Source: Sphaerodactylus townsendi (lineage: Eukaryota). Taken from it: 64,000 bases of DNA. The notes beneath the pieces are model-generated. The model saw only the letters and a list, made by a program, of their open reading frames with translations. It was not told the origin of the DNA and did no database searches. The position numbers and the translations under genes are program-made. The stretch lies in contig NC_059428.1 in assembly GCF_021028975.2 (NCBI RefSeq), positions 558,001-622,000 of the forward strand, in the 5' to 3' direction. This document shows positions 1 to 64,000 of the stretch, piece by piece (within the stretch, counting starts at the first letter, position 1; the number at the start of each line of letters is the position of its first letter).

Positions 1-118
1 GCCAGGTGGGCCACGAGCGGCGGCTGTGCTGCTGCCGCCCCCCGCCCGGCCCCGCCGGTCCCCGCGTCGCCCCCGGCCGCAGCGCTCGGACGACCAGCTC
101 GGTAATAGGAAGGGGGCT

Positions 119-124
119 TTTATT
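119..124 (-). terminator. Probable HIPK4 polyadenylation signal AATAAA
   Basis: tttatt on + strand, ~165 nt past the stop, inside otherwise GC-rich sequence. Confidence 0.6.
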
Positions 125-287
125 AGCGCACGCGGCTCCGCAGCCAGGACCCGCCTCTAAATCTCCGGGGCTACGAAGGACTCTGTCGTCGTCGTCGGCG
201 GGCGGGCGGGCGAGCGAGCGAGCGGGCCGGTCGCCCTCCCCCCGCCGCCGCCGCCGCCGCCGCCGCCGCCTCTTGCTGGGCCGCCGA

Positions 288-476
288 TCAGTGGTGGCTG
301 GCGATGTGCTGCAGGAAGGGCTGGAGCGCCGGGCGGCCCCGAGGGCCCTGGAGCAGCGCCTGCGGCGGCGGGAGGGCGCTCCTCTCCAGGCCGGGCTGCA
401 CCAGCCAGTCATCGTGGGGCTGCCAGATGTGGGGCCGCGGGGCGGCGGCCGGCTCAAGGACCTCCGGGGGCGCTTG
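288..476 (-). CDS. HIPK4: HIPK4 last coding exon
   Basis: Acceptor tctctttggcag|CAA, phase 0. Encodes QAPPEVLEP...FLQHIASHH*, like the human end FLQHVTGHH*. Confidence 0.88.
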   Translation of the reverse strand, partial: QAPPEVLEPAAAPRPHIWQPHDDWLVQPGLERSALPPPQALLQGPRGRPALQPFLQHIASHH

Positions 477-720
477 CTGCCAAAGAGAGAGGGGGACACG
501 CGTTACTCGCCGGCCTGGCTGTTGCCCCCGCCCTCCTGGGCTGCTTGCGCGCAGCCCCCTTCCGGGGGGGGGGAGCCCCACAGCCCTGCCTGGAGAGTCC
601 CAGCAGCAGCAGCAGCAGGCGCCAGAAGCTCCTCCCTCTGTGGGATTTCTGCACCACCTGGGATTTCTGGGATCTCTGTCTCCCAACACCCCCGTTCCAG
701 CAGGCCTTCTGCACTGGGCA

Positions 721-1020
721 AGAAGGAGCAGAGGAGGAGTTTGGATTGGAGTCTCCTGCAAGGAGACGCAAAAGGACTGACAATCTTCTTTCCCTTCCCC
801 CCCCCCCCCAACAAACACCCTGTGAGGTGGGTGCAGCTGAGAGAGCCTCAAAGAACTGTGACTAGCCCAAGGTCACCCAGCTGGCATGTGTTGGAGCACA
901 CAAGCTACTCTACTTCCTCAGATAAGCCTCCACAGCTCAAGTGACAGAGCAGGGAATCAAATGCAGTTCTCCAGATTAGAGTGCACCTGCTCTCTACACC
1001 ACTACACCAAGTTGGCTCTC
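721..1020 (-). mobile_element. Squam3-like tRNA-derived SINE
   Basis: Reverse complement of the copies at 40826, 57713 and 62240; tRNA-like head GGTGTAGTGG..TTTGATTCC and body GGGTGACCTTGGGCTAGTCACAG. Confidence 0.8.
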
Positions 1021-1348
1021 TTGCCCCAGGGCTGCACTTTCTCTCCAGACCACTCAGCCAGGGGGCCGTGGACCATGTTCAGAGGCGAGGCAGCTCCAAA
1101 GTGGATCTGGAGGCATCCAGGAGAAGGGGCCCTGCTGCATTTGTCTTTGCTGCTGCTGCTGCCATTGCACAGTCAAGGGCACCAATACCTGTGCTTCCTG
1201 CCCCCCCCCCCTGCCCCCACACGCTAAGGATAACTTCAGAACCAGGGGGAGATTCTGCTTTTCACCCTTTCACTCCTCTGCCAGCCCCTCCCACCCTCAC
1301 TCAGTTGGTTTCTAGAAAAGGTGAACATGTCTTTCATGGCCAGATTCA

Positions 1349-1563
1349 ACTGGCTGTTGTGGGTTTCCGGGCTGTGTGGCCGTGGTCTGGTAGATCTTGT
1401 CCCTAATGTTCCACCTGCATCTGTGGCCAGCATCTTTACAGGTGTTAACACACTTCTCTCTGTGATATACCTCTGAAAATGCCAGCCACAGATGCAGGTG
1501 CAATGTTAGGAACAACATCTACCAGACCATGGCCACACAGCCCGGAAACCCACAACAACCAGT
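1349..1563. mobile_element. Penelope-like element terminal repeats in inverted arrangement (~100-bp arms)
   Basis: 1349-1448 is an imperfect reverse complement of 1463-1563; same family at 38880-39170 and 59408-59690; degenerate hammerhead-like core. Confidence 0.7.
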
Positions 1564-2914
1564 AGAAATGCCTCTTTGTCATTTTTTCCTGCTGAGCTGC
1601 TGACCCAGCTGCCATTGCTGGTAGAGGGTGACTAAAAAGCCAAAGTTCTTGTGTCAGGGACTAAGGCCTTGTTGGTGGTATCCCTGCCTCCGGGATTTCT
1701 GGAACAGACTCATGTCATGCCCTCTATGCAAGACTGCCTTTGAAGACTGTATGACACTCCAGCTGTGCAAACTGCTGGATTCACACTTCCGTCTGGTGCC
1801 AGTGGCTTCCATCATACTACCCCAGTGCTAACTCAGTTGCAACTGCTTTTTGTAGTTTTCTCAAGCTAACTTTGGCCTTTGAAGCCCCACAGAGTCCGTG
1901 CAATTGTTCCATCTGCAACAGCCCTTCCCCCACTCCCAAGGTCTTGGGTCGGTTGGAGTGACCCTGTTTCAATGCCCGCTGTGCAGGGAGGGCAGGCTGG
2001 CTTCCAGCAGCACCAGGACTGCTTTGGGGAGCCTCGGTGCGTGGTCCCCTCTTCCAAGCTCAATCAGTACCTATTTTCCTGGGGGGAGAGTCTGAGCTCC
2101 CTTCAGGAGATGAAAGACAGAAGGAGTGTTGACTTCTCCCCTAAAAACCCTGTTAGCCCTTCAGGGGCTGCTGTTTTGGGATCTAGGGGTTTTAACTGCA
2201 GACCCTCTGAAACTTTTGATGAAAGCCGTTCTTTGCGGCTTTCCTTGTGCTGCCAACGCTCTGCTGTTACTTGAGATTAAATTTTTTAATTGCTGTTACA
2301 TTTTCATTTCTTGTACTTTGAAGCCTTCTGTGCCTCCCCAAATGGCTTCCTGAGGCCAGCAGCCTGGATCACATGTCAAGGACACACACACATGCGTGCG
2401 TGCACACACACCCTGCCCCCATTGGAGGCACCTTTCCCTACCCTACATGCATCATTTTTAAAAGCCAACAGGGAAGGAAGGAGATTGGGTGCGTGTGTTT
2501 GATTCCAGTGTTGAAACACGTCTTTGGCCAGCATTGTGGCTGCACGCTTTCTGGAGGTTGGAGAGGGGACACCTTTGCCCAGGGCCCAGAGCTGAACTGA
2601 CTTCAAGAGAAGTTGGAGCAGAGTCCTGGTTTGTCTGAAAGTGTCTTATCAAGACCTGTCTTCGTTCCCTGCTCCTGGACCCCCCACCAAGGCACAGGGC
2701 TGGCCACCGGGGCCACCAGCGGGCTGAACTAGCTGCACCCCCGGCCGGGGTGAGATGGACCAGGAGCCTGGCTTGCTGGAGCAAAGCAGGGGTTAACTGT
2801 ACTTCTAACCTGTGTTTGAGGGTCCTGCACCCTTGTCTGACCGCACCCCCCCCCCCGCCATTACCATGGAGCGTTGTTTCACCATAGCCAGATGAGTCGA
2901 GTAGTTCCTGTTAC

Positions 2915-4547
2915 CTGCACGGTCGGTGAAAGCCTCAGGCCCTCCCTGACACTGGGCTCTGGCAGGGACGTGGCGCTGCCGCTGCTGCCCTTCTCCCAGT
3001 CGGCCGCATCCTCAGGGGAGCTCTGTCCCAGCAGAATGAGGTTGTTGAAGGTGAGGTCAGCCTGGGCGTGGCGGGATGCCCTGCGGTGCTTGGGACTACT
3101 TTGCCGGTTCCTGTAGTAGGCAGGATGGAAACCTGCTCATGCACCGCCCAGGCAAAGGATTTTAGTGGAGGTTCGTACGTGGACCAGAGGAGATTAAGCC
3201 TCTGCCAGAACTGGAGAGAACAATGTAAAGCCCTCCTTCGTCCCACACCGTTAAGGGCAGGTCCTGACCGGCCTCGGCCAGGCTCAGGTCGTCCATTTGG
3301 CTGGTGGTCCGCTGGACACTGTGGGCATTCTCCTCTGGGAAGGACTCCTGCGTGGTATAAAAGTGCTCCTCTTCTACAGCACCGTACACCTGCATGCCCT
3401 CCTCCTCCTCCTCCCCCCCCCCAGCCTTGCTGCTGTTGGGCAACGAGTCCTGCAGGCTCCGCAGGCATGCCTGGTAATACTGGGTGATGCTGTAGTTCTG
3501 CTTGAGCGGCTGCGTCGTTATGTGGGGGTGCTTCAGAGCTGCACCGGGGGTGATGCGCTCGTGGGAGTCCCAGGTCAGCATCCTCTTGATGAGCTCCACC
3601 ATGCTCCGCAGATCAAAGTATTCGGCCAAGGCTTCGGTGTCTGGGTAGATCATCTTGTGGACGTTCAGTGTCTCCATCTGGTCTAGAGACTTCAGCACGT
3701 ACTTTCTCCGCTCCACTGACTTCACCTTGGTATCTGCCAGATACTCCCCTGGGGTTTTCAGCTGCCAGGTGTTGACCAAGTCTTGATGCTGCCCCCTTTT
3801 GAAGAAAAGGTGGGCCTTCCTGGCTGCGTTGAGAAGGGTGTGCCTGGGCACCCCTTGAGTCTCGCAGATGTACCGGATCTGGTCATACTCGTTGTTCCCC
3901 GGGTACAAGGGCCAGCCAAGGTGGAGCTCTGCCACGACACAGCCCAAGGACCACACGTCCACTTTCTCACAAAACGGCAAGCCCAGCAGTATCTCTGGAG
4001 CCCGATAGAACCTGGACTGGATATATGGCTCTTTGACATAGCGCACCTCGTTGAAGATGCTGGCCGAGCCAAAGTCGATCACCTTGACCCGGAAAGGGTA
4101 TCTGACCTGGTCTACTAGCATGATGTTCTCGGGCTTCAGGTCTGCATGGATGATGGACAGCTCTTTCAGCTTGGACAGGGCTCTTAGCACCTGTGTGGTC
4201 ACTGTGCGTATGTGCCGGACAGGCAAAGGAGAGAAGTTGTGCTCTTTCTGGTAGTCAAAGAGGTTCTGTTCCAGGAGTTCGAAGACCAGGTAGAACTTGA
4301 GCTCGTCATGGAAGAACTCGTGAAACTGGACAATGTGTGACTCCTCTGCATCCACTTCTGTCATGGTCTGCAGCAGCTTCAGCTCATTCTTGATGATCCT
4401 GCTCCGGTAGGAGTCATTCTTCAGGATCTTTATGGCCACCATCTCCCCGCTGCTCCTCTTCCAGCTCTTTACCACTTCCCCAAATGTGCCCTTCCCCAGG
4501 ATCTCGAACACGTCGTAGCAGTCAGACGCCGACTGAATTGTGACCAT
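2915..4547 (-). CDS. HIPK4: HIPK4 large coding exon: whole CMGC kinase domain plus most of the C-terminal tail; two apparent frameshifts at ~3123 and ~3180-3240
   Basis: ATG at 4547 gives MVTIQSASDCYDVFEILGKGTFGEV..VAIK..HADLKPEN..DFG..EPYIQSRFYRAPE. After the shifts the frame reads AYYRNRQSSPKH..FNNLILLGQSSPED, matching the human HIPK4 tail. Donor CAG|GTAACA at 2915/2914, phase 0. Confidence 0.93.
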
Positions 4548-5540
4548 CGTTCTGGGCTTGCCCAAACTCAGAAACACGGATGCAAAGTGGCTTCTTGCAA
4601 ACAGAGGTTCAGCTTTCTTGGAGCAGAGAGAACTCCGACCCTTCTCTGGAACAGCAGGTGATGTCACAGTCAGCTTGGTTCCAAAGTTGCCGCGTTAAAA
4701 AGGTTCTGTTGTGGAAGTTGGTGGCCTCCCCCACTTTGGAACTGCTGACAGGACTGCCCCCTCCCTGCAGCTGTTTCCTTCAAATAATCACCCCAAAGGA
4801 CCAAGGCCTCATTCCCACATTCAGAACAGGTCCACTTTCAGAGATTTCAGATTCCCTGGGGAACCTACGGTATCTCTGGATGCTGGTGGAGTGCTCTTGG
4901 CTAAAGTTTGGTTTCCGCAAACGAAGGGGGCCTTCCTCCTCTTTTCCCTCCCTCCTTGACTGAGCAGGTGCGCAAGTGTGGCCCTGATCCTCAGCATGTG
5001 AAGCCTTCCTCTTGCCTGCCGTGGAAGCAGGGCTGCAGGCCTGTCTTGCTTCTGGCTCATTCCTGCTGCCTGACTTTGAAGCTGAGGTCAGATGAACAGT
5101 GCACCATTTTGCTTCGCTATTTGGAGAGGTATGGTGAGAGATTTTTTTTTTCCATGGAAGGGAGATATTTCTGCAAAGTTTGAGAGCCTCCAGCACAGAG
5201 ACTCATGCAAGGTAGCTGCTCCTTCCTGGCTCACCCCCAACCCCTACTATGGTATGTCTGATGGAAGACAGACATATTTCACAAAATGGACTGCATTTCA
5301 TTATTGTGCATTTTACAGGCTTTTGGAGGGAAAGTTGCTACATGTGAAGAAGACCACAGAGGTAGAGCCAGGCCAGCTCTCAAAGGAAATCCAGGCAGGA
5401 GGAGAGGCGCTCTCAAAGGGACATGTCAGTTCCTAGGACTTGGGTATCAGATTTTCTTTGTTAAAGGGAGGTCTTCAAAGGGAGCCCCTGAAGGGATTGG
5501 GGGGAGGGGGGGGAGGTGGCAGTAGGCACTGCACTGCTCA

Positions 5541-5672
5541 NNNNNNNNNNNNNNNNNNNNNNNNNNNNNNNNNNNNNNNNNNNNNNNNNNNNNNNNNNNN
5601 NNNNNNNNNNNNNNNNNNNNNNNNNNNNNNNNNNNNNNNNNNNNNNNNNNNNNNNNNNNNNNNNNNNNNNNN
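5541..5672. other. Assembly gap (132 N)
   Basis: Run of N. Confidence 1.
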
Positions 5673-6024
5673 GAATCCATGACCAAATGCTTTAGGTAAG
5701 CCACACTGGCTGGAGGGGGCCAAAACGCCAGCTAGCTCCGCCTGTCTGCATTCTCTTAGTGCCCCAGTGGCGGGGCCTTGGTTTTGGACCAGTGGCACAC
5801 AAGACATTTCTCCAGCCCGTGCAGGGTGCTTTCTGGAACACACCCAGAAGGCTCTGCATAGGCTGGTTGCAGAAGCTGTGTGCTGGAGTGAGAGAAAAAT
5901 GGCAGCAGCCCTCCCATGCACTGGGCATACAGATGGATTTGCAAACGGTCTAGGGGTCTCCCCCCACCCGACCCACAACTGACAAAATGATGCAAAATGA
6001 AGCAAAGTTAGTCCACAGATTAAT

Positions 6025-6030
6025 TTTATT
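6025..6030 (-). terminator. Probable PRX polyadenylation signal AATAAA
   Basis: tttatt on + strand, ~1.1 kb past the PRX stop; a second copy lies at ~6084. Confidence 0.5.
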
Positions 6031-7132
6031 CAAACCCAGACTGGGAGGTGGGAGAAGAATGCGTCAGGGACCCACAGAACATCTTTATTTTGAAAAGTAA
6101 TTTGACATGCCATCTGGCAGAGGTGGTTACTGGGAATGTTAGTGGCAAAAACTTGAAGCCTATCACAGCAGGCCTGCATTGTTAAAAATTAAACTGAAAG
6201 ACTTATGTACATCTCAGAACAACAAGAAATTATTTCTGGCCCTTTCCTGGGGACCACCTCCATCTTCACACACACCTTTCCCACCCCCTCACCCTGCCAA
6301 GACCCCGCTGGCTTGCTTATCAATGCAAACACAGAACGGCCTAGAGATATTTGACACTTGCAGGACTGGAACTACTTAAACGCTCATTTAAAATCATGCC
6401 ATTGTACCCTTTGCAAGAAAAGAAGAAGACTCATTCAAGTCAAAATGGGGATTACTAGTCAAGCTACCATCATGAAGGGAGGGAGGGAAAGGAAACCAGA
6501 GAAAGTTTTGATAGGGAGAGAAAGGGGAGGCCTAACTCCTTCAAAACATTGTATTGAGTGAGCTGGAAGGGCCCATTCACCAGTGCAGGGATTTCCACAG
6601 GGCGGATGCACAGAGGACAGTGGCTTCCACCTCACTTGAGCTCAGCCCGCCAGCTTCCCTTGGGAGAAAAGAGAGCCTCTTGCCACCCCCACCATTCAGC
6701 CTCTGCTGGGAATGGCGGTCAGCTCTTTTCGGAGTTGCTTGTGCAGATGTCAGAGCAACCATCTTTTTGCCCCTTGTTTTAAATATAGCTTTTATAAAAG
6801 GGAATGAGGGCCAGCGGAAGGTTGTCCAGTCGATTGTCAGCAGACAAGCTTCCTAACATTAGAGTGAGCAAGCAAGCTGGCACCAAGAAAACCCCCTCCG
6901 AGGGATACTGCCCAGGGCAGCTGCTTGTATAGGTGAATGGGACAATTCACGTGCGGCACCTGGTTTGTCCACGAGGAAGACAAGATGTCTTTGGAGTGGA
7001 GCTTAGTGGGGGTGGGGTGGGGGGCTCATCCCTTTGGATGGCCTCCCCCCCCCGCCCCCGCCTGTGGTTAGTGCTAAATATCCCGTGGGAAGGAAGCCCA
7101 GCATCAGCAGAGCGGCCGTGGGCCTCCTGGCC

Positions 7133-10100
7133 TCACACTGCAGCTGTCCCCTCCCCTCCTGTCTCCTCAGAGAAGCCCACCCTGGGCAATTGGACTTCCA
7201 GACCCTGTTCAGAGCCCTCCCCAGCCTCGCCTGCCCTGGCCTCCCCCTTGGGAGTCATTTCCAGCACGCTGTGGGAGCCAGGGCTCAGGGCCACCTTTGG
7301 AAACTTAAACTTGGGGGACTTCTCCCCCTTGAGGGCGGAGTCACCTCTTTTCAGGGAGGCCATCTGTGTTTGGGCAGCGGAAGAAACCACAGCTCCAGGG
7401 GCAGCCTCCCCGTTTCTCTTCCTGAAGCCCAAGAAAGCGATTTGGGGGGGCTTGAACTTGAGAGCTGCAGAAGGGCCCAGGCCTCCTGAGGCAGCCCTCA
7501 CCAGCTTGAGGCTGAGCTCAGAGTCGTTCTCAGCCAGCATGGAGGGGGAAGGGAGCTCCACCCGGGGCAGCTGCATCTTGCCCTGCTTGCCCTTGCCGCC
7601 TTCAGCCCCATTTTGCAGCGCAGTCTTGGCTCTCTCCCCGCCGAACTGGGCGCCGCCCTCTCCCTTGGAAAAGCCCAGATTGGGCAGCTTCTGTTTGGAG
7701 GCTCCGCTCTCCAGCTCCCCGTTGACGACCAGCAAGCCCATTTTCAGCTTGGAGAGGGACAGCCCCAGCCTGAGCCTGCCCCCGACCCCTTTGCCCTCCG
7801 TCCCCTCGTCTCCCTCCAGCAGCCCAGAAGAGCCTTCCACCCCACTCTCTTTGGACCTTCCCAGCCCAAAAGGGGACTTCTTGGCCTTGGCTTCTGCTTC
7901 ATGCCCCAAAATACTTTCCCCTGCTTTGGGCATGGACAACCCAAACTTTGGGATCTTTACTTTGTACTTCTTCCCTGCCTCCACATCAGAGGCCTCCCCT
8001 TTGCACCCTGGGATCTTCCAGCCGTCGCTGCTGGCACGGACTCTCCTGCTGGCCACTTCCAGCTGGGCCTGCGCCACTTCATATTCCACGCGAGCCTTCA
8101 GAGTTGGTGCTGAGAGCTCTAGGCCAGGCACTCGGAAGATGGCTCTCTTTCCATCCAGGTGTTGGGGAAGGGTTGCTTCCCGGCCTCCTCTGGGGATCGA
8201 TACCCCCAGTGCTGGGATCCTGATTTTGGGCATCTTCAACCTGCCCTCAAACCCCTCAGTTTCCAGACCTTCAGCACATGCCAGTTTCCCTGCTTCTACT
8301 TTGGCCTCCCTCTTGCCACCTTGATCCACAGAGAAACCCAGCGCAATCTGGGGCATTTTGACCGAGACGTCTTCCTCCTTGGGAGAAGGGCAGAGGGGCT
8401 GCCTGTCCACCCTGGGCTCCGTGCTCACCTTGGAGATGCTCAGGGAAGGGATCTTCAGCTTGAACTTGCTGTCAGGGTCGAATGCACCCACCTCCTCCAC
8501 GACCGCGGCTTCTCCTTCTGCCTTGCAAAGGCCAAGGCCACTCAGTGGACAGGGCAGGGTGCCCTGATCTCCCTTGCCCCTGGCTTCTGCACCCAACTTT
8601 GCAGCGCTGCCTCCGAGCTGGGGGACATTCAGCTCGAGCTGTGGCAGGTCCACTTTCACCTCCCCCTCCCCCTCTGCATCCAGGCTTCTAAGTCTGGGCA
8701 GTCTAATTGCTGGGCTGCTCAGCTTGGCTGTGGGCAGCATCTTGCCCCCTTCCGGGCTCCCCTCAAGCTCTTGTTCTGGGGCCCCAGCTTTTGGGGTGGA
8801 GAATACAGGTAGCTCCACAGAAGGCATTCTGAACACCACCTCGGGCCCTACCACAACCCGCTCTCCCTCACTTCTGAACAGCTCCACATCTGGTAGTTGT
8901 GCTTTGGCCACCTGCATCTTGGAGGCTCCAGCAGTGCCTGGCTCTCCTCCGCTTTTGAGCAGCTGCACGTTTGCTGCCCCCCCTCTCACAGACAGTGGCA
9001 GCTCCCACTGGGGCAACTTGCTGCTCACCTCTGCCTCGGGGACTCCACTTGGCCCAGGGGCCTCTCCCCCAGCCGGGGGCAGGCTCAGGTGCAGCTCCAC
9101 TTTGGGCGCGGAGACATCCAGAGATGGTGCTTTGGGCATCCTCCGTTCTCTGGCGTCTGCCTCGGAAGCCTCCGCTCCTCGTCTCCCTGGAGTCAGCTCT
9201 GCTTGGGTTGTAGCGCCAGGCATGGCGATCTCCAGAGAGGGCACATGGACCTTGGGGCTCTCTGACCCCACCAGCAGGGCCTTGTCTGCTTGGGTCTCGG
9301 GGAGGCTGATCTTGGGTAGCTCTACCTGAGGAACTGGAACGTGGCCCAGGTCTGCCTTGGCAGACGGCAGCTTCAGCTTGGCCATCCTGGCCAGGGGGCC
9401 GCGTGGCTTCTCCTTGGGAGCCCCAGCCGCCTTCTTGGCCTTGCTCTTCATTCCTAAACCCACCTCCTCTAGGTCTCTGTGGACCATGCTGAACAATGGC
9501 AGTTTGAACCTGTGCATCTTGGCTTGGGCCTCCTCCTCCTCCTCCTCAGGGGCCTTAGCCCTCCGCCCTCCTGTCAGGGCTCCTCTGCTTCTGCTCAGTT
9601 TGGCCTCCCCCCTCTCAAGCCCCACGTCGCCCTCCTGACCCTTACCCCCAAATGTGGGCAGTGAGAGCTTTGGTATATTTTGCTTGATGTCTGGGAGTTC
9701 TATGCTGAGTTCAGGCAAAGTGCCGGTGCCCTCTTCAACAGGGGACTCTGCCTTCTCTGTGGCCAGGCTGATGCCCACCTTGGGCAGAGCTATGGCAAGA
9801 CCCTGCCGTCTTCTCTCTGAAGGCTCCTCATCAGCTGCTGAGGTTGTCCCCCTTTCCCTGGGAGTTTTCCTTTCTCCCTCTAGGGCTGGTTTGGGGCCCT
9901 CTGCATCTGCCCCCCATTTGGATTTGGGGAAGGAGATCCCAAACTTTGGCATCTTCAACTTCAACCCTTTGTCTGTAGCATCAGGGCCTGCCACCTGTGT
10001 GCTCACTTTCCAGACCTTTGGGCCAGAAATGCCAAATTTGGAAAGAGCAAATTTGGGTGACTTTGGCTTGGTTCCTGTCTCAGGGGACTCACCCCTCTCT

Positions 10101-12105
10101 AGGGTCACCTCTGGGAACTTTATGGCTGAAACTCCCATGGAAGACAGCTTCCCCTCTCCACCCCTGGCCAAGCCTGCCGATTCTGGCTTCCCCTTGTGAA
10201 CCAAGCCAGCCTCTCCTGATTCCTCTTTGCTTACAGCGAGACCCACTTTAGGAAGTCTGGCAACGATTGCCTCCGCATCCAGCTCTGCAGCGGCCCCCCC
10301 ACCTGCCTGTTGTTCAGACTGGCCATTCCTGCACTGGGGGACACTGATCTCTACCTCGAAGTCTCTGCTCAGAGTCCCAAGCGGGGGCATTTTTAACTTA
10401 GCGTCATGGTCCCTGGATGTGTGATTGGACTCCGTGCCCTCGCTGTCAACCTTAGGCAAACTGAGCTCGATGCCAACTCTGGGCAAATCAAGTTCAAGGG
10501 CCGGCGCAGTGGTCAAAGGAAAACTCAGTCGGGCCACAGGGAGGGCTACCTCCACCTGTGGCCTGTCCACACAGAGGTCCAACTCTGGTTTCGGAACATG
10601 CCCCTTAGGAAACTGCACTTCCAGTGACTTCCCTGCTGGCAAGGACAGATCCAGTGTGGGGACACTGCCCTTCCCACCAGTATCACCTTTGGGCCATTTG
10701 GGTGCTTGTGGTGGGGAGGGTATTGCCTTGGTGGGGACGGTGCATTTTGGGAGCGACACTTGAGGGATCAGGAGTTCTACTCTGGGCCCTTCTGTAGCCT
10801 CTGTGACCTTCACCCCTGGGGCAGGGACTGCCAGCCCTGCCAAGGCTTTTGGGAGCTGCATGTTAATGACTTGGGGGGCAGAGATATCAAGGGATGGTAC
10901 CTTCAGGGCCAGATGCTTTGTCTTGCTGGCGACCTCTTTGCTCTCTGACACACACTCCATCAAAGAGACGCCTAATCCCAGGGCCTGGCTCTTGGCTTTT
11001 GCCTTTGGGCTTTCCAGTTTCCCCACAGAGAGCTCCACTTGGGGCATCCGACTCTCCCCCTCGTCCTCTCGGGGTCTGGAGCTCAGCCTGACTGGGGGCA
11101 CCTTGATCGAAATGTCTGGGATCTCAATTTTTGGCTTGGGGGCCTCAGCTGGTGCCTTCCCCCTGGGCAGAGGGATCTCTATGTCTACAGAAGGGAGATC
11201 CACACCCAGGGATGGCACTGTCCCCTTCTCTTCTAGCCCCTCAGCTTTGCCTCTTCCTTTTCTCAAGACAACATCAAGGGGGGCCAACTTTCTCTCCGTC
11301 TCTTCAGCAAAGACCCCCACCTTGGGGACTCTGACCTGGAAGCCTTCCCCTTTGAGGGCAACTTCTGGGGCAGCCCCCTCCAGTCTAGGGAGGCTGAGGG
11401 CCACCTCCAGCTTCGGGGCTGTCACTTCAGCTGCCAGGAGTTTCAGTGCAGCGAAGGCACCCTCTTCGGGGGCTTCCAGACCCACGGGGCTCCCCTTAGG
11501 CAGGGCCACCTCCACCTGGGGCAGCCCGAATGGCAGGACTTGGACTGCTGCAGCACCTCCATGGTCAGTACCACCAGCCTTGGGAGAGCGCTCTCCCACA
11601 GGCCCGACTTTTGGAGTGCCAGGGGAAGTCAGGGTCCACCTCTCTTGAGGCCTGGAGATCCCTTTCACTGCCGCCCAGCCTCTCTGGGCTTCTTTCTTTT
11701 GGAGAAGGGGGTGGTGAATGGGGAGGCCTTCCCCCTGGTGCCTCCTTGGGCAGCCTTGGGTGGGGCCACGTGGTGCTGCCCAGCAGCCCCCACTGCCCTT
11801 GCTGCCAGGGCTTCTTTGACCTTCAGCCTGGGGAACTTCAGCTTGCGGCCCTTGGTCTCCAGAGAGGAAAGGAGAGGGGAGAATTCTGGGCTGTGCCCGG
11901 CCACCGCCACCCCCCCTCTGGTGCTCCTGGCCTTGTGCAGCTTGGAGAACATGGGCAAGCAGAACTCCACATCCACCGGAGCCACGTCCTCTGACTTTAC
12001 GCCAATGGGCTCTGGTCCGCCACGGCGCTCTGCCTCCCCGAGGGCCTTGCCCAAGCTTGTCCTGGCCTTCTTGGACTTCTTCAGAGAGGTCAAGCTGCGG
12101 ATGCT
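7133..12105 (-). CDS. PRX: Periaxin giant last coding exon (L-periaxin); at least one apparent frameshift at ~11630-11800
   Basis: Acceptor cccccag|AGC. Reads SIRSLTSLKKSKK..DVAPVDVEFCLPMFSKL (basic NLS region), then a 1511-codon ORF rich in xLPKV-type motifs, ending EKSPKFKFPKVALSP..LPRVGFSE..AAV* as in human PRX. Confidence 0.93.
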
Positions 12106-13194
12106 CTGGGGGAAAAAGAAAGGTGCTAGATGAATCTCAGCCCCCAGCCAGCCAGCCAGCCAGCCAGCCCACGCGCCCAAGAGAAAGCTGGGAGCAGGCG
12201 GGTCCTGTAGGCAGCTACAGCAACAAAAATTCCTCTAGAACTTCAGTCCTAAGTGGCTCCAATAAAAGAGGTGCTCTGAGCTACCTGGTGCTCTGCCCAC
12301 TACGGGTACCTGCCTAGCACCAATGTGCTTTCCCTGCCCAGGTCAGGAGTGGCTACCGCCAGGCCTGTCCCGTCTGACCAGTGGAGGCCACTCGCTGGAG
12401 AGACCGCTGCTGGGACAGGAGGGACCGCTGCTAATGTATGTGGACTGGATGAAAGAAGCTCGAGTCAATGAAGAAATATGGGAGAAGAGGCTACAGAGAA
12501 TGAACTTACTGCTGTTTGTGTGACAAAACTATGAGGAAGATGAAATGGGGGGGGGAGGGAGAAAAGGGGGAAAACGTATCGTGTGAAAATGTATGAAGAA
12601 GGAAATGACTATAAACTGTAAAATTCAAATGATACAATAAAAAAATTTTTTAGAAGGAGAGAGCACTGCTGTGTGCCATTGTGGAGACACAAGTACTGTG
12701 TCCAGGTCCCTGCAGGGAGGGAAATGGGGTGGGCCAGAGTGGGGGCTGTTTTGGATTGATTGAGTGGCAGCCTAGGGGGCCCACCTGGGGGGGGCACATT
12801 CACAGCCCTGGTCAGCTGTGGAGTCCCTTGAGGACATTGGGTTGGTGACTTTTTCTTATCTAATTGACCTCGCAGGGATGTTGTGGGAGCAAAATGAAAG
12901 AAGGGAAGAGCCACTTATGCCTCTGTGAGCTCCTTCAGACAAAGGGCTGAGGGAAAATGCAGTAGATAAACAGCTCAGACTCAACCCTGCCCTTCTAGCC
13001 CAGGCAACTGCCTCCAATAGTTGACAAACAGACATCTCTGAGAGGCCAAAAAGGAGGGGTCAAAGGCCCAACAGCTGGCATTTGGAGTAGACGGCCTACA
13101 AATATGGAGCTATTCTAGCTAAAAGCCACTGCTGCTCTGCTTTTAAAATGTGCATCTGTGAGAAAATCCTCAGGAGGACTTGCACACATCAATC

Positions 13195-13335
13195 AAATCA
13201 TAGAGTTGAAAGTGGCCTCAAAGGCCATCTAGTCCAGCCCTCATTCAATGCAGGGCCAGCCTAAAGCATCCCTGACAGGAGCATTCCTCCAGCTGTTGTT
13301 TGAAGGCTGCCAGAGAGGGGGAGCTCACCGCCCCC
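13195..13335 (-). mobile_element. Old CR1 LINE 3' UTR fragment
   Basis: atcatagagttg..ggccatctagtcca..gggggagctcacc is typical of reptile CR1 3' ends. Confidence 0.6.
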
Positions 13336-14373
13336 CGGAGCAACATAAAAGAAGCAAGACATAAAAATGCAACACTTATATATGCAACTCTATGAAAATG
13401 CAGCACTTTATCAATCAGCAGCAGGAGGCCCTTGCTTCAAACCCTGAGGGTGGAACGTGGCACCTGTGGAGGCCCAAGAGGAAGATCTCCATTCGCAGGA
13501 AGATCTGTGTGGCAGAAGATCCCTTCAAAGGCCCCACATTTTACCTGAAACCAAATTGGCCACCAACGCAAGTCTTTTGTGAGGCCAGCCCTGCAGTCTG
13601 GTCACCACAGTCTGAACATTTCAAGGGCTGCTCCATATACAGGTCACATGCCCCCGGGCACCACCCATTTGATCATGTGGGGGGCACAAAATCATGCCCC
13701 CCACATGATTAAGCTGCTGGGCTCCCCACCTCTATCAAAGGCCATGCCTGCCTTGCTGGAGCAGCAGCAGCCTCTGATGCCCTGCCGGCCTGCTATGTGC
13801 TCCTCAACTCGAGGAGCACCCGGCTGGCTCACAGCCAGCTCACAGCCCAGCGCCGGCTGCTGCCACCCTCCCACCTCCACCGGAGGCTGCGCCTGGGGGT
13901 GGCAGCTTGATCACACGAGGGGCACAATTTTGCTGTGTGTGTATGCAAAATAAGGTCTTGCCCCGGGATCCATTATCCACCGATATGCCTCTGACAGTGA
14001 GTGCAGCAGGCAAGCAGTGCGTGGGGAGCGGTTCGTGTGCCTCACGAGGAGGCCAGGGTTCCCATCACTGACCTGCCATGGGCTTTTGCTGGGTGACCTT
14101 GGGATTGTTGTAAAAATGAAATGGAGGTGAGGAGAATTATGCAAGAGGCTCTGAGTCTTCATTGGGGAGAAGTAAAATGACCCGTCCTCTCTCTTCCCAT
14201 TCGCCATTCGGTTTCCTCAGTGCAGACTGACCCAGCAGTATCCCCCCCCCACCACCACCACTCCGGAATCTTGTGGCTGCAGGACGAGTGCCCGTGAAGG
14301 AACTCCCGGAGGGCTTCCCTTGGAGAGGGGCAGGGCCAGCAGGCTTGTGCCCGAGGGCTTCTGTGCCACTCAC

Positions 14374-14570
14374 CAGCTTGGCCATTTTGGCTTTTGGTTC
14401 CCTCCCTTCGGAGCTGGGGGGGGCTCCAGGGCTGCGAGTGACGTCTGTGCCGGGGACCGTCCTCTTCAGGCAGAAGGAGACCTTGTACGGTTCTGCGCTC
14501 TTGAGGATCTGCAGGGCATCTTCGTACTTCATGTTGTCAAAATAAACCCTGGCACTCAGGAGCTGGTCTC
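14374..14570 (-). CDS. PRX: Periaxin PDZ exon (second half)
   Basis: ctgcag|GA GAC CAG..; [45 protein letters not shown]|gtgagt; 197 bp. Confidence 0.95.
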
Positions 14571-14980
14571 CTGCAGAGGGGAGGAGGGAGAGGGGTTGGG
14601 GGGAGCTGGGGAGGCCTTTGGAGACGGGCCTGCACGTCTGCAGTGCCCACTTTGGGTCTGATCACAAAAAAGGCAACAGGAAATGGGGCAAAGACCTCAA
14701 GTGCCAGAACCATGGGAAGGCCCAGCTGCATTGAACTGATGGGCAGTCTGCCCTATTCCCTCCTTCCTGGAGGCAGCTGGGAGGGGGGAGGGGCCGTGCT
14801 CACAGTCACTCGAGTCCAGAAACACCGGCCATAGAGTCCACCCTCCACAGCAGCCATTTTCTCCAAGGAAACTGACCACTTTCGTCTAGAGATCAGTGGT
14901 AATAGGAGGAGATCTCCGAGCCTCACCTGGTGGTTGGCAACCCTAGAGCCCCACCCCACCCGCCGTTCCCCCTCCCTTAC

Positions 14981-15140
14981 CTTCTCTGAGGCTGAAGGCG
15001 TGGGCGGCTGGGGAGCCTTTCAGTACATCCTTGATGAAAAGGCCTTGCCTCCCCCCTCCAGCCACGCTGACCCCACTGACCCCGGCCTCGGCCTCTGTCT
15101 CCACTATGATCTCCAGGAGTTCAGACTTCTCAGTGGCCTT
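14981..15140 (-). CDS. PRX: Periaxin PDZ exon (first half)
   Basis: cctccag|AAG; [54 protein letters not shown]|gtaagg; phase 1 fits the next exon. Confidence 0.95.
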
Positions 15141-15272
15141 CTGGAGGAAAACAAGAGACAAGGAAGATGGGGGCGCCCCACGTCAGAGCAGCTCCAACGT
15201 CCCCGAGGGTCAGAGTGGCATTTGGCATCTCCAGGTCAGCCCCACGGTCATCGAAGACACTGCCAGCCTCAC

Positions 15273-15407
15273 CTCCATCTTGGGCAGCTGCGCCTCCATC
15301 CCCAAGGCAGCCTGGGGTTCCTCCGTGGCCTCTTCGGAGCTGGGCCGGCCGGCCGCCTTCCTATGCAGAACCCACTTCAGCTCCGCATGGAGCCTCTCCT
15401 TCTGGGC
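15273..15407 (-). CDS. PRX: Periaxin exon containing the canonical start (ATG 15299, MEAQLPKME); open in frame back to its acceptor
   Basis: ccctttcag|GCC..ATG GAG|gtgagg; 9 codons from ATG to donor, like human MEARSRSAE; 135 bp with no stop. Confidence 0.85.
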
Positions 15408-15854
15408 CTGAAAGGGGACGGGGCTGGGGGGTCAGAGGTCAGGGCAAGTCAGCTCAGCTGTCCCTGCTGGCCTCTCGGGTCAGTCCGTCGTATCAAGGTG
15501 CTCAAGCAGTATTTGCTGAAGTCTCCAACCTATCCCTCTGCAGAGAACTATGCTAAGCAAGGGAAACCGTTTGAGTGTAAAATGGGAGACTGTCAGAAGA
15601 AGCACGTCCAGCCTCTGTTCTGCGGGATCCACAGCCAGCAGCACAGCCCCTCTGGAGCGCAACTGGGGCAGAGACCCCTTTTTCCTACTCCCTTGAATCA
15701 TGTGGACAGATGTCCACCTTTGCTCAAAAAGCAGCACCTGAAGAACAGCCCCCCTTCCCCATGAATGAAAATGACACCAGTGGCCCCGCCAGGGAACCAC
15801 CACCCCATGTTTCGCACCAGTGTCTTCTACAGCCCCGTCCCCCAAGCAACTTAC

Positions 15855-15953
15855 AGCTCGGCCTGGGTCAGCAGCTTCCTCTGGGGACGAGGGTGGGTGT
15901 AGGCCTGTGGTCTGGACCTGAGCAGGCAGCTCGTCCCTTTTCAGCTCAGCTAC
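15855..15953 (-). CDS. PRX: Candidate upstream PRX exon (99 bp, phase 0-0, VAELKRDELPAQ..DPGRA)
   Basis: Pyrimidine tract plus cttgcag| acceptor, GCT|gtaagt donor, in frame with the next exon. Confidence 0.55.
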
Positions 15954-18871
15954 CTGCAAGACCAGGAGGAGGGAGGGAAGAGTAGAAGGTGACTGCAAGG
16001 CCCCCCTCCCCCCATCCCGAGATCCTGCCGGGATCCTGTCCACCCGGCAGGCCTCCTCGCCCTTATTCGCTCAGCAGTGCTGTGCCCGCACAAGCAGCGC
16101 CGCCTTGTGCCATGTCAGTCTACTGGGGTACACCAGAGATGTGGGGGGGGGGGTGGCACCTGCTCCGGGCACCCCCGTGTTCTCCCTGTGCCCCACTTAC
16201 CCCTCACCCCGCCCCACCAGGCTGCTCCTTCAGCCAGTGAAGGCTTTGCTGGCTGAAGGATCTGCCGGGGGGGAGGGGGGCAATTCTCCTCCCCCCACGT
16301 GACCAGCTGATATGCACTCAGGGACAGGTGGCCCCTCATGTCCCCGTGAGTGCTCCACCTCTGGGGCACACCGAGGTCAGCGCCGTCTGCTCAGGCTCCA
16401 GGGTCTCAGGCAGACACCCTCCACGTCACCCTTTGACAGGAGCTGCTGCTGGGAACTGAGCCTGGGGTCTGCCGTGTGCCCAGCAGGGCCACCCTAACTG
16501 CTGAAGCACAAAGCACATGTCTTGCTGCCCCACACGGCATCTCTGAGCATCACAGCATCACGTGTCCAGCCAGCCACTCCAACAGGCAAGCTGTGGGTCA
16601 GGTAAAGGGCCCAATGGAAGCAGTTCTGGAAAACCGTCACAAAACCAGGGGCAGGCCCAGGTGGACCCAACGCTGCTCTCTTCCGCGGAAGGGCTGGGCT
16701 CAGAGTGGGGTCTGGAGTGCCGCCCTTTCCCCACCTGGGAGGCGGCAGCGGCAGCAGCAACTTGGCCATTCCACAAAACCCATCTTGGTTCTGCCTGGAC
16801 TGGCTCCCTCGCCCGCCCGCCCGCCCCCCCCCCCCCGGCACAGTGGCTGGGTCTGTGTGGACGATGAGCTGTCCTTCTCTCAGCTTGTGGAGCAGACATG
16901 ACCTTCAGTCTGCCCCCACCCCCACTGAAAGAGGTTGCAAAGCACCCAAGGGGCAGCGGCCCCGCATGGCACTATGGAGCGGCGGGGGGAGGGGGGCTGT
17001 AGCTGCTTACGGGTACTTGATGCCTGGTCCTGCTCACGTGGCTTCCTGGTGCAGCTGTGGAAACAAGGCAGCTGGTTAATTAATTGCTTTCCTGGACTTC
17101 TGGCTGTGCTGTGACTCCCCCCTCCTTCCCTCCGTGCCCCAGGACATCCTCTGGCCCCAAGAGGATGGACGCACGTAGCACAGGGTCAGGGCGTGGGTGC
17201 ATGCCTCACTCAGGAAGTTGTGGGGCCTTCAGTAGGTGATACCCACACTGCCCTCCTTTCTGCAGAAGCCCCATGGAAACGAAGCACCCCATTTGACTCT
17301 GTGGGTCTTAATTTTTACAAGTTGCCTTTCTGTGACAAGGCCTCATCACAGAATGGCAGCCGCCTGACCCAAGTTCTTGGTGAAAGGATGGTGCTCTCGG
17401 AAAGCTCACCAAACAGGCGCACTGGCTCTACCCATCTTCCTGGGCCACTGGCAGACTGTCTTGGAATAAGGAACTACTGGTAGGGCTTTTTGCTAGCCCT
17501 CCACCTTGTATGCCTCAAGTCCTGATCTCCCACCCACCCACCCCGCCCAAACCCTTCTTCCTCTGCTGGCAACCCAGTTCAGCCCCCTCTGAGCAACAGC
17601 AGCGGCACAGACACTCCGCCCAGAGGATGGGCAGCATTTCATTCCCACATTCGCTGGGGCTCCAAAGACCCACGCTGGGCCATTCCCCGAAAGGTCACTG
17701 CTCCCTGCCGCACCCTGCAGACAAAGGGAGGCTGCATCTCAGCAAAGCCTGTGGGGACATAGCGGGCATTCTTGGCCCCATTCCAAGACACCTCCTCACA
17801 GCATGGCAGGAGGAGCACAGACTGGCAACCCCCCCCCCCCCACGCACACCATTGAACTGAAAGGGGGTCATACCTCCCGGGGGGCACTTTCCAGCTGTGA
17901 TCAATCAATGGCTGTGAGCCATGCTGGAGAAAAAGGGAGCCCAGATGCAGGTGACAAAGGCTGTGGGGCCACATGCCCCCCCGCCCCCCCCCCCCGGCCA
18001 GGCCCCGGGCTCTCCCATTCAGGGGTCCTTCATCACCCGAGGCCAGAAGAGCTGAAGGGAGCCCTTCCCCAGAAGGCCGCCTCCGAGGGCCACTGGCATC
18101 TCTCCTTGTGTCCGTGGCGCCAGACGCTGCAGGGACTGAGAGGAAGCAGCCAGGTCCCCCCGATCTTTCTCCCTGTTGAAACCCACATTTTGATCCATCA
18201 GCGCTCCCTGCTCTCCACCACCATCTGCACCAGAGACACCGGCCACGCAGGGCTTCCCTGGTTGGTCCTGGAGTCCAGGCAGGAGAGCAGCTGCAGCTCA
18301 AAGTGAAGGGTGAAGTCACCTGGGCTGCAGGTGACAGTAGCAGGAATTCCCTCTGCCTGCCATCCTTTCCCCCCCCCCCCCCCGTGCAGAATGCTGCTGA
18401 CCAGCTCCCACTCTCCAGTGGACAATCAGTCACTTGTCTCTCTCCGGCCTGGCAGCTGCAGGGCGAGCGTGCCGGGCATTCTGTCAGCTCAGCAGGCGGG
18501 AGGCCTGGAGGTGCCCCTACGCAAGGTGGCCAGGCTCGGGGGGGGGGGGGGGGCAACTGAGGAAGCTGCCCCAGAGGACTGGGCATCACAGGGGCTCCCA
18601 GCCAGGGGGCCACAGTGAACCTCCGCATCCGAAGGCTGCCAGCTACCGTGTGTCACTGCGAGGAGGCGCAGGCCAGCCCCAGAGGCCCTCCCTGTGCAGT
18701 GACCACCCGTGTGAGAGAGAGATGCCAGAGGGGTGGGAATCTCAGCAGCCTCAGATCCACTCCCTCCTGCGGCCCAAATCCTGCACATGCAAAACCAGAA
18801 GGCAGCCCTACTTTGCTCAGGGGGTCTTACTTCCAGGGAAGCATGCATAAGATTGGAGTCTTGATTACACT

Positions 18872-19075
18872 GGCAGTGTAGTGCAGTGGTTAGAGTGGGC
18901 AAGACCTAGGTTCAAATCACCACATTGTCATAGAAGATCTTCTTCTGCCAGTTGCTCTCTCTCTCTCTCTCTGCTAAACCTACATCACAGGGACGTTGTT
19001 GAGGATGCCTTGAAGGAAGGGAGGCCCATGAACACTGCTTTGAGATCCATGGAAGGAGGGCAGGATTCTAAAATA
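18872..19075 (+). mobile_element. Diverged Squam3/MIR-like SINE
   Basis: GTGCAGTGGTTAGAGTG..GGTTCAAATC A/B boxes followed by CTACATCACAGGG..GTTGTTGAGGAT. Confidence 0.5.
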
Positions 19076-20862
19076 TGTGCCTGAGGGATTGATTGATCTC
19101 TGGGTGGCTGTGCAAGTGCCAGAGAGGGACAGGCCTTTTGCAGAGAGAGGGGAAAGGAAGTTCTGTCTGTCGTGGCCCATTCACACATTCTTGCAATTGC
19201 TCTGTGTGTGGAGCGTGTGGCCACATGAGCCAGCCAGGCAGGGCAGATTCCGACGACCAAAACTAGCACCTCTGCTGCCCTTTGGGAGGTTGGCTCAAGG
19301 CCAAAGCTTGGCTGAAAGTGGAGCTGGAAGCTGACAGGCATGTCCTGGGAGGGGGAAGCAGAAAAGGGGTCGCTCAGCCAAAGGAAAGGTGAATGTGGGC
19401 CCCACCCACAGATGAGACCCTTCACACACACAAACGGGAAAGAGGAGAGGAAATGGCCTCCCCACTTGCAAAAAAAAAACCTTGAACAGAGGAACCTTTG
19501 GGGGCTCATTTCCTTCCACTATTGTTCAACACAGTTCACAAAGAAGTGTGTGTGTATGGGGGTGGGGGGTGGGGAATACAAGTGATTTGAGCAGCTCCAG
19601 AGTTGCGGCTGCATTGGGCGGGGTGTGGTGGTGGCTGAAATTCCATCTTGAACTGTCCAAGGAGCAGCCCTCAATAGACCTGACAGGATGCATCATTGCC
19701 AGGGCTCTCAAGGGAGGGTGAAGTGGGAGCAACAACTTGATTGACTGATTAATTCATTGTGTGGCAAAGCACCACTGTGACCACCCAGGCACTGTTCATT
19801 CACCGAAGGAGGCTGGCAGCACTCCTGGCACACGCCACGGGGCATTCTGCCACTTTGCAGCACATTTCGAGGCTGTTTGCAAGGCCAGAATGGCTCCAGT
19901 TCTGCAAATGAGTGGGACAGGGAGGGAAGCTATTTATTTCAAACATTTTTGTGCTGACTTTCCACCTCATCAGGGTCTCCAAGGTGGCAAATGTAAAAAC
20001 ATTTGAACAATTAAAAACAGCACTTAAAACAATAAAATAATTAAATAAAATCACATAAACAAACCACACTAGAAACAGGGAGGAAGAGGGCCAATAATGG
20101 TAGTGGAGCTCGACCAAACGCAACAAAAAAGTCTTCATCCTCTGGGAAACATAGGACTATCCCTAAGAAGGGAGTTCCTAAGTTGGCATTCACAGGGCAT
20201 AGGACACCCCCCCCCAAAGTGTTGGGGCCCTCTGTGGTTCAGAACCTACTTATTCTTCCCTGCACTTGAGAGGGGACTGGTCCCCCTGTGCCCCCCCCCC
20301 CCCCCGCATTCTGTTTCTTGGCCAAGAATTTCTCCCTGGGCTGCCTCTGTCACCAGTTCAGGCACCTCCTTCCTGGGTGTGACCAGATACTCTTTCAGGC
20401 AGTCTTTGGAACACTTTTAAAAACAGTAACAGCAGCAAAGATTTGCTGAGCTTCTTTCCTGCTCTCAAGATATCTGCTGCTATGAAACCCTGGAAAAATT
20501 GCAGAGTGGCGGTTTGTGCCCATTAAGCTCAAATTCAAGGCTGTACACCTGGAAACCCCAGGCCAAACCGGCCCCTGCCCCTGGGGTTGAGGGTTGTTGT
20601 TTATGGCAGCAGGCGAAGGCAGTGGAGAAAAGATGGCCCTGGCACCAAGTCGTTTCCTGTTTTCCTGTCATTTCTTGTTGAGACCCCCCTCAAAACAGTC
20701 AGCCCCACTGCAAGTAGTTGCTCCACCCAGCACCTCAACAGATCTGCAGTGCTCAAAGCTCTGCAGGGGCAGCCGTGGACGGGGCTGGAACACACAGCAC
20801 TGCCTCAAGAGCATCTTTGGCCTCATGAACCTCCTCATAGGACCTCCAAGCCCACTTGGCCC

Positions 20863-20865
<3 letters not shown>

Positions 20866-20898
<33 letters not shown>
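20866..20898. repeat. (ATTT)n repeat
   Basis: Seen directly. Confidence 0.9.
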
Positions 20899-23349
20899 TA
20901 TTTTAGGCTTTTATACCACCCCATCCCCGGAGGGCTCATGTGGTGCTCTCAGGTGTCATGTGTGGGGCAAGGAGCCCCATGAAGCCTCAGCCCAGCTAAG
21001 AAGTTCTTTGGCCAAGGTCCCCATCAGCGGATGCCACCCACGGCTCACCTCAAGCTCTCCCCCTCTCTGAAGCAGACCAGAGGGCGCCAGTTAAAGAACT
21101 GGCCAAATGACAACACTCCCACTCCACACCTCCCTGGGCTCAAGGACGGCCTCGGCCTCCAGCTGCACCCTTCCTCCTGCGCCAGCCCAGCTCTCGCCAA
21201 TCCTCCGTTGGCCCAGACTTTTGAAAGCCAGTCCCCTGAAACTTGTGTTGCTCTCTGACTGGACTCAAATCCAAGGGCTCAACCTGCTAAACCACCATGC
21301 CTATTTGGCTGCCTAAGAAACTGGACTCCCAGCTAAACTAGCCACTTCCTTTCCCCTTCACAACCACAGTTGTCACCATGGCACCATGGTGATGGGGCAC
21401 TGCCAGCTGGCCCTTGCAGAAGCTCAGCTGGTCTGTCCGGGGGAGGGGCTGCCAATGGCCTGACACTAAACCCACCGAGAGCAACCAGCAGGGCCCTTGA
21501 GGGTGCAAAGCAGCCTCTGTTCTTCAGGCTAGAAAAAGAGGTTTACTGCACTGAGACTGAGAGCAGCTGGCCGTAGCTGGATGGCCGTCTGAACCGGGGC
21601 TAGTTTCTGGTGCGAGAGGGAAGGGATCCAGTCTGTGAGAAGAGGCTCCGCAACCCTTCCCAGCCTGGGGCTGAGCTCGGCTAAGATGGGCTGTGGCCAA
21701 CAATGGAGGGAAGGAAAACAACCATCAGCTCCTTTCCTGCTCGGACAGGACAGGACGGGTGGGAGAGAAACCCAACATCCTCTTGAATGCAAAGGAAGTT
21801 TTAAGCCTGACATTCCAGAGCCAAGAAGGGGGCCATTTTCTCAAAGCACGAGAGGCGGCCCGTGTGGGCGGGGGTGGGGCTGAAGGCTGCAGCCCTGCTG
21901 GGACCAGCACTAATGAACCTGGAGGGCCTGAGGTGGAGAAGCCCGAAAGCATAAGCCGGGAGCTCCAGCCTCTCCTCTGAGAGCCCCCCCCCCAGCCCCC
22001 AGCTGGGGCCCCAGCAGCACCTCTCTGCTTAGCAGCACAGCTCCAGAGGACAGCAGGATGGGAGGGGGTGGCCAGTGCGGTGCAATAGTCAGGGGTGTTT
22101 GACTCGGCCACGAGGATCTGGGAGACCCAAGCATGAATCGCCACTCTGCCATGGAAGCTTGCAGAGTGACGTTGGGTTGTGAGGCAGAAATGGAGAATAT
22201 AAGAATGATGTAAGTCTCTTTGGGCCCTATGTGGGGGCTCCAAGATCTCTCTGAGAGGTAGAGGTACTGGAAGGTCTTTAGGAGGGGTGTGAGGAGGGGT
22301 CCTTTCTCCCCACAACAGAAATAAGGCAGGATTCTTCTCAGCCAAGGAGTGGTTGGGCTCTGCCAGGGAGCAGAGGGGGCAAGTGCAGAGAAGACCCGGA
22401 CCCACCCAGTGGGCACAACCCTGGCCCCTCTCTCACCAGAAGGTGCATGTTAGAAACTGAGGCAGCTCAATGCTTGCGAGCTCTGCCCATCCCCCATTAG
22501 GCTCTCCTGTCTCTCACACAGTGCTTCTCTGCACATCCACACACAAGCAAGACGCCTGGTCCTATGCAGAAAGCCTTAGAAAATGCGAGCCCCCTCCCCC
22601 ATTCTGCTGTTGGAAGGACCTCAGCAGGAAACTCTGCCAAGACTGGCATGGGAGAGCCAGCACGGCCACCCAGAGGGTCAGAAGCCTTCTCTCTTGTGGC
22701 GGCAGAAGTCCCAGGTCCAAAGGGTTGCAGGGAGCCGGGAGCAAGGGCAGCTTCTTCCCACGACCACCCCCTGTGCAGATTTCTGCCCCAGGCAATTTGG
22801 AAATGGGGGGTGGGGAGAGGACAGCAGTTCTGGCTGTGGGAAATCTGGTGCAGCGGGCCTTTGCCCTGTCAAAGCTCACTCCGAGAGCACACTGGAGCCC
22901 CGACCAGCTGGCCAAGGGCCTCTGCCTCTGTCCCGCCTGCCATTGGAAGGTGGCAGAGTTCTTGGCATGGTCAGAGGTGCCTGGGGCCATCAGCCCAGAA
23001 GGTGGGCAATGCCTGCAATGTCTTTGGTGCTTGATTCTAGTGTTTAATTTGAAATGTCTGAAAGCTACTTTGGGTCCCTTGGAAGAAAAAAGTGACAGAA
23101 ATATAAATAAGGCTCTGGAGCGTGGAGGACATGGGCCAGGGTGGCCCCCCCGGTACCCACCCTGAACAACCCACCAGCTGGCAGCAGAAGTAGGGTTGAC
23201 AGATCAGAACAGTGTGCCTGGCTACAGGCTGGTAACCTGACTACAGATCAGACAGGAGCAGCACTGGGAAGACCCCCCCCCCCCAAGACAAAGCCCCCCC
23301 CCCCCAGCACCAGCATCCCCCCTCAGCACAGTCTGCACAATCAAGTGCT

Positions 23350-24590
23350 CATAAGAACATAAGAACAAGCCAGCTGGATCAGACCAAAGTCCATCTAGTC
23401 CAGCTCTCTGCTACTCGCAGTGGCCCACCAGGTGCCTTTGGGAGCTCACATGTAGGATGTGAAAGCAATGGCCTTCTGCGGATGTTGCTCCCGAGCACCT
23501 GGTCTGCTCAGGCATTTGCAATCTCAGATCAAGGAGGATCAAGATTGGTAGCCATAAATCGACATCTCCTCCATAAATCTGTCCAAGCCCCTTTTAAAGC
23601 TATCCAGGTTAGTGGCCATCACCACCTCCTGTGGCAGCATATTCCAAACACCAATCACACGTTGCGTGAAGAAGTGTTTCCTTTTATTAGTCCTAATTCT
23701 TCCCCCCAGCATTTTCAACGAATTGCCCCTGGTTCTAGTATTGTGAGAAAGAGAGAAACATTTCTCTCTGTCAACATTTTCTACCCCATGCATAATTTTG
23801 TAGACTTCAATCATATCCCCCCTCAGCCGCCTCCTCTCCAAACTAAAGAGTCCCAAACGCTGCAGCCTCTCCTCATAGGGAAGGTGCTCCAGTCCCTCAA
23901 TCATCCTTGTTGCCCTTCTCTGCACCTTTTCTTGTTGCCCACCTCTGCACCTCAATATCCTTTTTGAGATGCGGCGACCAGAACTGGACACAGTACTCCA
24001 AGTGCGGTCGCACCACTGCTTTATATAAGGGCATGACAATCTTTGCAGTTTTATTCTCAATTCCTTTTCTAATGATCCCCAGCATAGAGTTTGCCTTTTT
24101 TACAGCTGCCATGCATTGAGTTGACATTCCCATGGAACTATCAACTAAGACGCCCAAATCCCTTTCCTGGTCTGTGAGTGATAGCACTGACCCCTGTAGC
24201 GTGTATGTGAAGTTTGGATTTTTTGCCCCTATGTGCATCACTTTACATTTTAACATTAGACACATTTGCCATTTCTGAGCCCACTCACCTAATTTATCAA
24301 GGTCCGCTTGGAGCTCTTCGCAATCCTTTGTGGTTCTCACCACCCTACATAATTTGGAATCATCTGCAAACTTGGCCACCACACTACCCACCCCTACTTC
24401 CAGGTCATTTATGAATAGGTTAAAGAGCACTGGTCCCAAAACGGATCCTTGGGGGATACCACTCCCTACATCTCTCCATTGTGAGAACTTCCCATTTATA
24501 CCCACCCTTTGTTTCCTGTTCCTCAACCAGTTTTTAATCCATAGGAGGACTTCCCCTCTTATTCCTTCATTGCTCAGTTTTCTCAACAGG
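23350..24590 (-). mobile_element. 5'-truncated CR1 LINE (RT C-terminal part and 3' tail)
   Basis: [52 protein letters not shown]; (CATAAGAA)n tail at 23350. Confidence 0.93.
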
Positions 24591-25549
24591 CTCCTTCTGG
24601 TGGCCCTTGCCTGGAAGCTTCCCAGGGGTCTAGCGGCCACCCACCCACTCCAAGCTCTCCCGCCATGTGCTTTGGGTGCCCCCACCACTTAAGTGGAGGT
24701 CGATGGCTGGCAACTGAGAAAGGTCCTTCTCAGTTCCCAAATTTTGGAACTCCCTCCCAGGAGAGATTAATCTTCCACCAATGGGTGGAGACTTCTTTGT
24801 TTTGGTTGGTATTCTAACTCATTGTTATTAGCCCCCATCCCTATTTGCATGCTTATATGTTTTTAACCATTTTGAACATTTTGTACGAGTATTTTAATGC
24901 ATTGAAATTTTTTGCCTCCATGGGGAAATGAAGTGAATAAAATTAAATAAATAAATAAAAAAGCAGTCCCTGGGCTTTCCTTGAGAAAAGACTGGCCAAG
25001 CTCAAGGCGATCCATTTCTGCCGCTTAACATGGCATCTTCTCTCTGTGGGGAGGGGCAACCAAACAAGGGCACATAAAGAACCCCCCTCCCCTCCCCTCC
25101 CCGGGGCTCTGAGTGCGCTGGCAACACTCCAGGTGAACTGCTGGCCTGGGGTGGGGGTGGGGGTGCGGAGGGGGAATCCGCCCTATTTTATTAATCCCAA
25201 TGATCGTTGCCTGTCTCGTGCTGGTGCGTGACCAAGGGAAACTGGAAGACAAACGATAGCCTGGTCTTCTTCCAGGAATGTCTTGGAGGCCCAAGGCGGG
25301 AGCTCCCGTGTAAAGTTTGGACCCTCAAAGCCTCATGAGGGAGCCCCGGCAGGCAGCACAGACTGTTTGCTTCGCCGAGGCAGGAAAGGCCCCGACCAGC
25401 CCCCTCGAGGAAACGGGGGGGGGGGGGCCTGGCGTGTAGTCTCGAGGCTGCTGGGGCCCTTCCTGCCTTGGCGATGCAAACAGTCAGTGCTGCCTGCCGG
25501 GGCTCCCTCATGAGGCTGCTGGACCATTCGACCCCAGAAGGACCCTCCC

Positions 25550-26750
25550 GGCTGAGCCCTCTGGCGGGCTCACCCCTGGACCTCAGCCGGGGGCCACAGC
25601 GGCACCCGAGCCCCGCGGGCCAAGCAAGGAGAGAGAGAGCTCGCCAGTCCCCTCTGGAAGCTGCGGCCCCCAGCCGGCTCCGGCTCCCGCCCTGCGCCGG
25701 GGCCTCTCCTTCGCCTCGCAGGCCGCCCGCTGCAACCGGCCCTCCCTGGCGAAGACGGCCGCGGTGGCCCCAGAGCGGCTTGAGAGCCGAGCCCGCGCTC
25801 TCTCAGCGTCGCCCGCTCTGGCCGGCAGCGGCGCCTGTGGGGGCCAAGAGCCTTCCGGGGAGGGCGCCCCAGGCTCCCTCGGCAGCGCCAGCAGCTGCCT
25901 CCTTCTGCCCTTGGAAGCCCACCACGCCCCGGCAGGCAGGCAGGCAGGCAGGCAAGCAGGCAGGCAGGCAGGCCGGCCCCGACCCTGACCCCGCGCCCCC
26001 CCCCCCGCCGCTGGAAGGGGGGCGCAGCTCCTCCGGCCTTACCTGGCCGCCCGGCCCGCTTCCCGTCCAGGCGCTCCGCAGGACCCCGCCGCTCTGGGCA
26101 GCCGCTGCAGGCTGGCACGCGGCGGGGCCGAGGAGCCGCCGGGCAGGAAGGAAGGGGGCGGCCCCGGCCAGCCCTCCAGCCCGTGGGCGCTGGACTTGGC
26201 CGGGCCTTGACCAAGGGAGGGAGGACGCAGCCCAACACAGCCGCGCCAACCGCTGCAGGCCCCTCCTGCTCCTCTGGGCTGGCCCTCTGCACGTGCTCAG
26301 AGGCTGCACCGATGCTGGTTCCCCAGGCCGGCGGCGTCTGCGGCAAGAAGAGCCCCCCCTCCCCCCCCGTTCGAGCTGCCCAAAGAGGCTGAGCTAAGCC
26401 GGCGCGGTTGGTGCCTCCCCCCACCCCCACCCCCACCCCCCCCGCCACGGGCATTTAGGAAAGGGGGAAGTCCTTAAGCCCCGCCAGACCCCCTTGCCCC
26501 CTTCCCGAGAGGCCTCTCTCTGCCCGAGCGCCAGGGCCAGGGTGGGTTCGGGGCCCCGGACTGTGCGTGGGGGCCGAGGTAGAGAGGGCAGGGCAGGGCA
26601 GGGGCGGGGCATCAGTGACCATCCGCCTCAGGACTCGCCCCCCACAACGCTCGCTTGCAGGGCGGCAGCTCGAGCCCACTGGCGGAGGAGGAGGGCAGGA
26701 TTTGGGGGGCTGCTGGGGTGAATCACCCGTGGGAAACCCCTGCCGTGGTG
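25550..26750 (-). promoter_or_regulatory. CpG island; probable PRX promoter and non-coding first exon (donor CAG|GTAAGG at 26043/26042)
   Basis: CpG-dense, strong minus-strand donor, first island upstream of the PRX coding exons. Confidence 0.55.
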
Positions 26751-27649
26751 CAAGGCCTCTCATGGACCGACATTACATGCACATTGGACCCCCCCCCCCC
26801 TTCTGCTTCCCCTGAGCTGCCTGCCTTGCCTCAGTAGGCGAAGGGCTGCCTGTGCGCTGGCGGCATTCAGAGGTCAAGGCGTGCTGGGCGCGGGCGGGGG
26901 GGGGGGGGGGGGGGCTGAGTCCTGGGCTTCCCGCTTCTGCTTCCTTCTGTCCAGTTCCCCCTTACCAGCTCTGGCCCTCAGGGACCTGAAGACGACCCCG
27001 AACACCCTTGCGAGGCGGTCACACATCCTCCCCTGCGGTTGGGGCTGCTCCTCCCAGTGCAGAGGCTCTGCAGGGCAGCTTCCTTGGCAAGCAGGGCTGG
27101 GGACCCACCATGCATGTGCTCGCCAGGCATGAAAAGGGAAAATCCAGCCAGCAGGATTAGTGCAAACCTCCTCTCAGCAGTTTGGCCAGCCTCTGAAAGC
27201 CCCCTGCCATTGTTCTCCTGGGGAGCGGGATGGGCCCGGCTGGCAGAAACAAAGGCCGGCCGGCCGCCCCTTTGACTCTGCACTGGTGGCCCGCCAGGCC
27301 CGGCTGCCTGCTCAGACCTGTTTGTTTGGGGGAGAAGCTTCCCCCCCAAATGGCCTTGGCTTTGGGAAGAGCGCTCCATCTCAGGCAGCCCCAGTGCAAA
27401 GAGCGCTCCATCTCAGGCAGCCCCAGTGCACCTGACGATGTGGAAGAGACTTCGGGTCCACCTACTAGGGCTCTCTGCCTCCCTCCCCTGCGTGCAGAAG
27501 ACAAAAGGGTATCTGATGAAGCGTTAGGATGGGGCCTGACATCAATGCGGGGGCAGAGGGGCCAGGACTCACACCTGCCTGCGGGGGGGGGGGGGGAGCT
27601 GTCTTCACCTCTGATTTGCCAATGTACCTTTCCTTTTCTTTGATGCTTG

Positions 27650-28566
27650 CAACTGTAGCCGAAATAGACGCAACCCTAGCACCAACCCAGCTGGACACAC
27701 GATCGCTGCGCTGTCCTTGAGATGCTCGACTCCTAAACATTCTCCTTTCCGCTGCAACTTTCCCACATTCCATGAGAACTGGGGGGGTGGATTCTGGTGG
27801 GAAAACCTTGGGGATAATTGTAACTGTTTTACTATAGCCCACCAGGACTGGCTGTGTCAAGCCAGGTGCCAGCTGTGTTCAGTAAAGACTTCTGATCAAG
27901 TATCCAGAGCCTGTTTATTGACTTCAGTCTGAGACCTTCTATGACAGCAGTAATGCCCGGTGGCTCCAGAGTGGGCCTGGGATATGGAGGTCCAGTTTTG
28001 AGCTGCTCCTCTTCCAGGCCCTGCCTTGTCCTGCCAGCTCCCCCTCCACAAATCGGTCTCCCTTGCAGGTGTGCCACGAAGGTTGTGTGCACATGAAGTT
28101 CCAACAAGTTGCTTTTGCCTCATGGTGACCCAATCAGTGAACGTTCAACCACCGGGGGGGGGGGGGGGGTTACTAGTAAGCCAGACGCTAGATAGGGACC
28201 TAGGGATTGACACCTTTACTCTATCATGCTGGCTCTATCCCTTAGACTGATAGGGAGTTCCTTCCTTCTGGCTCACTCTCTTTCTTGCTCTCAAACCTTC
28301 TGCAGCACCATGTGCTTAGAGAGGATGGATGCTAAGTGCATCCACCCCCATCCAGCTAGATTAGATTAGAATAGTGAACCTATCTACCTACCTTTCTATC
28401 CAGAATGGAGTTCACTAATAAACACTCTTTTTATTAGATTAGAAACTACAACTGACTCCCAACTTTGTGCCAAAGCTCACGTGCATGTTCGGAATATGCT
28501 TTCCTGCACCTCAACGCACTCTGCTCGTTGTGCAAAGGTATAATCTCTATGAGGAGATTATCCAAC
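27650..28566 (+). mobile_element. Possible solo-LTR-like insertion (boundaries uncertain)
   Basis: Compositional shift, CCAAT at ~28130, AATAAA at ~28417, ends in ..CCAACA; no convincing TSD. Confidence 0.3.
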
Positions 28567-30377
28567 AACAGCCTCGTTCAAGCCTTTCAGGCTGAGGGCC
28601 GACGTGGCTTCCTTGATGGACTCCGCTCTCTCCTGTGGGGTCTTCCACCTGTTGTGCTGCCTTCAACTTCCCCATGGACTCTGGCCCCCTCTTCCTGTGT
28701 GCAAAGTGCAGTGACCTCCATTTAGTCATTTTTAACTTCTAGGGAAAGTTCAGACTTGATTTGATCTAGAATCCACTGATGGTGTGTGGGGGGGGTGGGG
28801 GGGGTGGGGGTGTTAGTAGTCCACAGGATCTGTAAAACTCTCCTCAAGTTCCATATTTCAATCTACTTTCTTCCTGTCAGCTTTCTTCGTTGCTCAACTT
28901 CCACACTTGTACTTGGGGACAGGGAATACAATGGCTTGAATTAACTTGATCTTTGTTAGCCAGGGACACATTCTTACACTTAAGAATCTCCTTACTGCAG
29001 CTACAGAAAATGATGCGGAGGGCAAGCGCTAAAATTGCATCCCCCCCCCCGCCCCCGCTTCATTCCACTGCCCCAGGGGAGTTCAGGCAGGGGGAGGAAA
29101 GAAAACACGGAATTAAGCAAGCCAGAGGGAGCTGAGTAGAAGGAAAGAAAGAAACAGCGCAGCTTTTCCCAGCCACCCACAGAATGGTCTCGGGTCACAC
29201 TCCCCATCTGTGCCATAGAGGCTGGGCAGGGTCTCCTTCAGCTTTCCCCGATGCTGCATCACACTGAGAAGCATCTTTTGGATTCTGGGTAGAGCTGAGC
29301 ATGTCATGCAGGTCTGAGGGGACGCAGCTGTCATGACCCTCACCAAAGGAAGCTCGGGTCCTGCCATGCTGTTTGCAAGAGTTCCTGCTCACGCTTTCGG
29401 CCTTATCAAGTCAAGAATGTTATCTGCCTTTTGGAATGCGTGTGTCTGAGTGAACAGCTCTCCTTCCCTCCCACCTCCCAGCCCCCAGTCCTTTTCTTTC
29501 CTCTCACTTGAGGGGGGAGAAGGGGAAACTGCTGGGAACATATAATCTGTATCTTGCAAAGACCTGGCCAGTTCAGACAATGAAGTTACTATCCAATGCT
29601 TGCTGTCAATCAAACAATAATTTTATTCCTAAAGTACTGGTTCCTGTTATTCAAGCAAGACTGGGGTGCTTGACAGCAGCTACCATTCTGCATGCATCCT
29701 ACAGAGCGCCCAGGACTCCGCCCCCCACTCCACCTACTCACCCATTCAAGCATCTGTGGGTGCATCCAGTGTGTGAGGGAGCTGCTGGTGCTGGATGAGC
29801 CTGCAGCTGCCCCTACCCTGAACAGAGCCCTCCCCAGGCCATGCATCCGTGGAGGCACAGTGAGGAGCTGGCCAGTGGTTTTGGAGACAGGCGGAGGCAG
29901 CCCCTCGAAATCAAGCCTGTGATGTCCTCGGTATTGCCTCTGTTAGGGGAAGGGAGAGGGGTGGAGGGTTGGGGGGGGGAGAACAGGGGAAGGTTCTGGC
30001 AAAGAGTGGCAGCTTGCTTGAGGATGCACCTGGCACCCCTCCCACAGTTGTCAGAAGGGGCACCATCAAGCAACAACCTTACTAGGGACTGTGCTTGCCC
30101 CCACCTACTGGAAGAGTCACGAACTTTCTGATTGGGGGATCAGTAGTCAGGCATCAAAGGCCCCAGCACTCCCATGGGGGTGGGGAGGGTGGTGGTGTAA
30201 GGTTGTGGTGAGTGTGTCCGTTTCGACCTTGAGAGGTTCCCGCCGGAGGTTTCTGGCTTTCTGCCTGGGAAGGGGAATTTTGCTGCTAGTGTGTGTGAAA
30301 CTCTGCTTTGTTTACACTGTCTTGGCAGGAACCTGATTTGACACTCTGTAATAGCTGTTGACCAAGATCTGTAGCTC

Positions 30378-30610
30378 CTGAAGGGGGTGGATTTAAAAGG
30401 AGAATCTGGGGAAATTTGAGAGGTGCCTGCTGTCAGAGGTGCAATTGTTATTAGACTAGCAGCACACCAAACTTTTAGGGTATCTTTAAGAGACTCTTGT
30501 AATGATACTACCCAGGTTTGGTGAGGTTTGGTGCAGGGGGTCCAAAGTTATGGACTCCCAAAGGGGGTGCCCCCGATCCCCCCCATTAAAAATCTATACC
30601 TATGTCCCTG
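30378..30610. mobile_element. Fragment of the non-autonomous hAT family seen at 57253-58838 (one TIR)
   Basis: Shares gggggtggatttaaaaggagaatct..ccaaagttatggac and ends TACCTATGTCCCTG. Confidence 0.7.
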
Positions 30611-31358
30611 GCTCCGCTTCCATTCCCAGCAAGGAGACTGGCTGCCTCCTCGTAGGGAAGGGGAGGGGCCGCCTCTGGAGCTCCATGCAAGGGCGCCCCG
30701 CTTCCATTCCCAGCGAGGATGTTACCCATGGATTCCCAGAAATCCATTTTCCTATGGTATATGCCTGGCTAAGCCTTAAATAGAGATATATGGTGTGGTA
30801 ATCAAGATACAGTCCATGAGACTTCCCGCCTTAGTTATCTGGAGTAACTCAATCAGTGTTTTAATTCTGCCAGCAGGCATTTCTGCACTTGGTCTGTTTT
30901 TGGTTTGGACTTCTGCTACGCACACACACAAATATGAGAGTTGGCATCTGCCAGTACGTATTGCAGGAATAATATTGCCCAACAACCCTGGCCCAGTGGT
31001 CAGTTAGTAGAAGAGAACTAACTCTACCAGGACAAGCCTCTAAAAAAAAAGAGACTCTTCCTCTCTCAAGCTCCTTGGAAAACAACAATGGCAGATCCCT
31101 CCAAACTGGTCAGGGGGGCTGCATTCCCAGCTGGACCCAGCCCTTGTCCTTGGCATTGCTCCACAGAAGATGTGGGGAGGCTCCCAGCGGCTCTTATGGA
31201 GGCTGCTGCTGGGTTGATTCCACCACTTGCCACAGCTTCACTAACCCAAGGCTGAGACCCACCCCCGAAAGGGGGTTCTGAGGACCAGAGAACATCGTTC
31301 ATCCAGGGACCAGCCCAGACAGAGATTCCCATGCTTGGGGTGTGCTGTGTCTGGGTAC

Positions 31359-32072
31359 TCACAACCCCTCAGTTCCCACAAGCACATCGAGGAAGTAGTC
31401 CAAGTCAGCAAAGTCCTGCCTGCCCACCTCGGAGTTTGCTACCAGAGAGCAGAGCCTCTCCTTGCTGCACAGGGAGCCATGAGATCACTGCATCATAGAT
31501 GGAGAGATGTTAGATGTCCTCAGAGAAGATACCATCCAGGCTCTCCTGTAGCAGGGTCTGCCCAGGGCCCATGAGCTCCAGAGGGGCCAGGCATGGCGGG
31601 GCCGTCTGTCCAGATTCTGGGCTCGGCTTGCCAAGCAGGCTATCTGCAGCCTGGACCATGGCTGGCCACAGGGGGTCACCGAAACCCTTCCCGCTGGTCT
31701 TGGGAGTCCTTCCAAGGATGGAGAAGACAGAGAGGCACATCCCATGCTGGAGGCTTGCAGGGAGCTGATCCACAGGACTGAGTGAGGGTGGCAGCACAGG
31801 AGGCTCCCAGCAAGGCCCCTGGCCAGGGCCAGGCAGAGAACCGCTGTCATCCAGCCACGCCTCCACACACAGCCCTTGCTGCCGCACGGAGAGAGAGGCC
31901 AGCTCCATCTCATCTTGCACGCGTCTGAGTGTGTTGGCCACCAGGACCAGGTGTCGAAGGTCGGGCTCCCCTCGCTGCAGGCTCCAGTGCTGAAGAGGGG
32001 GCTGGAGGGCACCGCAGGGGCAGGGTCCATCTCCTCCTCAGTTCGCTTACGCTTCTGGCCTTTGCCCAGCAT
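31359..32072 (-). CDS. SERTAD1: SERTA domain-containing protein 1, single coding exon, disrupted by several frameshifts in this assembly
   Basis: MLGKGQKRKR..; EPDLRHLVLVANTLRRVQ; LDGIFSEDI; C-terminus DLDYFLDVLVGTEGL*; acceptor ccccag|aaagATG; synteny. Confidence 0.88.
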
Positions 32073-32399
32073 CTTTCTGGGGGGAGGAAGAGGACGGGCA
32101 ATATAGTCAGAATGCCCCCAGACATGTGACTGCTGCAGAATGGCACAGCTGGGGACAGGGAGCAATAGCTTGCTGCCTCTCTGTGCCTGGGAAACATCAC
32201 AACACACAACTGGCACTCAGAAGCTCAGTTCACAAAATGCATCCTCCCCCCCCCCCCCCCACACACACCATCTGGCTGGGGATCTCATTCCATAGTTGGG
32301 ATGCTGCTATGTTTGTGGGTTTATGGGTCATTCACCCCCCACCCCATCAAGCAAGGGAAGGGTTTCCTGCAGGTTGCCTAGCAACTGGGGGGGGGGGGG

Positions 32400-33850
32400 C
32401 TTTCAGTTTTCGCTTCTGCCCAGAAAAGCGGCGCCCAAAGAAGTTCCCGTGGAGCGGAGAAGTTCTAAGGAGGACCAGGATAGAGCGCCTGGAGCACGGG
32501 GCGGAAACCAGCGGGGGCTCCCTCCCCCGGCGCTGAGGTGCCTTGAGCGAAATGCGCCGCCAAAGGCTGTTCCTCCTCCTCCTCCCGCCGCACTGGCTGG
32601 AGCGGGACCAGGGCGGCGGCGGCAGCGGCGGGAAGCAGGTGGCTCAGACTGATAGGGCACTGGCACTGACAGGGCGGCGGCGGCGGCTGCGGGATTCAGA
32701 CATTCAATTCCGTGGGGTGGAAGAAAGGCTGCTGCTGCTGCTGCCTCCCCCAGGCCCCGCGCGGAGATGCTCAGAATGCTGCTCCGTTCATTCCCTTCCT
32801 GTTCACCTCCGCCCCGTCCGTGCCAAGGCCTCGGGTGGGATTCAGTGCACCGCCCAGCCCCTCTCTCTTCGACGGCCGGCCGGCCGACCGGCCGGCGGCG
32901 GAACCGGAACTCATGCAGCCTCCTCCTCCTTTCCCCTGCCCTGCCCTGGGTGGCCGGCTGGCCGGGGTCGCTGGGGTGACCAGCACCGGACTCCGCTCCT
33001 GGCACCCACGTGGCCCGCCGGACAGACCCCACCCCGCCGGCCCTGGCTTTACATACCCGGCTCCTCAGGGGCCAATCAGCGTGTCTTGGGACGCGGCACC
33101 CAGCCAATCGGGAGCCAGCATGCCTACATCTGCGTGTTCGGATCGATTCTTCCAGTTCCTGCTGCCGAAGCGCGCCGACATTCGCCCGGCGAGGGCGGAG
33201 ACAGCCAATCGCGGAGGTCGCCCAGACAGCTCATCTCCACAGAGCGAGCGGATGGGAGGGACTCCAGTGTCATCGAGTGGGAAGGCGAAAGGAAGGGTCG
33301 GGCGGAGCAAACACGACAGGCCACGCCTTGCCTGGCACCGATTGGCTGATCCGCGCGGTCCCCTACCTGCTCCCAGGTTGCGCGCAGTGAGGAGGCCGAA
33401 GGGAGCACCGGTGCTCTTTCGCTCCCCCCCCCCCCCCCACCCCCCGTCGCGGTGCGAAGCAGCCAAGACTTGAGCATCCCTCGCCTTGAACGGGCCTGGG
33501 CGCCCACCGAGGGCAACAGAGGGAGGTCGCGCCGCCGTCCTCCCCACCACTGCGCGCAGAAGAACTGCAGGCGGCCGGGCGTGGCTTCATCGCGAGCCCC
33601 GCTCTGCAGAGGCTGGAAGAGACGCCGCTCCCTCCCTCCCTGACCCTTCCCAGGTCCCTCTGCCGGAGATAGGACCCCTTCCTTCTGCCCCACTTTCCTC
33701 TGGCGGTCCGACGTGCCTGGGGGAAGGGAAGCCGTTTGCACCAACAGGCTTCCGTACGAGCCTTGGTCCGGGCTATGCCCACAGGAGTGAGCCCAAAAGG
33801 CATCCCCCCCCCCATTCCGGTAGCTGTCTGGCGTGGGGGGCGTAGTCCCC
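32400..33850 (-). promoter_or_regulatory. SERTAD1 CpG-island promoter with four CCAAT boxes
   Basis: CCAAT at 33072, 33104 and 33205; ATTGG at 33341; CpG-rich. Confidence 0.7.
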
Positions 33851-35511
33851 TAGAGAGGTCGAAGTGGCCCCATCTCCCGTCATGGACACTTGCTTGGGAA
33901 GGGGCTCAGTTGCGCGTGCCCCTCCCCGAACAGGATGATGCCAGGAGGGCACCATGGACCCCCAAGGCCCCCCTTCTAAAGCAGCCTAGAGGCAGGAAGC
34001 CTCAGTAGCGGACCAGTCCTGGCCAGAGTTGTTGTTTCTCCTGCCAAGTCTTTCTGCCTCTGTTGCTTTCTGCTGCTCCCATCACCAACCCCCTGGGGTA
34101 GCATCTGCCCCTTCTAGGCTGCTGGGCAACATGACCTCTATGGCTTCCATGGCGATAAGAGGGGGGAAAGTGAAGCCAAGATGAGCACCACGAGCCCCAG
34201 TCTTTGGCCCAAAAATGCTGGCTCTCCCAGCTGGCAGAAGGGAAAAGAAACATTTGGACAGAATAAAGGCCACACCATCCCTCTTTACGTACCTGACACC
34301 CACCAGCTGTTTGCCCTCAGCCCAGACTGACATTCTGAGGGGAAAAGACCTCTTTTTTTGTCGCTTGGGTTGTGACCAGAGTCCAACCTATGAGGGCAAA
34401 TAGCTTCCTGCTTGCCACATGTTCTGTCAGTGCCTTGATTCCACCTCATTCCACTGAGACATCTCCCACCCCAAGATACACCCTGGACAGGACCCCCTCC
34501 CCCAGCTTCCTCTGGCAGGTAGGCAGGCTCAGGCCAGACCCTGCACTTACAGGAATCCCTTGACCCAGCCTTCTATCTATGGAGAGGCAGAGCGGGTGAC
34601 AGACAAGGCTTTCAGGGGCCTAACAACCAGATCCCACTCCCAGGGTGACATCTCTTCAGATGTCATGGAGAGTGAGAGTCTGGGGGACGGAGGGTGCCAG
34701 TCTGAGGTGGTGGAAGATCCCTGGGGGAAAAGCCGACAGGAGCTGAGGTGACTTCGGTTCAGAATACAGTATCTATAGGGATGCAGACAGAGGAGGAGGT
34801 TTTTCAAAATCAACCACATACAAGCGTGGAACATAGCAATGTGCATGTGACAAGGGATAGTGTCTAAAAAGAGCTAGAGGGCAAAGCACATAAATCCCAG
34901 GTGAGGGTCAGAGACAGGATATACAGGTGTCTCTATGCCCATAGTAGGAGCCTTTGATCTAAAATGGGGGAGCTGGAGTACAGAGTTTTGAAGGAGTACA
35001 TTAATATAGTGGGCATCACAGAGACATGGTGGAATAGAGGGAGAAGCCAGTGGGATGCTGTTATCCCAGGAGTTACACAGGCTCTGCACTTTCTCAGGAG
35101 GAAGGATAGGACCAGGGTATTGTGGACGGGGTTGCCCTCTATGTCAAAGAGAGCATAGTGTCACATAAAATAGACAAGGTAAGGGGAGCTGATTCCCCTA
35201 CAGAAGTACTGTGAGCTCCCAAAGGCACCTGGTGGGCCACTGCGAGTAGCAGAGAGCTGGACTAGATGGACTTTGGTCTGATCCAGCTGGCTTGTTCTTA
35301 TGTTCTTATCAATACCAGGTGTGAAGGGTAGTCTAATATTAGGAATATATTATCATCCCCCTGACCAAAGGGCACAAGAGGATTCTTAGATGGAAAAAGA
35401 AATTAGAGAGGCCAACAAAAGCAAAAACGTAGTGGTAATGGGTGATTTAAACTATCCCCACACAAAATGGAAAAATGCATGTTCAGGTCATAGTAAGGAG
35501 AGAGCATTCTT

Positions 35512-36022
35512 GGGCCATTTCCTCATGGCCACGCTGCGGGGTTGCGTTGGCATAAACGACAACAATGCACCCCCCAGGACCATTCACACGGACAGTCCTG
35601 GTAGGGGTGGGGAAGACAGCACAGCCTGCGCAGAGGCTGCGCCGTCCGCTGAACGCCTCACCGTTCCTTCCGGCCTGTCGCACAGGCCAGAGGACACCCC
35701 CCCCCCCGCCCTGCGTGACAGCTCTGGAGTCACAGGGCAGGGAGGGCATGTCCCCTGGCCTGTGCAATGCATCGGAAGGCCGGAGGGGACAGTAAGGTGT
35801 TCGGGAAAGGGGGGAGGGAATGGCGCCTTCCACTGCCGTTCGCACGGCAGCGGTTGGAAGACGCTGCTTCCGAAAAACCTGTTTGAAAGCAGCGTCTTCA
35901 TGCCACGGGAGAGAGGGAGGAGCAAGAGGCGGCACTGCTGGGCGCATGCAGCAGCACTTTCCACATCACAAACAAGCTCCCTAAGGATTCGGCGTTTATG
36001 GCCCATGCGAGGAAAGGAGCCA
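35512..36022. mobile_element. GC-rich MITE inserted in CR1, PIF/Harbinger-like (tentative)
   Basis: Interrupts CR1 cattcctggatatgc; imperfect TIRs GCCATTTCCTCATGG / CCATGCGAGGAAAGGAGC; possible 3-bp TSD TGG. Confidence 0.5.
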
Positions 36023-37058
36023 TGGGTATGCTAAAATGACTGTAGCTTAGGGAACAGAGGGTTGTAGAACCCAACCAGGGGAGAAGGTGATCCTAGATCT
36101 AATTCTAAGTGGGACCCAGGACCTGAGTACAGGAAGTCAGGGTGCTGCTGAGCTGATAGGAAACATGCCACCATTCTAATGCTGTCAGATTCAGTATCTC
36201 TGCATCTTGAACTAAGTGACAACTATTAATGTAGTTACATTCACCTTCAGAAGGGGAAATTTCTCAAAGATGAGGGGAATAGTGTGCAGGAAGCCGAAAG
36301 GAGAAAATCAAGAAAGTCAAAACTGTCCAAGATGCTTGAAGGTTATTTAAAAACACAGTAATAAAAGCTCAGCTGGAATGTCTTCCACAGGTTAGGAAAA
36401 GAAGCACCCAGTCCAAAAGAAAGCCACCATGGTTAACAAGAGAGGTTGAGGAAATTATCAGAAAAAAGAAGATGACTTTTAGAAAATGGAGAGTCTAGCT
36501 CGAGGCCTGGAGTGAAGAATATGAGAGGGAACACAAATGGTGGCAAAAGAGAAGCAAATTAACTGTAAAGGAGGCAAAAAAGGATTATGAGGAACACATG
36601 GCTGCGAACATCAAGACCAGCAACAAACAGTTCTTCAAGTACATCAAAAGCAGGAAGCCAGCTAGGGAAGCGGTAGGCCCATTAGATGACGAAGGAACAA
36701 AAAGGTGTGCTAAAGGAGGACAGGGAGATTGCAGAGAAGCTGAATGAATTCTTTGCATCTGTCTTCACCCTAGAGGTGAGGAAAATTCCTGCACCTGAAC
36801 CAGGCTTCTTAGGAGGTGAATCCGAGGAACTAGCCAAGATAGTGGTAGACAAGGAAGAAGTTCTGGCAGCCATTGATAAACTAAATGCTACCAAACCCCC
36901 TGGCCCAGATTGCATTCATCCAAGAGTTCTTAAAGAGCCCAAGCATGAAATTGCTGACCTTCTCACTTTAATATGCAACTTATCCCTGAAATCAGGCTCC
37001 ATCCCTGAAGAATGGAAGATGGCCAATGTCACACCAATCTTTAAGAAAGGGTCTAGGG

Positions 37059-37185
37059 CCGTGGTGGCGAACCTTTGGCACTCCAGATGTTATGGACTAC
37101 AATTCCCATCAGCCCCTACCAGAATGGCCAGTTGATGGGAATTGTAGTCCATAACATCTGGAGTGCCAAAGGTTCGCCACCACTG
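37059..37185. mobile_element. Palindromic hAT (Charlie-like) MITE, 127 bp
   Basis: ~50-bp inverted arms starting C(A/C)GTGGTGGCGAAC; perfect 8-bp TSD GTCTAGGG at 37051-37058 and 37186-37193. Confidence 0.9.
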
Positions 37186-37513
37186 GTCTAGGGGGGACCC
37201 AGGAAATTACAGGCCAATCTGTTTGACATCTGTTCCGGGTAAATTTGTCGAATCTATCATTAAAGATAAAATTATAAAACATGTAGAAAAGCAAGACCTG
37301 CTGAGAAAGAGTCAGCATGGCTTTTGCAGAGGCAAATCCTGTCTTACAAACTTACTAGAGTTCTTTGAGGGTGTAAACAGGCATGTGAATAAGGGGGAAC
37401 CAGTGGACATTGTCTACTTGGATTTCCAAAAGGTTTTTTGACAAAGTTCCTCACCAGAAACTGTTGAGAAAACTCAGCAATCAAGGAATAAGAGGGGAAG
37501 TCTTCCTATAGAT

Positions 37514-37563
37514 CAGTGGTGGCGAACCTTTGGCACTCCAGATGTTAAGGACTACAATTCCCA
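37514..37563. mobile_element. Half copy of the same MITE at a CR1 deletion junction
   Basis: CAGTGGTGGCGAACCTTTGGCACTCC.. then CR1 resumes a few hundred bp further along. Confidence 0.75.
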
Positions 37564-38469
37564 CAAAGGATTGCAAAGAGCTCCAAGTGGACCTTGATAA
37601 ATTAGGTGAGTGGGCTCAGAAATGGCAAATGCAGTTCAATGTAGCAAATTGTAAATTAATTCACATAGGGGTAAAAAATCCAAACTTCACATACAAGCTA
37701 TCAGTCACAGACCAGGAAAGGGATTTGGGCGTCTTAGTTGATAGTTCCATGGGAATGTCAACTCAATGCATGGCAGCTGAGCAAAAGGCAAACTCTATGC
37801 TGGGGATGATTAGGAAAGGAATTGAGAATAAAACTGCAAAGATTGTCATGCCTTCATATAAAGCAGTGGTGCGACGGCACTTGGAGTACTGTGTTCAGTT
37901 CTGGTTGCCACATCTCAAAAAGGATATCGAAGAGATAGAAAAAATGCAGAGAAGGGCAACAGCAATGAAGGAATAAGAGGAGAAGTCCTCCTATGGATTA
38001 AAAACTGGTGGTGATGGCCACTAACCTGGATAGCTTTAAAAGAAGCTTGGACAGATTTATGGAGAAGTTGATCTCTGGCTACCAATCTTGATCCTCCTTG
38101 ATCTGAGATTGCAAATGCCTTAGCAGACCAGGTGCTCGGGAGCAGCAGCAGCAGCAGCAGCAGGCCATTGCTTTCACCTCCTGCATGTGAGCGCCCAAAG
38201 GCACCTGGTGGGCCATGGCGAGTAGCAGAGTGCTGGACTAGATGGACTCTGGTCTGATCCAGCAGGCTAGTTCTTATGTTCCACTGCCATCTCACAGCAC
38301 CTGCTGCAGTTGGGCGGTTGGCTGCCAGCTGACTTGGGGCATTTTCAAACTGAATGGAAATTTGTATGAACCCCCCCACTCTGGTGTTTGTGAGATGGCA
38401 GGAAAGCAAAGGTATGCATATCAATGGAAGAGGAAACTTGTGACTGGACCCCATCAGGTAGCTGGAAGG

Positions 38470-39951
38470 CAGGGGTGTAGCTAGGGTAAATGGAGCCTGG
38501 GGCAAAATCTGAGTTTTGCGCCCCCCCCCCCATATGGGCAGCGTCCCTCCCCCACCATGACCAAACAACATTTTTTGCACCAGGTCATCTCAAAGTCACC
38601 ATCGCATTATAGAAAATGCCCCAACACACAAATCTGAACACACCCAGGGCTCCCTAATTTAAACAACATTGAAAGTGATGCCATTTTTTGAAGGCAGGGA
38701 ATCCACCCTGAAACAGCATCACTTTTTAATGTTGTTTAAACTACAGAGCCCAGATTCTCCTTTTAAATTCACCTTAAGGGGATACTCTGGGCTCCCTAGT
38801 TTAAAGAACATTGAAAATGATGCTGTTTCAGGGTAGATTCCCTACCCCAAACAGCATCATTTTCAATGTTAGTGTATTAATAGGAGTTTTACAGAACTGC
38901 ATTGAGTTGTGGCCTGTTAGTATCTTGTTCCTAATGTGTTTCACCTGCATCTGTGGCTGAAGGAAGGTATTTTCAGAGGGTAATACAGCTAGAGAGAGTC
39001 TACTATACACTGTTTCCAGCCTTCTCTTATAACAGACTTCTCTCTGTGATACATCTCTGAAGATGCCAGCCGCTTAGATGGCAGGCAAGTAAAAAACGTT
39101 CCTAGGAACAAGATCTACCAGAACTCCATGGCCACACAGCCTGTAAAACCCACAACTACTCAGTTGGAATCTGGTTTTAAAATGCTTCCAACAAATACCT
39201 TTCAATGTTTCCTTTTTTTTTTGTATCTAGGGAGCCGAGATTCTCACCTTTAAAATCCACTCTAGAGGTGGATTTAAAAGAGAGAACCTTGGGGAAAATT
39301 TGAGGGGTGCCTGTCAGGAGGAGCAATGTTTAAGCTAACAGTTACCAAACTTGTAGGCATATCTTCAGGAGACTCTCCTGATGAACAGACCCAGGTTTAG
39401 TGAAGTTTGGTTCAGGAAGCCCAAAGTTATGGATCCTCAAAAGGGTAGCCCCATCTTACCATTAGCTCCCATTGGAAACAATGGGGGATGGGGCACCCCT
39501 TTTGCGGGTCCATAACTTTGGACACCCTGAACCAACCTTCACCAAACCTGGGTGGTATCAGCAGGAGACTATCCTTATGATACCACCTAGGTTTAGTGAA
39601 GTTTGGTTCAGGGGGTCCAAAGTTATGGGCCCTGAAAATGGTAGCCCCATTTACTATTAGCTCCAATTGGAACAATGGAGTATGGGGTCACCCATTTTGG
39701 GGGTCCATAACTTTGGACCCCCTGAACCAAACTGCACCAAACCTGGCTGGTATCATCAGAAGAGTCACCTGACAATACCCTGAAATTTTGGTGCTGCTAA
39801 CTTAAAATCTGTGCCCCCTGCAGGCCGAAAATGAAAAAATAAAACCTGAAAAATAGAAAAAGCCACAAACGAACCTGCAATTTTTGCACCCACCACAAGG
39901 GGGCGCCCGGGGCACTTTCCCCCGGATGATCCCATGGTAGCTACGCCTCTG
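38470..39951. mobile_element. Non-autonomous hAT element with a nested Penelope-like piece
   Basis: TIRs CAGGGGTGTAGCT / AGCTACGCCTCTG; perfect 8-bp TSD CTGGAAGG at 38462-38469 and 39952-39959. Confidence 0.88.
38880..39170. mobile_element. Penelope-like inverted terminal repeats nested in the hAT element
   Basis: Homologous to 1349-1563; CTGAAGATGCCAGCC core at ~39057. Confidence 0.65.
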
Positions 39952-40037
39952 CTGGAAGGGAATTACATTAGGGGTCTTCAGGAGACAGGGAGCCAGGGCC
40001 ACCATTCCTCAAATGGCTTGGTTTAAGAATTGTAATT

Positions 40038-40069
<32 letters not shown>

Positions 40070-40533
40070 CCACACACACCCACACACACACCCACACCCC
40101 CACCCTTCAAGTGAAGCCCTGGGCTGGCTGTCACCCCACACATTTCTGTTTTCCCTGGCTTGATAAATAAATGGATGCAACAATGCTAGAGCCACACAAA
40201 AAAACAACAATGGGCAGTTTTAATATCCCCACTGCCTGGTACACAGCAAAGTATGCCAGCCTGGGCGGGGGGAGGGGGTCCTGGAAAGAAAGGCCGCTTG
40301 CTCCCTGGGCAGTAGTGACAGCACTTGGCATGAGGCAGAATCTCAGCCACTGTTTTGCCTCTGCACCACACAGTGAGATTTGCAGCCACCAGGTACTCCA
40401 AATTGGAAAGGTCGAGGATTGGGGGAAGTTGGATAGGCCAAAGCAGAAATGCAGAGTTTCCCTTCGCCAAAGAGCCATCTCTCCAGTCTCCATCTGGATT
40501 TTGAAGGAGGGGAGAGATGTGGAGGGGTTGGCA

Positions 40534-40697
40534 CTACTCCTTGGGGTAATGCCTTGACAGGTAGACGTTTTTCCCGTCATACTCAGCGGTAGTCAGGCAC
40601 TTGAGGAAGAAGTGCCCGAGGTCGTGCTTCGAGATGACTCTGGAGCCCCCTGATGAGTCCACTGTGACTGTGTAGTCTCCTGTGAGCGGCTGGTCAC
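40534..40697 (-). CDS. BLVRB: Biliverdin reductase B exon 5
   Basis: ttccag|GT GAC; [53 protein letters not shown]. Confidence 0.95.
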
Positions 40698-40825
40698 CTG
40701 GAAGGGGAGAGAATACAAGTTGGACCTGGGGGACCTCTGAGCACCAGCGTGCATATTGTGAAGGCTGCTCTTGGGAATTCCAGTGCCAAATTCCATTTTG
40801 TTACAGCTGTAGTTTATTACAGCAG

Positions 40826-41120
40826 CAGTGGCGTAGTGGTTAAGAGCAGGTGCATTCTAATCTGGAGGAACCGAGTTTGATTCCCCACTCTGCCGTTTGA
40901 GTTGTGGAGGCTTATCTGGGGAATTCAGATTAGCCTGTGCACTGTCACACATGCCAGCTGGGTGACCTTGGGCTAGTCACAGTTCTTCTGAGCGCTCTCA
41001 GCCCCACCCACCTCCCAGGGTGTTTGTAGTGAGGGGGGGGGAGGGCAAGGAGATTGTAAGCCCCTTTGAGTCTCCTGCAGGAGAGAAAGGGGGGATATAA
41101 ATCCAAACTCTTCTTCTTTT
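40826..41120 (+). mobile_element. Squam3-like SINE
   Basis: GTGGCGTAGTGGTTAAGAG..GTTTGATTCCCC head; (TTC)n tail. Confidence 0.85.
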
Positions 41121-41603
41121 TCCTCTGTTGTACCTTCTCAATACACCAAGCCTGGTCTTGGGAGAGAGAGAGGGGAAAAAACACACAGTGCAATGCTCAA
41201 ACCTGAAAGGCCAATGTTTTCATCACCTTTCCTTTGTCAAGCCTGAAGCAGTCTTGGAACAGGAGTTTCCCCGCACACATGCAAAAGGCCAGCATATCCA
41301 AGACTACCATATGCAGCTTCCAAGAAAGAGTCCTACCACCTCATCTGCTAAACATTCACTGCTGGCTGCCCCTTTCTTTTAAAAGAGGAATGTTCATCTA
41401 CCCATTTCAGTACGAGAAGTGACATCCAAACTGAGTAGGACCAAGTTTTAATTAGATTTCCTCCCGAGTTACCAGTGAACAGGGGAACACAACTCAGGGA
41501 AAGGGTGCTTACACTGCTCAATTCTGCACTGGACCATGAATGGAAATAGAGCACCAACTTTGCTGAGAATGAAACAAATCAGCATATGCCAATTATTCTA
41601 ATC

Positions 41604-41689
41604 CAGGGGTGTCCAATTGGCCATGCCAGCAGGTGCTGATGGGAATTGTAGTCCATGAACATCTGAAGTGCCCAAATTGGACACCCCTG
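41604..41689. mobile_element. Short hAT-type MITE
   Basis: 15-bp TIR CAGGGGTGTCCAATT / AATTGGACACCCCTG; body related to the 37059 MITE; TSD degenerate. Confidence 0.75.
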
Positions 41690-42599
41690 TTGTACACATG
41701 TTGATTGATGCATTCTCACATAGTTTCAACCTATGTAAGGTTGACGTGCTGGTGAGGCATAGTGCCAAAAGTTCAGGACTCTTAACAAAGTTTGTTAGTG
41801 TAGCTGAAGAAAGCAGAATTATAGTTGTTTAATTACAAACCATTCTAATTCTGGCCTGCTAGCACCACTTTCAGAGTTTTAATGAGTATAATGATGTGTC
41901 CACATAATATTGTTAATTTGAACGGTTCCATCCATTGAATTTAGAGAATAAGCTGGTGTCAAAGTTAGAAGGGTTTACTGCTTGCCCCTATCCGCCACTG
42001 AGGCTTCCTGTCTGTCAAAGGAGACAGCAAGCGTTGTGACTGTCTCCACTGTGCTCGGGGTCCTGTTTGACATCGACTTCCGCCTATCAGCTTCAAGCCT
42101 GAGTTGCCTTAATCTTAGGGAGCTGCACTCAGGTATTTACTTTAATTTTTATTGCATTTATTCATTCTGAATTCATAGGGTCAATTTGGAGCTGTTTCAT
42201 TTGTTAAGTTCTTGCCTAATACAAAAAGTTATGTTTTATTTTAAATAAAAAATATTTTAACAGTTCTTTGCTCTGCTGGCCAAAGATGGGATGTCTGACT
42301 GATAAAATTTCTTCATGCTGCAAGAAAGAGAACTTTGTTATAGCAGACCTGATTAGGATAGACATTATTTAGTCGTGTTAGCCCCCAAGAGTTGGAGTCA
42401 GTCTAGATCTCCTGATTGGAGGTGGATAACCATTTGTTGCAAAGTTTTCTTGACACGTACAGACTCTAAAGAAGGGTCCCATTCCCAAGCACAGCCCATT
42501 TCCTTGTGTGCAAGTGGAGGGCAGCTACAGCCCATTCCAGCTCTCATGGGCAGCCAGGGGCCCCGCCCCACGGCACTCACAACGGCGCTGTGAGCAGAC

Positions 42600-42731
42600 C
42601 TGCGATGTGGGGAGGCATCACGTAGACACAGTCCAGCCCGGACTCTTTCAGGATCTGCTGCATCCGGATGTGATCCTCAGTCAGTGGCCGCAACTTGGCA
42701 GGAACCTTCTCCAAATCCCACATCAGGAATG
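42600..42731 (-). CDS. BLVRB: BLVRB exon 4
   Basis: FLMWDLEKVPAKLRPLTEDHIRMQQILKESGLDCVYVMPPHIA; AG/GT boundaries, phase 1-1. Confidence 0.93.
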
Positions 42732-43120
42732 CTGGGTCAGAAGTACATGAAATCCGGTTACTAACCCTAACCCTCCCACTGCACCCTGTCATGGGCCAGG
42801 CAGCCTGTCCCCCTGCACTGGGCCTCTGACTGTGGTGGCCTCCCCATCCACGTGAGACACATGAAGAAGAGCGCAAGCATAGCCACAGGGAAGTGTGACA
42901 GAGGCAGTGCGCTGTGAGGAAAGAGCCCCTGCTATGCTTGGATCTTAGAGAGCTGAATGCAAATCCTATTACTTGGGAGTTGTCAGATCTCTCACCCATA
43001 AAGCGCTTCAAAATCCTGCACCAGGTCTAAAGGGCTGTGGTGTGCAGCAAGGTACCAATCCGAAAGAAATGTGGCTGGCAGGACCCCCCCCCCCCCCCAA
43101 AGAGGTGAGGAGAGGCTCAC

Positions 43121-43210
43121 CTGAGAGACAAACCACGACCTTGCGGATCCCGTGGGCCTTCATGGCTTCCACCACATTCCGAGTGCCTTCAGACATCATG
43201 GTGGTGGGAC
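43121..43210 (-). CDS. BLVRB: BLVRB exon 3
   Basis: [29 protein letters not shown]; 90 bp; |gtgagc donor. Confidence 0.95.
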
Positions 43211-43297
43211 CTGATGAGCAAGGGGTGGAAGGGGGACAGTCAGGAAATCTTGGGGGGAAGGAAAGTGGGGTGCTGGGGGAGGTTCTGCCTCTCGTAC

Positions 43298-43461
43298 TCA
43301 GGTCATTGCGGGTGCCCAGAATGACAATCACAGCCTCTTGGCCCTTCACGGTCCGGTTGACGTCCTCAGGATTCAGCACGTCTCCCACAAGGACGTGGGC
43401 TGGCTGCCAGAGCTCTGCAGAGGCCGGGCTGGGTTCACTTCCAGCACCGTCACCTGGCAGC
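43298..43461 (-). CDS. BLVRB: BLVRB exon 2 (164 bp, net 1-nt deficit near its 5' part)
   Basis: [40 protein letters not shown]; ttccag| acceptor and A|gtacga donor. Confidence 0.92.
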
Positions 43462-43674
43462 CTGGAAGGAGAGAGGCAGTTGAGTGCAGCTCAGATCTGG
43501 GAGACTCAGATTAGGAATCCCCACTCAGCCATGGAGGGATTGCTGAGTGACTGGGCTGGTCAAACACTCTTATCCACACCTACATCTCTGGCTACGTATG
43601 TGGATGGAATGGGGGGAAAGGAGGATGAAGGAAGTCACTTTGGTCCCTGTTGGAGGGAAAGAGTAACTTAGGGT

Positions 43675-46600
43675 AAGAACATAAGAACAAGCCAGCTGGA
43701 TCAGACCAGAGTCCATCTAGTCCAGCTCTCTGCTACTCGCAGTGGCCCACCAGGTGCCTTTGGGAGCTCACATGCAGGAGGTGAAAGCAATGGCCTTCTG
43801 CTGCTCCTGCTCCTGAGCACCTGGTCTGCTCAGGTATTTGCGATCTCAGATCAAGCAGGATCAAGATTGGTAGCCAGAGATCGACTTCTCCTCCATAAAT
43901 CTGTCCAAGCCCCTTTTAAAGCTATCCACATTAGCGCCCATCACCACCTCCTGTGGCAGCATATTCCAAACACCAATCACCGTTAGTGAAGTGTTTCCTT
44001 TTATTAGTCCTAATTGGTAAAGGAGTCCAATGGTGTTGATGAGGAGGGCAACTTATTACAGCCTTGACTACATTCCACAGCCCGGGCGATGGGCCAGCTT
44101 CTCTGGCCCGAGGAGACCTTATCTCACGAGGAGATGAGACCTCCGTTCCATGGGAATCGGAGGGGGATGGGATGGACGGAGTTACCGGCTGTTTCTGGTG
44201 GGAAGTCTTATTCCTGCCACTAAATTTGAGCTTTCTAAGATGTCTGAATAAACGGTCTTTTACACCAAAGAGCCTTTTATTTCTGCTTCTATGGAATTCC
44301 TTACATTGTGGCAGGAATCCTTAATTCATCTATATTCCTAGTGCAGTGGACCTCTGGTGCCTTTTCGGCATGGGTTGGATGTTTCTGGGGAAGGTGCGGT
44401 AGGCCCCAAAGAGGGCTCCGACCTTTCCCCTCTGGATCTGGAGGAACCCGGCGGGAGAGCAGGGTCGCTGAGTGACTCTTTCCCGTCCCTCGTATCCTTG
44501 CGAGTCTTCCCTTTACTCCGTTTAGGAGGGACGTGAAAGACGACCATAGGGACTTACATGAGTGGTTTGAAGCTGTCTCTATGGATCGGCCTGTGGATCG
44601 AATCTCTACCGTTTAGGTGTAGGATTACAAACCTCCAGATGCAACCTGTCATGGAGAGCGGGCCTGACCACCTTTCATACGGCAACCCAGGAGTCCATTG
44701 AACCCGATTCCTGGACTCAGATTTTGGTGATGCTCCCAAAGAACCACCGTGGCACAGCACTGGGGCCCATCCGAGAACCACGGTGACACTGGGACTATAC
44801 CAGGATTGGGAGGGTATCCATTACCCGTCTTCGATCGGGACCCCCTGATCCCGAGCAGCGGCTGCACTGGCATGCCCGTGGAGCCACCGGTGGGCGCGAT
44901 GCCTGGCGTCCAGGCGGCGAGGAGTCGAGAAAGCCTGCCCTCCCAGCGGATCTGTTCCCTCTCCCCGCCAGAAGAGAGCTGGGATGAGGGAGTGGGCGTG
45001 CAAGTAGATGCCCAAGAAGCATGGGCGGCGCCAGCTATGGGAAGAGGGAGCGGAACAGCTGCAACAAGAGCGTGAAAACCTGCAGAGAGACGGGGAGCAG
45101 CAGCAAAGAAGTCCAACTCAGGTGGACCCGTGCCAAAGAGGCGCTCAAGCGACGTATAGCCCAGAATCTATCAGTCCCATGATAAAGTCCTGGAACACTC
45201 CAAACTGAACTTACAGCGTCAACACGAAAGTGTTCAGGCCCGCTAAGTACACAAAGTGAACTTACTGCAGCTGTTCAACGGAGACGAACTGGCTAAATTG
45301 GAGCGGGAGAAAGCAGCTTTGCATCGCACCAGGATGCATTGACTGGCATGAGGAGAGAGAGCTGGCTGCCTTGGAGAGGGAACTGAAGAAGCAATGGGGC
45401 CAGACCAGGAGCCAGCCCAAAGTTGGAGTCTGCACGCTGTCACAGGTACAGCCGGGCGCCAGAGGGGCGACGCTGCTGGGCCCAGCCACCTTTCCCCCAA
45501 GGACCGGCTCCCCACCGGGAACACCAGCTGCACACCGGCGCTGATACCCTCCACCCGATTCTCCAGCCCCTCACAAGAATCAGCTGCCTCAACCCGCTCA
45601 ACTCATGCGCCCAACCGCCGCCCCTGCGTCGCCTTCAAGGGCGTCAGGAGAGGGTGCTACTACGGAGCCTCTCCAATACCTGCCCGCTTCGGGATGGGAC
45701 CGGGCTTCCAAACTTCCCTAGCTTCATCTTTGCAACTTCATGCTCCACATGGAGGGACTATGATGATTTATACCGGGTCTGAGCGAGCTTAAAATACGGG
45801 GACATCGGCTCAGTCCTGGATGGGGGCAGCAGCCGACTGGTTTGTGACTCTTTTGAACCTTGCAAGATGAAGATTTCTCCGCCACCGGTACCCGTGAGAT
45901 TCACCTCCAAGCCTTGAGGGCTCGGGCTTCCAAGATCCAGGTGCGGAAAATGAAGCTTATCCGCGACCATCAAAACTATTCAACAAGAGCAACCGGCTTC
46001 GCTTGCAGAATTTGCCCGTTCGGAATTTAGCTATGGCGGGCGGCTGCTTTCGACTCCCTCCTGAGTAGGCCTGGAGCGCATGAAATGCGTTCAATACTTC
46101 TCGGATGCTGTCGGCCCGGCAAGCTGGCGTGGAAACGGTGTTGTTTTAATTCGGGTCCCCCTCGCACTCATTAAGCTGATTGAATTGCATTACCAGGATC
46201 CCAAAGTGGCTGCCTCGCGGCAGTATGCGTACGCTCATGCCGGGAGGGCCGCCATGCTCGTGACCGGCCGCCACTGCGTCCGCAAACTCAAGCTGCTTCC
46301 AGCCAGCCGCCCTAATGGAGATCTCACCTCGGATACTGGCTTTTCGTCGCCGACACTGGGATTGTGTCTTTACTGCGGGAGGTCCCAGTCATCTAGCCGC
46401 CTAACTGCCCAAAAAGCAGAAGCTAGCAACCACTCCGACGCTAGCGCACTCCATCTGCCAAGCCATCACAAGAAATCAGGAGGGTCACTCCTTAACGGGC
46501 TCGGTCTAAAGAAACAGTCATCGAGGCGACCCGAGGAGGAGGGGAAGCAGCTGTTTGCCTTTCTTCAGCCCCCAATGGACATGGGTTCGACTCCAGGCAG

Positions 46601-49600
46601 CGGTGGAGTGAAGGCAAAGCGCTCACATTACAATCCAAGCCAGCTTCTGGCCAACCCCGCTAAGCATGCTCGTGGTATAGCCTCAGCTCCCTTGTGGGAT
46701 TCTGGCTGCTCCCATTTGTTTAATGCGGCCCCAGGTGGCGGGAGGAGCTAGGGTCTAGACTAAGTCCCCTGGCTAAAGCTCATATACCTTTCACTCCAAA
46801 TGGGCTGACAGGTCCTTCGGGAGAAGCTGAAAGGACGGCCCAGTTCAAAGCATAACCCGAACTGTTCTCCTCGCTGCGCCGACCATTGGGAGAAAAAATT
46901 AGTTTTATTCTGGCGCCAGTGGCTACAAACACTCCATAGTTCTGGGTGCATGCCATGGTTTGTTGTTACATGAACCAAAAATTCCTTTGGAAAGAAAGGA
47001 TCTTGGAATTCACTCGACCACTCCCTCAAGTGGGAACTTACATGAATTGTAAGAGCTTCGGGACTTCTCCTCTGGACACACACACCCCTTAGCTTCATCA
47101 GCGGCCATTGCTTCCCCGATTCTACCGGCATCCCACCCGGTCGCACTCAAGATCTAGCCAGAGTATTTCCTCAGAAGTGAGTTAGAATCGCGATCAGTTG
47201 CCACCCCATAGAGACACTGACTGCAAAATGCGTAATACAGCCAGAGCAGCGAACTGCCCAAAGGTAGAACTCTACCGTATGAGTCCCAATGAGGGAGAAG
47301 GAACTGGCTGATTTCTTAGACAAGAACCTCGAAACAAAGGTTCATACGTATGGGCGGGCTACCAAACACACACATGCTGCTCCTGTATTGTTTTGTAAAA
47401 AAAAAAGAAAGATGGGTCTTTACGGCTCTGCACAGATTACCGAGGTCTCAATGCAGTCTCCCTGTCCAATAAATACCCTTTGCCTTTAATCAAGGACCTT
47501 TTAGATGCATTGGGCAAGGGACGCATCTTTACTAAGTTGGACTTGAGAGAAGCTTACTACAGGGTCAGAATTGCTGAAGGCTATGAACACTTGACTGCAT
47601 TTAAGACGAAGTTTGGACAGTTTGAATACTTAATAATGCCATTCGGGTTGGTGGGGATTTGGGCTTTTATGGCCCACCTTATCAACGAAGTTCTCCATGA
47701 TTTATTGTACAAGGGTAGTGGTGTACTTAGATGATGCCGTTTTAATTTATTCACAAACCATGGAGGAGCATGAAGCATTGGTTCGGGAAGTATTGAAACG
47801 CTTGCTCAACAACTCCCTCTTTGCCAAACTTTCCAAGTGCTGTTTCCACCAAACCTCTATTGACTATTTGGGTTGCGAATCTCGCCGAGGCCTACAAATG
47901 GATCCCTGCTAAGATTGATCGGTCACTCAATGGTCGGCCCCCCACCAGCGAAAAGAACTCCAATCTTTTTTTCTAGGTTTTGCTAATTTCTATCGTGACT
48001 TTATACTGAATTCGCTGAACTGACTCTCCCTCTCACAGACCTCTTACAGCACTAAGGGTAAAGATCCACTGTCCGCCAAGCCGAGGCCCCCTTTCCTGGT
48101 CTGAAGAATGTCCAGACAGCCTTTCAGCATTTAAAGTCTGCTTTTACCACCGAACCTATCCTAAAGCACCCTGACCCAGATCTCCCGCTTGTGGTTTCCG
48201 CGTGGATGCCTCGGACAAAGCGGCAGGGCAGCCCTGTTGCAGAGAAATAAAGATATTAGGTTGGTTCCGTGTGCTTATTTATCAAAGAAATTCTCGATTG
48301 CTGAACTCAACTGGACTGTGGGGATAAAGAGACTGCGGCCATTAAAGTAGCACTCTCCACTTGGCCACTGGCTGGAGGGGCTAAACACTTTCCAGGTTTG
48401 GTGGGATCACAAGAACTTGGTCGCCTCTCTCACCCCCCCCCCTCAAGATGTTCGCCGTTGGGCCGATTTCTTTTCGTTTCGCTCACGGTCCATTTTTCCC
48501 CGGAAAAACCAATAAACTGGCTGATCGCTCTCGCTACCGAGGGTGGAGCCAGCTTACGGAGACATTCAGCACTGTTCTCTCCCCCCCTCAATAGGGGCTG
48601 GCTGTCACCCGATCTCAGACATCCACTCGAAATTATCTCCGCCCATTCCCAGCCTGGTCTCTCCTCTGGGGAACTTGAGGAGGCGGGCGACGCCTCGGGC
48701 GGAGGAAGGCTACTCCCAATTCGTTTGGAGAATAGGCGTTTGGTAGCAGAGTTGTTGGTGCGTGCCTCCTCCCTCCGCCAAAGCAGGTTCTCCGAAGGCC
48801 TGCCATGATGCCCGCCGGCTGGACATTTTGGCTTTCTAAAACTCTGCATTTGGCCGCCGTCAATTCTGGTGGCCAGCGATGCTGGGACGTTGAGACGATA
48901 TTAAAGGTTGCTCTGTTTGTGCAGAAGCCAAGACCGTCTCGGAAAGCCCCATGGGTTGTTGAAACCCCTCTCCGTGGCCTCCCGCCTGAGGAAGTCATCT
49001 CCATGGATTTTATTACAGATTTGCCAGAAAGTCATGGCAACACCCGGTCTTGTGGGTGGTGGTGGACTTATTTTCTAAACAAGCCCATTTTATTCCATGT
49101 GCTTCCCATCCCTCGGCGCTCCTAAGTTGGTTTCGTCTGTTCATTCAGCATATTTACCGTCACCTCCGCCCGTTAAAGGTGGTCTCCGGATCGCAGCTAA
49201 TTCATTTCAAAGTTCTGGAAAACTTTTCTAGGGTTGTTAGGGGCACGCCCGTGATTTACCTTCTACCACGTTTAAAAGTGACGTGAGTCGGAGAGAACAG
49301 ACAAGAACCCTAGAAACGATATTTGCGTTGTTACACCAACTACCACCAAGACAATTAGTGCGAGCTCATTCCGCTTGCGAATGCGCCTATAACAATGCGG
49401 TTCATAGCAGTATGAAAAAAACCCCGCCGAAATTGTGTCTGGTGGCTCCTTCACGTTGCCGCAACTACTCGCGGAAACGTGGATCCTCCAGAGTTTCAAC
49501 AATGGATTTCATCTCTGGCGAGGGGTGGAAATCGTCCAGACTGCCTTACAACAGACTAAAGACTCCCAAAAGCTGCAAGCGGATAAGCACCTTTCAGATT

Positions 49601-52600
49601 CCCTCTAGCGTGTGAAGCCTGGGTCGTATTTGTCTACCAAAAAATCTCATAGAGACGACGTGCATAGGTTTTCTAAAGCTAGGCAAAAGTCATTGGGACC
49701 TTTTCAGATTACTAAAGTGATTAATGATGTCACCAGCCCGATTGGATTTGCCTGCTCTCTTAGTAACATTCATCCTGTCTTCCATTCCAGTTTACTCAAA
49801 GAGGAGGCTCCTCGTCATTCCTGGATGCACCAAGACGCCTGGAGAGCGGTCTCCCACCGACTCATTATTGATGGCCACAAGCATTGCGTAAATTGACGCT
49901 TTATCCCACTCTAAAGCTTTTAATCACCATAGCGAACGCTTACAATGGTATTTAGTCTCTTGGGTGATTATTCCTCTGGAGTATAATCAATGGGTTTATT
50001 CCCGAAAATTATTGGCAGCCCCCCACCCTTATTTCTGCTTTCCAATCGGCAAATTTCCTTTCCGCAGACAAACCTGGGGGAGAGGGGTCTTCTTTAAGGG
50101 AGGCAGAGTGTAAAGGGAGTCAATGGTGTTGATGAGAGGGGCAGCCGCCTGGCCTTGACTACATTCCACAGCCCGGGCGATGGGCCAGCTTCTCTGGGCG
50201 GGAGACCTTATCTCCCGCGTGAGGGAGAGATGAGACCTCCGTCGCTCCCATGGGAATCGGGAGGGGATGGGATGAATGGGAAGCTATAACCTGTGTTTCC
50301 TGGCGGGAGATCTTTATTTATACTCACTGGCGCTACTTCTACTTGAGCTTTTCTAAGATGTCTGAATAAACGGTCTTTTTACACCAAAGAGCATAGCCTT
50401 ATGCTTCTGCTTCTAGTAGAATTCCTTACACTAATTCTTTCCCCCTCGAGGCATTTTCTATAATGAATGCCCCTGGTTCTAGATATTGTGAGAAAGAGAG
50501 AAACATTTCTCTCTGTCAAGCATTTTTCTACCCCATGCATAATCTTGCCTATACACTTCAATCATATCCCCCTCAGAGCCTCTCCTCTCAGAGCTAAAAA
50601 AAGGAGTCCCAGGCTGCTGCAGCCTTCTCCTCATAAGGAAGGTGCTCCAGTCCCTCAATCATCCTTGTTGCCCTTTCTCTGCACTTTTTTTTCTAACTTC
50701 CTCTTTCAATATCCTTTTTTGAGATCGCGGCAACCAGAACTGGAACACAATTGCTCCAAGTCGCGGGTCGCAATGCACTGCTTTTATATATAGGGCATGA
50801 CAATCTTTGCAGTTTTATTTCTCAATTCCTTTCCTAATCATCCCTGTAGCATAGAGCTTCTTGCCTTTTCACAGCTGCCATGCATTGAGTTGACATTCCC
50901 ATGGAACTATCAACTAAGGGCCTTCAAATCCCTTTCCTGGTCTGTGACTGATAGCACTGACCCTTGGCAGCTTGTATGTGAAGTTTGGGATTTTTTGCCC
51001 CTATGTGCATCACTTTACATTTTGCTACATTGGAACTGCGATTTGCCATTTCTGAGCCCACTCACCTAATTCTTATCAAGGTCTGCTTGAAGCTCGCCGG
51101 CAATCCTTTGTGGTTCTCACCACACTGCATAATTGGTATCATCTGCAAAGCTTGGCCACCTTCACTACCCACCCCTACTTCCAGGTCATTTATGAATAGG
51201 TTAAAGAGCACTGGTCCCAAAACGGATCCTTGGGGGACACCACTCCCTACATCTCTCCACTTTCCATTTATACCCACCCTTTGTTTCCTGTTCCTCAACC
51301 AGTTTTTAATCCATAGGACGACTTCTCCTCTTATTCCTTCATTGCTGAGTTTTCTGAACAGTCTCTGGTGAGGAACTTGGTCAGAAGCCGTTTGGAAATC
51401 CGAGTAGACAATGTCCACTGGTTCCCCACTTATCCACATGCCTGTTTACACCGTCAAAGAACTCTAGTAAGTTTGTAAGACAGGACTTGCCTCTGCAAAA
51501 GCCATGCTGACACTTCTCAGCAGGTCTTGCTTTTCTACATGTTTTATAATTTTATCTTTTAATGATAGATTCTACTAATTTACCAGGAACAGATGTCAAA
51601 CTGACTGGCCTGTAATTTCCCGGGTCCCCCCTAGATCCTTTCTTAAAAATTGGTGTGACATTGGCCATCTTCCAGTCTTCAGGGATAGAGCCTGATTTCA
51701 GGGATAAGTTGCATATTAAAGTGAGAAGGTCAGCAATTTCATGCTTGAGCTCTTTAAGAACTCTTGGATGAATGCAATCTGGGCCAGGGGGTTTGGTAGC
51801 ATTTAGTTTATCAATGGCTGCCAGAACTTCTTCCTTGTCTACCACTGTCTCTTCGCTAGTTCCTTGGATTCGCCTCCCAAGAAGCATGGTTCAGGTGCAG
51901 GAATTTTCCTCACCTCCGCTTGGGTGAAGACAGATGCAAAGAATTCATTCAGCTTCTCTGCAATCTCCCTGTCATCGTTTAGCACACCCTTTGCTCCTTT
52001 GTCATCTAACAGGCCTACCGCTTCCCTAGCTGGCTTCCTACTTTTGATGTACTTGAAGAACTGTTTGTTGCTGGTCTTGATGTTCGCAGCCATGCGTTCC
52101 TCATAATCCTTTTTTGCCTCCCTTACAGCTAACTTGCTTCTCTTTTGCCACCATTTGTGTTCCCTCTCATATTCTTCATCAGTCAAACTGGACTTCCATT
52201 TTCTAAAAGATATTTTCTTTTTTCCGATAATTTCCTCAACCTCTTTTGTTAACCATGGTGGCTTTCTTTTGGACTGGGTGCTGCCTTTCCTAACCTGCGG
52301 AACACATTCCAGTTGAGCTTTTAAGACTGTGTTTTTAAATAACCTCCAAGCATCTTGGACAGTTTTGACTCTCTTGATTTTCCCTTTCAGCTTCCTGCAC
52401 ACTATCCCCCTCATCTTTGAGAAATTTCCCTTTCCGAAGGCGAATGTAACTACATTAGTAGTTGTCACTTGTTCGCATGCAGAGATACTGAATCTGACAG
52501 CATTGTGGTCGCTGTTCCCTATCGGCTCAACAACACTGACTTCCTGCACCAGGTCCTGGGTCCCACATAGAATTAGATCTAGGATCACCTCTCCCCTGGT

Positions 52601-53758
52601 TGGTTCCACAACCATCTGCTCTAAGCCACAGTCATTTAGCATATCCAGGAATGCTCTCTCCTTACTATGACCTGAACATGCATTTTTCCAGTTTATATGG
52701 GGATAGTTAAAATCTTGATGATCTCTAGGGGAAAGATGACACTGTAGAAGAATGTTTACCCCAGGATGAAATCAAGCTATTGAGAATTGGTATACTGAGG
52801 AAGATACCTTCGAAAACGCATTCAGACACGTGGTGCGATTCTATGCAAGATTCTCATTTTTCCATGTACCATCTATGAATGGACTCAAGGCACAGGAGAT
52901 ATCAGCTCTGTTGTGAAGTTCAATTTGGAACATACAAAACAATGGAGATATAAAATTTCTGTTGGAATTGAACAGTGTGGTCTCATATGGACTCAAGGTT
53001 CCACAACCATCTGCTCTAAGCCACAGTCATTTAGCATATCCAGGAATGCTCTCTCCTTACTATGACCTGAACATGCATTTTTCCAGTTTATATATGGGGA
53101 TAGTTAAAATCACCCATTACCACTACATTTTTGCTTTTGTTGGCCTCTCTAATTTCTTTTTCCATCTCAGAATCCTCTTGTGCACTTTGGTCAGGGGGAC
53201 GATAATATATTCCTAATATTAAACTGTCCTTCACACCTGGTATTGATATCCACAGTGATTCTGTAGGGGAATCAGCTCCCCTTTCATTGTCTATTTTATG
53301 TGACACTATGCTCTCTTTGACATAGAGGGCAACCCCGTCCACAATACGCCCTGTCCTATCCTTCCTGTAGAGCCTGTAACCTGGCATAACAGCATCCCAC
53401 TGGTTCTCCACCATGTAATATATATGCCCACTATATCAAAGTCCTCCTTCAAAACTCTGTACTCCAGCTCCCCCATTTTAGGTCGAAGGCTTCTACTATT
53501 AGCATAGAGACACCTATATACCCTGTCTCTGTCCTTAACCTGGGATTTATGTGCTTTACCCTCAAGTCTTTTGTAGACACTATCCCTTGTCACATGCACA
53601 TTGCTATGTTCCTTGCTTGTATGTGGTTGATTTAGAAAAACCTCCTCCTCTGTCTGCATCCCCATAGATACTGTATTCCGAACCGAAGTCACCTCTGCTC
53701 CTGTCGGCTTTCCCCCAGGGCTCAGTTTAAAAGCTGTTCGCCACCTTTTTAATGTTGA
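43675..53758 (-). mobile_element. CR1 LINE in BLVRB intron 1 (3' part 43675-44014; remainder 50431-53758 with RT, endonuclease and ORF1 end), split by the Gypsy insertion
   Basis: Same family as the 23350 and 34720 copies; [44 protein letters not shown]. Confidence 0.92.
44015..50430 (+). mobile_element. Full-length Ty3/Gypsy chromovirus-type LTR retrotransposon (Tf1/sushi group), frameshift-riddled
   Basis: LTRs 44015-44305 and 50109-50430 (TG..CA); TSD CTAAT; PPT 50096-50108; gag knuckle GLCLYCG ~46360; protease DSGCS ~46700; [26 protein letters not shown]; integrase SMDFITDLP/VVVDLFSK; HPVFHSSLLK; chromodomain-like YLVSW..NQWV ~49950-50000. Confidence 0.95.
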
Positions 53759-53844
53759 GCGCCAGAAGGGTATATTAAATTTGATATATAAATGAATAAA
53801 TATAAAGAAATACATAGAAAAAGCTATATGGGGAGCCTTGATCC

Positions 53845-54038
53845 GGTTGGCCCAGACTAGCCCAGTCTCCATGACATTCTGGTTGCTAAGCAGATCCCAG
53901 TTAGTACTTGGATGGGAGACCACTAAGGAAGTCCCGGGTTGCTATGCAGAGACAGACAACGGCAAACCACCCCTGAATGGTTCTTGCCTTGAAAACCCCA
54001 CTACGAGTTGGCCATAAGTCAGCTGTGACTTGACAGAA
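53845..54038 (+). mobile_element. 5S rRNA-headed SINE with a Sauria/RTE-like tail (5S-Sauria-like)
   Basis: GCTAAGCAG..GTTAGTACTTGGATGGGAGACC (5S box A/IE/C) followed by GGCAAACCAC..CTTGCCTTGAAAACCC..GCCATAAGTC. Confidence 0.75.
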
Positions 54039-54229
54039 ACTCCCCCACCCCCCCGCAAAATTGGAGAGGATTCACTGTAGAAACAACCTGTGGGGTTAAA
54101 GGAGAGTAAGTTTGCACATCAGATTCTCTATTATGTCGACAGTGAGGCTGAGGCAGTCCTGAGCCCCTTCTGAAAAGAGCAGTGGCACATAGTGGAAACA
54201 TACCAAGAACTGAGCAAAGCAACACATGA

Positions 54230-54385
54230 GTCCGACTCCGATGCTCACCCAGATATGGCACAGGAAGGATCTTTCTCAGCCTTGGCCAGCTGAGGTGCAC
54301 TTACTGGAGGCTGCTGGAATTGAACCCTGGGACTTTGGGTGTGCAAAGCAGGTACTTACCCACTGAGGCCGGATCTCCCTTCTGA
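54230..54385 (-). mobile_element. Diverged Squam2-like tRNA SINE
   Basis: Reverse complement reads CTCAGTGG..TGCTTTGCACAC..GGGTTCAATTCC. Confidence 0.55.
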
Positions 54386-54849
54386 GCTGTGGTAGGCTTT
54401 TCAGCCAGGCCTGCATTTTGAAACACCTGGAAGGGATCTGGTCTCCCGGAAGGACTCTTTGCATTTCACCAACAGGCTTCTTTGAGGAGTTTTGCCTTTT
54501 GAAGTGAAATCGGAGTCTCTGGGCAGGCTTCCTGGCCCCGCCAGAGCCCAGGAATTGATTGGTGAACCAGAAAACAACCCTGAAACATGCCTGGCATTTT
54601 TGGGCAAGGGCCAGTCGTGTGGCTACCTTGAGAGATTCCTAGGGTGGAGATCCAGCCCTGGCACCTGCCCCACGGTCACCTCCTGAGTTGTGGCGACCCA
54701 CAGTGGGGCATCTCAGGAGGACAGCAGGGAGAGCCTGCGTGTGTGTGCTCTCCTGTGGTTTGGGCCTGGGGTCTGGCAGCGCTGCTGAAGAGGGAGCGGG
54801 GGCTGAGCCAAGCAGGGCTCTCCTGCTTCTGCGCCCTTCTCGGCATTGC

Positions 54850-57000
54850 GCCCGCTCCCCCACCCCCTTGCCGGGCCAGATAGGGCGGCAGCACAGGCGG
54901 CGGCGGCAGTTCCAGACAGATAACGCCGCACGGGTTTATCAGCGCCCGCCGCGCCTCCGGGCAGCCGCGGCAGACCCCCCCCCCTTACCGGGTCGGCTCG
55001 AGAGAGCGGCGAGGAGCGGGAGGGGTGTGGGGGGCCGGGGGCGGCGTCCAGCGGGGAGGGCAGCCAGCCCGGACAGGGACTCCCGGTTTAAGTCCCGGCC
55101 CGACCCCTCTTGGGCTGCCGGGCAGGCAGGAAGCAGAGTCAGCCCCTTAGGATCACTCCGCAGGCCACCCACGGACCCCACTCCTACGGCGCGGGCGTGG
55201 AAGGGGGAAAAGGTGAATGTGTCGTCGTCCCCCCCCCCCCCGAGCTGCCGTCAGAAAGGGCCTCGCGAGGAACCGAAGGGCCCTTTGGCCACTGGGGGCG
55301 GGGGGGGCCTTCGTGCCCCGGCCTCCCTCTTACCCGCCTCGAGGGCCTGCGCCAGGGTGGCCGAGCCGGTCATGCCGGTGGCCCCGAAGAGGGCGATGCG
55401 CTTGCAGGAGCCCGCCATGCCGCCTGCCCTTCTCGCCTCCGAGACTCCTCGGCCTGGCCCGCCGCGCTCGCCCAGCGCCGTCTTCCGCCCGGAGCTCCTC
55501 CCGCGGAGGCTGGTTCGGGGGAGGCACCGGGGCGGGCGCCTGGGCTGGGGCGAAGGCTCCGCCGGGCCAGGGCCACGCGCCCTGCCCTACCCCGCCGCTG
55601 CGGGCATGGGAGCGAGGGAAGAGCGTCGTCCGGCCCACGGGCCCCAGGCGCCCCGCCCGCCCGCCCGCCCTGGGGTCTGGCAAGGGTACCGGCCAGGAGG
55701 GCCTTGCGGGGGGTACGTGGCCTTCTCTCCCCATCCGCAAAGCGGCCTGACCCGGGGGGCCGCGAACCCGACGCCAGGGCGCGCCTTTCCCCGGGGCAGA
55801 GCTGGCGTGGACAGTGGCAAGCAAGGAGCCCCCGCCCCGGCGAAAGGCGGCCGAGGGGAGGGGGACGGAGGCGCCTTCGCCTGCCCAAGACTTTCCTTCT
55901 GGCTTCTGCCCGCACGATCGCCTCTCCAGAGCCGGGGCCGCCGGGGCTGCTGGCCGGCCGGCCGTGCGCTGCGTGTGTGCCGCAGGGGAAGCGCGCGCGT
56001 CCGCCCGCCTGACCGCCAGCCGGGACCCTCCCTCGCCCCGCGCCGTGCAGCCCCGCTCGCCCGCCCGCCCGCCCGCCCGCCCGCCGAGGCCCGGCTGCTG
56101 CGCCCTCCCCCCCCCCCAAGACGCTCCCCGCCTGCGGGGGCTGGGAGGGACGGAGCGGGGCGACCGGATTGGCTGCCGGCGCCGGACGGCGCGGATGCCG
56201 CTGGCCGAGCGGGGCTGCTGGCCGAGGCCGGGCCCGGGCGCGGCTTTTCTGGGGGAGCTGGGGTGAGTCTGCAGTGCGAAGCCCCGGCATGCCGCGCTGC
56301 GGGTGGGGCCCGTCTGGGACCGCGGGAGGGGGGGAGGGCGGGGGGCGCCTTGGCGCAGGGCCGGGCCCGGAGGGCGGCCAGGTGACAGCGCGGCTCGGGC
56401 CTCGCCCGCCCGCCAGCCAGCCGGGGGCTTCTTGTGCGGCGGCCGTGGGGAGCGGAGGGCCGAGATGGGGCCCCGCTGGCTCCTCGGAGGGAGGGCGGGA
56501 GGCCCAGAAGGCCCCTGCCCGGCCGCCCTTCGCTCACTGCCCGGCTGGCCGAACGGCGGAGCCGAAGGGAAGGTCTGCAGGACCCGCCCGGCGGGAAGGA
56601 GCTCCGGCTGATCGACGCTGCCGCCTCTCGGCCCGTGAAGTGCCGGCGTCGCCGTTTCAGGGGACGCGGATGCTGCTGAGCTTCCGAGGGGGCGCATGAA
56701 CGCCGCCCACGGGCAGCGGCCCCCGAATCTCTATGGGGCTGCGGAACCTGCAGCTGTGGGACGCTCCTGGCGCAGTGGCTAGCCTGGGGTTCCGGGCCGG
56801 GGGTCCGGCCGGCCGGTCCTTAGAGCACCGGGTGGGGGAGGAGGGGTCTGATGGCGGCCAGAAGGAGCAGACCCCGTTCCCCTGGGCTCCTGGGGCCGGG
56901 CAGCCTCCCCTCCTCCAGGCAGCAGCCAGGCCTCGCCAGCAGGCCCCTCCGGCTCCTTGGAACCGCACATCACGACTTATTCCTGGCCGATGATGGTGAG
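54850..57000. promoter_or_regulatory. CpG island; divergent BLVRB/SPTBN4 promoter; candidate SPTBN4 non-coding exon ending at 56262 (GG|GTGAGT)
   Basis: CpG-dense; ATTGG box at ~56168; head-to-head arrangement as in human. Confidence 0.7.
55334..55418 (-). CDS. BLVRB: BLVRB exon 1
   Basis: MAGSCKRIALFGATGMTGSATLAQALEAG|gtaaga; Rossmann GxxGxxG motif; missed by the ORF track. Confidence 0.93.
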
Positions 57001-57252
57001 CAAACCTGAAGTCGATGCATGTTCAAAAAGGAGAACTGCGGACTGGTGTCCACCAGGAAGGCCTGTCGTGGAGGGGCTGTCTGAGTGGGCCAAGGTGGGG
57101 GTGGGGGGACTCCGGACCCTTCCTGGGCTTTTCTCTATCCAGGATGATTCTGCAGTCCTGGCCTGTGATGGTGGGGCCAACCAGCAGCAGCCACCTGGGA
57201 AAACTTTAATGGGCTCATTGTAGGTGGGGCTGCCTCAGAAGGTGGTCCAGAG

Positions 57253-58838
57253 CAGGGACATAGGTATAGATTTTTAAAGGGGGGGTGGGGGTGGGGCCAC
57301 ACCCCCACCCACCTCTAGGGCATGGCCACACCTCCCCACCCCCCACCCCTGGCCTAGCGCTTATAAAAGCAACTCTCCAAGGCCGAGGACAGCAGACTCC
57401 CCTCCCCTGCCCTCCCAGCCGGCAGCCGGCAGTTCCTTCTGCTCTCCCCTCTGGGCAGAGGCATATAGGGGAAATGGAGCCCAGTGCAAAATCTGAGTCC
57501 CCCCCCCCCGCGGGCAGCCGCTTTGATGCTGGAATCCACCCCCAAACAGCATCACTTTCAGTGGTGTTTAAACTAAAAAGTCCAAATTCTCCTTTTAAAT
57601 CCACCTTAAAGGGAGAATCTGGGGTCCCCAGTTAAACAACATTGAAAGTGATGCTGTATTTAAAGATGAATTAGTCCCCCCACCCTGAAACAGCATGCAC
57701 TTTCTCAATGCAATGGCATGATAGTGGTTAAGAGCAGGTGCATTCTAATCTGGAGGAACCGGGTTTGATTCCCTACTCTGCCACTTGAGCTGTGGAGGCT
57801 TATCTGGGGAATTCAGATTAGCCTGTGCACCCCCACACACGCCAGCTGGGTGACCTTGGGCTAGTCACAGCTTTTCGGAGCTCTCTCAGCCCCACCCACC
57901 TCACAGGATGTTTGTTGTGAGGGAGGAAGGGCAAGGAGATTGTAAGCTCCTTTGAGTCTCCTACAGGAGAGAAAGGGGGGATATAAATCCAAACTCCTCT
58001 TCTTCTTCTTCTAAACTGAGGACCTCAGATTCTCCCTTTAAATCCATGACGAAGGGGGTGGATTTAAAAGGAGAATCTAGGGAAATTTGGGGGGTGCCTG
58101 CTGTCAGGGGTGCAAGTGTTAAGCTAGAAGCACCAAACTTTCAGGGTATCTTTAGGAGACTCTTCTAATTATACCACCCAGGTTTGGTGAAGTTTGGTTC
58201 AGGGTGTCCAAAGTTATGGACCCTCAAAATATAGCCCTCATCTCCTATTAGCTCCCATTGGAAACAATGGGGGATGGGGTCATACCCTTTGGAAGTCCAT
58301 AGCTTTGGACCCCCTGGACCAAACTTCACAAAACCTGGGTAGTATCAATAAGAGACTCTCCTGATAATACATCTCAGGTTTGGTGAATAATAAGAGACTC
58401 TCCTGATAATACATCTCAGGTTTGGGCTAGCAGCACCAAACCTTCAGGGATTGTTTGGGGGACTCTCCTGATGATGCTACCCGTGTTTGGTGAGGTTTGG
58501 TTCAGGGTGTCCAAAGTTATGGACCCTCAAAGATGTAATCCCATCTTCTATCAGCTCCCATTGGAAACAATGGAGGATGGGGGCACCCCCTTTGGGAGTC
58601 CATAACTTTGGACCCCCTGAACCAAACCTCACCAAACACGGGTAGCATCATCAGGAGAGTCCCCCAAACAATCCCTGAAAGTTTGGTGCTGCTAGCCCAA
58701 ACAATGCGCCCCCTGCAGGCCAAAAACAAAAAAACCACTACAAATGTTTTAAAAACCCATAAATTGAGGGGCGGAGCTTCGGACATGAATGGGGTTTTTT
58801 TGAACCCGAGAAACCCCCCCCCCTTACCTACGTCCTTG
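57253..58838. mobile_element. Non-autonomous hAT element with a nested Squam3 SINE
   Basis: TIRs CAGGGACATAGGTA / TACCTACGTCCTTG; perfect 8-bp TSD GTCCAGAG at 57245-57252 and 58839-58846. Confidence 0.88.
57713..58011 (+). mobile_element. Squam3-like SINE nested in the hAT element
   Basis: Near-identical to the 40826 copy. Confidence 0.85.
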
Positions 58839-59407
58839 GTCCAGAGGTGTCATTGGTCCCACCATGTCCAAAGGAGACGGGCTTGTCACATTTCAGCTTC
58901 TAGTCTGTTTCTGTGGCCCATTCAAAGTAATGGCCTTGCACTTCAAAGTACTTGACTGGGCTGCAGAGCACACACACCCCCCACTCCCCAGGGCACTTTC
59001 ATGAACCTGCTCAGGCTCTGAGGACACCTGAGAGCCTCTCCTTTGGGGAGCCACCTTGGGTCAAGTGGAGGCCCTTGGACAAGGCCTTTTTGGTGACTGC
59101 CTCTAAATTGTGGAATTCTTTTCACCAGAAGCTTTGTCATGCCTTTCATACACTTTCATACAGAAGGGCTTTGAATAAGACTTTGGGTCATCCTTGGGTT
59201 TTATTTCCATTTAGTCTCTCTTATTACATGAATCTGCCTGACACTGATCCACAGCACCTGCTTGGACCATCATGGTCAGGATTGTCTGACTACCCAGACA
59301 GGCCAAGGGGGCTCTGGGGGCTCTGGCTGAGGTCTTCCACAGCACCTGCTACTTGACCCTTTAAATTGCAAGTGCTCTTTCACTACGCCACGTGGATGGA
59401 ATATTGT

Positions 59408-59690
59408 CTGGTTGTGGTGGGTTTTCCACGCTGTGTGGCCGTGGTCTGGTCTGGTGGATCTTGTTCCTAACGTTTTGCCTGCATTTGTGGCTGGCATCTT
59501 CAGAGGTGTATCACAGAGGGAAGTGTGCTACACACTGTGTCTAGTGAGAGAGGAATGTTTAGTGGGGTATATATTGTCCTTGTCCCAGGGTGGGGAACCA
59601 ATCAGTAAGTGTTTGGGTGGAATTTGTTATGCAAAGGTGTGGTTGACTGCATTGCATTGTGGGTGGGGGTTTCAGTCCATTTACATTCGT
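59408..59690 (-). mobile_element. Penelope-like element terminal fragment
   Basis: Homologous to 1349-1448; best-preserved hammerhead-like core. Confidence 0.7.
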
Positions 59691-61005
59691 ATTCACATTT
59701 GCATTCCCTGCAGTTGGAATGTTGTCTGTTATATTTATTTAATGTCTACCCCGCCTTTTTTCGCAATGGGGACCCAACGGGGGTGACATTGTTGTTCTGT
59801 TTTCATTCTCACGACAAGTAGCTGGCTGCCCCACCTGACCTTCTTGGAGGAAGTCAGTGCCACTGAGCCTGCTGCTGGGAGCTGGCCGGGCTCCTGACTA
59901 GACTTTGCCAAGACCGGGCCCTGCTGCAACATGACAGGCTTCCTCAGTTGTGGGGCTGCTGGCACAGCGGGCCTCTTGTGGGGCTTGCCATCTCCTGGGG
60001 AAAGTACCGGAGCAGAGGTGTTGCCCCTGGACAGGGTGTTGAAAGGGTGGCCAAGGTAATGTAGGCAGAGAACCTGGAACCCTTGCAACGTAGTACGGGG
60101 ACGGTCGGGGGAAGCTGGCTCAGCAGCCTCAGCCATGTGCTGCAGCCAAGGACAGATCATTTGGGTGGCCGCAATGCTGGGCTTGGCCTGATGGGACCCG
60201 TCTTTGTTTCTGGGGCAGCAGGCCAACAGTCTCAGAAAACTGGGAATATCAGTGGTCTACCTGACAGGAATGTTGTATGGAAGGATGGCAGTTGCACGCA
60301 ACCCCCGAGCAGGCACAGCTTGCAAGCTCTTCCGAAGTGTCATCGTTGACTGGGTCATACCCAGCTTGTGATGGTTTCTCTGTGAAGGAATCGGAATGCC
60401 AGAAAAAGGCCCCTCTAGGCAATTCCGCCCCCCTCCCCCCCCCCCAGCAAAACCATCTGAATTAGCAGGAGCATTTTAAATACACAAAATCCACATTGGA
60501 GGTGTGCTGTGAGCAAACACTGCTTTGCTTGGGATCTACGCCTCCACAGCAGAGGTGAAGCTGGGGTGGGGGAGGTGCACCCAGAGGGTGGGTCCCCAAC
60601 AGGAAGAAAGGTGGGGTATGTGAGGATGAGAAGGCCACTGCGTCCTCTTCTGTGGAGAGCCTCTCTTTATCCACCCAGAATGGGGGTGCACACAAAGCAG
60701 TCTGAGCCTTCCCCATGGACAGCTGTGGATCTGGCCCAGATGCGGCCTATCCATCTCACTCCCACCGAGCTTGCGGGTGTGCATGAGAGTGGGGGGTCAC
60801 CAGGCATGGCACTGCGTAGGCTTGAGGCAGGACTCCTGGCATAGTTTGCAAACTTCTTTCACCCCTGAGTGCTTCTAAATAGTTAATTTCCTGTGCTTGT
60901 CTCTTGAGGATGGGCATCAAAGTGGCAAGGACTTCCAGGAGAATGGGACACCAGATGCATCAGTCCTGACCCAGTTCAAAGGAAGACTGGAGGGCACAGG
61001 GATGG

Positions 61006-61007
<2 letters not shown>

Positions 61008-61084
<77 letters not shown>

Positions 61085-61085
61085 C
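61008..61085. repeat. Compound (TG)n(AG)n microsatellite
   Basis: Seen directly. Confidence 0.95.
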
Positions 61086-61735
61086 ACAAGCAGTGTGATC
61101 TCTTCCTTCCTTTTACTCTCTTCCAGAGTGGCTTTCTGAGCTACCAGGATGTGCTCCTAGCGCATCTTGCCTCACTTCTGATGAGGCTCTTTACCCAGCA
61201 AGCTTTGCTTGCCTTGCAGGCTGCCTGCCTGGCAGCAAATGAGACAGGCTGGGCCCGTTCCCAGCGAGGGGCCACGGACTGGGCTTTCTGGGTCCTTCTG
61301 GGGCAGCTCAGGCATCTTTTGCTGCAAATCAGCTCTGCGCTCTGAAGCTGCTGCCATGTGAAGGGAAAGAGAGCCCAGCACAGCCTGTGGGGTCCACCAC
61401 AGGAGAGCTCCAGGACGGCTCTTGTTCATTTCCACGGCTCCTTACCCAGTGGATCCTGCCCAGGGCACCAGGATGGAACTAAGAGGAGCCGGATGTTGCC
61501 CTTTTCCCGGAAGGAGGGGCCGAGCCCCTCCGAACCTGAGCCCCAATCCAAGCGTGAAATTGCGGTTACCCCTTTTATGAGAACAAACCAAAATGACACC
61601 AAACATGGTCCCTCTCTTAGGGCCACCTGCAAGGTAGGCCCAGGAAATGTTCACTGGCCACAAGGCTGCCGTGGGGTGGGAGTGTCCTTCTGTATCTGGT
61701 TGAGTCCTCCTGTGGGTGGCTCCTCGGGCGCCCCT

Positions 61736-61777
<42 letters not shown>
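61736..61777. repeat. (CTGG)n tetranucleotide repeat
   Basis: Seen directly. Confidence 0.9.
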
Positions 61778-62239
61778 GTGGGCACGCAGGAGAAAGGGCT
61801 GCCTGGCTGTCTGGGCGGGAGGGGGGCTCCTCCACAACCATGCACTGATTGATGGGTGTTCTACTGGTCACCTTTGCTCAGCCAGAAGAATGCTGGCTTG
61901 GGGGCAGTGAAACGGTCTGGATTCTGACTTCACCTGAGTTCAGACTACCCCAGATGGCTATTGGCTTCAGGACAGGCCTAGAGAAGGGAAATGTGCACCA
62001 TTTCGTAGATAGAGCCTGGATCTGAATTTAGGAATCAGCCCTGCTCTAGAGCTGAGAAAATAATCCACATCCCTAAAGAAAAAGCAGGGATGATTTTGTT
62101 CGTTTGTGTCCCGCCCCTCCCCTTGTGAGCTTCCAGCATGTGAGCTGATTTCCCAGCCCTGCTGCAGAGCACTGGGGTCCCAGAGACTGTGGGTTTTGTA
62201 GAGGTCTTAGGGAATTTGGCTGGTACAGTACTCTTCAGC

Positions 62240-62560
62240 AGCAGTGGCCTAGTGGCTTAGAGCAGGGGCACTCTGATCTGGAGGAACCGGGTTTGATTCT
62301 CCGCTCTGTCGCCTGAGCTGTGGAGGCTTCTCTGGGGAATTCAGATTAGCCTGTACGCTCCCACACATGGCAGCTGGGCGACCTTGGGCTAGTCACAGCT
62401 TCTCGGAGCTCTCTCAGCCCCACCCACCTCACAGGGTGTTTATTGTGAGGGGGGGAAGGGCAAGCCCCCTTGCGTCTCCTACAGAAGAGAAAGGGGGATA
62501 TAAATCCAAACTCCTCCTCCTCCTCCTCCTCCTCCTCCTCCCCCTCCTCCTTCTCCTCCC
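62240..62560 (+). mobile_element. Squam3-like SINE with a (TCC)n tail
   Basis: Homologous to the 40826 copy. Confidence 0.85.
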
Positions 62561-62879
62561 TGTTGCAGTATGTCTTGGGTGCTGCAGAGGGCAGGGAGAG
62601 GGGCCAATTCAACCAAAGCCTGCTCCTTAACTGGTTCACCAAGTCCTCTGTATTCGGCCAAAACCCGGAAAGCCACTGCTCCTTACCTGAGGTCTGTAGA
62701 GATGTTCAGCACTGAAGCAGGGTTTGTCTCTGGACATGCTCAGAGGCACTCTCTCTCTAGTGTGGCTTTGCAAAGAAGCTTGTATAGCATCATACTAAAA
62801 GTCTATGCATGGGTGCTGTGATTCTGTTTGTATCAGTGCTGCAAACCGGCAAGGTGACTGTAGGAGAGTCATCATTGTC

Positions 62880-63100
62880 AGAAGTGGTTAAGAGTGGTTG
62901 ACTCTAATCTGGAGAGCCAGGTTTGATTCCCCACTTCTCCACATGAAGCCTGCTTTGGCCTGTCACAGTTCTCTCCCAACTCCCTCAGTGCCACCTACCT
63001 CACAAGGTGTCTGTTGCGCGCAGAAGAAGGGAAGGAGTTTGTAAGCCGCTTTACAGTGGAGAACAGCAGGGTGTAAATCCAGACTCTTCCTGTTGTTCTT
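62880..63100 (+). mobile_element. Older Squam3-like SINE
   Basis: GTGGTTAAGAG..CTCTAATCTGGAG..GGTTTGATTCCCC. Confidence 0.7.
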
Positions 63101-63189
63101 CCAGGCGATCCTGCCTCATCTGTGATGGTGGCTGACCCTCCAGAGCTGCTGTAATACATGTGAGACCGGTTGAACTCCAGAGAACATTG

Positions 63190-63580
63190 GGAGGGGCTGT
63201 GGCTCAGCTGAAGAGCCGAAGGTCCCAGGTTCAACACCCAGTATCTCCATTTAAAAGGACCAGGTGAAAGACCTTCCTCTGCTTGAGACCCTGGAGATCC
63301 AGTACTAGTCTGAGTGGGCAACACAGAACTGGAAGGACCAAGGCTCTGACTCAGTAGAAGGCAGCTTCATGCATGTTCATGTTTGGAGAGAGACGGTGGC
63401 CCAGTGGCTGCTGCGCTGCTTGGCATGCAGAAGGGCCCAGATTCAATCCCCGGCAGCGTCTCCCGTGGAGGTGACGTGAAAGGCCCGCGACCCTGCAGAG
63501 TGGCTGCCGGTCAGAGTAGGGAGTACTGACCATGGTAGACCAAGGGTCCAATTCAGAATCAGGCAGCTTCATGTATGTTC
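63190..63580 (+). mobile_element. Two tandem Squam2-like tRNA SINEs with CR1-like tails
   Basis: GGGGCTGTGGCTCAG..GGTTCAA..CTGACTCAGTAGAAGGCAGCTTCATG, repeated from ~63390. Confidence 0.7.
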
Positions 63581-63727
63581 GTGTGTGTGTTCCAGGAGTC
63601 TGCTGTGGTCCTGGTTTGAAATTTGTCTTCCATGCATTTGCTCCATTCATGTTGTGCTTTCTCAAACCCAGAGCCCAGTACAAAGAAGGGAACCTCTGGC
63701 TGAAAGGGAACCTCCTATGAAGGCCAG

Positions 63728-63899
63728 ATGGCAAACGTCACGCCAGCAAAGCTGGACAATATGGAGGTGCCGCAGCAGTCACCAAAGAACAACAACCCAC
63801 AATGGGAGCCCACAGACCATCACCCCTGGCCCTGGGATGAGGCCACGGCCACGGCCACGGCCAAGCTCTTTGAATGTTCACGGATCAAGGCATTGGCTG
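63728..63899 (+). CDS. SPTBN4: Spectrin beta non-erythrocytic 4, first coding exon (acceptor probably at 63671/63672); the gene continues beyond the window
   Basis: MANVTPAKLDNMEVPQQSPKNNNPQWEP..AKLFECSRIKALA G|gtatgt, matching human DNME..NNNP..W..LFECSRIKALA; synteny; missed by the ORF track. Confidence 0.92.
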
Positions 63900-64000
63900 G
63901 TATGTCATGTGTAATGGTGGTGGTGGTGGTGGTGGTGTGTGTGTGGCGGGGGGGGGGGTCATGCAGATCCTATGTGCAGTGTGGGTTGTGGGCAGGGTTA

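Follow-up and report, generated by a model that had tools for sequence, protein, structure and literature searches.

The family of the Ty3/Gypsy element located at positions 44015-50430 of the window (the whole 64-kb stretch of DNA analysed) likely primes reverse transcription with its own RNA, in the manner of Tf1, as read from its sequence. The predicted primer-binding site (PBS) just past the 5' LTR was the exact reverse complement of an 11-mer within that LTR, and dinucleotide shuffling of the 5' LTR gave at least 11 perfect pairs with the 20 nt past the LTR in 28 of 20,000 trials. Self-priming was the best reading of this arrangement because the pairing was beyond chance, was kept in other copies, was placed as in self-pairing relatives, and occurred in a chromovirus lineage with described self-priming. 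The first-pass annotation had reached the same interpretation, which was supported by the shuffles, the retention in copies, the placement in relatives, and the chromovirus lineage as described in passages of PMC10085805 and PMC6317226.

Structure of the Element

The element was flanked by a 5-bp target duplication (Table 1), which was confirmed by an empty site: the flanks of the element matched a copy of the host repeat (23529-23847) with an overlap of 5 nt. The start of the 5' LTR was placed at 44015, a small correction to earlier boundaries. The insertion target was an interspersed repeat (43851-44014 and 50431-50600), with further matches in the window at 23529-23847 (uninterrupted) and 38007-38101, and is presumably CR1-associated. 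The host genes, all on the - strand, were taken from their translations to be HIPK4 (3162-4694), PRX (7133-12136), a SERTAD gene (approximately 31485-32216) and BLVRB (42621-55388); the element lay antisense within an intron of the gene taken, from exon peptides, to be BLVRB. No additional LTR copy was found elsewhere in the 64-kb window.

Table 1. Features of the element, with positions in the window, strand and supporting evidence.
Feature	Position	Strand	Evidence
Left target-site duplication, 5 bp	44010..44014	.	Repeated letter for letter at 50431-50435; paralogue of the host repeat without an insertion at 23529-23847
5' LTR (TG...CA)	44015..44305	+	77% identity to 50109-50430
Predicted self-primer, equal to the predicted first 11 nt of the transcript	44210..44220	+	Exact complement of the PBS; kept in other copies
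AATAAA polyadenylation-type signal	44247..44252	+	Within a 30-nt block identical in both LTRs
U5 stretch, candidate flanking duplex with leader 44334-44346	44283..44297	+	Duplex fold; 16/300 shuffles reach the same
2-nt spacer between LTR end and PBS	44306..44307	+	Same offset in 6/8 strict-match relatives
Primer-binding site (predicted)	44308..44318	+	11-bp complement; 44308-44317 free of substitutions among the rows listed, four runs
Leader stretch complementary to 44283-44297	44334..44346	+	Duplex fold; 16/300 shuffles
Disrupted gag core, start of a zinc knuckle and beginning of protease	45756..46819	+	Aligns with residues 3-325 of gecko protein P0001 (41% identity), with 9 frame breaks and 1 stop
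Broken pol: RT, RNase H, integrase, SH3-like domain	47201..49800	+	Pfam RVT_1 and SH3_Tf2-1; tblastn; 72% identity to P0001
Chromodomain remnant	49861..50017	+	Best query 70 against a shuffle maximum of 37; 7/10 chromodomain queries above all 40 shuffles
Polypurine tract, 12/13 purines	50096..50108	+	Read off the sequence
3' LTR, with TATAA at 50285 and without the 11-mer	50109..50430	+	LTR alignment
Right target-site duplication	50431..50435	.	Matches 44010-44014

Coding regions followed the Gypsy order (gag, protease start, RT, RNase H, integrase and SH3-like domain), with the region of the gag-pol junction, where a -1 frameshift would be expected in the Tf1/sushi group, interrupted by frame breaks. 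The first half of a CCHC knuckle was readable in gag near 46365, and the whole knuckle was present in P0001. Pfam gave no chromodomain match in three separate frames at the 3' part of the element, and 16 of 17 short frames had no Pfam match, the remaining one having an irrelevant weak match. The search of 43900-44800 against Rfam returned a single sub-threshold match. The recognisable gag core began approximately 1.4 kb past the PBS; the intervening stretch (44319-45755) had short, coiled-coil-like frames in which E, Q, L and R were abundant (e.g., 45260-45544). These frames had no match among the ten relatives tried or in Pfam; the stretch may be a long N-terminus of gag or an extra ORF.

Complementarity Between LTR and PBS

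The 11-mer of the LTR, ATTCCTGCCAC, and its reverse complement were found exactly where the first-pass annotation had located them, with the terminal CA of the LTR ending at 44305 and the PBS beginning after a 2-nt gap. On the + strand, neither 11-mer occurred a second time in the window. The 11-bp helix could not be extended at either end, and its two arms were separated by a loop of 87 nt. A primer made by splicing was considered and rejected: it is not required because the complement is contiguous, and the three joints listed for contigs of other copies had no GT..AG ends.

The 3' LTR did not contain the 11-mer, and its longest complement to the PBS was 6 nt. It contained TATAA at 50285, 31-38 nt before the homologous primer position depending on gap placement. 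The 5' LTR had no TATAA, and its letters there differed. The TATAA that had been noted earlier in the 3' LTR, approximately 30 nt before the homologous position, was confirmed, but the argument built on it merges two different LTR copies, because the 11-mer is only in the 5' LTR and TATAA only in the 3' LTR. A44210 was in an initiator-like context, of which there were five within the 291-nt LTR.

Folding of the leader had been suggested in the first-pass annotation as a check, and the first 136 nt from 44210 gave one long hairpin closed by the 11-bp helix (z -4.35; 0/200 shuffles). The fold without both 11-nt arms was weaker (z -2.06; 5/200 shuffles). Predicted pair probabilities in four transcript lengths were 0.97-1.0 for pairs 3-11 and 0.43-0.88 for pairs 1-2. 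The 12-bp arm between U5 and leader was reached by 16/300 shuffles, and the pre-PBS arm of a Tf1-type pretzel was matched by 135/300 shuffles, so that neither flanking duplex was significant; noisy sequence may hide the pretzel.

When 573 codons of pol were aligned with P0001, the reading frame broke 20 times, approximately 11 times per kb, and 2 stops were present; a host exon in the window was open for 1,667 codons. That indels outnumber stops suggests an unpolished part of the assembly rather than plain decay. Frame breaks were not enriched at homopolymers, the pattern tested for as nanopore-type error (7/33 vs. a background of 0.17). Over 327 columns, the two LTRs (77% identity) differed in blocks separated by identical runs of 46 and 30 letters, with the target duplication intact, and each LTR diverged from other copies in different blocks. 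Both LTRs had T at 44104, where 64-100% of the depth in other copies read C. The separate divergent blocks and the shared T at 44104 fit a single insertion whose LTRs diverged afterwards or for technical reasons. The block differences are likely assembly noise, with gene conversion from another subfamily also conceivable as their source. The absence of the 11-mer from the 3' LTR is likewise likely to be assembly noise or a change after insertion, and not a family trait.

Phylogenetic Position

The unbroken piece of RT was 85% identical to a Sphaerodactylus protein, followed by proteins of Paroedura, Gekko and snakes; the nearest solved RT was that of Ty3. Many of the close gecko and snake relatives carry a chromodomain on record (PF00385). 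In an RT tree of 45 rows and 106 columns, which used 33 of 120 proteins and 11 of 79 metagenome loci, the element fell in a 21-row clade with gecko, snake and three unnamed proteins (support 100/99). The label of a squamate family applied by the first-pass annotation fits because the nearest RT relatives are from geckos, and then from snakes. The squamate clade was kept (support 100) in a tree of 34 rows and 405 columns with P0001 as stand-in for the element, and plant chromoviruses were separate; in this tree the squamate and the fish-containing clades were joined weakly (support 74).

The element is a broken copy of a chromodomain-bearing Ty3/Gypsy chromovirus. The trees contained no named sushi-ichi, Amn-ichi or Tf1 sequence. 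The element is very probably a V-clade member. Its family is probably unnamed.

Self-Pairing in Relatives and in Other Copies

A search with the alignment of squamate proteins retrieved 79 metagenome loci, 25 of them with a repeat pair around pol. Fourteen of the 25 were dropped, 10 because they ran to the contig end and four because they had no shared ACA end; the 11 relatives kept had 47-54% RT identity. A perfect complement of 10-13 bp to the own LTR was present at offset 1-2 in 8/11 relatives, six of the eight having the 2-nt offset of the element, and 3/11 failed this strict test. Since three of them share one PBS, the eight self-pairing relatives amount to six different sequences among nine families. 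As a control, the sequence after the 3' LTR of the relatives had a complement of only 4-7 nt in 9/10, and cross pairs between relatives reached at least 10 in 8/132, seven of these between close kin. With one G-U allowed, 10/11 relatives had at least 9 bp, but 16/132 cross pairs also reached at least 9, so the strict count of at least 10 alone was relied on. As 8/11 relatives self-pair, the 11 bp of the element at offset 2 match the geometry of its wider lineage, with unrelated letters. A TATA-like box was present 33-35 nt upstream of the primer in 7/11 relatives.

Among the self-pairing metagenome chromoviruses, L001, L017, L021, L022, L034 and L051 grouped with a Leucocoprinus protein, and L006 and L007 with a fish protein; L078 was also self-pairing. 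Comparison of L051 with L021 revealed a G-U wobble change. The protein scan found no relatives in viral contigs, and a 23-nt LTR motif had 0 matches in metagenome contigs. Two viral loci matching a 17-nt motif of LTR end and PBS were discarded as chance, with similarity stopping at 17-24 nt.

Other copies of the family were compared in contigs from four of nine listed public sequencing runs, which covered three organisms and three studies, and one of which may be the source of the window itself. The contig records matched per run were 4,578, 1,398, 471 and 31; with 4,578 contigs in one run, the family seems abundant. Positions 44308-44317 had no substitution among the rows listed in the four runs. 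T>A at 44318 accounted for 7% and 4% of the depth in two runs (organism A) and was absent from the other two. This PBS letter is opposite the first primer base, and without a matching change in the primer the first pair would be lost; the variant could point to a subfamily whose primer is altered or shorter. One-base losses among copies were found at 44319 (3-13%, three runs) and at 44321 (21-100%), with substitutions at 44321-44326. The conserved block of the PBS stopped where the 11-bp helix stopped.

Among the 24 loose-end rows listed, five ended just 3' of the primer position, and three were long enough to read the primer. Two of the three readable rows had all 11 primer letters, and the third had 10 plus a last letter giving a G-U pair; the flanks of all three (organisms A and B) were unlike those of the window. 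One row of organism C had the PBS from TGG onward. Primer and PBS are conserved islands, since their letters were kept while the flanks diverged. Contigs of other copies were too short to link primer and PBS letters, and few aligned across 44210-44220. Covariation of the two 11-mers across copies, proposed earlier as a test, was not seen: primer and PBS letters were conserved, and the rows listed had no compensatory change.

Discussion

Under self-priming, and by analogy with Tf1, transcription of the element would start at or beside A44210. The leading 11 nt of this transcript would pair back on the PBS approximately 100 nt downstream, the RNase H of the element would cut after nucleotide 11, and minus-strand DNA would be extended from the 3' end so released, through the 2-nt spacer and on into U5. 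Copying of the spacer would leave the usual 2 nt past CA, to be trimmed by integrase. For Tf1, passages of PMC7175516 describe the first 11 bases pairing with the PBS and the RNase H cut falling between bases 11 and 12.

A host tRNA might instead prime through its CCA end on the TGG that begins at 44309 in the PBS, with the 11-mer of the LTR as a side feature, e.g., part of a leader stem. The position of this TGG, at offset 3 past the LTR, agrees with tRNA priming, as does one loose-end row that strictly keeps just 10 letters ending in CCA, and tRNA matches as short as 8-10 nt are found in some LTR elements. Nevertheless, priming by tRNA is most unlikely. Reading the site as 18 tRNA positions puts T at 61 and 62, and C61 is nearly always present in tRNAs. 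Copies varied from about the 11th position of the PBS and not from the 18th, with substitutions and indels from 44318 on, and an 18-nt complement of a tRNA 3' end conserved across copies was not what the PBS presented, although a shorter, 10-nt match to a host tRNA is conceivable. Priming by tRNA also leaves unexplained the survival of the LTR 11-mer amid divergent flanks, and TGG was present at offsets 0-4 in 0/11 relatives. There was no tRNA gene in the 64-kb window. The same letters allow a dual route, with a self-primer whose end resembles that of a tRNA (CCA and one further letter) and a PBS that also accepts a host tRNA. CCA at predicted primer positions 8-10 and TGG in the PBS are in line with it, and so is the tRNA priming of the sister group of plant chromoviruses given in passages of PMC10085805. 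A dual route is just as improbable as a tRNA primer, given that by chance approximately 6% of sites (4/64) would have a particular trinucleotide at one of four offsets and that the 11th pair was kept or wobble-kept in all three readable rows; it names no host tRNA partner. It is very unlikely, too, that the self-primer mimics a tRNA end (CCA/TGG) at a site that still accepts tRNA or did so recently, which would make the family a living intermediate from tRNA priming to self-priming in a vertebrate chromovirus.

The least probable reading is that the pairing has another role, as a stem of the 5' leader in packaging, dimerisation or the control of translation, or arose by chance, and that priming proceeds otherwise. 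It would accommodate the folding of 44210-44318 as a whole into one long hairpin and the absence of the motif from the 3' LTR, as well as the 44/3,179 real window positions with a match of at least 11 bp to the upstream 290 nt, a control that includes simple repeats. Against another role or chance, the helix was exactly at the 2-nt PBS offset, as in 6/8 relatives with different letters, the element had no other primer candidate, and the pairing letters were conserved in other organisms.

The self-priming signature is real and its mechanism is known. Passages of PMC10085805 call self-priming a common trait in the Tf1/sushi group, and it is described in yeast and vertebrates in passages of PMC6317226 and PMC4600332. 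It is the expected state for the Tf1/sushi group, so the finding changes little. Like Tf1/Tf2 of Schizosaccharomyces pombe, with self-priming experimentally shown, and Tj1 of S. japonicus, the element had an 11-nt LTR stretch complementary to the PBS just past CA, the Ty3/Gypsy order, a C-terminal chromodomain and a 5-bp target duplication (cited portions of PMC7175516, PMC10085805 and PMC4600332). Unlike Tf1/Tf2/Tj1, its gag had the start of a CCHC knuckle, which the fission-yeast elements lack according to the cited portion of PMC10085805. It also differs from them in its vertebrate host, its 87-nt loop and the TGG in its PBS, and in being known from sequence alone.

Vertebrate V-clade elements were reported from fish, amphibians and sauropsids in passages of PMC2774666, PMC4131045 and PMC3670739, and for Amn-ichi Llorens et al. 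cite Piskurek et al. (Gene 441:111), a paper that by its title reportedly deals with a full-length Gypsy element with a chromodomain in the lizard Anolis carolinensis (excerpt of PMC2774666). Like the V-clade (sushi-ichi of Takifugu, Amn-ni, Amn-san and Amn-ichi), the present element is a chromodomain Gypsy element in a sauropsid; unlike the named V-clade elements, its family is gecko-type, with a short LTR (291-322 nt) and primer letters of its own. The element also resembles the vertebrate Tf1/sushi elements, with self-primers described in a passage of PMC6317226 after Butler et al. (2001). It shares with the Sushi LTR model the AATAAA near the LTR's 3' end and the CNTNACA end, and differs from it in an LTR start that diverges at the fourth letter (cited portion of PMC3601003). 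Gecko and snake Gypsy proteins in NCBI (Sphaerodactylus townsendi LOC125424948; 'PEG10-like' proteins of Crotalus and Pantherophis) formed one clade with the element (100/99); these relatives are known as gene models only, and were compared by protein.

No description of the priming of this family, or of any reptile element, was found in the literature searched; supplementary element lists may hold the family. If self-priming is true, the signature would be extended to a high-copy gecko-type family, and would reach the branch of reptiles nearest to the lost chromoviruses of mammals from which PEG10 and RTL1 arose (passages of PMC3670739). In the portions of the literature examined, experimental proof of self-priming is cited for yeast Tf1 only. 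With its 87-nt loop and apparent abundance, the family offers a compact object for mapping a vertebrate self-primer.

Two minor features were also present in the element. A T-rich stretch (50088-50095) directly 5' of the polypurine tract resembled the T-box of other LTR elements described in a passage of PMC10085805. A 17-nt imperfect inverted repeat, probably due to chance, paired the protease region (46913-46929) with the stretch of the 3' LTR standing in the place of the 11-mer (50317-50333).
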